Assembly: GCA_951406725.2 (NCBI GenBank)
Contig: OX597824.1
Span: 53,320,001 to 53,384,000 of the forward strand
Source: Octopus vulgaris
Taxonomy: Eukaryota
Length of the DNA: 64,000 bases
Direction of reading: 5' to 3'
The notes beneath the pieces were generated by a model that did no database searches, had not been told where the DNA came from, and saw only the letters and a list, made by a program, of their open reading frames with translations. Shown here one piece after another: positions 1 to 64,000 of the stretch. The position numbers were made by a program, and so were the translations under genes. Positions within the stretch are counted from its first letter, which is position 1. The number at the start of each line of letters is the position of its first letter.

Positions 1-479
1 ACACCCAGGCCTAGACTTAAACTCAAAACACCTTAATGAACATATTAATCAGATTACAAGAATAAAATGGATTCAAACAAATCGAGTCATCCGAATCAGG
101 AATGGTGCACGATTTTACTGTAAAACAAAATTCAATTAACGATATACGTTACATTAACAAAAACATCAATACACCAGCTACCCAGAGTCCGGCAGCAGTT
201 ATCCTGAAGCTAATAATAGACGATAAGAGATGTGTTTTCCCTTAATTATCGGGAAATCATCTTCAATCCAAAGCTGCTTGGGCAAATATATCAATACCAA
301 AATTTATTGAACACACTACAAGTAATTAAGTATGATATGTCGCAATATGTATAAAACTTTGACGTAAGAGACAAACAATTCAAAACACATATAGGGGGAA
401 AGAAGCGTTCCCAACTTGATGCAGATAATAAAATGACAATAAATTACCTTAAAGAGACATGATCAAGGAGCATAAAATC

Positions 480-905
480 AATCAAGAAGTCAGTAAATTT
501 CCAACTATCAGCAATCACATTTTTGAATACATTCCAGTCATAAAATCAAAATACAGGCAAGTAGAAAAATAAAATGTCATTTCTGCAACAAAATATTTCA
601 TAGACTATCGTAATTAGGAAATATAAGGAGTCAACAGCATACCAGTATGACCGCAGCTCTCAGTCGGAAACTGGTAAATTGTAAAACAGTAAACTTCAGA
701 AGCATTTAATGCTGAAATTAGAAATTTGGAAATACAAAATTTGAAACTTCTAACTTCATCAGTTGAAATATGACTTTACAACTCCAGCTAAAAAACTAAG
801 GTATTAATCTTCATAGTATCAAAAAAAATGCGTAGACTATTTGCCAAAGTTCATAAAATAATCTTCAACATAAACAAAACAATCTTGGTAGATGTCAGGT
901 GTTTA
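480..905 (+). pseudogene. Possible highly degenerate C-terminus of an RLE-type non-LTR retrotransposon
   Basis: KCHFCNK (CxxC) at ~572-592 and TILVDVRC at ~878-902 resemble the zinc-knuckle and endonuclease region; many stops. Confidence 0.25.
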
Positions 906-1199
906 ACGCAAGGCTACCAGTTAGACCACGTCGTCGGTGAAACGTTAACCTTCATATCCTAAAAAAGAATAGGCAAAACATTTTGGAGGCGAGCAGGATT
1001 TGAAATGTTTTTTTGTCTTTTAGACAAAGGCAAATAAAAGACAGAATCATGATCATAAAAACTTATGGAAACAGCTTGTGTTTTAATTACTTTGATTTTT
1101 TTCCTTATAGAAGAATATACCATAATCTTCCATATAGCACAATCAATGGGAACCATATAATTCGTTTTTTTTTTTTTTTTTGGTGGGGGGGAGATGTAA

Positions 1200-2420
1200 T
1201 GCTGTCAAGTAGTGGTCAAATGTTGTGGTCCCTGTAATTAAAACTGAGTTTGGATAGCAATCTGTTAAGAATGACCTAAAAATGAATTTGATTTAGTTTA
1301 ACTTTGAAAAATGCCTTTTCATGTAAATAGGTTGTGACAAATGTTGAAATCCACTCCAAGCAAAGAATATAAAGAAGTACATCCTTCATGTAAGAGGAAT
1401 CTAAATAAAAATTAATCATGTTTTCTCTTATGTACGTGTCTTTTAATGTGTCATTTGATTGCGGGTCAATAATTTCCAGTTGTAGATCTAACGGAAGTTC
1501 TTTGATAATATAATCAAATGGATTTTGAATAATTTTTAATGTTTCTGAAAAAAAACACTGTTGAAACTGTATCTTAAGATTAATGAAGAAAGTGAATTTA
1601 AAAGGAAATGGAGAGTTTGCTTCTTGGTTGTATTTTCCACAGCAAAGAAAGTGGTTCAAGCTATTAGTAACTGCGACTGAAAAAAGAAAGAGGCTAATTT
1701 ATGTAGAAACTTTTCTCGGCAGATATCTAGTCATATAACCTAAGGCTAAACTCGTTAAAATGCATCATTAAGTCAGCGATTTTTCTCGTTAAAAGTGCCA
1801 AACATTTGTGAAATAACAGCAAGGCTATCGTCAACAGCGTGGTACGGCAAAATCGTTTTATCAAGTTTCTGTTTTTACCCGATTAGATAAATTTCACCAA
1901 TGATACGACCGGTTCTTGTAAAATTTTGTTCTTCACGATATGTCACCATTCAAGGAAACGTCTTCCTGCTTCACAGATTTCGGCTGTGACACACTTTAAA
2001 CGTTTCCAAACTTCATTTTTACTCCGTATTTTTGAAAATGCAGCTTTTCCATGTTCGAGTGTCACTTTTAAAGTTAGCATAGTCCCCGAATAATAATAGT
2101 AACGCTTTCAGACATATTTGCTTGCTCATCAGCAATCCGAGAAACTGATTGGGTAGCTTGTACTTTAATTGAAAAACAGGGTTGTCAGTAAATAATATTT
2201 CTTTATTTGCTGAAAATAAGTTAGCCTTAAGCTAGCATTAAGCGCAACATATTCGCATTTATCCAAGTGAAAATGATAGTTGTGTTCAAATACTTTCTTT
2301 CAAGCCTCCATTTTCTCATCTGGTAGTTTTCCTGTTTGATGACTGCTGCGAATACTTCATTTCCTAACGCCTACACATATTGTATTCATTTAGCCCTACG
2401 ATAGTTTTGTCACTGAATAT
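1200..2420 (-). mobile_element. Degenerate hAT transposase (Buster/Charlie/SPIN-like)
   Basis: ORF 1276-1659 IQNPF..LQLEIID..FVTTYLHEKAFFKVK resembles the hAT dimerisation domain; upstream fragments KRLKCVTA, PYHAV, IADLMMHFNEFSLRL; no TIRs resolved. Confidence 0.75.
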
Positions 2421-2780
2421 TACACACAATGCTTTTTTGTTTGTCCGGCTACAAAACATTACATCCTCCAGTCTATATAATATTTAAATTCAAATTCTGA
2501 TTATCTGTATGAATGTTCTTCGTTTTTAGACAAAACACTGCATTGTTCCAATAAAATGTTTCCACCTACGTACTCGTAGACATAAATATTTGTATATAAC
2601 AAACATATAACCAAATTCTCAAAACACAAGAATCTTCTTTATTATTAAACTAAAAATATTACAAAATGTCACCATTTCTGACAAAATCGAAACGAATGCG
2701 CAGACCCAGACATATACATACGAAAATATACATACACACACGCACACACATAGATACTGAAGCCATATATATATATACAT

Positions 2781-2825
<45 letters not shown>

Positions 2826-2907
2826 GGTCCCGGGTTGATTCGGGGTTAACCACAGTAAGAAGGTACTAATACATAGCAGAGTAAAATTAATTTATTATAT
2901 AGAAGGA

Positions 2908-2955
2908 GCTTCTACAGGACTAGTATGTTTCATTCAAGAGAAATCTTCAGGAAGT
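2908..2955 (-). ncRNA. Type I hammerhead ribozyme motif
   Basis: cttc-CTGAAGA-tttctcttgaat-GAAAC-atactagtcct-GTA-gaag; stem I cttc/gaag, weak stem II. Confidence 0.65.
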
Positions 2956-4420
2956 ATTTAACAAGAATTGTATTAGCATTTATATTTAGCAGGTTTAAAG
3001 GAGTGGTGGTGGGGACTTTTGGGGTAGGCATAGCGCAAAATATCATACTTGGGGAGTGGTCAAGGAGTCAGTGGTAGTTAGATGAAAGAATAGATAAATA
3101 AAAAAATAAAAATAAAAATAAAAAATAAAAAATAAAAAATAAAATAAAATAAAAAATAAAAAATAATAAAATAAAAATATAAAAATATATATAAAAAATA
3201 TATATAAAAATATATATATATAAATAAAAAATATATATATAAAAAGGATAGAGTTATAGGTAAATAAGGAGATTCTCACTTATACCTATACACACATGTA
3301 TACGTATCTACACACACATACATACATACACATATATATACACACACACAAAAAAATATATATATATATATATATACATATACATATGTACACACATACA
3401 TACATATCTACATACACACATACATACACCGCCCACATATACAAATTTATACACATGCACATGCCTATACCTGTCTACACATACACACACGTATATATGC
3501 ATACACTCACTCCCATGCATGCACGCATACACACATGTATATATATATATATATATATACCCACGACCACACATACATATATACACATAAAAATATATAT
3601 TCATACACATACACTCATGCACACACACACACCTAGTTCCCTATATACACATATTTACACCTATATATACATACACCCACATACACCTATGTACACATAT
3701 ATATATATAAACATATACACGCATACATATATATACATGTGTGCACATACATACACACACACATATATACATACATACACATACACATGTGTACCTATAC
3801 ATACCTACACATACACACATACATACATACAAATATACATATACATATATATATATACAATCCAATACAGGCCCATTCCCTAATTTTAATTTTATTATCT
3901 TCATTTATTACTTTTGTTATCTTTGATCGCTAGGGCTAAGAATCCTGGCAATGGCTGCATGTCCATTTGTCTGTCTACTAGAAGGCTAGTACTATTCCCG
4001 CACGCACACTCATTAGCACGTACATTCACCCATTCGTACACTCATACACATACACGTACTCACGTTATATTCATACATACAAACATCTACATACGTTCAC
4101 GTATATACACATACGTACTCGTACCTACAGATTCGTGTCTACACTTTAGGAGGCTAGTCTATACATATACACCAATAAATATACATATATATATATATAT
4201 ATACCCGCATTTTATTTTATTTTATTTTATTTTTATTTTTATTTTTTATTTTTATTTTTTTTTTTTTTATTTATCTATTCTTTCATCTAACTTACCACTG
4301 ACTCCTTGACCACTCCCCCAAGTATGATATTTTGCGCTATGCCTACCCCAAAAAGTCCCCCACCACCACTCCTTTAAACCTGCCTAAATGTATAAATGCT
4401 AATACAATTCTTGTTAAATA

Positions 4421-4468
4421 GCTTCTGAAGATTTCTCTTGAATGAAACAGTACTAGTCCTGTAGAAGC
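4421..4468 (+). ncRNA. Type I hammerhead ribozyme motif (inverted copy)
   Basis: gctt-CTGAAGA-tttctcttgaat-GAAAC-agtactagtcct-GTA-gaagc; stem III acag/ctgt around palindromic actagt. Confidence 0.6.
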
Positions 4469-4480
4469 TCCTTCTATATA

Positions 4481-4528
<48 letters not shown>

Positions 4529-5139
4529 TCATACATATATACATACATACACACACACGCACATATACATACACACGTACGTAGAACTCTTAGACATGGA
4601 AGAAAGTCATCCATACGAAAAATAAATGAACCAATACGCACACTTGCGCACTCACACAAACGACTATAACACACATGTAGGTATGAAAACACACACACAC
4701 ATACATGCAGCCAGTCACATGCATGTATGAATACAAGTCTTAGAATATAAAACAAGATAGTGATAAAGGCTAACAGCCATGGATATATAAACTCATAAAG
4801 TGGTAGGTGCCGTTTTCCAATGAATTTCATGAAACCTGGCTTAAATCGACAGAATTGGCTAAATGGAGCAACAACTGGTGGGAAAGATACCAGATTGATA
4901 TAGATTTTAGGTGTGTTGCTTCTTATCATTCTGCTTATTCTTGTTATTTTCGTTGTCGTTTGCTGTTTATATATTATTATTCTCATTGCTGTTAAAGATT
5001 TTCCCTTTTTTACTCCATGGAAATTGCCTTGTTTCGTGTTACGATTTTGTTTTTGTGCAATTCCCAAAGTCATGGCCCTTCTGAATTATAAAATAAAGCA
5101 TTACAATAATTAGGACCATTGTTATTATTGCTGCAGCGT

Positions 5140-5450
5140 ACCGATGTCGATTTTACTTTTCATCCTGTCGGGAACGAGAACCAGTTGAGCACCGGAGTCA
5201 AGGTAATCAACTAGCTTCCTCCCCAAAAATTTCAAGCAAAGTGCTTATAATAGAAGGGATTATTACAAAAGGGTGGTACATAGCAGAACCGGTTAGCAAC
5301 CAAAGAAAACGCTTTGCCGCATTTAGATACGTCCCTTTACATTTTGAGTTCAAATCCCACCGAAGTTGACTTTTCCTTTCATCTTCCCAAAATCAATAAT
5401 TTAATATCAGTGAAGAACCAGTCTCGATTAAATCAATTAAATCACTTAAT
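5140..5450 (+). mobile_element. Two degenerate tRNA-derived SINE fragments (family of 63195)
   Basis: Head ggtggtacatagcagaaccggttagca, B-box-like gagttcaaatccc, core gactttt-cctttcatc. Confidence 0.5.
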
Positions 5451-5590
5451 CTTTCACTACCAAATTTCTGATCTCGTACTTATGTTGCAAATCATTACAA
5501 TTCAAAGTAAGAAAACCACATTTATTATTGCAATAGCAATGCTAAGAATTGATAATTAACAGTGTGGGCTAAATAAGAGCAAGTGAATGA

Positions 5591-5638
<48 letters not shown>

Positions 5639-5900
5639 TAAGCAGAGGACGATTGGAGTTGAAAGGAAGAGGGAAGTTGGAGAAATAAGGCGAATATATT
5701 GATTCTATGGTTTTGATTATAAATCTTAGAATCAGGTCCCTCTAAATCTTGATTAATCATCGTAATGTATCAGTAACATTCAGTCATTCCCTCGTACGCG
5801 TGTGCGTATGTGTGCATATATATGTACATTACATGCAAACATAGTACATGCAAACATATACATATACATCATGTATATATACATATATACATAGGTATAC

Positions 5901-6006
<106 letters not shown>

Positions 6007-6145
6007 GTTTCTGTGTGTGTGTGTGAGTACTAATATACGTGTGTGTGAAAATTTTGTGTTATACGCCGATCAATAATGTAAACATTGTCAATATCAAATA
6101 TTTAATATATGTCTCAGAAAATGCTACACGTCTACAGCATTTCGC

Positions 6146-6345
6146 CAGAGACGTATATTTTAAAGAGAAAACAGGTGAACTCAAAACTAGGTAAAACGAC
6201 ATCGCCCCGGAAGTGAACGAGAACGATGGACATTGATTTTTCACAATTTTTCCGCAAAATATCGATTTATGTTGTTCTTGTCCACTTCCGAGACGATTTC
6301 GTTTCGCCCAGCTCTGACATATGCTGTGATTTTTTAACAAAATAG
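6146..6345. repeat. Imperfect palindrome / MITE-like foldback
   Basis: aaacgacatcgccccggaagtgaacgagaac pairs with gttcttgtccacttccgagacgatttcgttt; weaker outer arms. Confidence 0.55.
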
Positions 6346-6397
6346 TTTTTAAAAGGACAGCTCTCAAACTAAATACTGCAATACAAGCGTTTAACAA

Positions 6398-6703
<306 letters not shown>

Positions 6704-7699
6704 TACTGTTCCGTTAAGGTAAGATCAGCAAAAGAAAAAAATTCCATCCATTGAGGGATAATATCATTTAATGTACACGATATAAAGATAACAGTGCTCA
6801 GAGCCTGAAGATTACTTGGAGACCCAAGGCGTGTTATAAAAATCTGCCTAAGCACGTGTCTCCAAAGCTAGAATTTATTAGTAGCTAGCATCTTTATATT
6901 GTGTATATTAAATGACATATGTGTGTGTATGTATGTATGTATGTATGTATGTAGGTAGGTAGGTATGTGTGTGTATATATATATATATATACTTATATGG
7001 GGTGGGGACATAGATTCGCTTAATCCTATGTAGCACGCTTTCTCTGTCACGTGTACTTCGCCTGCGCTGAAAAATGAGGGCCATACACACAGGAAATCTA
7101 AATTCCACAGTAGAACACACGTTATAGTTGTACCAATGTGAACTTTACTCTATCAATCAGAAATTGGGGTTGAGATTTAAATGTGTATGAACATGTGTAT
7201 ACATACATTTGTTAGTATGCATATACACATTCTAACAACCTAAACTCCTGGAATATATGTTTCTTTAACATTCCATTAATTTTCTATTTTGTTTAGTCCT
7301 TTCAGGTATTGTGAAGTGTATTTTCTAACAAAGAGAGTTAATAATGGAGTTTACCAGTTATCATAGGTAAAGTTATATTCAGGTTATATTTACAGCTTTC
7401 TACTAAGTCCGCTATGTATGTATATATGTCTTGTCTTGCTTGGGACTTTCAACACCTTGAAAGTAATAGGAGTGCCGTCGTTACATGCGGTGTGTCTTGG
7501 GTATTTTTAGAAGCGGTGGGACTCATCCCTCTGGCACAGCTGATTCTTCCAAAACAGAGAAAGTCAGACAGACTGAAAGAAAATTATTGACCCCAGTACT
7601 TTACTGGAGTTTTATTTATCAACCACGAAAGGATGAAAGACAAATTTGATCTCGGCAAGATATATGTTTATACGTATGTTTATATGTTATTTTTCTCTT

Positions 7700-8640
7700 T
7701 TTAATTTAGAGTTAATTTTGGTCAATCACCTACTTGGTAGCATGACCACATTGGTGTCCAAACTGCAACTGATTTCCACAACGGAGCATACTTTTTCATG
7801 TCTCACATAACAATATTTGACCAGCTGTATTTTAACTTAGTGGTTGCTCTAAATTTTTAAGCTCCATCAACATTATTTTGACCCATCGGTCTGAATATAG
7901 TCTGTTGGATTTTTCTTTATTTCTGATCTTGTTCAGACTGTTCTGGCCACCACATCATGCTTATGAGGAGATGAGATCTAAAAGACATTCTCTCGTAGTT
8001 CCTTGATGTTTTCAGGTTTAGTTTTGCTCAGCCAAATTTGTTGTCTGTCTATGTTTCCTTTATTTATGCTGTAGGTACTTGGTGGAGATCTTTTGTTCTT
8101 GGATTGCATGGATGTAGCCTTCAATGTGGGATATCATAGACTTGACGGTACTCCATGCCGAGCTGTTTCTAGGATTTATTCCTTCTACGGCATTTACCAA
8201 CTACCCATGCACTAGATTCCCAACGAACTGGTCTTTTTATATTTTTCCTCTAAAAACTAGAATTTACCAATGGTCCTTAAAGAGAGAGAGCTATATCATC
8301 TCTTATTTCATGCCTCTCATTTACTATCCTAATTATGTCATTCATTTCGTAGCCGCAAACTTGGGTAAGATAGTTACTGGCCTCTTTCCTATATTATAGA
8401 TGTTGTTTCAGTGTTTCAATGCATGCACCATTCGACATCAATACAAATTAAAAACCATGACTACAATCCTTGCCCGAGAAGTATAACTTGTCTGTATCTC
8501 CACTGATGCTGAAGTTTTCAGTAACACCGAGCAGCTCGCTAGTTTGTACTTCTCTGTCGTTGAACTCTTGCAGTAATTAGTTTAGAAAGCCGAATGTAGG
8601 ATAGCTACTGCAAAAGTGTTGTGGATGACATGCATGTTGT
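7700..8640 (-). mobile_element. Old degenerate R4/Dong-like RLE LINE 3' fragment
   Basis: Minus-strand peptides HNTFAVAILHSAF, QTSELL..GDTDKLY and KHDVVAR parallel INSLAVPVVLYSF, KADVDRLY and RHDRVGQ in the 9391-11379 ORF. Confidence 0.5.
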
Positions 8641-9050
8641 AAACTGAATATTCAGATGACCATATATATGAATTTATGTACGCATATATCTATAGATGCA
8701 TATACGCCTGTATGCATAAGTAGGCAATCATATACATACGTGTTCACGTATACAGGCGTAAATGCTTTTTCTTATGTAGATCTATATATTTTGACTTAAG
8801 TGTGTGTGGATACGTGTGTATGTATGGGTACGTACAAACACATATATGTTTGTGTGTGTGTATGTGCATGTACATATACATGTTTGTGTGAGTGTGTACG
8901 TATGTAGACGTTATGAAAGCAGGAGGTTTATGTCTATGTATTGTGAGAATATGGTAGCGTGTATTTCTTATCTTTTTTCTTTTTTCTTTTTCTACCTATT
9001 AGAATAACTTCCCTTTTATTCAACAGGTTTTCATAGCGTCTGTTGCCATT

Positions 9051-9110
9051 AATAGGCGACGAGAATGCATCGTAACTCTTCGCTCCGACATTCGAAACTT
9101 CGAGTATTAT
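9051..9110 (+). ncRNA. Degenerate hammerhead-like motif
   Basis: atag-GCGACGA-gaatg..cattc-GAAAC-ttcga-GTA-ttat; stems form but core C3/U4 are mutated. Confidence 0.45.
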
Positions 9111-9220
9111 AATGACAATTATAAAATATATAAATAATCCTCTAGTTATCTAATATCTCGGTCTCGTTCTTTTGTTGTTACTTTCTATTATTATCATTAT
9201 TATTATTATTATTATTATTA

Positions 9221-11454
9221 TGTTCTTTCCTTCTTTCTTCAAATTTTCTTCCGTTTCTCGCCCAGTGTTTTCCATACACCTAGGGCAGAGAAGCTCATTG
9301 TATGCATTCCCAGACTACATACGCAAATTCACAGATAAAATATGTATTTAAAAATTAATAAATAAATAAATTCATGGATGGATGTTGTTTTCACAGCGAT
9401 AATGCTCTTCTCAGTACATGAGCCGTTCCAGTTAATACGATTTTTTGCACTTCCTGTAGGGATGGTAAGCCTGGAATCATTTTCAAATAGGTTTCAGTAA
9501 CTTTTTTTATCATTCCTAGAGATCCTACAATCACTGGTACTGTAGTCGCCTTGATATGCCACATTTTTTCAATTTCTATTAGCAGGTCTTTATATTTACT
9601 AATCTTGTCAAATTCTTTCGCCGCTATATTGTGATCGCAAGGGATACTCATGTCAATTAATACACACATCTTTTTTGTCTGATCTTTTATAATAATATCC
9701 GGTTTATTAGCTTTTATAGTCTTGTCGGTCTGTACAGGGAAGTCCCATAGAATCGACACATTTTCTCCCTCAGTCACAGCTTCAGGATGGTATTTATACC
9801 ATTTGTCAGCGGTTTTGATTTTATAATACCTACATATTGTCCAATGTAAATACTGGCCGACTCTGTCATGTCTTGCTTTATATTCTGCAGGTGCTAAGAC
9901 TCTACACCCTGAGATTAGGTGGTCTATTGTTTCAATCTCATCGTTACAGAATCGGCATTTTGGGTCAGCTCCATTTTTTACCACATTGGCTTGGTAGTTC
10001 CGGGTTAATAAGCTTTGGTCTTGAGCAGCTAATATGAAACCTCCACTCTCTGCTTTTAGCCCTGAGCTTCGTAACCATTGGTGCGTGTGTTTCTGGTCGA
10101 CATCAGCTTGTTTGCTACGGGTCACATACTTGCCATGGAGAGGTTTCTGTTCCCATCTGCTAGCTAAATGTTCATGTGCTTTTGTCTTTGCAATTAATTT
10201 TATTTTCTTTGCAGCTGCAGTTGGCGCATTTCCTTCAGCCTGATCAATCTGGTGGGTATCTAAGAGATCAGCAGCGAATTGTTTGCTCTCTTTGAGAATA
10301 GAGTGAAGTTTTTTCGGTCTTTCATGTTTTTCAACAAGTTTTAGCATCCAATCGTTGGTTACTTCAAGGTATTTGGCCAGTCCGATTGTGGTGGTTTTGT
10401 ATGTAAGTTCAAGCTGGATCAAACCTCGACCTCCTTGAGCTCTGGGAAGGTAAAGGCGATCCACGTCTGCCTTTGGATGGTGCATCTTATTACAAGTCAG
10501 TAGCTTGCGGATTTTTCTGTCAATTTTCATTATTTCACTGGTATTCCAGTTAAGCAAATTGAAGCTATAAAGAACAACTGGTACTGCTAAGGAATTTATG
10601 GCTAACACCTTATTATATACATTCAGCTCAGATTTCAGGACAGCTCGAACTTTTCTATAGCATTCCTTCCTAACCTTCTCTTTCATGCTTGCATGTTCCT
10701 GCTCAAGTTCCTTTATTACTGTTTCGACATCTAATTCGATTGAACTAGACTTTACCAATTTCCCTTTCTTAAAAGTGGCTTTGGCACACTTTTCAAGGAC
10801 AAACTCCATCCCGATATCATCACTGAATCCTTTCACGGTATGTAATAATCCTTCAAGCCATTTTTTTTTGGCATATAGCTTTAAATCATCCATATAAAAT
10901 AGATGGCTTATTTTCCTGTTGTCAATTTTGTAGCCATATCCTGTTCTATTCAGTTCACTTGAGAGTGGTATTAGTTCTATGCAGAAAATTAGTGATGAAA
11001 GTGAGTCACCTTGGAAAATTCCACAGTTTATGCTATTGTTGCTTGAGCGCAATTCTCCATTAGAATGATATAATTGGAGCTTCGTGTTCCATAGTGATAT
11101 ATTATACTTTAAAAAATCTGAAATCACAAGAGAAATTTTGAAAATGTCCAGCGATTTCAGAATCCACGAATGCGGTATGCTGTCAAAGGCTTTTTTATAA
11201 TCAATCCATGAAGAGCTGAGATTTCTGCGCTTGTTATGGCAGTTCTCAAGGATCATGCGATTAATTAGGAGCTGATCTTTGCATTCGTATGAGCCTCGTC
11301 TGCATCCTTTTTGTTCAGTGAGAAAGAGGTTATTCTCTTCCATAAACGTATATGTTTTCTCTACTAGAATAGATGTCAAAATCTTATAGGTAGTAGATAA
11401 ACATGTCTAGTTTTTGGTTCTTTCGTTTTGTTATTTTGGGGGAGGAGGTAAGTA
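9221..11454 (-). mobile_element. 5'-truncated R4/Dong-clade non-LTR retrotransposon in an (ATT/TAA)n repeat
   Basis: RT + zinc knuckle + RLE ORF; (ATT)n abuts both ends (9186-9220, 11455-11551); Dong elements are known to target (TAA)n. Confidence 0.85.
9391..11379 (-). CDS. Reverse transcriptase with C-terminal CCHC and PD-(D/E)xK restriction-like endonuclease (partial)
   Basis: EQKGCRRGS, IDYKKAFDS, GIFQGDSLS, FYMDDLKL, CRFC..ETIDHLISGC, RHD, KPDIII..IDMSIP..KISKY; the expected YKYLG motif is absent. Confidence 0.9.
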   Translation of the reverse strand: MTSILVEKTYTFMEENNLFLTEQKGCRRGSYECKDQLLINRMILENCHNKRRNLSSSWIDYKKAFDSIPHSWILKSLDIFKISLVISDFLKYNISLWNTKLQLYHSNGELRSSNNSINCGIFQGDSLSSLIFCIELIPLSSELNRTGYGYKIDNRKISHLFYMDDLKLYAKKKWLEGLLHTVKGFSDDIGMEFVLEKCAKATFKKGKLVKSSSIELDVETVIKELEQEHASMKEKVRKECYRKVRAVLKSELNVYNKVLAINSLAVPVVLYSFNLLNWNTSEIMKIDRKIRKLLTCNKMHHPKADVDRLYLPRAQGGRGLIQLELTYKTTTIGLAKYLEVTNDWMLKLVEKHERPKKLHSILKESKQFAADLLDTHQIDQAEGNAPTAAAKKIKLIAKTKAHEHLASRWEQKPLHGKYVTRSKQADVDQKHTHQWLRSSGLKAESGGFILAAQDQSLLTRNYQANVVKNGADPKCRFCNDEIETIDHLISGCRVLAPAEYKARHDRVGQYLHWTICRYYKIKTADKWYKYHPEAVTEGENVSILWDFPVQTDKTIKANKPDIIIKDQTKKMCVLIDMSIPCDHNIAAKEFDKISKYKDLLIEIEKMWHIKATTVPVIVGSLGMIKKVTETYLKMIPGLPSLQEVQKIVLTGTAHVLRRALSL

Positions 11455-11728
<274 letters not shown>

Positions 11729-11799
11729 CCATGATAGATCGTTAGCTCCTACACGCATATTTTTCTCTCCTTGTTTCTCTCCTTGTTTTTTTTTGTGAA

Positions 11800-11837
11800 T
11801 CTTTCTGTCGAAGAGCGTAGGCTCGAAACGTAAAAGA
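11800..11837 (+). ncRNA. Minimal type I hammerhead motif with variant core CUGUCGA
   Basis: tcttt-CTGTCGA-a-gagc gtag gctc-GAAA-C-G-TA-aaaga; perfect stems I and II. Confidence 0.65.
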
Positions 11838-11925
11838 CTTTTTCTATTCCCGAGCGCTATACTTATACATTTGTTTGTTTTTACTCCACCTGCCTTCGTC
11901 TTTTGTTTATTTTCGTAAACTTTCC

Positions 11926-11969
<44 letters not shown>

Positions 11970-12391
11970 TAGCATTAAAGACCCGTCGTTGCCGGGTCAT
12001 AGTGCTAGTGCATGTGTATATGTGTATATATATGTGTACATATTACATGTACATCTATATATATACATCTACACATAAAATGCAAAATACAAAGTTATAT
12101 CTTGATATCGCTAGTGATAGCAATACTCAAAATATATAACAGACTGGAATTGTTTTATTATTACCCACAAGGGGCAAACATAGAGGGGACAATACAACCT
12201 GATGTGGGGTCTGATTAACGAATGGGTTTACAAAAAAAGGCGAATTTAAAACTTTACAAAAATTACAAAAATATTAAAAATTGAATGAGGAACAGACCGG
12301 AAGACATCACGGATGGAGTGGGAGCGGGTTTAGCTCGGACCCCACGAGCCCCGCCTCCCTACTGATACTTTGGTTTCGTCTAGTTTTACAT

Positions 12392-15300
12392 TTATGTGGG
12401 ATCATCCACTCGCAACTTTCGTGCTACATCTTTCCATCGTTCTTCGTACACTCTCTTAGTCAGGCATTTTCTCTCCAGCCCTATCTTCCTTTTCAGGTGA
12501 AAGATGAAGTAATTCATCAAACCAGGGCCGGAGATGAACTTGCCTGACCGTAAACCTTTCATTCTCGTCTTCCATATCACCTCTTTCGCAATTGCTACTA
12601 CAACGAGAAAACTATTATTACCTTCTTTCGCGAGGAAATCTGGTGGGTCAATTTTTGTAATAGACTCAGTCGACAGCTGTACTCTTCGTGTGCTTGACAA
12701 CAGCTGTTCGGCGTAAACCCACACCTCTGACACGACCGAACAATGAACAATAGCGTGCGGGACGGTTTCCTTATCCCGCTCGCATCTTGGACATATCGGA
12801 CTGTCTTGGCCACCGTGCCTTGCGAGTTTATCCCGAACAGGTAGAGCTCCTCTGTAGCATTGCCATGCCAGAGACTTCTGGAAGTTGTCCGGTGTCTTCG
12901 GCTCGAACGTACGTCGGAACAGACTGGCCAGCTGATTATCGTCGAGACCTAGGGTTTCAAGGTATCTTCACATTCCGCCTCTACCAACCATCTATAGAAG
13001 AATGTGGTGGAACCCCCACCGCAGGCGTTGCCCGAGCGACAGAATAGCAGGAGAGCCTTGCGACACTCCGTGTACCATGTGCCCAGTTTCGATCTACGAT
13101 TCAGCCAGGTTTCCCATCCACCGAAACTAGTGAACTTGGGAAACATCAGTTTTGCTAGCGGAGACCACACCCGTTCACCATCCAGGTAGAGCCACAGATG
13201 TCTTAACATCAGCGCATGTCTGCGCATCATCAGCCAAGGCATCCCTAGCCCACCCTTTAACGGTTGTTGACAGCAAGTAGAGCGTTTCACAAGTGGTTTC
13301 CCGCCCTTCCACAAGAAGTAGAAGAGTTGTCTTTCCAACTTGATCAACCACGAATCAAGGCAAGGAATGACGGAAAGGCGGTAGGTGATAACCGATGCGA
13401 TAAACACATTGGCTACCTCCGCCCTCCCTTTCAGGGATAGCCACCGCCAAGATCAGGTCTTGGTTACTGCAGCCACCCTGCTCGATACCTCGCCCCAATT
13501 CTTCTCTATTTGGAGGTCTGGACCGAACCAAACCCCTAGCAACTTAATCGGACCCTCCGTCCAACGTCCCACGACGCTGTCAGGAGGCATCGACTTGCCT
13601 CTCCAGGTGCCGAGTTGCAAGCCGACTGACTTTTCACGATTAACCTTTGCTCCTGTCACCGTCTCGTAAACCTCTATGGCCTTGCTTACCCTCTGTAGGT
13701 GGTCCATTTCGGTTACGATGATGGTGATGTCATCCGCGTACGCTGACACTGATTTTCCACAACCTGGCTGTCTCGGGATGCCGCTCAGTTTTCGCAGTAA
13801 TGGCTCAAGAGCCATCACGTACAAAAGCGGGGAGAGCGGACACCCTTGACGAACCGAGCGATTGATGTTGAACGGCTTCGACAAAAACCGTTCACCCGAA
13901 CTACCGAGTCGATGTTGTCGTAAATTTAGATAATCCACCTGAGGAAGCCAAGGCCCAGCCCGAACTGTGCCAGGGCAGATACCAGGTAGCGATGGTCGAC
14001 CCTATCGAATGCTTTAGTTGGTCTAAATGGACCAGTGCCCCACCCTTGCCAGAATCACTATTAAACCCCTCTATAGTGTACCGCATAAGATGGAGATTAT
14101 CCTGAATGGTTCTGCCGGGAACGGCACTTGTCTGTGCCTCCCCGATCAGACCATCCGCGACACGCGCTAATCTTTTCGATAACACTTTGGCCAAAATCTT
14201 CAACTCTGTGTTTAGCAGAGTGATGGGCCTGAAATTATCAATGCACTCCCCCTTGCTCGGGTACTTTCTGACGAGTTTCACTACTCCCCGGCGCACAGAT
14301 CTGGGTATGAACCCGTTCTGCTGCCAGTTCGTATAGACCTCCGCCAGTAGGTGCCCGAACAAGTCTGGCATACTCTTATATAACTCATAGGGTAGACCAT
14401 CTAAACCCGGCGCCTTGCCCGCGCTGCAGTCCACCATCGCCTCAACCACCTCCCCAGGCGTGATTGGCCCTTCATAGCCCTCCGCATCTCGCCCCGATAA
14501 GCGCGGCAGCCCGTCGAAGAGGTCCGTAAAGGCCCTCCTCCTATCCAGTCCGCCGCACTCACCGAAAAGCTGAGCGAAGTGCTCCTGAAAGGCCTCACAC
14601 ATCTCCTCGGGCTCGTTTATCAACTCACCTTGTTGGTTCGTCATAGATCGAATCGTGGCGTCGTTACCACGCTGAGCTTCCACCACTCGGGCCCATCTCA
14701 CGGCGTTGATTCCTTCACAACCCATTGCGCGGATCCTAGCCCTGACAATGCAGCCCATGTGTTTGGCCTCGAGGTGCTGGTTTAACGCCAGTCTCTTGGC
14801 CGTCACCTGAGTCGCAGAGCCAGTTTTCAAGGCTTCCTCTAATTCCTTAACTAGAGTAGATTCCCTCCTAGCCTCTCTAGCCACTAATCCTATGCTATAT
14901 CTAATAGACTCGAATTTGATGGCTCGCTTGAGGGCATACCACCATTTGTTATTAATGATGGCACCAGATAGCGCCCTCTGAATTATAGTCCTAATCCGGT
15001 CTCTGTACTCCTTAATCGCCAAAAGGGACGTATTAAGTTTCCAGTAACCGGAGCCTCTATTTTTAACCTTATCTATGTCAAGCTTACAGGTGACCATTTT
15101 ATGATCACTGTAGCTGACCAGGTAAAACTGTGGACACTTAGCTATTTTTCTGTCTACTTTTCTAATTAGTATCCTATCTATGTATGACCTGGAAGATCCG
15201 TCGCTGTTTGACCATGTCCACAATGGAGCGTTCGGAAATTCCAACCTATAAGGATCTGCTAGCTCAAAGCGGCTTAGCAGTTCCAGGAAGCCAATGTTAC

Positions 15301-15781
15301 CTTTTCTATCTGGACGCAAGCCAACACAATCTACATCCGCTTTGCAAATTGTGTTAAAGTCTCCTAGCACAACTAATGAATGCGAAGTACCAAGAAAGTT
15401 TTCCAGTTCTCGAAAATAATCACTTTGCCCTTTTTGGTTGGGTGCGTAAATTGCAACCAGTCTGATAACTTTACCGTTACTGAACGTCAAATCCATGACG
15501 ACCAGCCTACCTTCTGGGTCTGAAAAAATTAACTTTTTCTCAAAAACCCGGTTTCTTTTTAATAGGACCAACACCCCACCCACGCCTGTAGGACTGGCCG
15601 GAGAGAAAAAACACTCGTAGCCGTCAAACAGCGGGAGTAGACCTCTTGGCCCCTCTAACCGGGTTTCTGTAGCAACAATAACATCCAAATTACGCGACCT
15701 GATATCATTAAGGAAGCGACCTTGCTTCCAGCTTGATCCCAGGCCGCGCACATTTAAACAACCAACATAAATGTAATCCAT
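12392..15781 (-). pseudogene. ORF2: APE endonuclease, reverse transcriptase and C-terminal zinc finger
   Basis: LNVRGL, TETRL, IYAPN, GDFN, SYIDR, SDHK, KAPGLDGLP, NFRPITLLN, RQGCPLSP, AYADD, CPRC..ETVPHAIVHC; frameshifts at ~14015 and ~12955, in-frame TGA at 13453. Confidence 0.92.
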
Positions 15782-15789
15782 GACTTACC

Positions 15790-17086
15790 TTATATCAGTG
15801 GTTCGACTTTTCCTTTCTCTTCTTCATTTTTTTCCTCTTTTTCTGGGCCTCGTGGGGGAGTCTGACGCAGGCCCTCGAATATATATGGTGATAATATATC
15901 CATTCTGAGAGGGCCCACGTCATGAAAAAATTCGGACTTTATCCGTCCGTAATCCTTCCGGCCTATCCTGTACAATATGAAATCGGTTTTTTTAAAAAAT
16001 TTTTCTACTTTGGCCATAGCTGCCAACACATCAATGAGTCTATTATTTGAGGCCTTAATGGCCATAAATGAGTTTAATGTTTCTCTTTTTTTCTTTAGGC
16101 TTACTTTCGGAGGGGTGGTTTCAGTTTTTCTTTTTTTCCTAGTGATTTTTGACCACCCCTCCTCATTTTTCGTTTCCTCGCTTTTTGTTTCTTTTGTTAC
16201 TTCCGCCGCTGATTCCGTCACCTCCTCACCTTCAGTTGTCCCTTCTGGGCTGTCTGGCGTTGTTTGTGGTGACACTTCTTCCGTTTTTTTATCTGGCTGA
16301 GCTGCTTCCTGCGGTTTGGGTTGGCATTCTGCCCTCACATGCCCTTTCTTTCTGCAGCCGAAGCACCTCGGCTTTCTACCCTCCACAAAGACCACGACTC
16401 TTTCGTCCTCACTGATTTTCAGTGTCTCCGGTATATCTTCGAGGGTTTGTATCTCTGCCTGTATGGCCATCGAGATACGCTGCCCTTTTCAATGTTCCTC
16501 CTCTTCTACTGTGGCCCGGAGGATGTTTATTTTATCCTCCAGGCCTACCATAACTGCTGCCACCAGACATGTGGCGTCCGCTTCTGGCGGAATATTATTT
16601 ATTGTTATTCTTGAGGTTCTTTTGCCTCTATACAGGGGGAGGAGAACAATATTCTCTGCTTTCATAGGTTCCGTAGATAGCTTTTTGGCTATTTCCTCTG
16701 TTTCAAATCTCACCTCCACTGTACCGTACTTTTTCCCGCGATTAATGTAAGTGATCTTATTCCAAATCGGTTTCAAGTAATTTTCGATCTTTTTTTCTTC
16801 TATTTTTTGAATAGACTTGCTTGTAATATTAAATGTTTTGTATATGATTCTTTTTTTTTTCAATTTCTTCTTGTTTTGGGGCATTCGTAAACACCGTTAC
16901 TTCTGTGCCCTCTTTTTTAAAACATTCTGCGTATTTCTGCAGGTTTTCTGTGTCGATATTTTTAACTTTCTTTCCGGCCACTTCGGAAAATTTTCTAGCT
17001 GGTGCTGGGGTCTCTTCTATTCTCGGCGACACCGCCGGTGATCCTGCATCACTTGACACGGGTGAATAGGAGATGGGGGAGTCCAT
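15790..17086 (-). pseudogene. ORF1: gag-like nucleic-acid-binding protein with CX2CX4HX4C knuckle
   Basis: Three consecutive ORF pieces; CFGCRKKGHVRAEC; frameshift in the A-run at ~16855, in-frame TGA at 16489. Confidence 0.85.
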
Positions 17087-17340
17087 CTCCGAAAACTGGC
17101 TTAACAAGCCTTTAGCACAACCGCGACAAAAAGCTTTTTGTTTTGCAAGCCTCAAATGCAGCAATAATGATAGTTTTTCCCCCACGGAGGGGGGAACACC
17201 AACACGAAGCCCTCGCAAGAAGGCTGATTACAATAATTGTACAACAACAGACAATACAGACAAAGTCAACAGTATTTCAAAAACACAGTAGAATATAACA
17301 GAGGAAAATATAACTCACTACGCAATGAAGACTGCAATGA

Positions 17341-19189
17341 TTTTATTACTACCCACAAAAGGGCGAACATAAAGGGGATAATACAATCGGGGAACTTAAA
17401 ATAAGAAAGCGAATGACAAGAAAAGGGAAAAATAAAAATAATAATGACATATGAAAGAATATTTACAATAAGATCCCCGGAATCAAGAGGTTACATATTC
17501 GTCACATATATTTCACCAAATTTTCTTTTTTCTCTTTTTTTTTTCCTCTCACAATTCTATACATCTTCTATAATTGTTTCCACTTCTCTGAAGTCCATCA
17601 CTGAGTCCTCAAGTAGCCGCTCTCTCACTCGAACCTTCGTGTAAAATATTACACTCTCTCCGGCAGCTCTGAAGAACTCAGCGGCACCTTCCTCGGGGAT
17701 TAGAGCAGTCTCCTCCCACCGGTCGGTCATCCTGTTGACCCATATATGTCCCTCCGTTTTACTTGTTAATTCACTCATTTCAGGGCAGAAATGGTAGGTT
17801 ACTAACTTATAGTAATAGTAATCTTGTTTCCGTCCTGCGTTTTCCTTCATCTTCCTTTTCGGGCTTATTTCTTCCTTGTTCTCCTCTCTTTGATTCTCTC
17901 TTTCTCTCTTTTTGTTTTCTCTTCTTTCTTTTTCCTTCTCTTGTCTTTTTGGCTTTTTGTCTGTCGTCTCTCTACCCTGTGCCTTATGTTCTTTTCCTGT
18001 TGTTTCTTTTTCTTTTCGTGCACCATCTTTTCCTTTCTCTTGCTTCTGTTCCTTCTCTTGTTCTTTCCCTGTTTTCTCTCTTTTCTTCCAGTGTACCCTC
18101 CCTCTCCTTCTCTTGATTCTGTTTTGGTTCTTTCTCTATTACTTCTCTACCCTGTGAACTCTGTTCCTCTTCCATTAATTTCTTCCCTTTGATTTCATTT
18201 TCCTTCAGTGTGTTGTTATTTCCTTTCTCTTGTTGTTTCACCGTTATATCCTTTTCCTTGCTTTCGCTGTTCTTTACTTCGTGTTCTTTTTCCTTCTCTT
18301 CTTTGTTCTCTCCACCCTGTGTCTCTCCCTGCTCCATTTCCCCTTCCGCTGTGAATTCATATAGCGGACACTCCCCTCTTATGTGTCCTCCTGACCCACA
18401 CAAGTAGCAGTTCGGCCTTCTCCCCTCCACAACTACGCTCATTGTTCCCTCACTTTCAAGTTCAATTTGGAAGGGAAACCCTTCCATGTCTTCCTCTGTG
18501 GCCATCAGCCACATCTCCACTCCGAATCCCCTCCAGTTCACAACACTGGTCTCCCTGATCGAGCCCATTTCCATTTCATCCCTTGCCGACCCCAGGATAG
18601 CTGTTACCAGCATTTCCGTTTCTATTTCTGGGGGCACCCCTGGCATCTCTACCTGAACCCCCCCTCGTCCCTCACATGTTAGCCACATGGTGAAGCCTTC
18701 AGCCTTCAGTAACCGTGGAAGCCACGAGGCCGCAACCTCCCCCGTTGCGCATCTCACGTCCACCGCACCATACTTCCTTCCTCCGCTCACGCACGTTGCC
18801 CCTTTCACAATGTCCCCCAGACACTTCTCAATCTCCTCCATCACTACTCTCACCAATTCCTCTGCAATTCTGTCCCGCGTCCTGCACGTGATAGTCCTAC
18901 CATTCCTCTCCTCCATCGCTTCAGCAGGCGGGACCAGCCCCACGCTGTCACCCTCCCCCCTGATGAACCTTTCACAATCCATCAACTGCTCCTTTCCAAA
19001 GAACACCTCTCCCACCATAAGAGGCTCATCACTCCTCGTAGCGGCGACCCCCGCGCAAGTCTCCATGACTTGAGGGTCGACGCACCTTCTATAACAAGGT
19101 TCCAACACGTGGCGGCAAGCGCCTCACGCGATTCAACCTATTTTTTCAATTTAACTGTTCACACAAAAAACAACTAACCAACGCAATGA
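17341..19189 (-). mobile_element. ORF1-only non-autonomous LINE (half-L1-like, element B)
   Basis: Same 5' nonamer TCATTGCGT and ~45-nt 3' tail as element A; single ORF1 homologue; no EN or RT. Confidence 0.8.
17984..19108 (-). CDS. ORF1-like protein with zinc knuckle (continues frameshifted to ~17557)
   Basis: GRKYGAVDVR, VPPEIETEMLVTAIL and VVVEGRRPNCYLCGSGGHIRGEC align by eye with element A ORF1. Confidence 0.8.
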   Translation of the reverse strand: MLEPCYRRCVDPQVMETCAGVAATRSDEPLMVGEVFFGKEQLMDCERFIRGEGDSVGLVPPAEAMEERNGRTITCRTRDRIAEELVRVVMEEIEKCLGDIVKGATCVSGGRKYGAVDVRCATGEVAASWLPRLLKAEGFTMWLTCEGRGGVQVEMPGVPPEIETEMLVTAILGSARDEMEMGSIRETSVVNWRGFGVEMWLMATEEDMEGFPFQIELESEGTMSVVVEGRRPNCYLCGSGGHIRGECPLYEFTAEGEMEQGETQGGENKEEKEKEHEVKNSESKEKDITVKQQEKGNNNTLKENEIKGKKLMEEEQSSQGREVIEKEPKQNQEKEREGTLEEKRENRERTREGTEARERKRWCTKRKRNNRKRT

Positions 19190-19760
19190 AGACTGCAATT
19201 GTTATCTCTTCTTTTTTTTCTACGTTGTATACTTTATAGACAATAGTCTTTTCTTTAATTTATTTTTTTTATTATCCATCTGGACTATTCCATTTCTGCA
19301 CGCTGATTTTATTTTTATTTAATTCCCATTCATGTGAAACCACTTATTCAAGTTCAAATCATTGATGCAATTTTATACCAATTGCTGTTTTTACTTATAT
19401 TATACTTTAGTTTGATTTTAATTATTACTTACTACATATAATTCAATTGTTATTATTATTTTTATTGTTAAAGTGAAAACATCTGACATAAAATAGAGAA
19501 ATATTTTTGTTTCACTTTTAACACGTAATACTGAAATAGTGGAGATGATATGATATTGCTATGGGCTCGCTCTAGGCAAGAAGTTTCCCATGAAACTACA
19601 TGGACTCTAAGTAAGGCATGTGTAAAATTTGAATGAAATTGATTGTGTAGTTCTCAAGTTTTAGGGAAACACAGACAGACAGACAGACAGGCAGACAGAC
19701 AGACACACACATTCTCAGTTTTATATATATAAAGATATATATATATATATATATTTATAC

Positions 19761-19824
<64 letters not shown>

Positions 19825-19826
<2 letters not shown>

Positions 19827-20807
19827 GACGGGTACCACTGGCGGTGAACTGGCATGCATTTGCGTATTGTGTGTGTTGGTATTGAGTATGTGTTTGTGTG
19901 TGTGTGTATATGTGTGGGTATTGTTTATGTAGTTCTGTAGTTTCCGGATGTGTGTTTGTGTGCATGTGTGTGTTGCATTTGTGAGTGATTTGTTATGTTT
20001 GGTTGTGGTTGTAATGTGCGTGTATGTTTGTTTTTTCCTTTTGAATGTGAGTGTGTGTGTGTGATATTATTACTGGGTTTCGAGTGTATTGTGTGCATGT
20101 GTGTACAGGTGTGCGTAAATGCGTGTGTGTTTGTGTGGGTTGTGATGTAGTTGCGTGTTTATGTATCTGTATGTGTGTGTGTGTGGTTTGTTTGTGTGGA
20201 TTTGGTTTGTAATTTCGGGGTGGTGTGTCTAGGTGTGTGCATGTCCGTGTTCACATGTGTATATATGTGTGAAGGTGTTGGTTATGGATGCTAAAATCTT
20301 ATTGCAAGTGTATCTATGTATGTGTTTTTTCCTGGGATTTGTGAGGGTTTGTGTTCTAGTGGGAGGATATTGTGTTTGTGCAAGTGTATTTGCGTCGGAG
20401 GTTGGCATTGTTTTTATGTGTGTGTGATTTTGTATATCTGTATGTATTTCTGTGCGTGTTTGTTTTGGATGTGTGCCCGGGGGGTATGTTAGAGTATGTT
20501 TAGTTGTGGTCTGTATTTTTAAATAAGATTATTTTCTCTATTTATTCGTGTTTGGTCTGTGGTGTTGTTCGGGCATTGGTATAGTCGGGAAACTAAGAAT
20601 TTGGGGGACTTATTGTGTGCACAGAGGTCTAAGTGTCCACTAAGTGGTATCTGTCTTGTGGTGGGGTCCCTCCGTTGTTGGCGATGAATTGTCATCCTTT
20701 CTCTGAGGGTAAGGCTCACACCATCCTACCAAATTTTAAAAACACACATCTATTTACACCACAATGGATCCTGGGACCAATCAAAAACGGCCCACACACA
20801 CAAACAC

Positions 20808-20850
<43 letters not shown>

Positions 20851-20944
20851 AAGACACACACACTCACACCATTTTGACCCCCATACAGACGCACATATAC
20901 ACACACATGCGCACCCACAGCACCATGACAAATGCCAATCACGC

Positions 20945-20975
<31 letters not shown>

Positions 20976-21790
20976 AACACATGTATATGTATATACACAC
21001 ACACAAAGACACACACACTCGTACCATATATACGCACACACACAAACATACTCAATACCAACACACACAAAACGCATACACACATACACACACACACGCG
21101 ACACAGATACACCCAACATACATGAACACACATACGAACAAACACATACATACACTAGAGCACCCGCAACACACTAACAAACATTAACCACACACACATA
21201 CATACATACATACACAAACGGGCACACATATACACACACCATCCTACCAAATTTTAAAAACACACATCTATTTACACAACAATGGACCCTGGGACCAATC
21301 AAAAACGGCCCCCACACACAAACACATGTATATATATACACACACAGACACACACACACTCACACCATTCTGACCTCCATAAGACACACACACATGCACA
21401 CACACACAGCACCATGACAAATACCAATCACGCACATACATACACACACACAACACCAAGACAATCACACACATGGTTGGCAAACGGGCACACATATACA
21501 CACACCATCCTACCAAATTTTACAAACACATACAGACACATCTATTCACACCACATATGTATATGCACACATACAAAGACACACACACTCGCACCATTCT
21601 GACCTCTAAAGACCAATCCCCCAAATCATTGATGCTTGAAGGAGAGACAAAAAGAAATTCTTTTCAGTTCCACATTACTCTTCCCTCCCCCCACCCAAAC
21701 ACACCTACAGTGTCCCTTGAAAAAGAAAATAGTCTTTTACGATAACATGGTGGACCAGGTCAGTTTAAGCTACCCTACTACTATAATGTA
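19825..21790. repeat. Unclassified composite repeat: TG-rich arm, unique core, tandemly duplicated CA-rich units
   Basis: cacaccatcctaccaaatttta recurs at ~20717, ~21235 and ~21501; 19860-19910 is the reverse complement of ~21028-21080. Confidence 0.55.
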
Positions 21791-22160
21791 AACTTTTTTG
21801 AACTTATGATACTCTGTGTGTGTATGTATATACAGATACAATACCAATATTTCACTGAACTTTTTGATAATTCCTTCTGGAAACTATCTTTAACATTTTC
21901 TTGAGAATGTATATATATATGTTGTAATCTTTTGTGCCCAATATTTTTAATGAACTTGTAAAACTTTTTATGTTCTTAACATGTTCTTGTAACCAAAGAA
22001 TGTATATATGTATTGTAGTATTTTGTGACAACCAATAATTAACACAACCAAACTTTTACATGTTACTTCTGACCGGTAAAGTAAATAAACATCTTTTAAA
22101 ATTGCATTTTCAAACCTTCTTTCATGTATAATTCCACTCGTGCGGTACCTTACAACTCCG

Positions 22161-22332
22161 CATGGGGTGGTGGCGATCCCCGCTGTACTCTTTCGCCACA
22201 ACTTTCTCTTTGGCCTGCTCGCTTAGTCGGCGGGATGGCGTCATATGAAGGTTAAAACAATGCGAAGCGCATTGTGACCAGCGATGTGTTGCAACATCTG
22301 ATAGCCTGGTCGGTCACGGTAATCACGGTGAT
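22161..22332 (+). mobile_element. 5'-truncated SINE related to 34095, with a different tail
   Basis: ccccgctgtactctttc.ccacaactttctct shared with ~34228-34260. Confidence 0.6.
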
Positions 22333-22342
22333 ATATATATAT

Positions 22343-23830
22343 ATCCCTTCCCAAAATACATAAACCCAATAACCCTGACCGCCCTACTATTGTTTCTGCC
22401 TATAATTGCCCCACTGAACTCATTTCCAAATACCTTGACCGTATCCTGTCCCCTTTAGTTGCTGCCCTTCCATCCCACATATACGACACTAATCACGCTC
22501 TTCGCTTCTTCAATTCCTTTTCCTTCTCTCCCTTTTCGTCCCCTCACACCTCCTCTTCACCTTGGATATCAAATCCTTATACACGGTAATTCCCCCACAA
22601 CGACGGTCTCTTAGCACTCCAATACGTCCTCGACCGTCGCCCTGACCCCACACTCACCACTCCACCCTTCTTCGCCTGGCAAAACTCGTCCTCACCCTCA
22701 ACTACTTTACGTTCGCCGGGTAAACCTACCAACAATGTCTGGGGTCGCGAAGGGAACGAGAATGGGCCCCAATTTCGCCAACCTATTTGTTGGTCACATT
22801 GAGGCCCAAGCATGCTCCCAATTCTCCGGGCCAACCCCAGAACTATACGGTCGCAACATAGACGACTGTATATGTGCCACCTCCCTCTCCCGTGAACAAT
22901 TCTGCCACTTCATCTCTTTCCTCTCTAACTTCCACCCTTCTCTCCAATTCACTTCTACTATCTCTAACACCTCGGTTCACTTCCTTGATATCTCTCTTAC
23001 CACCTCCGCCTTCTTCAAACCTACTCTCTCACCACCTCTGCCTGCCCACTCTCTCACCACCTCCGCCTTCTTCAAATCCCCAGATTCCCACCTCTACCTC
23101 AACTTCTCCTCTTCCCATCCCTTCCACACCAAACGGGCCATCCCCTACTCCCAGTTCCTCCGCCACCGACGTTTGTGCAGCCGGGACCAGGATTTTGAGA
23201 CTCAGTGCCAGTACCATACCCGCCTGTTCATGCATCGAGGATACCCCTCAACCCTTATCCAAACTGCCCTTGCCAGAACTCGTCGAATCGATCGCACCAT
23301 CTCTCCTTCCACACACCAACCCCCTAACCGCACCCTCTTTACCCTCCTTTTCCACCCCTCCACCCTATCCCTTTGTCGGAGGATCCAACGGGCCTTCCGT
23401 CGTCTCCACCTCGATCCCACCACCCGCTCCATTTTCCCCAACCCACCCTTGTCCTCCTTTAAACGCACCTGGAACCTAAGCGATCTTCTGGTCCGTAGCA
23501 CCTTCTCTCCCGTCCCCTGGATCCTTCCCGTGCTTCAGATCCCGCTGCCACACCTGCCCCTTCATCATCAACACTACCTCTCTCACGGGTTCCAATCAGT
23601 ACACTCTTCGCATCACAAATTCCTTCTCTTGCACCTCTTCTAGCCTCATATACTGTATTAGATGCAACCTCTGTGGTAGACTATATGCAGGTCAGACGGG
23701 CCGTCGACTGGCCGACCGGTTCACCGAACATCTAAGGGATATTAGGCTACGTTCGAACATCCCAGTCGCCTGTCACTTCCGCTTGGTCAACCATTCCCCT
23801 CTGAGATTTCAGTCTTTGGCCTCGCTCTGC
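22343..23830 (+). pseudogene. PLE reverse transcriptase and GIY-YIG endonuclease
   Basis: LPKIHKPNNP, GVAKGTRMGPNFANLF, RNIDDC, FLDI, SSHP..AIPYSQFLR, RGYP, LIYCIRCNLCGRLYAGQTGRRLADRFTEHLRDIR; frameshifted. Confidence 0.88.
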
Positions 23831-24738
23831 ACCACGCACACATAACACACACACGTACATATACACACACACACGAAAAATACACGCACCCGTGCACACA
23901 CATGAACGTACATATACCTCCCACACACACCACACACATACATGTACATAGACACACACATACTTCCACACACATACGCACACGCACTTACACACGCACA
24001 CACGCGCATACACGCAGACACACACACACGCACTCACACACGCATACATACACACACACATATACCCACGCGCACAAGATTGCACCGATGCCACACAACC
24101 CCACGATGCCACACAACCCCACGAACACACAGACACGCACACCTGTATACACACACACGCACACATAAACGTACACACTTACACAGAACCATATACACAT
24201 ACATACACAAACACGCGCATACACGCAACAAAACGCACACATAACTCAACACACATCTCCCCGTTCACACACACATATACACACGCACGCACATACACAC
24301 ATGCAGACACACACATACACACACACACGCACACACACATATACACACGTACATACACACACATACGCACACTCGCACATGTATGAACACATACCTCCCA
24401 CACACACAACACACTCTCATACAGACACGCAGACAATTACACACAACCTCACGCATACACACATACTCACACATACACACACACACAGACACACCCTGCA
24501 CACAAAACACATACACACACACAACATATAAATACACGCACACACACATACTTCAAACTACCAGATAAACAACTTTCTACTTGCCATTCTCCTACGCACG
24601 TGTATAGGAAGACACACAACAGACAGCCACTCCTACCAAAATTCTTACTATAAATTCTTCCTACGACCTTAAGCGATACTAAATGCAACCACACATATAC
24701 ATAAACTGCCGCAATCACACACACATACACGTGCTATC

Positions 24739-24778
<40 letters not shown>

Positions 24779-24957
24779 CGCGCACGCACATACCCACACA
24801 TACTCACACATACCTCCTTCTCTTGCACTCTCCTGTTTTAGAGTTTTAGAAAGAACTTTTTCTTCACTCATTCCCTTCCGGTCATTTCAATTTGTGACCG
24901 CGTGTGTATCGTTGGCGACTTTCTTTCTCCGTCTTCCCTCCTTTGAACTTTTTCTAT

Positions 24958-24992
24958 ATTTCTGATGAAGAGCTCCACTCGAAACATGAAAT
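24958..24992 (+). ncRNA. Minimal hammerhead motif (cleavage triplet mutated)
   Basis: attt-CTGATGA-a-gag ctcca ctc-GAAAC-ATG-aaat; the sister copy at ~6630 has GTT at this position. Confidence 0.55.
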
Positions 24993-25057
24993 CCTCTTTC
25001 TTTTCTTTCTTTTCCCAAGCGTCCAATAATAGAGTACTTGTTCCACATCCTCGTGTT

Positions 25058-25095
<38 letters not shown>

Positions 25096-25149
25096 AATTC
25101 AGACAAGAACAAGCAAGAAAAAAACAATAACATATATATATATAACTAT

Positions 25150-25572
25150 AGGCGTAAGAGTGGCCGTGTGGTAAGTAGCTTGTTTACCAACCACACTGTT
25201 CCGGGTTCAGTCCCACTGCGTGGCACCTTGGGCAAGTGTCTTCTACTATAGCCTCGGGCCGACCAAAGCCTTGTGAGTGGATTTGGTAAACGGAAACTGA
25301 AAGAAGCCCGTCGTATATATGTATATATATATATGTATGTGTGTGTATATGTTCGTGTGTCTGCGTTTGTCCCCCCAACATCGCTTGACAACCGATGCTG
25401 GTGTGTTTACGTCCCCGTAACTTAGCGGTTCGGCAAAAAAACGATAGAATAAGTACTAGGCTTACAAAGAATAAGTCCTGGGGTCGATTTGCTCGACTAA
25501 AGGCGGTGCTCCCGCAGGGCCACAGTCACATACCTGAAACAAGTAAAAAGTAAAAAGTAAGTAAAAGTAAAG
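25150..25572 (+). mobile_element. Full-length tRNA-derived SINE with CORE-like segment
   Basis: A-box-like tggccgtgtggt, B-box-like ggttcagtccc, ccttgggcaagt, internal TA/TG tract, (gtaaaa)n tail; three more copies in the window. Confidence 0.85.
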
Positions 25573-25580
25573 TATATATA

Positions 25581-26135
25581 TCAGGTCATCCCATAAGTAA
25601 TGTCCGATTTTAAATAAGTAAAACAAGTGTTCAAATCTTGCATTTTAATGAAATTTAATCGTCAATATAATTTCCATGACTATTTATAATATCTTCTCAT
25701 TTACTAGTAAGGTTTTTAATCACATTAGTGAAAAACTCTTTCGGTTTCAAAGAGAAGAACTCTGAAAGGTCAGTTTCGATTTCCTCGGTTGTTTCGAGAG
25801 TTAATCCATCCAAATGATTCTGTAAACTTCTCCAAGTTCTTTCTTTCAGACACTCTTCGTCATAAGCTGAGTGAATAATCCGATTCGCTTCAGTTGCAGA
25901 GTTCCCATTTTTAAACTCATAAAGCGCCTCAAATACTCCTTAGACACTTACAAGTTTGTAGAGCTATAATTAGTGAAATTTCAATCAGATTATCCTGCAA
26001 AATAAAATTTAATTATTTTTAATATGTCCAAATAAATATAAATATTACTTGATAGCATTAGACATTCTAAAATAATGTCAAAGCGTTTCCAAATTGAAAA
26101 TATAGAAGTCCGGACATTACTTATGGGATGATCTT
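25581..26135 (-). mobile_element. Internally deleted mariner element
   Basis: TIRs tcatcccataagtaatgtccg / cggacattacttatgggatga; LQNHLDG mariner-like C-terminal peptide on the minus strand. Confidence 0.75.
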
Positions 26136-27098
26136 AACGTTACCCTCGACTTAAAAACCTCACTTTATTACCCGTACCATAAACCAAATGAATCCCTTAG
26201 ATATATAGACATTAATTCTAACCACCCCAAAAATATATTAGACAACCTAGTGAAAAGTGTCTCAATTAGAATATCTAGCCTGTCCGCTACTGAAGATATC
26301 TTTAATGCCGCAGCCTCCTATTACAACGAGGCCCTGGCCCGCAGTGGCTTTAAAGATAAGATCACCTACATTAGCATAGCCCCACGCCAACCCAGGAAAA
26401 ATAGGCGAAGACATATTAGCTGGTACAACCCCCCCTTCAACCGTGAGGTCTCCACACCTGTAGCTAAAATTTTCTTCACTCTCCTACAAAAACACTTCCC
26501 CACCCAACATAAGTACTATACAATCCTAAATAAGAACACCATTATACTCTCCTACTCCACCACGCCCAATCTAGCCAGGAACCTAGCCAACAATAACGTG
26601 AAAAAACTTAATAAATTTACTTTTTCCGGGGCCCATCCAACATCCGAAAGCAATTGCAACTGCCCTGATAAAACCACTTGCCCCCTCAACAACAACTGCC
26701 TACAGAAGGACCTCGTCTACACATGCGAGGTACGATCAGGCCCCGATGATAAAAGAAAATCGTACATCGGAATGACGTCAAACAGCTTTAAGACTCGTTG
26801 GTACGCCCACACACATTCGTTCCGGCGACCTGACAAATCTAACCAAACTACTCTCGCCGCCCACATCTGGTACCTTAAAAGGAACTCCATCCCCTTCAAG
26901 ATCAAGTGGAGACTACTACAGAGGGCGCGTTCGTACACAGGAGGCCATACCTGCTGTGACCTTTGCATTTCTGAGAGCCTGGAGATCTTGTTCGCCAAAG
27001 GCCCTCTCCTCAACAAGATCTCGGAACACTCCTCAAATTGTATGCACAAGATTTATGCAAACTACAAAAACTACAGACCCACCCGGCAACCCGATTGA
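26134..27098 (+). CDS. PLE RT C-terminus and GIY-YIG endonuclease (partial)
   Basis: VTLDL..PYHKPN..YIDINSNHP, WYNPPF, CNC..CPL..CL, VYTCEV..YIGMT..FKTRW..H, CDLCISE. Confidence 0.88.
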
Positions 27099-27675
27099 CG
27101 ACACCCCACCCACAAACCCCCCGCCCCCACCGTTCCCTCAGCACCCCCAATTACCTTCTCTCCTAAGACAATTCACATTGTATGTGTACACATGTATATA
27201 TGTATAGATATGTATGGGTGGAGGTATGAATATACGTATGTATGTGTGTGCGTGTATTTACATGCGTGTATATATATGTATATGTATATATATGTGTATA
27301 TATATGTATGTGGATATATATATATGTACGCTTGTGTGTTTATGTATATGTAGGTATGTAGATTTATGTGTATGTGTATGTTTGTAGGTATATATATATA
27401 TACATATGTGTAAATAGGTATACATGTGTATGTTTATATGTATGTATCCGTCTGTATGATGGGTAATTGCACGTATATATATTTATTATTTATTATTTGA
27501 GTATGCATGTATGTATATATGTATATGTTTGTATGCATGTATGTATTTATGTATATATAGATGTGCGTGTGTGTGTGTATGTGTATGCATATGTATATAC
27601 ATATGTATACATTTATGTATGCGTATGTGTGTTGGTGTATATATGTGTATATATGTGTATTTGTGTGCGTTCGTG

Positions 27676-27740
<65 letters not shown>

Positions 27741-27847
27741 ATATATGTGTGTATATGCCTGTATACCTCTGTGTGGATGTATGTATGTATATGGGTGTGC
27801 GTACGGATGTATATGTATGTGTATGTAGATGTGTGTGTATGTATATG

Positions 27848-27890
<43 letters not shown>

Positions 27891-28181
27891 ATATATGTGT
27901 ATGTGTATATATGTGTATATATGTATGGGTATATATGTGTATATGTATGTATGTATGTGTATGTATGTATGTATATGTATGGACTTGTTGGGTTTCATTT
28001 CATATATGTAGATAGATGTGTGTGCGTGTATGTGCGTAGATATGCGTATGTGTATTAGTATGTGCATGTGTATATATATGTGTATGTATATGTATAGATA
28101 TATGGATGTATGTGTATGTAGGTATGTATATGACTGGTGTAAGTATATATGTGTATGTATATGTAGGTATATGCGTGCGTG

Positions 28182-28226
<45 letters not shown>

Positions 28227-29030
28227 GTATATATATGTATATGTATATATATGTGTGTATATATATATATATGTGTATATATATGGACTAGTCTTCTGTG
28301 TGTGTGTAGGTGTATGTATGTGTATGCGTGTAGATATGAATTTGTAGGTACGTGTACGTATGTGTATATACGTGCATGTATGTATATGTATGTGTGTAGG
28401 TAGATATATGTAGGTATGCTTTTATGTACACGTGTATGCGTGCATGTGTGCTAATATGTACTTAAAGGCGTATGGATGCGTATATATGCGTATGGATGCG
28501 TATATATGCGTATGTATGCTTATATGCACAAATGTCTGTATATAGGCATATGCGTCTATATATGCGGGCAGATGTTCATGTGTGTTTATGTGTACGGAAG
28601 TACATTTATATATGTGGTTTTGTGTGTACATAGTTATATGTGAAAGTCGGTACACTTATGTATGTATGAATATAACACGTGCGTCTGTGTATGTGTATGA
28701 GTGTGCGTGTGAGTGTGTGTGCGTGTGTGAGTGTTTGTGTTCGTATCAGTGGGAAGAAAGATAGAAAGGAAGGGAGAGGGGCAATAAATGGATTCTTTAG
28801 GCCAGCTAGGCTAGATCCCTTGGGAGAACCCTACTTCAGTGCCGGCCTGGTTGGTGGAGGTCAAAATAAAAATAAAAATAAAAATAAAAATAAATATAAA
28901 AATAAAATTAAAATAAGGGAAGAAATGTGTGTGTATGTGTGTGCATGTATATGCATATGTATGTGTATGTATATATGTATGTATATATATATGTATATAT
29001 ATATATATATATATATAAGTGTGTGTATGA

Positions 29031-29063
<33 letters not shown>

Positions 29064-29297
29064 GATATAGATATGTGAGCGTGTGTGTATGGGGGTGTAT
29101 ATCCTCTTTTATATTTGTTTTTATATTTATTTATTTATATATATATGTGTGTAGATATATGTGTGTATGTATGAGTATGGGTATGGGTGTGTACGTAGAT
29201 GTATGTAAATGGGGGCATATGTACATGTGTATATGGATGTATGTGTGTATGTGTATGTATATATGTATATATATATATATATGTATATATGTGTATG

Positions 29298-29328
<31 letters not shown>

Positions 29329-29581
29329 ATATGTATGTGTGTGTGTATATGTATATATATATATGTATAAGTGAGAGTCTCCTTATTTACCTAAACTCTA
29401 TTATTCTATTTATTCTTTTATCTACTTTATCACTGATTCCTTTGACCACTCCCCTAAGAATGATAGTTTGCGCCATGCCTACCCCGAAAAGTCCCCCACC
29501 ACAACAAAACGACCATGGGCTCCTAGGGAGCGTTTGTTCGAATAGCTTGCTGCGCATTTGTTTGGAGATTTAAATTCCTGG

Positions 29582-29667
29582 ATTTTCCTGAAGAGAAAGC
29601 TGCAAAATGGTCTCCTTATTCAATCCGAATTTGGAAATTTGCAGCCTTTGAAACATGTGTAGAAAAT
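29582..29667 (+). ncRNA. Type I hammerhead ribozyme with long stem II
   Basis: attttc-CTGAAGA-gaaagctgcaaa..tttgcagccttt-GAAAC-atgt-GTA-gaaaat; intact core, 6-bp stem I. Confidence 0.8.
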
Positions 29668-30217
29668 AATAAAAAGGAATTTTGTAGAATCTTCGTTCAG
29701 CTCCATTTCTTCCCTTCACTAAATATATAAAACTTCAATTATCCGCGCTAAGGCACGGTTGCGACACCCCATGGTCGTAACCTCAACCGTGTTTTTTCTG
29801 TTGTGATTTTTGCTACCCAGGTATCGGTTAAATTTTGAATAATCCGTAACAAGATAATTCATTTATCCATTTCATATATATATATATATATATATATTAA
29901 GAAATTCTTTAAAACATTTTCTCTCCGAATTTTTGCGTAAACTGGCGTTGCAAGCAGAGCTGATGCAGGAACAGTTGTAACGAATCATTAAAGATGTGTT
30001 AAAGAATTTATTATTTGTATCATAATTTACTCATCACCAAACCCACATAACGTCGTGACACCAGAATTTTTTACACTTGAAGAATTTCGGCATTGGTCTC
30101 GAAACCGACAGTGTTAATAGCCCAGGACTCGGGTTGAGTGCTTTTTTGGAAATACCTTGCCAGAACCTAAGATGTGTGTGTGTGTATATATACCGTATAT
30201 ATATATATATGTATGTA

Positions 30218-30249
<32 letters not shown>

Positions 30250-30275
30250 TCTGTGTGTCTGTGTGTGTGTGTGTA

Positions 30276-31512
30276 CAGGATGCGTAATATGTTTGAGGTC
30301 ATTTTGGGGTCATTGCTGCATTTTTTGTATAATCTTTGTTTCGGAATATAATAATGGCAGATCCTCAGCTTACTCCAGAAATGAAGAGGCATGCTGTTAC
30401 TGTGGTTATAAAGGCTGAGTATAGCGATTTAGAAATATCTCGATTTTTAAAAGTTTCCAGATTTTTCGTCTACAAAGTTTATAAGGTGCTAGAGACTGAA
30501 GATGGAAACGTATCACCAGCATCAAAGCTTAAAAAGCATTTTAAACCTTCTGAAATCATCACAACACCTGAATTTATCCAGCAAGTTCAACAGACCATTG
30601 ATTACAATCTCAGAAAGTCTATGACGTCAATTGCAAAAGATCTCCAAGTGTCAATTGCAAAAGATCTCCAAGAAGGAATAGTCAGAAATGTTGTCCACGA
30701 AGACATCAGATATAAGTCTTATATGATGAGGGAAGGTCAATTTGTCAGAAAAAGTAAAAGAAAATCACTACATCAGATCTAAAATGCTTTTAAACAAACT
30801 GAAAAATCCAACAGAAGATTTGATTTGGTTTTTCTCAAACAAGAAAAACTTCGACCAAGATCAAAAAGTTAACAGACGAAATGACATGGTTATGTGCAGA
30901 CTCTTCTAAAGTTCCAAGTACTATGCATACAAAATTTCCTGCAACTGTCATGATTTTAGGGGTTGTCAGCAATAAAGGACATGTGATGCCTCCTTACTTC
31001 TTTTCACAAGGCCTTAGAGTTAACTCTGCCGCCTACATTAAGGTCCTGGAATCAATTGTTAAGCCCTGAATAGACAGTGTATGCAATGGAAGGCCATATG
31101 TGTTTCAGTAAGACTCTGCACTATCACACATAGGTCTAGTAACACAGGAATGGATGGCTGAAAATTTTCATGATCACATAACCCCTAGCGTTTGGCCTCC
31201 TAATTCCCCAGACCTCAATCCATTTGACTATTACATGTGGAGCATTTTTGAGAGAGAGGTCAAGGAACACGCCCATAGCACCACAGGTTCTTTGAAAACT
31301 GCTATAGTCAGAGTAATGTCCAAAATTAACCATGACTATTTGATTCGAGCATGTAGATGATTTAGATCTCATATAGAAGCAGTTGTTGAAGCTGAAGGTG
31401 GCTTTATTGAATAACATTATAGAAAAGAAGGTTTATTTTTATCCTCATAGCATCTTTTTGATAAATAAAGTTATCTGTTATAAATCTGTCCTCAAATATC
31501 TTACGCACCCTG
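30276..31512 (+). mobile_element. Full-length DD37D (maT) Tc1/mariner transposon with disrupted transposase (30354-31414)
   Basis: TIRs caggatgcgtaatatgtttgagg / cctcaaatatcttacgcaccctg, TA on both sides; 37 residues counted between D(SALSH) and (NPF)D; WPPNSPDLNP. Confidence 0.9.
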
Positions 31513-31571
31513 TATATATATATATATATATATATAGATATATAGATGAGTGTATTTTACCTTGTTTTTTC

Positions 31572-31658
31572 ACTTTCCCGAAGAGAAGATTGCATTGTTT
31601 ATACCTTTTATTCTTTTGAATAAGTATCAGTGGAATTTTTGAAACATATGTAGAAAGT
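31572..31658 (+). ncRNA. Type I hammerhead motif (U4C core) related to 29582
   Basis: actttc-CCGAAGA-gaagattgca..tggaattttt-GAAAC-atat-GTA-gaaagt. Confidence 0.7.
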
Positions 31659-31720
31659 AAAAATACTTGTTTAAACCTGCGTTAACTCCATTTTTATTCA
31701 TATATATATATATATATATA

Positions 31721-33083
31721 CTAGACTAGACTACCCGTTGGGTCACCAATAGTTCAAGGTATCCGAAAAAAACGCGTATCTCGGTAACCCGTAGACCGAT
31801 TTGCGGGAAACTTATTTTATTCAGTTTGCATTCACTTGAGCATCCGATTTATGATTCTCCTGCTTTTGTCTCTTTCCCTCTCTTTCGCCAGATGCTCAGC
31901 TCTCCCAGTATCCAACTGCTGATATCTGCTGCTTCTGTCTCTTTCCCTCTGTTCCGCCAGACGCTCAGCCCTTGCTTTATTAGTCTCATCGATCCTTCTA
32001 TTTGCATGCCTGTCTGATCTTGGATAAATATTTCGTAACGGACCCGTTCGTACTTCGGTGTGAAATAATTTTTTCCACAAGGTTTTTGAGTGCATTCAAC
32101 GCGTCTCACCTCCAAACCAATCGTAAGCTACTTTCTTCCGGAAAAGAAAAGGGGATGGGTGATGAGGACTTCGGAGTTTCTCGAGAAACTCTGAGTTTCC
32201 CACCAACGGAGTTTTGTTTCGTGAGTTTTTTTTCTTTTCCAGGTTATTTCGCATGTTTTCAACGAATGTGACATCGAAATCATGCGTAAACGGTTCCCTT
32301 CCCCAGAAAAGGGAAGATTTGGTTACTATTTCATGCACACCCTGCTACCACGTAACATTTATTTCGGGTCCTTTATCGGAAATAGCTGTTACGTGGTAGC
32401 TGGGTGTGCTAAAATTAGTAACCAAGTCTTTGGAGGTGAGATATGTTAAATGCACTCGAAAAAAACATATGGAAAATAATTATTTCACACCGAGGTTACG
32501 AACGGGTCTTTTACAAATATTTACCGTATTTTTAAAGTCAGTTTTACTTTAAAATACTTTTTTTAAACATGCCCAAAAATCTTTGTAACGGTATTCACTT
32601 AAAAATGATTATTTTTTAAAATTAAAATATTGTCTGTTTAAAGAAAGCTAAAATATAAATACTTACTGTACAAGTAACTTAAATTTTTGAAATCACATTC
32701 ACTTAAAAATATTTCTAAATGATTAAAATAATGTGCTTAAGAACAGCGAAAATAGAAACATTTACTGTAAAAAAAACTCGTATATTTTCGTTGGCAAGTG
32801 AGTCATATGTTTAATCGAAAAGTTAGAGTTTCTTCCCTTTCAGGATTTGGTCATTTTCGGTTTATTTTCTCATTATGCACCGTTTTGGCTATTTATACCT
32901 CACAAAACCCCTAATAATTCAAGACACAGTTATCCGATTTACGCGAAGCTTGTTTTATTCCGTTTGTAATCACGTTTCAGGGGAAGCTTAATTCATACTA
33001 TTTTTCCCATAATGCGCCAGTTTCGCTGTGTAACATTGCAAGTAAGTAAACAAGATTGAAGTTCATTTTTAATGTAATATAGA
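31721..33083 (-). mobile_element. Non-autonomous Helitron with an STPR-like repeat remnant
   Basis: 5' A|TCTATATTACATTAAAAA at 33083; 3' hairpin ACCC aac GGGT then CTAG|T; peptide DETNKARAERLAEQRERDR resembles RepHel N-terminal repeats. Confidence 0.6.
32022..32525. repeat. ~500-bp foldback / MITE-like element with ~95-bp inverted ends
   Basis: 32022-32115 is the imperfect reverse complement of 32430-32525; no TSD seen. Confidence 0.65.
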
Positions 33084-34094
33084 TATATGCATACATACAT
33101 AAATACACACACACACACAATATATATATATGTATATGTATACACACACACACACACATATCTTCATTGAAGCGTAGAACCCATGTATTTCTGCGTCGTT
33201 AGCATGTCGTCAGCTACGGATACCAGGTCTTCGCACATAGGCTAAGGTGTTTTTATATTAAAACATCAACTAGTACATTTAGTGGTGTGCTAGATTTAAT
33301 CAATCAGAGGCGTACTAAGCAACTGTTAATGAAAAATGTGTACAATTATATTTTGCATGCTCGTGTAAACTCGGACATGGAAAGGCACACGCTGCAAATA
33401 TTATCTCGAGAGACGTAAGTTTTGTTGAATATGATTGTACACGCTTATATGGGTTTTGTAGTATATACGGCACATGCGTGCGTGTGTGTATGTGTGTGTG
33501 TATTCATCATTTTTTTGTTTTTCCTTTCTCTCACTCTTTTTCTCTCCCTCATTTCTCTTACTCTGTCGCTTTCTCTGAAGCATTTGTCTTTTGCAATATG
33601 TACATCTGTTTGTGCTTGTACATACATATGTATGCAAGTACATACATATGTGTGTGTGAGCGTGTATGTGTGTGTATGTATGTATGTATGTATGTATGTA
33701 TGTATGTATGTATGTATGTATATAGATATTCACATGCATATACATGTATACGTCCATATATGCATTTATGTTTCGTATGCTCTGTGAATGCGTCCTCATG
33801 TTCATACGCAAAATGTATATCCTTTCGTCATATTAATAAGATACGAGCCAATAACCCTGGAGAACTCCACTCCTGTGAATTCCTGAGTTTCATCAGTAGA
33901 ATCTCATGAAAATTGAGTCGTTAAACGAGTATGATGTTGTTAAAACCTCTCAAATTTATTTCTATTTAAAGTCGTTGTTGCCTACCAGTTTCATCATCAT
34001 CATCATCATCATCAGTGTCATCATCGTAATCATCATCATTATCTTTATCGTCATCATAATCACATTAACAGCAGTCGTAGATACACCAGCGACA

Positions 34095-34275
34095 GTGGAG
34101 GCGCAATGGCCCAGTGGTTAGGGCAGCGGACTCGCGGTCGTAAGAACGCAGTTTCGATTCCCAGACCGGGCATTGTGAGTGTTGATTGAGCAAAAACACC
34201 GAGGCTCCGGCGGCGGGTGGTGGTGAACCCCGCTGTACTCTTTCACCACAACTTTCTCTCACTTTTTCTTCCTAC
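34095..34275 (+). mobile_element. tRNA-derived SINE, 5' part
   Basis: A-box tggcccagtgg, B-box gtttcgattccc; same family as 46690-46998. Confidence 0.75.
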
Positions 34276-36325
34276 TTCTGCCACAAAGCTGATGAACGAT
34301 GGTGTGGTAAACTTTCAGGTCCTAGTCTAGATTGCGAATTCTCTATACTCCATGATGGTTCGGCTCTCCACCCGTTAAAAGCCACCGTTTACGGAATGAG
34401 GATAACAACGTAGCTTTCGCGCCCGTGCAACCGCCAGTCTATCGCGTGTGTAGAGTGGATCTTCAAGTTGCCACACGCATTCTTAATAGCTTAGAGTAGG
34501 CTCGAATTAGAGATTATTCTTTGTGGCAAATGGCGTGAGCCCCGATTGGAAGAAGAAGAAGGCGACAACGACAATAACATCAACAAACAATCCTGAAATG
34601 AGCCCTCGTATATTTGCATTTAAATTTGAATTACTCTTTGAAGTGAGTGAAATAAGAATGGAAATTTTAGTGTTGAGAGATGAGAGCAGTGATTAATAAG
34701 CAATATATGCAGAATGTAGTACAGAGCAAGATGTGTGACGTGGTTATTAAGAAATGGATCGATGGTATCATGTAAAACAGGCATAGAAGTGGATTTCGAA
34801 AAGTTAAAAAGACGTTGCGTAAGTGCATGAGAACTGTTTAGTATCGCTGCAATGCACGGTAAAAACTGCATCAAAAGTGTTATACAACAGGAGAGTACTA
34901 TCTACAGAGGTGTTTGGCTTGTGGGCAAGTGCTGTCGAATCAATAGTACAGTACCATTTGAATGTTATCACAGTTGATGAGTGAGTGATTATTTCAGTGA
35001 ACTGTTAATAATGAAATGATGTGAGTGCAATTCTTAAGTGGTGTCGCATTAATGAGGTTCGTTTTAGAGTGATTGATTTAGAAATAGAATATAAGTGGTG
35101 TGACAATAATTCTTTTTTATAATTTACTCTATAGAGGATGTGCGTTGCGTCCTTGCCTTCCCTAATCTGTAAAGTGGTTGTAGTTGTTACTGTTGCTCTT
35201 TAGTCGCATATCAACTTTGTTTGACCATAGCCGTGATGAAATGCATTCCATCTGGGACTATCCTATATATTTTCAGACATAGAACAATAAAACGTGTTTT
35301 GTTCAGTAGGCTCTTCTGTGTTTAAGACGGCAGTTGACTGATGTTTCTCTTTGGTTGAGCAACTATATAGTGTCCCTGGTTGGTTTGAACTGCTGGAGAG
35401 AATGTCGTTAGTGTTTTACTGGTTGATGTCTGAGGGAAAAACAGAAAAAATCCAGAGCATTCTGTATGGAAGAAGGTAACTACTAAACGTTAGGTCTGTT
35501 GGAAAAGATAGTAAATAACAAGAGAAGACCAATATGAATCAGATGGCTTATGTAATGTAGCACACAGCTTGTTATTTCAGACTGTCAGTAACTGATATAG
35601 TTAAAGAGATGAAAAGAGAGAAAGAGAGAATGTATGTGTGGGAGAGAGAGAGAGAGAGATCTAAGGAGTGAGAGAGAGAGTAAGAGTGAGAGAAAGAGAA
35701 AGAGTAAGAGAGATAGACTAAGTGAAAGGGAAAGAGAGAGAGTATACAGCTTGTCGTTGTGTGAGTAGCTGTATGTTGGTGAAAGAATATTTTCGAGCCA
35801 GTCGATGATTGTTTTGCCTGCTATGTTTTCACGTGTACCCGCAGTGCTGATCTAGATGTGTCAATCATACTTTATTGCGGGATCACACTTGGTTACTAGA
35901 TGCTCATAATTTATGGTATTGAGGAGATGGCCTCTGTGTTGCAGCTTTCATTATGATCTAGTTATGTGATTGCTATCAGATTTTGAGAATGAGCATTTGT
36001 AATGTTTGGTATTCTTGCGGCATATAAATATCTATTGATGGATAATGACTGAAACCGGTACTGAAATGTATTTTTTTTATAAAATTACTTTTGCATTTTC
36101 TACCTTGACTTTTTTCCATTGACTTTTATATATATATATAAAAGGAAATGAAGAAAATGCTGACAAAATAATTTAAGTAATTTAAGTAATTTAATTAGGT
36201 GAAAGTTCTTTTTACCGGTTGCGCATTTGTTATGCTTATCAAAAGATTAGAGTTCCTTTCTGATAAATTTTTCTTCATTTCCTTTTTTATATATCACAAC
36301 TCGTGTTCCACATCTCCTTTTTTAA

Positions 36326-36448
<123 letters not shown>

Positions 36449-36488
36449 TAGATAGATAGATATATATATACATATATATATGTACACA

Positions 36489-36548
<60 letters not shown>

Positions 36549-36569
36549 AACATATACATACATATATAT

Positions 36570-37418
36570 AGGGTTCGGTGAATAAACTGTCGTCTAAATT
36601 ACGCAAAAATGAAAATAACACTGACATCTCATTTTAATATATATTTACCAAAATTACATAAAAATATCTTGAAATACTAAAGAGTAAATTTATTCAATAA
36701 AATCGCCATTGGCTTCAACCATGGCCTACAGACGACTTCGGAATCTCTTGCAACTCTTCTGGACGATCCCCTTGTTTGAGTTGGTGAATGCTGCCATAAT
36801 CCTAGCCTTCAGTTTATCTTTGGTGTTAAAAAGAGTTTTGTTGATTTCTCGATCAACTGCGACCCATACATAATAATTAAGGGGATGCAGTCTGGGGAGT
36901 TAGGTTGCCAGATGTTAGGAGTGTTGTGGTCACAGAAATTGTCTGACAGCCATGCCTGGGTTCTCCAGCTTGTGTGGCATGGTGCAGAGTCCTGTTGCCA
37001 GACATACGGTCTTCCACCAGTTACCCTCTTGACCCAGGGCAGCACTACCTCTTCCAAGCACTTGATGCAGGCCTCCGTGTTGAGTGTGAGACCATGTGGG
37101 AACATGAATAACGTCGCCATCACTAATGATCACATGATGTTGACTGGATGTTTTATTTTTTATCACTCTCAGTACGTCCTCAGATTGACACCCAAACACT
37201 CTGAAATGCTCGTATTGGAGCTTCCGATGCGAATGCCAAGCAATATAGCATATCGTTTCCAAATTTCTGGCAGAGTGAATTGCGTCATTGTGCTGTTTTT
37301 CTCACAGACGGTGCCCAACTGATCCCACTATACTATATAGTCGACAAAATCAAAAACAAAAAATGCGCATGCGCAAAATAAAAAGTATAAATTGGTGACA
37401 ATTTACCCATCACACTAT
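36570..37418 (-). mobile_element. Internally deleted maT-like Tc1/mariner transposon
   Basis: PYVWQQDSAPCH..WQPNSPD; degenerate TIRs; preceded by (TA)n. Confidence 0.8.
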
Positions 37419-40400
37419 GTACGTATGTATGCGTACATATATAAACGTACTTATATGTGGAGATATTACCCATAAATATTTATGCATATACACGTAGATA
37501 TTTACGCATAAACATTAATGCATATACATATGTAGATATTTATACATATATTGGATAATATATGCATGAATATCACAAAAAAGATTTTCTTTCAAGTATT
37601 CTAACAAACTGGTTTTGGCTGCTGTTTCTAGCAAGCTGAGCATCTGTAAAACGACTTCCAACCTATTTTTCACAATTGCTGTTGTATTACCGAATCTGTC
37701 GTTGTCATCGTCTTCTATTTCATCACTGTCAACGTGATATCATTGTCGAGCATCATCATCGTTTTTGCCTTCCTTATTTACATTACTGTCTAAGTGTTTC
37801 TCAACCATTTTTCACCGGTGGAACCCTTAGATGCCTATTTTACTTGAATGGATCCACCTGGCCATTCCATGTTTTAAAATATTCTATTTTTATAATTGAA
37901 TATTTTTAGGAATAATGTTTTTAAAATGTTAAAATATTTTGTGTATTGTAGAAATATAACCAATTTATTGCAGATAATTTTTAGCAAGTAAAATCTTATA
38001 TGGACTCATAAGGACCATGCGGACCCCGGTTGAGAACCATTGCTCTATATTCCTTCATCATTGTTATCTTCTCTCTATGAGATGTAAATTATTCTGTTGT
38101 GTGACGTTGCTGGCAAAAATGAATTCGCTGTATACAGCAAAACTAGATAAGTTATGTCTCAATACAAAGACGACAGAGAGAACTGAACCTCTAAATTAAT
38201 CAATATGCAACAGTATCTGTTTAACTTTAGAGTACTTCATTAGCTTTTTTAGCGCCGAGTTCAAATTCTGCCTTGAGTGTGACCTAGAGACAAATATGTA
38301 GCTAAAACGTTTCCATGACGTGCATCAAGGATTAATTTGCCCTCCATAGTCTTCCTGGAGAACTGGAGTTGGGGAAACACTAGGGATTGAAACTCAATTG
38401 AATTTTACAAAACATTAACAGCGTATGTAAAGTGGTTTGAAGAGCAGAGTCGACACCATGGATTTCTCTGTGGGGCTTTACAAAATTATTAAACTAAATA
38501 TCAGTATTCTCATGTGATCAATTCCATCTTACAAATTTTGATATTTTGCCTTGACAAAATAAGTAATTCTATTCGCAAATATTACATTCGCAGAACTTCA
38601 TTTACTTTCTCCAGAGCCAAGTCTATAAAAACATATTTAAAATGTCGTGCTTAATCTCCCTGTGTAGACCAAGTGAGTATTTCATGATTATTACTATACT
38701 AACAAATGAGTAGATATCATTTGGTGAGGGGTCTTTTGTTTGTACACTGATTTTTCTGTATGATTTGTTATATTTTTACCGCAATTCCTTTTGTAAAATG
38801 TATGAAATGAATGTATCGTTATCAACATCGTCATCATAATCAGCTTTGTCATCGTCCTAGTCCTCGTCATAATCGTCATCATCATCGCTGTCGTTATTGT
38901 CGTTGTCGTCGTTGTCATCAGCAACATCGATATTATCATTGTTGTTGTCATTGTCTTCGTCACCGTCAAGTCTCGTCATCATCGTCGTCATTGTCCTTTT
39001 TGCCTTCCTTATTTACCACCTATATCATTACCTCTTCATTGTTATTACCTTTCCCCAATAAAATGTAAAACACTCAACCTTATTTTCGGTTAAAACACGT
39101 GATACGTTGACTTCTACCTTCGTTCTGTTTTAAGTTTCATAGCTTGGAATAAATCGGTCAGTGCCTTTTACCGACAATAAATTCCACAGAAACGGCTATG
39201 AAATTGTTATATATCACATCGGTCCTCTGACTTTGAATCTTCTTTTATCGATTCGCTTCCACAGGCTAAGCTAAGCTTGTTAAGTAGCTAACTAGTTTTA
39301 TAACCAAACAATAAGCCGACCAAGGAGAAAGTCAACGGTCGATATTTCTCTACCAAAACCATCACTAACAGCATCAGTAACATAACCACCACAGCTGCAA
39401 CTACAAAACAAAATGGTTGCTTATAAGAATGGAGTGTTGAAGGTTGATTTCTAACATGAAAGATATCAAACATTGCTAACCTCTGTTAAGAATTCACGCT
39501 ATTGGCTGCTCTTGAAATCCTTGACATAAGTTAAATGTCATCGGGAGATGTAAATTATTTTACGGCGTTCCGCGTCAACGAATGGCTGTAATATTACAGT
39601 ATGCTTCAGGTAACTTCTTTCTGTTATCTGAATTAGAAGAAATATATTCGAACACGTATGCGATAGTACATTATAAATTACGATCGATACCTATATAAAG
39701 TATGTGTAATTATTTTTGTGTTTTTCTTTCTGATTCGTTAAATATGCATTTTGAGGATATTACGAATAAAGCGTCGATAAATCGTCTTAATATCGTTTAG
39801 GATTGGAAAGGAGTTAGGATCACCATATTTTTCAGTGAGAGACAGGTTTCAAAAATTATTTTAACACACAGGGCTGTGTTTTAACTTTATGTTGCGTGTG
39901 TTGTACGTACGAAGTGTGTGTATATTAATTTATTTTTGAATAGTCACAAGACTGTATATTCTAAACCTAATTTTCTGTCATTCTAATTTTCTTTGCAAAG
40001 TTTATGGCACCAGAGACCCTTAACTCTTTGCTTAGTTTTTAAAAAACCGTGAATCTTAATTCAACTTCATTCTCTTCCGTTTCTCTGTTATTGTCCTGAG
40101 AAAGAACTCCGTTGTTGTTTGGAAGAAATTCTTGCTCTTCAGCTATATTCGCAGTTTTGTTTTCCTTTTCTCTGAGTTATTCCCCTTTTTCTCTTCATAT
40201 TTTCAGCGACCATTTGCGGTTTTTCTTCTCTAATTACTATTTCTTCTTCATTGCACGATGAAGATGCAGTGCTGCCATAGGACAGTTAACTGTCCTTTCT
40301 TCACTGTAACTTATTTGAATATTTGGGACATTTTCTATTAATTGTCCACTAAAGCATTCATTTTCCCCCTCTAGTTGATTTAGCAGAATGTTTTGATTTA

Positions 40401-40689
40401 TGGGGGGGGGTTCTACTATTGTAGTGTTTATTCTTGTTGCATATTTTGTGTGTGGTAGCCATTTTAGGTATACAAATGTAATGAGTGTAAATAAAATTGT
40501 AAAAGCTTATGAAAGAAACTCATTTTTCTAGCCCCGAGTATCGAAAACAGCCCTTCCTTAGGTAATTATAGTTCTCTTAACAAGTACTCCAATGAAGGAT
40601 ATCATGGATCGTGTTTCGAGGAGAGAATCAAAAATTCGTCTGTAAATAATGTGTGTCGTGGATCTCATGTATATTTTTTTATTAGTGTA

Positions 40690-41145
40690 TAAGATGGGCT
40701 ACAGCAAATATTCTGCTCAATACCATATAATTGCTTATTAGTTGCTTGACCTTAACCAGTTGAGCATGTCCCTTGATGGCTGACGATATGTGCACCTCTG
40801 ATCACGAACAGAAGTGTTTAAGGAACATCATAACCATGTGTTGAGAAGGCTTCTTTGGGGTTTGAATGATTCACCTCTGGAAACATGGGTGCTACGTCCT
40901 TAAACAACCCTTATTAATGGATCTTTTGAGCAGGATGGGCTACTCGACCTGGAGAAAGTTCTAGCTAGGACCAACTTGCAAGGTCACGCCCTGTTTATTT
41001 TGATATGAGGTCCCCATGTCGCGCTCATATGACTGTGATGCATGTGCCTGGTGTACCCTTATCGGACGGGTAATCATGCTGAATAAAATGGACTTCGTAT
41101 ATTTGTATCCCAGAATCACTTTGATGGCATGCACTGCTCTCTCTT
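40690..41145. repeat. Probable interspersed repeat, unclassified
   Basis: Compositionally distinct ~450-bp block; no second copy in the window. Confidence 0.3.
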
Positions 41146-41149
41146 TCAC

Positions 41150-41173
41150 AGTAGTAGTAGTAGTAGTAGCAGC

Positions 41174-41262
<89 letters not shown>
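41150..41262. repeat. (AGT)n microsatellite
   Basis: Direct observation. Confidence 0.98.
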
Positions 41263-41264
<2 letters not shown>

Positions 41265-43199
41265 AGCTAATGTTGGGGATTTATCCAGTCTTACGTTATA
41301 TCTTACGTATATAACAAATTGCCAGTCAGCTTAGTAACATCTACATATTATAAACGTAAATTTTTTAGTGGGAATATTTTTTTTTCTTTTTGTGCTACGT
41401 GATTGTAACTGCTGCTCTTTAAAACTTAAGACAGAGCTAAAAAAAAAAGGTAATGTATAAAGCTCATATATTTTAAAGATCTCCGCTATAGTTTGTGCAT
41501 ATTCTAAATACAACCAGAATGCAGGATCCCCGGTCAATATCATTCTTCTTTCTTTCGTCTTGTACTTGTTCATCTTGTGTTTTTTGTTCTTTCTTTTATC
41601 AGTTGCTTTCTTACGAAGACACATGTTGACAATGGGGAAGACATTAGAAGTTTAAGTAAAATGGATTCTCTTTAACATCGTATCAAAATTGAATTGTGAA
41701 TTTTTTGAACCTCTTGATAGCATACCTATTATGCAATAACGCTCATCGATGTACTTTGATTCATCAATTAATATGACATCATCACGGTATGAAGATTGAA
41801 ATTATCAGGTCGTATACTTCAGATACCAAAACATAGCCATTCTAGAACAGAATGAAAAAGAAAGAGATTATACGGCGCCGAACATTCAGAACTGACATGA
41901 GAAAGGCCAACATTACATGGGCCGTTGTCAAGATAATCGTAGCCAACAAAAGACGGAAGCACAAGAGGAACTGATACCGATACTTGCAAGGGACAAGTTA
42001 ACAGTGAACCAAGCTTAGAATCCATTTCCGATTCTCCATACATGTTAAGTCTCTATACACATTGCATTCTTTCAGAAAAGTATAAATATCACGCAGTTCT
42101 ATTTCTCCATCCTTGACATGTTGGATATTTATGTCTTGTAAAAAATAACACATGTGATTATTACTTTTATATGGGAGAGTACGTTCTCTGAGATAAGAAA
42201 ACCAAGAAATGCATTTATGTCTGTAACATAAGCCATTACAGCGACATGATATTGTTCCATCTCAACTACGTATTAAGCTCGTTAGAAGTTTAACTCGAAC
42301 CACCGACCCTTAGCATCCCAATGGTGAATACTTCTTTCAAAGCCATGGGTCTAACGGGACAATACGAGATTGCGTCACATAATTTCTAAAGAGAATTTGA
42401 GGTAGATAGGAAGCAAAAAATTATCCAAACCTGGCTGTATTTATTATACAAGTCAAAAATATTTATTTATAAAGAAAGGGGAAAATGGAAATTGAAGCTG
42501 GATATTATGATATTTCCGGTTCAGGGGCATGATTATAGTGAGCTAGTTATAACAGAAAATCAAAACCTACTCGATAAATTTGGTCCACTTGGTGCCTTGT
42601 ATTAGACACAAGATTTAGTTGCGTATTTTGGGCTTCTCAAGAAATGCAGTTATTGCATGAGTGAAGGAAAAACTGAACTGGAGGGAGGTAGATGTGATGG
42701 TCCATCGCAATGCAAGTTATCGATTACACTACAAATCGACATTCAGTTATTAATCCGAGAATATTTGGGAGACATAAATGCGTGTAAAAGAATGAAAACT
42801 TCATTCAGTTGGTCTTTGCTTGTGTGTGCTTGTCCGTGTACGCGCGTGTATATCTCTGTGCGTGTGTGTGAATTATTTTATTATTAACGATATATTTGAA
42901 CTCAAACAGGTGATTCTTGCAGTGAAATATAAACTCAGATGCTAAGGTTTTGATTGATCGATGCAAGAGATGTTAGAAAGAATGTTCCACTACATCAAGC
43001 AAAGAAGAGTAATAGTTTCACTTTGTATCAGTTTCCAACAGTGATTTACACATTAACTAGAATTTCAGTCCAGTCGATCGTTACTGTTATTATAGCAACA
43101 AGTGAAATATTGAACATAGAAATTTCTACAACGTGTTTGATTTATTTTTTGAGTGATTCTGCTTGGCAGAATTTTTTCAGAACGCACCACGTATCATAT

Positions 43200-43412
43200 A
43201 TTGGTCTCGAATTTTTGCGCAAGGCCAGCAATTTTGGGAGAGGAGGTAGTCGATTATATCGAGCCCAGTGCTTGACTAGTACTTATTTTCTCAACACCGA
43301 AAGGATGAATGGTAAAGTCGACTTCGGTGGAATTTGAACTCAGATCGTAAAGATGCACGAAGTGCCACTAAATATTTTGCCCAGCGTGCTTACGATTCTG
43401 CCAGCTCACCAT
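43200..43412 (-). mobile_element. tRNA-derived SINE (family of 63195)
   Basis: Reverse complement reads ggtgagctggcagaatcgtaagcacgctgggc..gagttcaaattccaccgaagtcgacttt..catcctttcgg. Confidence 0.75.
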
Positions 43413-43827
43413 CTTTCCATAAATATCAGATATTAAATGATAATAATCTGTCGAAGAGTTTTTCAAACACTTCATTAATTTTAGATATTTTCTTAAACTC
43501 GATAGTGATAATTGTTTTGTTTTTTTTTGTTTCTTCCTTTATGGCTCCTTTTGTCTGTTTTCATTTCAGTATCTCAATAAAAGAAGGGTTTTACTCCACT
43601 CAGCTGAATGACCATTTTGCTTTGTGCGAAAATCGGGTTGATTCTTACCTGAATGTTTCCTCTCTTTGAAAACATTGGTGTATTCTGTCTCGTGCAAAGA
43701 TCCTTATTTTTTTTTTTATAAAAGGAATATAATTATGTAATCCACATGGAGTTAATGATAATGAAATTCCAATTTCCTGCTATCATCAAAAATGCTTTGG
43801 TATTTAAATAGGGATAATTTTTTTTTT

Positions 43828-44000
43828 TATCTTTTATCTTATTTGTTTCAGTCATGAAGAATTTTTAGTTGAACGAATCGACCTCCAGTACATTTTTAAA
43901 CCTGGTACTTATTCTATCAATCACTTTTGCCAAACCACTAAGTTACGGGGACGTAAGCACACTAACACCGGTTGTCAAGTGGGAGAGGGGACAATCACAG

Positions 44001-44056
<56 letters not shown>

Positions 44057-44216
44057 CGGGCTTCTTTCAGTTTCCTTCTACCAAATTCACTCCCAAGGCT
44101 TTGGTCGACCCGAGGCTATAATAGGAAACACTTACGCAAGGTGCCAACAGTGGAACTGAACCCGTAACAATGTGGCTGGGAAGCAAGATTCTTATCACAC
44201 AGCCACGCCTGCACCT
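43828..44216 (-). mobile_element. tRNA-derived SINE (family of 25150)
   Basis: Collinear reverse-complement match to 25150-25572. Confidence 0.82.
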
Positions 44217-44949
44217 GTTAATAATAACTTTAAGCCAGCAATTTTTATGGAAGGGGCTTAGTCGATTTCATTGACCCTCGTACGTGACTTGCTCTTTATT
44301 TTGTCTACTCCAGATTACTTCAAATGATTATAAAGATTACACTGTTTCAATGCCAAAATTTGTATAATAGAAAGGTTATTTGATTAATTTAGCTCTAGAT
44401 ACTCCGAGGGATAAAAGCAAAACCAACCTCGATAGAACCTGAACCTGGAATATAAAGAAAACAAGCTATACAGTCCGACGTTCTGTGGTTTCCTCCAGTG
44501 CACAACCATTTACTATGACACCAATCGAAATAATATATGTCGCTTAGAATTTTAGAAGGAAACAGTGATGATTACTCAAATCACTTCTTCATGAAGTATT
44601 CCTGATATTATTAGTAAATTGATAAATGCTAAAGAATAAAGAGCTAAATTCCATGAGAATTGATTATCTGTTTTAGCTATTTCAATTTACTTAATACCGC
44701 AAATACTCTTGGAAAAGCATGAACGTCACAATTTCTATTTCTCTTGCTTTCAATGTGGTTGCTCACACATTAATGGATAATTTTGATTTCAAGAGATGAA
44801 TCAATTAAATCTATGCGTGATAAAACTACAACTATTCACATAAAACTACAACCACCCGAGTTGTAGGAGCGTGTATGTATGTATGCGCGAAAGCATGTGA
44901 ACATGAATGCATATATGCATGTATGTATGTATGTATGTATGTATGTATG

Positions 44950-44983
<34 letters not shown>

Positions 44984-46089
44984 TGTATGTATTTGTATTA
45001 TATAAATGAAAACACAACTTGTGAATTTTGTTTAGTTTTAATCAAGACGTTTTAATTGGATTTTGAAATAAATTAGCAAATGTGTTTTTTCGTATAATTT
45101 ATAATTAATGTTACATTTGATAATATCTGTAACGAAAATAATGCAAAAAATTATCAACTTCGAGGTTAACTCGGATGGAATTTAAAATTCCAAAGATTAC
45201 GGAATAGCGTGTCCATGGTAATGGTAAAAAATAATGTCCTTGCTTACAATAAACTCATATTAACGTACAACCTATAACTGAGTTAACATTGTTCAAATTT
45301 TCACCTAATTGATAATCACTTGTCAACAATTGGTTTTGTTGTTTTTGTTGTGTTTGTTGTTATGGTTCTTGTATTCATTTAATATTGTTTTCTTTTCTCT
45401 CGGCACTTTGGATCCGTACTTCAAAGACAAAAGAATCGCCGGAGTCCCTCCTCAAGACTGTTATTGATAGAGGTAAAGAGTATCGAAACCATTTCGTATA
45501 TTTGGTCCACCAGAAGTTTATCATTTATGCCACCGCAGTCGTTATTTTATGCGAATATTGGAGGTTTCCTTCAAGCGAATAATCTTAATTAGGAAATGTT
45601 CTTCCTTTCGCTTCAGTTTATATATTTCTAAAATGATGTGCATTAACAGCTTGAATCGGATTTTTTTTCTTTCAAATCTTGACTTTATCAAAAGCAAATT
45701 AATTATTTAGCTATGTGTCAAAAATGATTACAAGAAAGTATCTTTTTTCGTTTGTTTGTTTTTTATTGCTTCAACAAAAGAACGAATAGATTCTGTTTAT
45801 TTCTTTGAATATAAAATCTTCATTTCACCGACTATCATCGATTAATGTGATTATTTGCGATCTTGCTTTTACACAGTTAAATTTGAATTTTGGTTCTGAA
45901 AATCATTTGCCCCACATATTGCAAATAAAATAGGAATAATAGAACAAATATTAATTATCATGTATGTGTGTGTGCGTCTGTGTGTGTGAGTGGATATATG
46001 TGTGTTTGTGTGTGTATGTGTGGTGGGTATGGTTATGAAAGTGGCAGTTTGTTGTTGTTGTTAATGCAATCATGTTTTAACAAGCTGGA

Positions 46090-46640
46090 TCAGGAAGAAA
46101 GGAATGTGTCCATTACTCTTACAAATCCTCCAAGACTAAAGCGGTGGATATTATAAACGTCACTTTTGAAGCTTTGTAAGTCCACACCTGCAGCAAAGAT
46201 ATGAGCAGAAAAGGAAACCCAGGGAGCCGGCGTTCTGAAAAGGAACGTCTGGAATTAGTGATTAATGCAGGACTTGCGTTGTTTGACACAGCAAGGGTGA
46301 TGGGAAGAAGAGAAATGAAGTGCTTGAGTAGAGGTAGCATAAGCCCAGCCAGCACCGAGGTGCTGAGTCCATCATAGTAATGGTAGAAAAGGTAGATAGA
46401 GAATAAAACGTACTTGTGGGTCAGAAGCTAGAATATCTCTGTAAGTGACTTTAGGTCAATTAGACGGATGGCTCTTTTCGCGATGCATATGTGTGCATAG
46501 CTGAAGCAGCAGCAGTCCTACACTTGAGAGCAATACTCCAATATGAGTCGCACATTAGTTTTTTGTAGAATATGAATAATTGTTGAGGTATGAAGTAATT
46601 TCTGGCCCTGAAGAGAAAAGACACTTATTAGGATACAGTC
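46090..46640 (-). mobile_element. Degenerate CR1/Jockey-group LINE 3' fragment
   Basis: FLFRARNYF, VRLILEYCSQV*, LFYHYYDGLSTSVLAGLMLP, DLQSFKSDV. Confidence 0.65.
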
Positions 46641-46689
46641 ATAGTTAAGTTTAGAAAGTGCATTTGCTAAGAAATATCCTGTGATAGCG

Positions 46690-46998
46690 TTGTTGTTATT
46701 GTTTGTTCCTTCTCGAGCCATGCCTGGCTCATAAGGTTTGCCGGTTTTATTGGCGTGCAGGTTCCCCACCTAGACGGAACGTTGGTCCGTCACAGATGAG
46801 CTGCTAGATGCAGGAGGAAAGAGTGGGAGAAAGTTGTGGCGAAAGAGTCAGCAGAAGTTCGCCGTTACCTTCTGCTGCAGCCGCGTGGAGCTTAGGCGTT
46901 TTGCTCATAAACACACACATCGCCCGGTCTGAGATTCGAATCCACAATCCCTCGATCGCGAGTCTGCTGCTTTAACCACTAGGCCATGTGCATCCACC
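46690..46998 (-). mobile_element. Full-length tRNA-derived SINE (family of 34095)
   Basis: Head tggcctagtggttaaagcagcagactcgcg..ttcgaatct; (AAC)-rich tail. Confidence 0.8.
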
Positions 46999-47567
46999 TC
47001 AGTGATAGTGAGAGCCAACAACTGTAGCAAGTCTTAGATTTTGAGCGCTCTAGTTAAGTACTGTACGTGATTAAAATGGGGCAAAGGGTGAGTGTGTGTG
47101 CGTGTTTGCGTATGTGTGTGTGTTTGTGTGCCTCTGTGCGTGTGTGTGTGTTCGTGCGTGCGTGTGTGCGTCTGTCTGTCTGCCTGTGTCTATCTGTGTC
47201 TGTATCTGTCTGTTTGTGAATGTGTGCGCATGCGCGCGTGTTGTTTTTGCTGGGGCTTTTTTTTGCTATTGAAAGAAAAAAGATTGATATATCCCCATTG
47301 AAAGTTGCGAGTGGATGATGCATGATTGAAAACGGTTAGGGAGGAATGAAGGGTAGTATCATACGCTTAAGACTGAGGCAGAAAGAATTCCATCAGCACA
47401 TACAGCAATAGTGCGATTTAATAGGAAGCTACCGATTCAAGACATGGGGTACGGATAAGGCCCGTGAGTTAACGGTTATGATGAGAGATGGTGCATGCCA
47501 GATAATGGCTGACTTGCTTTTCAATTCATTACGTTTACATCATGTGTGCGTGTATATACAGTGTGTG

Positions 47568-47680
<113 letters not shown>

Positions 47681-47719
47681 AATGAAAGAGGGAAGGTGGA
47701 ATATGCGAAAATTTTTTAA

Positions 47720-47824
47720 TTCCGACAATTGTTTCGACACATCTAGCATCAATCCCTCATGGGTGGGACACTCAACAACTGGTTCAGGAGCATCCGGTGG
47801 TGCAGATGTATCTTGTCAGGTGAT
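47720..47824 (-). ncRNA. Degenerate hammerhead-like motif with long stem II insert
   Basis: CTGACAA-gatacatct..agatgtgtc-GAAAC-aatt-GTC; G8A change, weak stem I. Confidence 0.5.
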
Positions 47825-48833
47825 AAATAGATACAACTCATTAAAATAACTGTTCCGCAATGTAACCTCGTTTCGTAGAAAGAAAAACAGCCAGGCGGAG
47901 GAAATATCTTCATTTATATAGAAGATCAAAATTAGAATCACAGATGGGAAAAAAAGAGAAACCAACACGCAAAACAGCGAGAAATGTATTAAAAATAACC
48001 GTTAACAAATATGAATGTATAAATGCCCTCGGGCGAGCTGCATGGCACGATTACACTCGCTCATACAAGCATCCGCAAAAATGTGAGCATACGCACACGT
48101 AATATTTGGTACACTCATGATCACAAAGCGAGTTAACTATCTACTGGATGTTTGTAAGAATGGAGAGGTTAAAAGTAAACTTAAGTCATCCATATCTTAA
48201 GGTAAATTAAATTATATTAACGGTTACTCAAAATTCATTCCCACTGCATTGTGTGAAATTCTATTAATGATCATCTCGTAAGTCCACAAAATAGACAGGG
48301 ATTCCTCGGAGCAGAAACGGCATCTCCTGGAAATTATATTGTATGGTTTCGCGTACCTTACTATGGACCAAGTTATGCTGTACTTCATTTTATCCTCATT
48401 TATGTTCAGTATGTTCCCTGGTATGTGCGAGCTTTTCAGGAAATCCTGAAAAGCTCCACGTACCAGGGAACATAGGGAACTCCAGAACGGAGATTTTCGG
48501 GCCGTGCTTGCATTTCAGGAAATTCCTATTAGCGTTTTGGGAACCACATAATAACGATAATAGCGGTATTAGCGATATTTACACCACGGTTGGAAATTGA
48601 TTGCTGATGAAAGTGGGAGATAAGCCCTACCCTCACAGCCGACAGGTGGCGTAGCTGAAAGAGGACGACATAGCCGTAAGCCGATGACCACCAGAAGAGG
48701 GAGATAACCCCCATTGTTTATATCCGGTTCGTTTCCCCCTCCATACTTTAAAGAGACCATAGACCAACAAGTCTCAGGGTCTGATGATATGCCATAAAGA
48801 TACTCTTTATGCCTTCACCAGTAATAAATATAC

Positions 48834-48904
<71 letters not shown>

Positions 48905-51257
48905 TACACAGACACAAATATGTATGTATGTAATTGAGAGCAATTAACATTTTAATATTAATGTGCGAGATTATTCTTTCATTCGCATATTAGGATGTCT
49001 ATTTATATTCTGATTTTAATCTGGAAAATGCCACGGAAAAATTAGAGGACATCACTAAGCAGACAAACCCATGCGTTAATTATAAAATTAAGGTTGAATT
49101 TCTAGTGAAATACTTCTCAAGTCTTTAAATGCTATTGTTCTCCAAAAAAAGTACCCTTCTGTTAGTTTTGTCGCTATAAAACTCAATCCCAATTCAGAGA
49201 ATAAGTTTTACTTTATTCTTATTGATTCATGGGGTTTGGCTTAGTTTTCCAACTGAATCTGTGGTAAAATGGCAATTTTCTAGTCACTAAATGATAGATT
49301 AAAATATACAAAAATGGATATCATTTTGGCGTTTATATTGACATCAAAGAAGGAATGTTGAAGTCAAATTCAGTGGGTCCCAAGAGACTCTGAACTGTTT
49401 ACTTTAAATTACCTAAGAACGTTTTCTTTTTCATTTCTTTTATTATATGTTCAAAAGCAAACATTTTTTTAAAATCACTAGTTATATAAACCTACCAGCA
49501 CAAAGTATATCTGTCAACAAACAAAAATTATTTCTTCTAAGAACTAGACAGCATAAAGCATCGAATCTATCTGCTTCACAGTTACATGCTTTTTGAAATA
49601 TTGAACATTCATAGTGGCAATCTAAACAGCTTTATTATTTTCTTCACATCAATAACTTCTAATTTATAAAAGCATGCATTTGTTTTAACATATATCATTG
49701 CATTTAGTATTAACATTTACGTCACAAATTGTGCACAAATAAATTTATCAAAGCAAAATACTTTATAATCTTGCAATTTCTAATCGTTGATATATTTCGA
49801 AAATATTATCTATACAGGAGCACAATGCCAGAATCTTTTGAAATGCTGCGGGATTTATATTTAAAATAGAAGTAGAAATTGGAAAGTGGAACTTTTCATA
49901 TGAATATTAATGATGTCAGTGGAAAAAAATGACTTCCACTTGAAGTAGAAATCGGACCGGTAACTTAGATATTGCTCTACGAATTAACTGTAGGGTCCTT
50001 CAAATGAAATTGCCAACGAAAGAATAAAACACGAATTGAGTCAGTTCCGAGATGGGGATAGCAATAAACTGATCCATGTGATTGTATCCATTCTGGTAAT
50101 GCAAGTTAATCTTTTTCTGCTTTTGCTATATATCTGCCTTAACAGGCTCAGATCTGGAACATGCTGTTACATTCCACTGCACAGAGAGTATTTGAAAAAA
50201 TACCCCGAGTTAGCAGCTTAAATTTGACCCTCAGCTAAAAACATTGCATTTCATTTCGGTTGCTGGATGTTCAACGTTCAATGAATGAATCATAGACGGC
50301 AATGATTTCGCTTATTCCTATAAGATTATTAAACATCTTAAAGGCGAAACAGTAATGATTTATTAAAAGTAGTTTATGAGTGAATCGTTAGCTACTGAGG
50401 AGTTTACAGCTCTTAATTCAAAAATTCTCCAACGTGACGTTTTATCATTATCGGTTCGTTAAAATGCACTAAGTGGCTCTTCTTCATTTCATATGATGTA
50501 TCTAGGAATGGTCAATCTGGCAGGACCTGAATTGTTACAACGGAAAAGACTGAATTCATCACAGTCGCAAAATATTCCTTATATTACTGTACTCTCACGT
50601 CTGACGCCGGTGAGGGGGCTATATAATATTTGTACAATGTCCTTGAAGTTTTAGATACAGAATTACGCCGATATATATGACAATGTCTGAACAGCGAGCC
50701 TTCAGCTGACAATCTAGCTAACAATCTATTCAGCCAATGACTAAATAAGATTAAACAATATAATGGGGGTAACTGTCTAACTCCAGATACAATATGCTGA
50801 GTTTTAACATCATCAATAAATGGCTCGTTTTCTCGAACCTTCATAATACTAAGAGGAACAACAATGTGTTAACCTGCTTTTTGTGTAATGCAAATAAAGA
50901 AATAAACGGGTAGTAGTTACGGTAGTGGTGGCGGCGGAGGCAGTGGTAGGGACTTTGGTATTGATGAGAAATGAGATAATATGCAGGGAGAGAGAGAATG
51001 AGGGTGAAAGAAAAAAGCGAGAGGTGGAACTAGCAGAATCATTGAGACGAGAGAGAGAAAAAGTACGAGAGAATAAGAAAGAACGAAAGACGATTCTAAG
51101 TTTATGATGTCACTGCGCCTTTAGTTAGCTCATTCTTATATATCTTAAATATACCAACAGTGGATAACACTAGGCAGCCCAAAACGTGAATGTTTTTTAC
51201 TCAACACACTAATTGATATATACCCACTAGTCCCCACCAAAATTACATTTTATATAT

Positions 51258-51309
<52 letters not shown>

Positions 51310-51483
51310 GAGGATAAAACCTTTTTAAGAAAGTTTTATCAGTGACGAGCATATAAAATGAAACCAATTAAGGTGAAAAAATTATATGTAAGGGCTTAAA
51401 CATAAAATTTTCTACCCCATTTTCTAGACGATTTAATGTCTATTTCTCAGCATATAGGCTAGAAAATTTTCTTTCTAAGTCCT

Positions 51484-51586
<103 letters not shown>

Positions 51587-53333
51587 AGGAATGAATGTAA
51601 AAATGCATCACGCTGTATATATTATAGACAATTCAAAATTATCCACGAATATATCAGTGGCTAGAACAAGTAATCAAAAAATATTTCATAAAAGAAGAGT
51701 GCAATAATTGTGAAAGATCACAATTATAACAGAGATAGAAATAACTCTCAAGTTAAAAAAGGTGATAAGTGTATGACAAGGACTACAGCTTTCCGAGGTG
51801 TTTCCTAAAATATTCCGGTGGACGTTTACACCATGTAAGTAATCAAATGTTGCAAACAAAATACTATTTCAAAAGAAATTTTCATCTTCCTGAAGTAGAT
51901 AAATTGATTACTATATTCGATTGATTTTACTCCCCTCGTACAAAAGACAGAACCTTGCATGAAGCCATAAAAATTATTACCATTAACTAGGGTGAAGTGA
52001 TATGACAGAAACGGTGAATTCAGAATAAATGTCCTATAACGTCTAGTTTCATCGTTTTATATTCAAAGTTCAAATCCTCTAACATCGTTAAAATGAGTTC
52101 CAACCGTGGACTGGAGTCACTTCGATCGCCCTCTTCAACACTACTAATATATGGCCTGGAACTAAGTCAAATATTATCTGAGTGAACCAACACTAATTCA
52201 GATTGCTCATACTCAATTTGTATACGCTCAAACATTTATGGTGTTAAATTAACAGAAATAGTATGCCCCCACGCTAGATCATTACAAACTTATTATATAC
52301 ATACAGAATAACTATGTCGTTTAGTGATATCTTTTCAAGAAAGCTTTGAATAATTGTCTTTTCTAATAAAATGGCAACCAGATTTTTGTTGTTGTCGTTT
52401 ATTGGAGCTTTTGGTGTGTGAACCGACGGAATAGTTGGGGCTTTTACATCGAAAACAAATTAAAGTCATTTAACTACGGTTACATAAATAAGAAACATAA
52501 AAGAATTGGGAATAGAGATGATGATAATTAAGATGATGACGGCGACGACAAAGAGGAAGACGATGACGATGAGGACAAAGTGGTGCTGGTGGAGGGGGCG
52601 GTGCGCGGCGGCGTCGTTGGTAGTGGTGGTTACCATGATGATCATGATCATGCTGATCAAGATCATGACCAAGATCACCTGACCAAGATCATGATCGTGG
52701 CCACGATGAACATGAAAGAAAGAGAAAGAAAGACAAAGAATTAAAATAACAAAAGAACAACTTTAGCCATCTCTTTTGAAGCATTCATGGTTTATGGCTT
52801 CTTTTTAAAAGTCCCTGTTAACGATCTTCTAATGACAATTTGCAATGGATTCCAGTCTCTGCTTGACTGAAAGATTTTGGTCTTTTATTATCCTCTCTAA
52901 ACAATGATATTAGCATATTATATTCGACGGCTAGACTACCCGAAATGGTCTCATTAAAATAGAATCAGTCATCTGTTGACTAAAACGACGTCTGTAAGTA
53001 AATTTGAAATAGAATGATTTACTTTCAACTAAAAGTCAAACAAATCGCCATTGGTTGTTAGTCACGGAAATAACAGCATCACACGACAAACTGAACACTT
53101 GCAAGAAATTAGAAATCAAATAGCGAAGGTAAATATACAAGGTTAATTAAAGTAAAATTAGTATAAACAAATAATGGTACGTTGATGAGAAATGTGTGCT
53201 TAAATATATATATATATATATATATATATACCAGATATAAACACATAAATATATAAACCAGAGTAAACACATAAATGCGAAACAAGGTGGAAAAAAATAG
53301 TACTCAAATACCAGAGGTAGAGTAATATGCTTT

Positions 53334-53566
53334 ATTAAAATGCAGCAAAAATATCACAAAAACTGTTACTCAGAGCTCTACGTTCCCGTTCGTCGGACGG
53401 TTTTGTTGATATATATATATATATATAAATGTAAGATACATGGATCGAGGTGTAGGAAGAAAGTTAGTTTCGAGCAATCTGTAGTGAATATAAACAAAAC
53501 TGTCCGACGAAGGGGAACGTGGAACTCTGAGTAACACTTTTTGTGATGTTTTTGCTGCTTTTTAAT
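53334..53566. repeat. Inverted pair of pLTR-like arms, each with a decayed hammerhead
   Basis: 53334-53408 is the reverse complement of 53493-53566; consensus aaaactgt-CCGACGA-acg ggaa cgt-[GAAA]-ctc t gag-TA-acagtttt. Confidence 0.65.
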
Positions 53567-53588
53567 AGTAATATATATATACCTACAT

Positions 53589-53712
<124 letters not shown>

Positions 53713-54198
53713 AATACATATACATATGTATATGTGTGTGTGCGTGTTTGTGTACATATATATGTGCATATATAAAGGGAGTAAGATAACTACATACACA
53801 CACACATACACGCACACACACACAGATAGACACACACACATATATATATATAAATATAAAGAATGAAGGTGCTGGCATTACATTATTACATGGTTTACAA
53901 TCGTTTCAATAACGTGTGCGCGGAGAACAGTGATATAACCGTTTAGCTGCATCCTTATATAATACATATTATATAACAATCTCCACTGTTGCATAGCCAT
54001 AACTGGGCGAACGAATATAATACAATTTCAAATTGGTTATTTCATTTTTAAAGGTAAGACATCACAAGGTAGTAAGAGTTTCTCTAGATTCCAGAATTAG
54101 TATCTCATGCTAGAATTTCAGCAAGAGAGTGTGTGAACAGATCAGTTGTATTTTTTATATACTAACCAGATATGCTCCATTCATCAATTAATTCTAAT

Positions 54199-54239
<41 letters not shown>

Positions 54240-54444
54240 ATGTAAGATCCAGGGATCGAGATGTAGGAAGAAAGTTAGGTTCGAGCAATCCGTAGTGAAT
54301 ATAAAAAACAACTTTCATGAACAATAATGATTCATTGAGACGGAAGGTTGCGGATTATTTTTCTTTAACAAAGAACGATGAGCAGGAAAAAAAGTTATTA
54401 TATTTCACGGTAGGCGACCAGGGTTGCCGAGTGTGCGAAAAAGA

Positions 54445-54849
54445 ATACAAGAGTTACGGAATGGAGTAGGAAAAATCCAAACCACATATGTTTCATAGCG
54501 AGTGGAACCTCAGAAGTGGTAAAATCCAAGCGAGATATATACCGCCTGCTATTCTTCAAGTCTTGATTAGATTGAAGGCTACATTATCGCAAGGAGGTAC
54601 ATGTAATTTCAAAGAAGCACATGTTATATCCAATACATACTGTGCCTTCCACACATTTTGATTGAATCCTCTTTACGTCAACATGTACCTTCTTGCGAAA
54701 ATGTAGATTTTAATCTAATCAAGATATCTTTCGCCTGAAGAGTAGCCGGCGGCATATACATCGCTTGGATTTTACCACTTCTGAGGTTCCACTCGCTATG
54801 AAACATATGTATCCTGGATTTTTCCTACTCCTTTCCCTAATTCTTGTAT
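54445..54849. repeat. Inverted pair of ~160-bp arms with hammerhead-like cores
   Basis: 54445-54602 vs 54681-54849; CTGAAGA-gtagc..gctat-GAAAC-atat-GTA at 54735-54811; stem I not evident. Confidence 0.7.
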
Positions 54850-54911
54850 GTATGTGTATATATATATAGTGAGAGAGAGGGGGGAGAGAGAGACAAATAA
54901 GATGTTAATCT

Positions 54912-55312
54912 ATTTTCGAACGCAGAGACACCGTTAGAACAGCAATTATCTTTACAAATTACCTTTACAAAGCGGGAACAAATAGCGATGGGCCCTGAAT
55001 CCATATCTCTTGAAAACTCCGACCAATTTGTCAGCTAAACTACCCGCTGACAAATTAATCCGCTTTTTAGACGCTTTTAAACCTAAATGTTCATGTTCGT
55101 GCTGAAATATGTATATACATACAAATACGATGACAATTATTTTCGAACTCAGTGACGCCGTTAGAACAGCAGAAACATTTACCCTTACAAAGCGGAAAAA
55201 TTTGTCAACATGGCTGCTTGATGATAAATTCTTTCGCTTTGTAAGGGTGGTTTACCCAATGTTTCTGCTGTTTTAACGGCTTCTCTGCGTTCGGAAATAA
55301 TTATCATCTTAT
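54912..55312. repeat. ~70-bp module in three copies (two direct, one inverted)
   Basis: ttcgaac.cag.gac.ccgttagaacagca..ttacaaagcgg at ~54914 and ~55142; reverse complement at 55230-55310. Confidence 0.7.
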
Positions 55313-56414
55313 TTGTATCTATAAACACATTTCGGCGGTTATGAACATCACGTACCTGAACCGAATTGGGGACGGTGGTAGAGGTCTCGATTGTGTCAGT
55401 TTTAAATGATATTCGGCATAGAGAATAAAATACAAATTCTGCAAGTCCAAAGAATGACAAAGGAGAATTGGTCAGGCACGGGGATGGAATTGTGATTGCA
55501 CGGCGATCTGGAGAGTATCGAAGCCATCTCCGACCTGATCTACCTACCTAATGCAACTCAGTTATTTGTAGCAGTAGAGAGCAGAAGGCCAAGATGTCAC
55601 ATTTGTAGTGAAACAAACCATTTAAAGGCTTTCTGTCCCATGCAAAAAAAAAATGAAAAAAACCCCGCTACTACAGACACCTCTAAGTCAACAAAAACAA
55701 CAGCAACAACAACAACAGCATCAGTGCGACGAGCAACAGCATCCAAAACTAAAACAATAGCAGCATCAACAGAAAGTCCAACAGGAGAAATCTATTCAAC
55801 AACATCAGCACCTGTACAATACCCAAGAAAAAACTATAGCAACACCTACACCATTGCAAGCAAGAGAACCCTTACCCTCATCAGTCAACCAGGCCACCAG
55901 CTTAGAAATGCGTAATTGTGCAGACATACCCCTCCCACTGTCACAGACTTTTCCGACTGTGAAAACCCGTCTAACGAGGAAAACAATCTTGGAAACCCAC
56001 CAGAATGGATCCTGGTGAAAGAAAAAGAGGGGAAAATTACAAACTAAAAAGTGTGGTACAAGACTAAAAACAAAGAGATTGGGGGAGGAGACACAGAAAC
56101 TAACAAACTATCACACACCCACACACCCTACATTAACATAATTATAAACGTCTCCAATGCTACAAATACCACCAACATTACAAACATTTCAACAAACGAA
56201 AACAGATAGCAATCGAGGCCAATACGAACGGCACTCTCAATGTGCCGTATTACTAATTGTAATAGACACAAACAAGAACATGAGAAAACATTCAGAAATA
56301 TACAGGCATTACTCTAAATGCATCCATCGCACCCCCGCACGACACCCCTATTCACATAAAACTTATAAAAACAACTAAACAAACTTATAACAAACTGAAA
56401 GCAAAATACATTAT

Positions 56415-57250
56415 TTACATTTATGGACATTTGCCCTCATCTTGTTTGTTGTTAACACAACGTTTCGACTGATATACTCTCCAGCCTTCATCAGGTGTCT
56501 TGGGGAAATTTCGAACTTGGGTTCTCATTCCTAAGATATTTTTCGATGTTATTATTATTACTATTATTATTATTCAGGTCACTGCCTGGAATCGAACTCG
56601 GAATTAGTAGCTACTCATATCTGCACTTGGTCTGCTTAGGAGGTTATGTCCTAACATATGTGCTGCTTCTTTTAGTTTTTGTATTTTTCCAGTGGTGTTC
56701 TCTGTTTATTATTTTAACGTCCTCCCACAGAGGGAGGTGGTTACCGCTTTTCCATACATGATCAGCTATACCCGATTTACCAATACCTCTTCGTGTCACA
56801 GCTTTGCGATGAGGAAGCGATATGTTTCGCCTTTGTATAACCTATCACAGCTGCATGGGATGGAGTAGACGCAGTCTTTGGTCATATTCTTTTCTATTGG
56901 TGGTTTTACTCGAAGGAGATATTTGCGACATGTTGTATTACTTTTGAATACTGTCCTGATGTCATATGGGCCGCATATCCTTTGTATCTTTTCAGAGAGG
57001 CTTTTCACATAGGGTAGACAGACTGTGGTCAGTTTATGAGTTTCATCCGCTCTTATCTTCATAATTGGAGTGGATAGTATGTTTTGGGGGTAGTTGTTGT
57101 TTAATAGTATACGGATGTCCTGGATCCATACTTGCTGTGGGTTATTAATACGTCCAGGAATGCTAGCTGATTGTCTTTTTCCTTTTCTATTGTGAAATGT
57201 ATGGATGGCTTTATTGAGTTCACATGACCTAACAGAACTTGGACATCTTT
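56415..57250 (-). mobile_element. 5'-truncated Penelope-like element (Poseidon/Penelope-like) with pLTR
   Basis: VNSIKPSIHFTIEKEKDNQLAFLDVLI, LPYVKSLSEKI..RTVFK, VYSIPCSCDRLYKGET; downstream hammerhead. Confidence 0.85.
56454..56499 (-). ncRNA. Canonical minimal type I hammerhead ribozyme
   Basis: gacac-CTGATGA-a-ggctg gagagtatat cagtc-GAAA-C-G-TT-gtgtt; intact core, palindromic AACGTT. Confidence 0.82.
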
Positions 57251-58774
57251 AAGAGTAATACAACACTTCGCAAATATCTCCTTCGAGGAAAAACCTCCAA
57301 TAGAAGAGGCACACTGTGGAAATAAATCCACAATTCAGTCTTTGGTGGATCAAGATGGACGCACGGTACTCGAGCACGAGCAGATGTGCGCGGCATTTCA
57401 ACAGCTCTTTGCCGAACTGCTTGAGACGAATGACAATCCGGAACGCAGGATAGACTTCAGTACCTCGACGGCATCCCACGACTCTCGGCAAGGGGGTTGG
57501 GTCGTTGAGAAATGCCGATAACAGCCTCGGAAATACGGGATGCGACGATGAGTTGCATGGAGGGCAACTCACCTAGTTTAGATGGTCTTCCCTACAAGCT
57601 TTACTTTGATACACCAGATTTGTTTTGCGGCCTCTTATCTTCCCCAGTCGACAGCTTCCATAAGTTGAAGAGCGGAGACACTGATGAAAAAGAACCTGAA
57701 CAAGGGATATCAAATAGAAAGTTTGGGGCTATAACACTACAGAATGCAGATTTTAAAATTTTGGCCAAGGTGTTCGCAAAGAGGTTGGCGCTTGTCGTCG
57801 AGGAGCTGATTGGTGATGCGCAAACATGAGCCATTCCAAGTACATCAATCCATGACAACCTCCATTTCATGTGATACATCATAGACAGGGGTGGGTAAAG
57901 AATCTAGCATGGGTGGGGCCCTGATCAGTTTGGATCGACCTAAAGCCTTCGCTAGGGTTGACCACCAATACTTGGCGGCTGTTCTCATGGCTGTTGGTTT
58001 TGGTCCCGTTTTCCGCGGCTGGATAGCCTCAATGTACAGGGACATCTGCTCAGTAGTTCGGACGAACGCTTACCTATCGGAACCATTCAGCATCATGCAT
58101 TCGGTCCGTCAGGAATGTCCACTCGCGTCTCTTCTGTATATACTGGCTCTAGAGCCACTACCGTTGAAATCGGAGGCGTTGAGAGGCATCCCACGTGAAC
58201 TACGGCGTAAGAGATGCAGACGGCGTCACCGTCATAGAATACGAGGAGGTAACAGGAGCAAAAATTAACCAAAAATTAACCAAAAAATGTCAGTGGACTT
58301 GCAGCTCAACGCCTGGAGAAGTTGATCCATGCTATAGAATTACGTCGTGGGACGCTGGACGGAGAAACTGGTTAAATTGTTCTGGGTCTGGTTTGGTCCA
58401 AATTTTCAGGCGGAAGAGAACTGGGACAAGGTGACGAGCAGAGTGATCAGTTTCACCCAGAAATGGGTCGTGGTTAGGGTTATCCCGCTGAGATGGCGAA
58501 TGCTTAAATCGCCTCCGTTATATATTACCACTTGACCGTCATTCCACTAGTCAAGCACTCCTTTTGCTGTCAACACCTGCTGAATGGAAAGTTGGGCATA
58601 CTGAGGCTGCTGATGCGTAGACATGCGCCGAGGATACGACGTCTCCAGCGCTTCCTTGGCTGTAAGCATGTATGGTCCCCGTTTGTCAGACAGGATTTTC
58701 CTCAGCTCGTCTTTTTTATAGTACTGGATCTAGCGTAGACCGAGGGAGGGCGTCTGGTACCTAAAGTGTATGCA

Positions 58775-58975
58775 TCTTTTATCTTTTATTTGTTTCAGTC
58801 GTTTCACTATAGCCATGCTAGGATACCGCTTTGAAGGGTTTTAGTCGAACAAATCGACTCAAGGACTTATTTTTTACGCCTGGGACTTATTTCTATTGGT
58901 GTCTTTTGCCGAACTACTAAGTTATGGGGATGTAAACATACCAACACTGGTTGTCAATCCGTGGTAGTGGGACGA
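58775..58975 (-). mobile_element. Partial SINE (family of 25150)
   Basis: ttgtttcagtc..ttagtcgaacaaatcgac..ttttgccgaac..taagttatgggga is the reverse complement of ~25385-25545. Confidence 0.75.
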
Positions 58976-61599
58976 AGATATTTATATATTTATATTTATG
59001 GTATTGCCCGGATTGGCCTCACCAGCCACCTCCGGTCACATGGCGCCAGTTCCATCAGATGATGTCAGTTGGTCATCTTCGAACCGAAGGACGAACATTA
59101 TTATGTATGTATGAATGCATGTATGTATTCATGCATATTTCTACTTCTTCATATTGTCGAAAGTGTCACGTAGGGATCGAAATTCTGGCATTTGAGTCGA
59201 TTACTAGAATAGTTTTTGGACATCATCCTGGGTAATGGTAGGAATTAAAGATGACATTTCAAGCTAATGGAATTCCCATCGGTTTTGCAGTTCTCACGTT
59301 GCTTACAGACTTAAGCGTGGTAGTTAGTGCTCAATTACTGCCGAAATATAATCAAAGGCTCTCCAGACTTGGACTACAGAGCTTGAATTTTGGAAGATTT
59401 GGCTGCCAATTTTCGTAGTTCGTGAAACTGCGTAGAGACTTCTAGAAAATTAAATGTTTTCCACCAGCCACTCAGTTTTGTAACAGTAATAGCTCAAACT
59501 ATCAACATTCTAGCCAGAATATCAGCCAGTATTGGGTCCATTTTACCTATATTTTAAAGAAAGAGGAAATTGCGACTCTCAGGCCCTGTGAATGAAATGA
59601 AATCGTATCAACCTATATAGGTTTGAGTTCTTAACACATCAGAGGATTTTGTTGTTGTCTTTTTTTTTTCCTTTTTTTTTCACTACTCCTTGTCATATTC
59701 TCCTGAAACTTTGTAAGGCAACTAAAATTATCAAAGTACTTACAAAAGACAGATTGGACAGTGTTTTTTAATTGATTTGAGCTGTGCCTTTATTTTACGG
59801 ACAGTATCTATTAACTGGCGTTCAGCAGTGCCTTTATTTTATGGATAGTATCTATTAACTGGTGTTCGGCTATTCCTTAATCAAACGATTGACCATTCCT
59901 TGATGTGTGTATTTGGTTCACCTTTTTATAATATCGGTTGTTTCCAAAAGTGGTACGAAGATCAATTCTTTAGCATTATCAAATATTCTTTCGAGCTAAA
60001 TATGTACAGAGAGAGAGAGAGAGAGAGGTGCAGGTGACAGGATAGGATAAGTTCTATATCAAAAACAACTACAGAAACACTTGTAGCAGTGAATGGAGAC
60101 CGGACTAACTAGAAGTACTTTAATGTATCCATGCCGATCAAATTTCGATGACACGCGGTAGGAGCTGGTTTAAATCCTACAATTATACTTAGCAAAACTA
60201 GTGAGCAGTTTTGTTTCAGCTTAAGCTTATAACTATAACATTTCACTTACTGAACACCGTTAAGAAAGATTCATATGCATTACTTCTAGTTTATTTTCCT
60301 GTTGCAATTGATGATGAAATGAACACTAGTAGTACTTCACGGAAGCTAACTGCGGGAGTTCCATCAGTTTTATGCTAACTATCCCAGGCAGTGCATTTAT
60401 CTCACTCCCTTATTTGTGCACAACAGCTAGGGAGATAGCCGGTGTTTTCCTCTTGGTTATGTTGTTTTCTATTCCTCACACAACCAAAACCCACAACTCC
60501 AGATTCCTTGCACTTCCCCAAGAACTGAAGAAAAAATACCTATTTCTACTAGGTGGTGGCTTTTACACACTACTGCAGCTCCTTCAAGATGGTAGGATGT
60601 GGTTTAAGGAAGATTTAGAGGCGAGAGGAGTGAAACAGGAAATACTGAGGCATTTCTTAACGCACTCATAAAATAAATTATTGATACATCCAGAAATTTG
60701 AAGCTACTCGTAAACCTACTGTTTTTTTCCTTTATTTCATTTTATATCTCTATACTATTTTTCTGTTCATTAGTTTATAATTTTATTTTACTTATTTTGT
60801 TGGTATTTGCTTTCATCTACTCTATGAGATTTTACTTTCCAAAAAAAAAAAAGTATTGTGACTATATTTCGTCACCAGCCAATATAATGTAATTCTCATC
60901 ATTCTATGGATATGTCAGAGCAATATTTGGCAATATTTATCCGAAGAAGTTTTCGTATCAGGTCGATATTTTTTATTTCCGCCTGAATAAGTAACTCAGA
61001 CAGTTCGTGATCAATATTGTGTGACCTCAGTTCTTTTTTTATACGTGTTATTCTACATTTTTCTCCTTCAAATCGAACCGTATCAGTGATCATATTTCGT
61101 TTATCGCCTGAAAACATTTCAATTTATTCATATCATTAACACCTTTGGAAATGCAAAGACACCATCACGACCCATTTTCGTATTTTAACATCATACTGCC
61201 TTATAACTATGTACGAAATATTATTAATGTGTTCATTGTAGATATAAAAGAATCACTTTTAAATTGAAACCGTGTCTCTTCATTTACATCACAAATACCT
61301 TTGGTAAAGCTATGGGCATCAAAACGTTCATTTCTCCACTCCTCGCATTATAGTCTCTAGGTGTGTGAGGATATGAAAGTAAATGTCACACATTTACTTG
61401 TTACTGTTTTCCTGAAAACACACTTAAATGTCACTGCTTTCCTGATTCACGTTTGAATTCGTTTTCTAGTCGCTAACATCGAGAGGAAAAGGTAGAAATG
61501 TGAATGCGTAGCGTTCAGATATATGCCAGGTGTATTCATTATATAAATGAATCGAAACTCAATATAGTGAAGTTGATTCAATCGATTATAGGACACCTT

Positions 61600-62520
61600 T
61601 TAAATATCTGGTCTTATGCCAAAGTAGAAAAAATAATTTAGTAACAAAATTAATGCTGAATATAGCTGGCTTGTTTAGTGTATGCATAAACAAACAGTAG
61701 AAGTTTTATGCCATTAAGGAAGGAAAAAATTTTGACAACCCTCCATCCAATAGAAAAGAAATTTCACCAGGATATTCTGATATATAAATTAGAACGTCAT
61801 GTTACAATAAGTGATAGGTAGTTGTGTCATTTTAGAAAAAAAGGTATGGCATGTGAACGAGAGAACCTGTGGTGAATCTTTAATTGTAGGCACTTTACAA
61901 GCTGAGCTTTTTAGAAATTTTTTTAAATAAACTTATTAAGTCTGGAGGCCGTAGTTTATCGTATGCTTACAAAGTTGATGAAACTGGTTTGTTCTATGTT
62001 GTTATTCCTGAAAATATATTGGGCTAAAAACATGAACATAGAACTGGTGGCAAATTAAATAAGGAGTGAATTTTTGCCTCATTATTTGTAAATGTTTGTA
62101 TCACTAGAAGTTCATGGTTATAAGGAACTTGAAATAAATATCTCAAAGATATTATGAATCGATTAGCTGAAATATTCACTAAGTCAAAGAATGAATGATT
62201 GACTTTAGGGGACTTTTCTGACTGGTTCGTCAACCACTTCTTGATGTGAGGAGATATGGGATAGATGTTCTAACAATGTCCTCCCGTAATTGAAAGCTAT
62301 TGTTGCATCGTGACAATGTCACTGCTTTATTTAATGCTGAGATGTTAGTAGTGATGGGAAAATTTTTAAATTATCAGTTTTACATCTTCACTTATTCAAC
62401 CAATGGATCAAGGAATAAATGTTGCCTGTAAGGGGCTGTATAAGAAGAATATTTTTGAAGAAATGAAGAATGTATTGGAAAATGGAGAAGATGCAGAAAA
62501 AGGTAAAAATTGAGCCCAGT
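61600..62520 (+). mobile_element. Degenerate Tigger/pogo transposase
   Basis: YKVDETGLFY at ~61968-61998 and TSSLIQPMDQGI at ~62383-62418 are typical DDE_1 motifs. Confidence 0.75.
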
Positions 62521-62717
62521 AAACTTTAGAATCTGCAGAGCCTACAAAATTACGTCTTTACTTTTTAAAGTATTATATAAAGGGACCACATGCAAAGAAT
62601 AATTCCAAAGTACGGCTTGTCTTTGTCCTAATTAAGTGCTAAATATTAATAGGCACGAGCCGGTGAGCCGTGAGAAAAAAGTTGACAATAAATGCATGAG
62701 ATAAAGATATCTTCCAA

Positions 62718-62758
<41 letters not shown>

Positions 62759-63194
62759 ACCTGAGAAAACCAACGTCTCCCGGAAGTATAGTATTGAGAA
62801 GACAGTAAGAGGAAATATGGTTATTTAGCCATTGTAGTTATTAAGTGATCAGGTAAGGAATACAAGCAAGACCAAGAAATGTATCTCAGGCGGGTTGTGC
62901 TTAGGTGAAGAGTCAAAGAATGGGTGGAATTAAATAATATTGAATTCCTTGCACCTATTGTGAATGAATTAATATAATATGGTGGAAGAACATATGTATG
63001 AGTGAGAATAATCCGAAAATATGTACGTGTATACTAATTTATACATACATGATCTTAGTAGTGACGATAAAATTATTTTTATATAAAAGAATATTACTTG
63101 ATGTTAATTACAATGTAACCTATATGTTGTCCAACGATAACGGATAACCCTATTATATGTAGCTTTTAAGTATGTTGATATTATCAAATGCCCC

Positions 63195-63335
63195 AAGGCG
63201 GCGACCTGACACACCGGGCAAAGTGCTTAGCAGTATTTCGTACGTCTTTAAGTTCCAAGTTGAAATTTCGCTGAGGTCGATTTTACCTCGAAAACATCCT
63301 TTCGGAGTCGATAGAATAAGTACAAGTTGATATTG
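63195..63335 (+). mobile_element. tRNA-derived SINE fragment
   Basis: aaggcggcgacctg head; catcctttcggagtcgatagaataagtac core shared with 43200-43412. Confidence 0.65.
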
Positions 63336-63630
63336 TCAACTGCCCCACATTGTTTTTTTTTTCTAATTTACCGTATCTTATTTCATCAATTCATGCTTTA
63401 CCGATACTTCTCAAGTTCCTAACTCCAAATAACGCTTGTTTTCTCTATTTCGCTATCTTTTTTACATACCCACAAAATATGCTTTTTCATCATGTCATGC
63501 CTTTGGATTACACAGACAGATGCATATAAATAACGCCATTCACATTGCATACAATTCTTCTCTTCCTAACAACCTATACTACTTTTTATCGAATTGTGTG
63601 AATTTCGCTTTATTCTTATTCTTAATAGTA

Positions 63631-64000
63631 CAATGGTCCAATAGTATAACAGTCGTTGATTGGTTTAAAGCCGTTAAGAATTAGAAGAAAGCGAGATTCA
63701 CGCAATTCGATATTGTCGATTTTTATGTCTCTATCTCTAAGGAACTGCTAGATAAAGCCCTCGCTTTCGCAAGCGAATTAATAGAAATCAGTACACAGGA
63801 TAAGGACATAATCTTCCATGTTAGAAAGACTTTACTCTTCAGCGAGAACGCAGAGTGACTGAAGACTACCGATACAGAGGTCTTAGCATAACTACAGACA
63901 CCAACCTGACGGTTGTCAATTTCCTAGATGTATCCTTAGATCTAAATAAGAACATTTATAAGCCTTATAGGAAGCCCAACGATAGACTTAGTTATATTAA
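63631..64000 (+). pseudogene. Naiad-like PLE reverse transcriptase fragment (runs off the window)
   Basis: QWSNSITVVDWFK, FTQFDIVDFY, RKTLLF, then an internal deletion, then VNFLDVSLDLNKNIYKPYRKPND; homologous to 26134. Confidence 0.82.

Follow-up and report, generated by a model that had tools for sequence, protein, structure and literature searches.

Architecture of the locus

Why should two retroelements lie one behind the other at a single position of a DNA transposon, with the same 12-mer at their boundaries? In the window (the whole stretch of 64,000 nucleotides of Octopus vulgaris DNA that was analysed) element A is followed head-to-tail by element B, both on the minus strand, and together they split one 718-bp non-autonomous Helitron. 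The original prediction had seen here two different LINEs, exactly delimited by the 12-mer at one triplicated site, whose removal would rejoin a Helitron-like element of ~0.7 kb. The three motif copies are present at this one site (12141, 17329 and 19190), and removal of A and B does rejoin the Helitron, as the flanks match L005, an empty copy of 715 bp, and overlap by the 12-mer alone. The exactness of the boundaries stood only in part: the motifs are in place, but a 19-bp sequence (ACGCAATGAAGACTGCAAT; 17320-17338 = 19181-19199) is common to the middle and the right copy. Likewise, A is a LINE with ORF1 and ORF2, but B turned out to be an ORF1-only element. The features of the locus are:

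11969..12152, minus strand: Helitron 3' arm, short form, with hairpin and CTAG at 11969 (182/184 identical to L005; hairpin z -4.8; other copies end alike)
12141..12152, plus strand: native target site AGACTGGAATTG, left copy, with a predicted nick at AAT(T)|G (single copy in empty short Helitrons)
12151..17328, minus strand: element A, L1-group (Tx1-like) LINE of 5.2 kb without poly(A), 3' end ...AATAATAAAACA (both ORFs broken)
12395..15784, minus strand: A ORF2, with APE endonuclease, RT and zf-RVT (Pfam PF03372, PF00078, PF13966)
15793..17086, minus strand: A ORF1, with one CCHC knuckle (84-87% identity to the open 431-aa ORF1 of L157)
17320..17338, plus strand: middle junction, first copy of the 19-bp duplication at B, with A's terminal bases and a C variant
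17339..19189, minus strand: element B, ORF1-only, non-autonomous, 1.85 kb (ORF 19066-17626)
19181..19199, plus strand: second copy of the 19-bp duplication
19200..19735, minus strand: Helitron 5' arm, TC start at 19735 (511/529 identical to L005)

The motif AGACTGNAAT was matched five times (0.79 expected; five reached in 0/100 shuffles), i.e. at the three junctions and twice elsewhere on the minus strand. The Helitron, inserted between the nucleotides A and T, has on its minus strand the predicted ends (TC at 19735, hairpin-CTAG at 11969; -11 kcal/mol, z -4.8), and its family shows the marks of a non-autonomous Helitron (5' TC, 3' hairpin followed by CTRR, A/T insertion, no TSD, many copies). 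Genome-wide, empty target sites amount to 131 exact short-form and 902 long-form ones; five distinct empty copies were seen with both ends, and a single AGACTGGAATTG stands in each of the 21 short Helitrons that are empty in a set of 30 loci. The prediction had staked itself on such empty Helitrons, joining 12140 to 19190 across a single site, and they exist. An RNA gene as the target was rejected, since Rfam returned on three Helitron loci only sub-threshold simple-repeat miRNA/snoRNA matches.

An L1-group LINE and its ORF1-only companions

Judged from its sequence, A is a broken copy of a Tx1-like LINE of the L1 group. Its ORF2 (frameshifted three times, with an in-frame stop near 13453; long pieces with 93-95% identity to the open 1128-aa ORF2 of L166) holds, according to Pfam, an APE endonuclease, an RT and a C-terminal zinc finger, and is closer to L1 ORF2p (E 2e-63) than to R2 (1e-21), while ORF1 is interrupted by a frameshift near 16850 and a stop near 16489. 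A-type copies show hallmarks of TPRT: of 40 loci, 14 have clean TSDs (16-21 bp), and some copies are 5'-truncated. The knuckle of ORF1 is a single CX2CX4HX4C (Pfam zf-CCHC E 0.011, below the cut-off; atlas CCHC clusters 0.92). Such a gag-like CCHC knuckle in ORF1 is a Tx1 feature that non-vertebrate L1s have too, and is not diagnostic. No named Tx1 reference appeared among the 120 matches listed or the 10 clusters.

B shares with A a 3' end of ~45 nt, and apart from this tip and a distant ORF1 homology (37% identity, E 4e-43) the two elements in the window are unrelated. Its ORF contains one frameshift, no RT was found in the B unit (Pfam, unit sequence), and none of its relatives exceeds 86% in ORF1. 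The Helitron site is shared by seven ORF1-only families and by a second full-length family; six of the seven have open ORFs of 457-515 aa (~500 aa in the relatives of B), and the B-type ORF1s have 33-37% identity to that of A. As ORF1-only units also occur as first or sole inserts, they point to independent mobility, so that B presents the set of traits known from HAL1 (a single ORF1-homologous ORF, no EN/RT, a shared 3' tail, independent mobility).

Site preference across the genome

The predicted targeting of Helitrons at one site was borne out genome-wide: among the 100 A-type 3' ends listed, 55 are the first insert of a Helitron copy (51 in the long form, 4 in the short one), a further 14 lie at junction-type (stack) flanks and 31 lie outside it. 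Because of these 31, the specificity is a strong preference and not a strict one. In comparisons of Tx1 elements a target preference has been taken as more than 20% of flanks in one repeat (a passage of PMC4494074), as against 55/100 here, or 69/100 with stack junctions included. Filled sites were found in 8/30 long-form copies and in 5/29 other arm loci. Furthermore, 35/39 Helitron-first copies are full length versus 5/21 others (p 4e-7). The 14 clean TSDs of off-target copies are followed by a purine (14/14) and end in a pyrimidine (13/14), 5/6 site-2-type copies follow ATGT, as at the native site, and 4-8 nt Helitron-arm leaders occur at 5/6 of the non-Helitron junctions inspected.

Growth of the stacks and order of A and B

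Stacks reach up to 10 units, and junction variants spread in them toward the arm (in the C13 stack also across an A), so that growth is likely to take place on the Helitron 5'-arm side. The near-identical and graded neighbours of the long arrays suggest that tandem duplication or exchange adds units there. A stronger form of this idea, in which long stacks arise mainly through unequal crossing-over or conversion between tandem units, is compatible with targeted first units; it agrees with units 2-8 of C22 differing by 0-0.7%, with distances that grow with separation, over intermediate units, in the C1 and C13 arrays, and with C16 and C31 differing by one near-identical B. However, families with ORF1 proteins of 28-68% identity occur together in many stacks, and the window's own A and B share little. 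We regard this explanation as rather unlikely.

For the window we favour an order in which A would have inserted first and B afterwards, because B's 19-bp duplication includes A's end. Two shared bases are what supports this order, and RNA can carry junction sequence along. The ages of the elements, judged from nearest relatives, give no confirmation: one A is very young (0.09% from its nearest), yet the unit beside it matches its own best relative at just 98%, and the window B has no ORF1 match beyond 86%.

Arrival of A and B in one event, through a B-A read-through transcript or a jump of the RT from A RNA to B RNA, would keep the Helitron targeting. It could account for a native left copy next to middle and right copies sharing a donor-like variant (present in L151 too), for A being leftmost in most A-selected stacks, with further units in 18/20 extended stacks, and for some stack pairs being close in each of their two units (L274/L280, for instance, at 0.09% and 0.00%). 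On the other hand, near-identical As have differing neighbours or none (L236/L275: 0.23% in A versus 4.4% in the neighbour), the first unit is ORF1-only in 4/8 filled long copies, C22 and C19 are stacks without any A, and local junction variants are copied across units, all of which makes a single event improbable. A strict 'A first' rule was likewise rejected, being a sampling artefact of selecting on A ends.

Taken together, we are fairly confident in reading A as a broken L1-group LINE copy at a fixed Helitron position and B as a later ORF1-only partner that was likely moved by an A-type ORF2 protein.

Position of the targeting signal

The prediction needed correction on the 12-mer, which is not the specificity signal. 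AGACTGGAATTG+T(T/A)AGC is intact in 743 long-form copies, ~310 bp from the arm, and none of these decoys is filled in the 30 long-form copies examined; all 9 site-1 fills (A 3'-end search) end in the short form, and in the long form the A family mostly uses another sequence. Because the decoys are ignored and the long form employs a different sequence, the 12-mer was rejected as determinant (the genome-wide decoy comparison, 0 versus 4, has low power taken alone). Moreover, families f2/f3 swapped the junction to AAAAAACGCG, and later units still insert beside the arm. The targeting signal is likely carried by the Helitron 5' arm, outside the duplicated site. The spacing between nick and T-tract ranges from ~3 to 12 nt, which we counted against this reading.

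The alternative of a motif that is part of the elements' own 5' end, mimicked by the Helitron, with short homology alone directing the insertion, held in so far as target-derived, motif-bearing leaders do accompany elements to new, non-Helitron sites; but the motif is native to empty Helitrons, leaderless 5'-truncated copies also occupy the site (L151, L267, C1 stack), and the 743 decoys matching the leader stay unused (barring a 310-bp middle deletion on filling, which would mimic the short form), so that we consider it very improbable. Least probable of all is hitchhiking, i.e. the copying of a LINE-filled Helitron as a whole by rolling-circle transposition, which would suit the short-form set, older and with divergences of ~2-5% in LINE, B and host alike, but which is refuted for the long-form set, since 170 LINE pairs less than 1% diverged lie in hosts 6.5% diverged (minimum 2.9%; range 3-11%) and LINE and host divergence are uncorrelated (Mantel rho -0.14, p 0.84, 39 loci), so that the insertions are independent, and since contents and truncation points vary by locus and two host forms are used.

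Proposed mechanism and comparison with known systems

At the window, an A-type ORF2 protein would likely have mobilised B into A's position afterwards. The endonuclease may nick between a pyrimidine and a purine (Y|G in most cases), within a few bases of the 5' arm and its T-rich beginning, and a short read-through at the 3' end of the RNA would pair with the primer, as the junctions suggest and as in R1Bm and SART1. With transcription beginning 4-8 nt within the Helitron arm, the RNA would carry a target-derived leader, which could aid full-length insertion and overwrite the junction; with the 5' arm left intact by each insertion, the site would be regenerated and the stack would grow arm-side. 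More tentatively, and with somewhat less than even confidence, we propose that two full-length LINE families and no fewer than seven ORF1-only passengers make up a guild for which the 5' arm is the signal to land as well as the place where transcription begins. They would form polar HeT-A-like arrays within dispersed Helitrons, in which specificity would lie in DNA outside the duplicated site and RNA-borne junction bases would set the order of neighbours.

Among the closest parallels are those of crocodilians, for which passages of PMC4494074 describe APE-type LINEs favouring one position of an abundant DNA transposon (Tx1-Mar and SINEU-3 in Mariner-N4_AMi; Tx1-9_AMi in Harbinger), non-autonomous partners at the same site, and tandem insertions that sandwich the TSD; transcription from the flank was proposed there as well, and hitchhiking needed exclusion. 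In contrast, the octopus target is a Helitron, the partners are seven protein-coding ORF1-only families instead of SINEs, stacks reach 10 units, and two host forms place the signal outside the TSD. Tx1L likewise occupies a fixed site in Tx1D, a non-autonomous piggyBac of Xenopus (cited in PMC4494074), whose host superfamily differs, and stacking or ORF1-only partners go unmentioned in the passage concerned. HAL1 (half-L1) and Ag-Sponge are, according to PMC5786205 and PMC5753468, ORF1p-only non-autonomous LINE derivatives with a LINE-type 3' end and resemble B in this, whereas the B-type ORF1s are diverged from A's, site-specific and stacked. The Drosophila HeT-A/TART/TAHRE elements, as described in bioRxiv 10.1101/782904, also build polar arrays in which autonomous and ORF1-only elements follow one another head-to-tail, with same-subfamily runs and short 5' tags of upstream sequence; unlike these (Jockey clade, chromosome ends, no TSD), the octopus arrays are interstitial, with TSD-like spacers, and lie in a Helitron. 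In R1Bm and SART1Bm (R1 clade; rDNA or telomere targets), according to PMC7265360, the RNA carries a short stretch of downstream target sequence whose annealing to the target starts reverse transcription, as may happen here, where the pairing is deduced from junctions only.

Our literature searches turned up neither a Helitron-targeting Tx1 nor a Helitron target with ORF1-only stacking (Repbase/Dfam, Fig. 3 and the supplements of PMC4494074 may list one), and 'nested' and 'target' are absent from the passages of the octopus repeat annotation PMC13282606. With the octopus system, Helitrons join the targets of site-preferring APE LINEs, and the two host forms together with the unused decoy offer a built-in control that separates duplicated sequence from targeting signal, by which the specificity of APE-type LINEs beyond the few bases read by the nuclease becomes directly testable. 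Furthermore, the seven ORF1-only families with open frames bear on the role of ORF1p in targeting or in hijacking ORF2p. The system is moreover a young one, with copies 0.1% apart and several with an open ORF2.

Structure of the locus

Elements A and B and their host, a non-autonomous Helitron, all occupy the minus strand of the window, which is part of C11 and also holds the last two items listed:

12151-17328, minus strand: element A, an L1-group LINE with ORF1 and ORF2 (APE, RT and zf-RVT), both ORFs broken
17339-19189, minus strand: element B, a single ORF, no RT
19200-19735, minus strand: 5' arm of the Helitron
9391-11406, minus strand: a 671-aa open stretch (RT and zf-RVT, then a KPDI...DMS motif at the C terminus resembling a restriction-type endonuclease), adjoining a (TAT)n tract ~560 bp from the Helitron end, which we take to be a likely Dong/R4-type LINE fragment
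~55400-58720, plus strand: a further broken L1-group element (identity to the A/B proteins 40-44% in ORF2 pieces and 30-39% in ORF1)

The three motif copies that the original prediction had delimiting A and B were recovered at the positions noted from sequence, and joining the flanks of both elements gave a 718-bp Helitron (~0.7 kb had been anticipated) that matches an empty copy. The notion of two different LINEs stacked together stands for A (ORF1 and an APE-RT ORF2) and not for B, which carries an ORF1-type frame without RT. A and B have ~45 nt of 3' end in common, and a B-family relative shows 37% identity to A-type ORF1 across 208 aa. A natural A-type copy elsewhere keeps an open ORF2 (1128 aa), the best solved relatives of which are L1 ORF2p, and the closest named relative of A-type ORF2 is from Argonauta hians (61%), which points to an octopus as the source. 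A likely belongs to the Tx1 clade.

The middle and right motif copies have 19 bp in common, including A's terminal ACGCAATGA and a C variant, and the left copy is native; this favours a sequence-based order in which A would have inserted first and B then duplicated the A/arm junction, an order resting on two bases. In other B-family copies TCAATGA-type ends occupy the position of A's terminal ACGCAATGA. Alternatively, A and B may have arrived as a single composite event.

Choice of the insertion site

The uninterrupted single-site Helitrons that had been proposed do exist: an arm search (30 loci) yielded 21 empty short copies (each with one AGACTGGAATTG), two empty long copies, six filled ones (the window among them) and one broken up by other DNA, and exact matching, which sets lower bounds, found at least 131 short and 902 long empty sites genome-wide. 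The long form (~6:1 over the short) has ~310 additional bases separating the 12-mer (native short-form target, site 1) from the arm, and at least 743 long copies (exact match) retain the 12-mer intact. Tandem long-form copies lie ~2 kb apart at L225-L227 (C1:77.35 Mb).

The A-type 3'-end pattern, blind to families with other 3' tips, gave 216 matches, of which the 100 listed (C1-C10) were classified. First inserts in the Helitron accounted for 55 (51 in the long form, at CCATGT/GTTCAAA, and four in the short form), in agreement with the suggested Helitron targeting; junction-type flanks were seen in 14 (12 in a Helitron stack or one unit away, the other two followed short of a host), and 31 lay at other places. 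As a rough estimate, the preference exceeds what a short motif would give by about a thousand-fold, since a few thousand target positions compare with millions of matching 5-mers. Three full-length copies of a subfamily ~88% identical to A (L278, C8:58469399; L076, C3:136224257; L287, C10:43625807) have at their junction a recurring sequence, GAGTATTCAGTTGGT...TTTTTGAGTATC/G, which differs from the Helitron site and is likely a second target repeat.

The anticipated 12-mer enrichment held in part: the 12-mer is native in empty short copies, but the decoy (the intact 12-mer within the long form) was filled in 0/30 long copies, the arm-side site being filled in eight of the same 30. The A 3'-end search (30 loci) recovered nine site-1 fills, and in all of them the host is of the short form, although decoy fills deleting the ~310-base middle would pass for short hosts. 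A leader (target-derived 5' sequence) plus decoy pattern had no matches and leader plus short site had four; moreover, some families replace the junction sequence, yet later units insert beside the arm. Long-form inserts thus choose the arm-adjacent site (site 2), not the 12-mer, and the targeting signal is putatively arm-side.

Insertions into the long form are independent of one another: LINE and host distances are uncorrelated in the filled long copies (n=39, the set for which the correlation was computed; rho -0.14, p 0.84), among which 170 pairs with LINE divergence <1% have hosts 6.5% apart. In the older short-form set LINE and host divergences are alike, and contents vary by locus.

Growth of the stacks

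When 20 A-first long stacks were extended, 18 held more units (exceptions L257 and L276), the extension ending short of the arm in five of the 20. The 1.7-1.9 kb units form seven families, six of them with ORFs of 457-515 aa (28-68% identical inter se, 33-37% to A ORF1), and a second full-length family (~83% to A) occupies the short site. The longest stacks comprise A-A plus eight units (C1) and eight ORF1-only units without A (C22). Junction variants spread armward, on C13 even across an A, which indicates that stacks grow on the arm side; furthermore, as neighbouring units are in some cases near-identical and in others graded in distance, we suggest that duplication or exchange adds units too. 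One non-Helitron stack is present on a chromosome (L154, C16:18.21 Mb) and a small scaffold (L155, C31:4.35 Mb) with one versus two B units; the two may be haplotypes or duplicate copies, unequal in their number of units. Divergence among the A copies L236-L291 and L157-L168 is ~1% for the 3' ORF2 region and 12-15% for the ORF1/5' region, suggesting that the 5' part was swapped repeatedly; in older copies the latter region differs by up to 28%.

Relation to known systems

The system works in the same way as Tx1-Mar/SINEU-3 in Mariner-N4 and as Tx1L in Tx1D (both PMC4494074), the host here being a Helitron. As an ORF1-only element B matches the HAL1 class, and in organisation the arrays are similar to HeT-A/TART. 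Our literature searches found no Helitron-targeting case (Repbase or supplements may list one); the Helitron-site stacking is real.

Proposed insertion chemistry

Of the 40 loci inspected, 14 are non-Helitron copies with clean target site duplications (TSDs) of 16-21 bp, followed by G in 10 and A in four. The final bases before off-target junctions tend to match the subfamily's native site (ATGT in 5/6 site-2-type copies; AAT in 4/9 copies of the mixed AGAGGG class). These bases would fit priming at the target by read-through RNA, as reported for R1Bm/SART1 (PMC7265360). At non-Helitron sites, five of the six 5' junctions inspected have, ahead of the local sequence, a donor TSD followed by 4-8 nt of the Helitron arm, so element transcripts likely start inside the arm. 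Full-length copies make up 35/39 in Helitron-first positions versus 5/21 elsewhere. Six insertions (L124, L134, L141, L251, L263 and L273) consist of only 17-28 nt of 3' tip, flanked by perfect 16-21 bp TSDs.

What the first reader, a model, noticed from the sequence alone, without database searches (positions are those of the whole stretch)
17341..19189. ORF1-only partner retroelement sharing only its termini with the autonomous-type LINE
Seen: B is ~1.85 kb with both ends complete. It encodes a clearly divergent ORF1 (same RRM-like and zinc-knuckle motifs as A) and no EN/RT. It shares the 5' TCATTGCGT and the 3' tail ttgtatt.tccc..gccc.ttgtgggta.taataaaa with A. Known: half-L1 (HAL1) elements exist in vertebrates. 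Inference: B is an independent non-autonomous family supplying its own ORF1p and borrowing ORF2p through a conserved 3' signal, which is unlike the poly(A)-only recognition of mammalian L1.
Basis: partly seen in the sequence, partly recalled or inferred. Interest (0 to 1): 0.72.

Follow-up and report, generated by a model that had tools for sequence, protein, structure and literature searches.

The report
RNA-edited copy of ORF1-only LINE partner
This 1.85-kb element is a broken copy, carrying an A-to-G scar that likely comes from RNA editing, of an abundant family of 'half' jumping genes that encode only an RNA-binding protein; the family likely borrows the copying enzyme of the complete LINE next to it, and both sit at one exact spot inside a small Helitron-like transposon.

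Summary
B (window 17339-19189, minus strand, 1,851 nt) has complete ends, an ORF1 with a CCHC knuckle, no EN/RT, and shares with neighbour A only 9 nt at the 5' end and about 46-52 nt at the 3' end.

- B and A sit head to tail at one site of a ~725-bp high-copy Helitron-like repeat. A 10-bp target duplication lies at each junction.
- B's ORF1 has one frameshift.
- B is A-to-G hypermutated on the sense strand only (64 of 92 private changes). This is the ADAR pattern.
- Without those sites, B is a 94-99% identical mosaic of two other ORF1-only lineages.

Genome-wide, ORF1-only units of 1.76-1.93 kb are numerous (150 scored of 226 candidates). Of these, 42 of 150 lie in open frames of 418 aa or more, and dN/dS is 0.13-0.21. 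They form chains of up to about 22 units. In 60 of 60 loci examined none is followed by EN/RT. In an ORF1 tree they form their own clade.

Trans-mobilisation by A's ORF2p is inferred, not shown. The kind is known (HAL1, HeT-A; Tx1 in DNA transposons); the combination is a new variant. This scan already noted the same system in at least 8 other windows of this genome.

The parts
19200..19735 (-). 5' part of the host repeat, a ~725-bp non-autonomous Helitron-like element. It starts A|TCTTTATATATA at 19735 and contains TATAAAG 39 nt before the landing site.
   Evidence: The first look gave 1,575 candidates at 90-95% identity. An A precedes the 5' TC in 17 of 18 copies.
19190..19199 (-). Upstream copy of the target duplication (ATTGCAGTCT).
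   Evidence: Empty hosts carry ATTCCAGTCT once.
17339..19189 (-). Element B: an ORF1-only non-autonomous LINE copy of 1,851 nt.
19067..19189 (-). B 5' UTR, beginning TCATTGCGT.
17984..19066 (-). B ORF1, first frame (360 aa from ATG to stop). It loses register with intact relatives at about 18078-18090.
18422..18895 (-). Two predicted RRM-like units (aa ~58-215).
   Evidence: low-confidence model.
18368..18409 (-). CCHC zinc knuckle (CX2CX4HX4C).
18390..19090 (-). Cluster of sense-strand A-to-G changes (B nt ~100-800).
17557..18135 (-). B ORF1, second frame: the rest of the K/E-rich linker and the ~100-aa C-terminal domain (stop at 17557-17559).
17339..17390 (-). ~52-nt 3' tail conserved between A-type and B-type elements. 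It ends AATAAAATC and has no poly(A).
17329..17338 (-). Middle copy of the target duplication (ATTGCAGTCT), between B and A.
12151..17328 (-). Element A: an L1/Tx1-type LINE of 5,178 nt with ORF1 and APE-RT-zf-RVT ORF2. Both ORFs are broken by frame changes in this copy.
12141..12150 (-). Downstream copy of the target duplication (ATTCCAGTCT).
11969..12140 (-). 3' part of the host Helitron-like repeat. It ends with a hairpin followed by CTAG|T.
   Evidence: A T follows CTAG in 16 of 16 copies.

Best explanation
B is a dead copy of an ORF1-only, non-autonomous LINE family that is likely mobilised in trans by the ORF2 protein of A-type L1/Tx1-like elements.

Shown:
- B lacks EN and RT.
- Its relatives are numerous and many have intact ORF1s under purifying selection.
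- B-type and A-type elements share a ~52-nt 3' tail and the same landing sites inside a Helitron-like repeat.
- B is flanked by a perfect 10-bp duplication.
- B carries a strand-specific A-to-G hypermutation with 5'-G depletion.

Inferred:
- A-type ORF2p recognises the shared tail on B-family RNA, nicks the host repeat at a fixed place, and reverse-transcribes from the tail without a poly(A).
- B landed after A, in the duplication copy next to the host's upstream arm, which built the head-to-tail pair.
- B's RNA had been hyper-edited by ADAR before it was copied into DNA, so this copy was probably crippled on arrival.
- The family's own ORF1p (RRM-like units plus a CCHC knuckle) packages its RNA.
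For: No EN/RT. Pfam finds none in B. EN/RT follows the B-type C-domain in 0 of 30 loci; the next element is an A-type ORF1 in 18, another B-like unit in 8, and nothing recognisable in 4. EN/RT follows the B-like N-part in 0 of 30 loci.

Abundance and intactness. The C-domain search scored 150 of 226 candidates, and 42 of those 150 lie in open frames of 418 aa or more (hand count). Seven intact ORFs of 465-498 aa were read.

Selection. NG86 dN/dS is 0.13-0.21 between subfamilies and within the B2 subfamily.

Own lineage. The six B-like ORF1s form a 100/100 clade apart from seven ORF2-linked ORF1s.

Potential helper. 143 A-type EN matches have 90% or higher aa identity, and about 60 of them lie in ORF2 frames of 1,128 aa or more (hand count). 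A's EN-RT is collinear with human L1 ORF2p (E 1e-37).

Shared tail. About 52 nt are conserved across A1, A2 and all B subfamilies, while the sequence upstream of it cannot be aligned between A and B types.

Shared target. Of 30 host copies, 22 short-form and 2 long-form copies are empty with a single ATTCCAGTCT, and 6 are occupied. Junctions carry the 10-mer. A second site is used by both A-type and B-type elements.

Chains without any A exist (C22, C9, C19, C1b). ORF1-only units therefore land on their own and are not carried along with A.

RNA intermediate and editing. 64 of 92 B-private changes are A>G and only 1 is T>C. The -1 base is G at 3 of 64 edited sites against 147 of 388 unedited A. 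The changes cluster in nt 100-800. B is the only skewed unit among 102 compared.
Against: - Trans-mobilisation was not tested.
- No run on record as RNA holds the family.
- The tail shows no significant fold (z -1.17 and -0.73). It has only a weak 8-bp hairpin, and one pair shows a double change. A structural 'signal' is therefore unsupported; only the primary sequence is conserved.
- Each search scores only the best candidates, and I met only four or five ORF2 lineages, so a rare B-type full-length parent is not excluded.
- A widespread B2 variant has a disrupted N-terminus (ORF of 379 aa from an internal Met). Copies therefore spread without an intact ORF1 of their own, which weakens the claim that the family supplies its own ORF1p in cis.
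- The order 'A first, then B' rests on a single mismatch between duplication copies.
- The intact ORFs used for dN/dS were chosen because they were intact.
Confidence: 0.8

Rival explanations
1. B plus A is one composite element that transposes as a single unit; B is merely its 5' module.
For: B-like units are followed by an A-type 5' end in 18 of 30 loci. The same junction 10-mer lies between them.
Against: - The neighbour varies: A-type, B-like or none.
- Chains of 3-8 B-like units end in host sequence with no A at all.
- B has its own complete 5' end, its own 3' tail and a perfect flanking duplication.
- B is hyper-edited while the adjoining A is 98-99% identical in its EN domain to other A copies. 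One shared RNA is therefore unlikely.
Confidence: 0.05
2. B is a recent internal-deletion derivative of a full-length LINE with the same ORF1, which exists but was not sampled.
For: - Bipartite non-autonomous LINEs usually arise by internal deletion (PMC5786205, passage read).
- Deleted and chimeric elements do occur here: EN joined to the ORF2 C-terminus, and RT joined to a B-like C-domain.
- The searches are capped.
Against: - 0 of 60 loci show EN/RT behind a B-like ORF1.
- The largest open frame among 150 N-part matches is 509 aa.
- The B clade is deep (branch length 1.1) and internally diversified, and all its members are ORF1-only.
- dN/dS of about 0.2 holds among copies that are all ORF1-only.
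- The B C-terminal domain has no counterpart in A-type ORF1.
Confidence: 0.08
3. The B-A pair and the long chains arose by DNA-level tandem duplication or unequal crossing-over, not by repeated retrotransposition.
For: In the C7 chain about 14 consecutive units share an identical junction. ORF lengths recur in a pattern (339 and 379 aa), which is what block duplication would give.
Against: - B and A are unrelated in sequence apart from their termini.
- B's strand-specific A-to-G scar needs an RNA stage.
- Units with the same structure lie on many chromosomes with different junctions.
- 5'-truncated copies occur, such as L002 unit 1.
- Unequal exchange may still enlarge some chains.
Confidence: 0.05
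4. The A-to-G excess in B is a DNA-level mutational bias or an artefact of the choice of relatives, not ADAR editing of the RNA.
For: - No unedited full-length sister copy is available. The closest relative (L002 unit 1) covers only nt 404-1849.
- B is a mosaic, so the ancestral states are inferred from several relatives.
Against: - 64 A>G against 1 T>C at sites where five relatives agree.
- Control focal copies show 12-21 private changes with no skew.
- G at -1 is 5% at edited sites against 38% at unedited A.
- The changes are clustered.
- Against the closest relative alone, 94 of 175 differences are A>G and 11 are G>A.
Confidence: 0.1

Closest known systems
HAL1 (half-L1) of mammals; with HeT-A and Ag-Sponge, the 'ORF1-present bipartite non-autonomous LINEs' (PMC5786205, passage read; Bao and Jurka 2010 is not held)
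   Same: - Keeps the 5' and 3' parts and ORF1 of an L1-group LINE.
- Has lost ORF2.
- Is presumed to use the ORF2p of autonomous relatives.
   Different: - Here the ORF1 is Type I (RRM-like units plus a CCHC knuckle), not Transposase_22.
- There is a specific ~52-nt tail and no poly(A).
- Insertion is strict to a target site inside another transposon.
- Units form chains.
- Several diversified ORF1-only lineages form a clade of their own.
HeT-A / TART / TAHRE and other ORF1-only telomeric Jockey elements of Drosophila (PMC13534243, passages read)
   Same: - ORF1-only elements depend on the ORF2 of co-resident families.
- They form head-to-tail arrays.
- ORF1-only lineages give rise to further ORF1-only lineages.
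   Different: - Different clade (Jockey against L1/Tx1).
- The arrays here lie at hundreds of internal sites inside a Helitron-like repeat, not at chromosome ends.
- No host function is apparent.
Tx1L in Tx1D (Xenopus), and Tx1-Mar with SINEU in Mariner-N4_AMi (crocodilians) (PMC4494074, passages read)
   Same: - A Tx1-group LINE targets a fixed place in a non-autonomous DNA transposon.
- A non-autonomous partner shares that target, which was the argument used there for trans-mobilisation.
- Tandem partners sandwich a target duplication, produced by sequential insertion.
- Two preferred sites are used by different families.
   Different: - The partner here encodes a protein (ORF1p), whereas SINEU does not.
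- The host is Helitron-like rather than piggyBac or Mariner.
- Chains reach about 22 units.
- Membership of A in the Tx1 clade was not tested with a tree here.
Genomic records of ADAR-hyper-edited retroelements
   Same: Clustered, strand-specific A-to-G changes with 5'-G depletion, fixed in a retrotransposed copy.
   Different: Here it is found in a non-autonomous LINE copy of an octopus genome. The editing enzyme and the double-stranded partner are not identified.

Membership tests
L1/Tx1-group LINE (element A, the presumed helper) | ORF2 with an N-terminal APE endonuclease, RT, and a C-terminal Cys-rich domain, collinear with L1 ORF2p | tested here: met
   Pfam finds Exo_endo_phos, RVT_1 and zf-RVT. 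phmmer aligns aa 4-589 to human L1 ORF2p 7-601, E 1.3e-37.
L1/Tx1-group LINE (element A, the presumed helper) | Placement inside the Tx1 clade in an RT phylogeny with reference elements | not tested
   No reference Tx1 sequences were on hand. 'Tx1' rests on three things: the Type I ORF1, target specificity (PMC4494074, PMC5203782, passages), and an L1-Tx1 class listed for O. vulgaris (PMC13282606, table passage).
Type I ORF1p (RRM plus CCHC; Khazina and Weichenrieder scheme as cited in PMC5203782) | CCHC zinc knuckle | tested here: met
   CX2CX4HX4C read at 18368-18409. zf-CCHC scores 22.9 bits in the intact relative and 16 bits in B.
Type I ORF1p (RRM plus CCHC; Khazina and Weichenrieder scheme as cited in PMC5203782) | At least one RRM | tested here: inconclusive
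   No Pfam RRM match. The AF2 model has mean pLDDT 53.7 with two beta-alpha-beta-beta-alpha-beta units. The Foldseek hits are all tandem-RRM proteins, with E from 2.7e-5 but TM-scores of only 0.2-0.44.
ORF1-present bipartite non-autonomous LINE (HAL1 / HeT-A / Ag-Sponge kind) | Encodes an ORF1p homologue and has no EN/RT | tested here: met
ORF1-present bipartite non-autonomous LINE (HAL1 / HeT-A / Ag-Sponge kind) | Shares 5' and 3' terminal parts with an autonomous counterpart | tested here: met
   Shared 5' TCATTG(A/C)GT and a ~52-nt 3' tail. The shared 5' part is only about 9 nt.
ORF1-present bipartite non-autonomous LINE (HAL1 / HeT-A / Ag-Sponge kind) | Amplified as a family of its own | tested here: met
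   150 matches scored in each. Units lie on most large contigs. Target duplications are present.
ORF1-present bipartite non-autonomous LINE (HAL1 / HeT-A / Ag-Sponge kind) | Mobilised by the autonomous partner's ORF2p | not testable with these tools
   Inferred from the shared tail and the shared landing sites only.
Helitron (the host repeat, non-autonomous) | 5' TC, 3' CTRR preceded by a short hairpin, insertion between A and T, no terminal inverted repeats | tested here: met
   The repeat starts TCTTTATA and ends GACCCG..CGGGTC + TTTAATGCTAG. A precedes the start in 17 of 18 copies and T follows the end in 16 of 16. The criteria are from established knowledge (recalled).
Helitron (the host repeat, non-autonomous) | An autonomous Rep/helicase partner with the same termini | not tested
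   Not searched.
ADAR hyper-editing recorded in DNA | Strand-specific clustered A>G with G depleted at -1 | tested here: met
   64 A>G against 1 T>C. G at -1 in 3 of 64 edited sites against 147 of 388 unedited A. Changes fall in nt 100-800. B is 1 skewed unit of 102 compared.

The most novel reading that the evidence does not exclude
Octopus genomes hold a three-layer transposon consortium. A Helitron spreads hundreds of identical landing pads, each with a TATA box 39 nt upstream. L1/Tx1-type LINEs home to those pads. Several ancient, self-perpetuating lineages of ORF1-only elements have co-evolved with different LINE subfamilies, sharing their tail and their two landing sites. These elements build polar chains of up to about two dozen units at internal chromosomal sites, an interstitial counterpart of Drosophila's HeT-A/TART telomeres. 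ADAR hyper-editing acts as a brake and leaves scarred copies such as B.
Probability: 0.3. Interest if true: 0.8.

Novelty: new variant of a known kind. Interest (0 to 1): 0.6.

Why it matters
Protein-coding non-autonomous LINEs are rare. The passage I read in PMC5786205 names only HeT-A, HAL1 and Ag-Sponge.

This system adds an L1/Tx1-group case with features that make long-standing questions testable:
- It has many young copies with intact ORFs, a short invariant tail, and a precise target inside a high-copy repeat.
- The questions it opens are what ORF2p recognises on an RNA, whether ORF1p must act in cis, and how head-to-tail arrays grow.

B itself is a natural record that a retrotransposon RNA was hyper-edited before integration, in an animal group known for heavy RNA editing (recalled). 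That points to editing as a possible restraint on retrotransposition.

For genome annotation, it explains a class of 'uncharacterized proteins' in the octopus gene set. It also explains ~1.8-kb tandem repeats that repeat pipelines would label L1-Tx1 fragments or satellites.

Tried and rejected
- Rfam on the whole window: no family reached threshold, so the target is not a known RNA gene.
- The repeat finder on the window was swamped by microsatellites and gave nothing useful. A first flank blast was flooded in the same way.
- Covariation in the 3' tail: the tail is nearly invariant. RNAalifold gives -4.96 kcal/mol, of which -0.17 is covariation. Single-sequence folds are not better than shuffles. 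This is neither support for nor evidence against a structure.
- RNA evidence: no RNA holder is listed. All runs laid were contigs of uncertain kind. The contigs break at the high-copy tail, so they say nothing about transcript ends or expression.
- Sequence search of B's ORF1 against PDB: only a weak knuckle match, E 0.28.
- Homologues beyond this genome: 8 proteins, all with Octopus vulgaris source names and none from elsewhere (near lengths only). This is not evidence of absence elsewhere.
- The 10-mer as an element-borne sequence rather than a target duplication: considered because B's two copies read G where hosts read C, and because the 12-mers at the second site vary between chains. It is rejected for the window, since empty hosts carry the 10-mer once. 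It is left open for the second site (see Noticed in passing).
- Supplements of the papers were not opened. Those of PMC13282606 may list the families concerned.
- Search for prior description: and passages of PMC13282606 ('ORF1' occurs 0 times in its main text), gave no description of ORF1-only Tx1-type elements or of their Helitron target in octopus.
Full report
**What is at the coordinates.**
- On the minus strand, B begins TCATTGCGT at 19189 and ends ...GTAGTAATAAAATC at 17339, which is 1,851 nt.
- An ATG at 19066 opens a 360-aa frame that stops at 17984. A second frame, open from 18135 to 17557, carries the rest of a K/E-rich linker and a ~100-aa C-terminal domain.
- Intact relatives read through both parts as one protein of 465-498 aa. 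This copy therefore has a single frame change, at about 18078-18090.
- A canonical CX2CX4HX4C knuckle lies at 18368-18409. Pfam zf-CCHC gives 16 bits for B and 22.9 bits (cut-off 20.8) for an intact relative.
- Pfam finds no EN or RT in B.
- Element A, directly downstream (17328-12151), has a frameshifted ORF1 and an APE-RT-zf-RVT ORF2. Its EN-RT aligns collinearly with human L1 ORF2p (E 1.3e-37).
- B against A at the DNA level: only the last 46 nt match (87%), plus the first 9 nt.
- At the protein level the two ORF1s are collinear homologues at 27-28% identity.

**RRM-like claim.**
- Pfam sees no RRM.
- An AlphaFold model of aa 1-260, built on a 10-row alignment, is poor (mean pLDDT 53.7). 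It does show two beta-alpha-beta-beta-alpha-beta units.
- All the top Foldseek PDB hits shown are tandem-RRM proteins such as IMP3, U2AF65 and HuD, with E from 2.7e-5 but low TM-scores.
- I count this as modest support.

- ATTGCAGTCT lies immediately before B and again between B and A. ATTCCAGTCT follows A.
- The DNA upstream of B is a high-copy repeat: 1,575 first-look candidates, with the 40 scored full-length matches at 90-100% identity.
- Of 30 fetched copies, 22 of the short form and 2 of a long form are empty, and 6 are occupied. The 22 empty short forms read ...CTAACA-ATTCCAGTCT-GTTATATATT..., with the 10-mer present once. The 10-mer is therefore a target duplication.
- The repeat is about 725 bp. 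It starts TC after an A in 17 of 18 copies. It ends with a hairpin plus CTAG before a T in 16 of 16 copies. These are Helitron hallmarks.
- In the window the repeat spans 19735 to 11969 and is interrupted by B and A.
- B's two duplication copies are identical (both G) while A's downstream copy reads C. This fits A arriving first and B landing later in the copy next to the host's upstream arm. That order is an inference from one base.

**Is there a family?**
- B's DNA finds 53 matches among 349 candidates. They fall into classes covering nt 54-1849, 1-1340/1381 and 466-1849, often adjacent head to tail.
- B's C-terminal domain as a protein query finds 226 candidates, of which 150 were scored. 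By my hand count, 42 of the 150 lie in open frames of 418 aa or more.
- Runs with a 1.78-kb period reveal chains: about 22 units on C7, 8 on C22 and 8 on C1.
- A B3-type N-part query scores 150 more matches, and the largest open frame is 509 aa.
- What follows a B-type ORF1 in 30 loci: an A-type ORF1 in 18, another B-like unit in 8, nothing recognisable in 4, and EN/RT in 0. A second set of 30 loci again gives EN/RT in 0. The three ORF2 hits in that second set are 3' parts of other elements: 3' ends of preceding elements in two loci, and in the third a 5'-truncated ORF2 fragment just downstream of the unit's own tail.
- Chains without any A-type member exist (C22, C9, C19, C1b). ORF1-only units therefore land by themselves.

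**Selection and descent.**
- Nei-Gojobori dN/dS on seven intact ORFs is 0.13-0.21 overall. It holds both between subfamilies (dS above 0.9) and within the B2 subfamily (dS about 0.14), where all copies are ORF1-only. The ORFs were chosen for being intact, which is a mild bias.
- A maximum-likelihood tree used the RRM-to-knuckle region from 15 rows. It places the six B-like ORF1-only sequences in one clade (100/100, stem length 1.1). That clade is apart from seven ORF1s that sit upstream of an ORF2, from lineages whose EN is 38%, 50%, 77% and 90-100% identical to A. A second ORF1-only type forms a separate clade.
- At least two ORF1-only lineages therefore exist, and the B lineage has diversified while lacking ORF2. 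The same pattern was recently described for Drosophila telomeric elements (PMC13534243, passages).
- I met only these ORF2 lineages, so a rare B-type parent is not excluded.

**The helper and the signal.**
- A-type EN matches number 143 scored, all at 90% or higher identity. About 60 lie in ORF2 frames of 1,128-1,134 aa, and some are in 5.28-kb tandem runs. Active-looking helpers are therefore plentiful.
- Aligning the last 100 nt of 104 units (16 representatives) shows a block of about 52 nt conserved across A-type and all B-type tails. It ends AATAAAA plus TC in B types or CA in A types. The sequence upstream of the block cannot be aligned between A and B types.
- No copy has a poly(A) tail.
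- The block folds only weakly, and because it is nearly invariant covariation cannot be assessed.
- That ORF2p recognises this block is an inference. It uses the same logic as for LINE/SINE pairs and for Tx1-Mar/SINEU, where a shared target was the argument (PMC4494074, passages).

**A second landing site.**
- The long chains sit at ACATGGAGGAAA|GCACC.
- This site lies in a ~300-bp scrap, homologous to the RRM region of these ORF1s, that a long variant of the same Helitron carries.
- Both landing sites begin 39 nt after the host's TATAAAG.
- A-type copies at this site are the 90-92% EN group. B2 units share the site with them. Helper and partner subfamilies therefore pair up by site.

**B is an edited, mosaic copy.**
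- Compared with each of six relatives, B shows a large sense-strand A>G excess: 150-159 A>G against 48-50 G>A for the closest full-length relatives, while T>C does not exceed C>T (20-21 against 25-28).
- At sites where five relatives agree, 64 of B's 92 private changes are A>G and 1 is T>C. G at -1 occurs at 3 of 64 edited sites against 147 of 388 unedited A. The changes cluster in nt 100-800. Four of the five control copies show 12-21 private changes without skew; the fifth, the more divergent L008 unit, shows 174, also without skew.
- Among 102 units, only B shows this.
- This is the ADAR signature, and it implies an RNA intermediate.
- With A>G sites set aside, B is 94-97% identical to the L003 type over most of nt 1-1350 (86-91% in two 150-nt windows) and 96-99% identical to a 5'-truncated sister (L002 unit 1) over nt 600-1800. 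Its C-domain and 3' UTR are of the L008/B2 type. B is thus a recombinant of two ORF1-only lineages.
- The tree flags B's long branch and deviant composition.

**Comparison with what is known.**
- ORF1-present non-autonomous LINEs are known from three clades: HeT-A (Jockey), HAL1 (L1) and Ag-Sponge (CR1) (PMC5786205, passage).
- Tx1-clade LINEs are known to target DNA transposons: Tx1L in the piggyBac-type Tx1D, and Tx1-Mar in Mariner-N4_AMi. Partners there share the site, and tandem insertions sandwich a duplication (PMC4494074, passages).
- Type I ORF1p (RRM plus CCHC) is typical of Tx1-like elements (PMC5203782, passages).
- A 2026 repeat annotation of Octopus vulgaris lists 13 recently active L1-Tx1 families. 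Its main text never mentions ORF1 (PMC13282606, passages; supplements not opened).
- My searches found no description of this system.
- The source names of the only homologues found say Octopus vulgaris.

**Earlier notes of this scan.** Eight notes describe the same system elsewhere in this genome: ORF1-only families stacked in Helitrons, polar chains, editing marks, and the ORF1 scrap as a landing site. I had reached these points before reading the notes and tested them on this window's data. They are not independent evidence.

**Verdict.**
- The copy in hand is a dead, edited mosaic.
- The kind is known, and the combination is a new variant.
- The steps not shown are trans-mobilisation, the role of the tail, the promoter, the order of arrival, and the identity of the editing enzyme.

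Noticed in passing
window 11969-12140 and 19200-19735; loci L033-L060: The host is a ~725-bp high-copy Helitron-like repeat, often inserted in (TA)n. Both landing sites used by the LINEs begin 39 nt after its TATAAAG, which suggests the host may supply a promoter or define the nick position.
   Followed up: partly
L037, L050; L126-L127 (C22 chain end): A long variant of the Helitron carries a ~300-bp scrap homologous to the RRM region of these ORF1s. The second landing site (ACATGGAGGAAA|GCACC) lies inside that scrap, so the Helitron spreads a piece of LINE gene that LINEs then target.
   Followed up: partly
L121-L140 (chains on C7, C22, C1, C9, C13, C19, C23): At the second site the 12-mer at each junction varies in its middle five bases between chains, and sometimes stepwise along a chain (C9). 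The most downstream copy is always canonical. Neither simple target duplication nor an RNA-borne leader explains all cases.
   Followed up: partly
L121-L125 (C7:100086001-100136000): A chain of about 22 ORF1-only units of 1.78 kb is followed by one A-type element. About 14 consecutive units share one junction, and the ORF lengths 339 and 379 aa recur among the units. Some growth may therefore be by block duplication.
   Followed up: no
many B2 units: The commonest B2 variant has an open frame of 424 aa, with an ORF of 379 aa starting at an internal Met (aa 88 of the 466-aa form). Copies with a disrupted N-terminus have therefore spread widely.
   Followed up: no
L172+L173 (C7:13509001-13529000, minus) and L171 (C26:13921001-13931000, minus): Further ORF2 lineages occur in the same chains, with EN 38%, 50% and 77% identical to A. 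There is also an internally deleted element (EN joined to the ORF2 C-terminus) and a chimera in which an RT region runs directly into a B-like linker and C-domain. This is evidence of template switching or recombination among the families.
   Followed up: partly
window 9391-11406, minus strand: A 671-aa open frame with RVT_1 and a weak zf-RVT match, unrelated to A at the level checked. It is a fragment of another LINE lying just downstream of the Helitron, beyond an (ATT)n run.
   Followed up: no
L122:1700-3700 laid on coded runs X1, X4, X13, X17: Contigs of runs carrying three different organism labels cover the B2 unit at 90-99% identity. The family may therefore be shared by related species, or the labels may overlap. 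The kind of run (RNA or DNA) is not on record.
   Followed up: no
window 2700-6100, 19750-21600, 23700-24400, 27100-29400: Very dense (CA)n, (TA)n and related microsatellite tracts fill much of the window and create spurious long ORFs.
   Followed up: no
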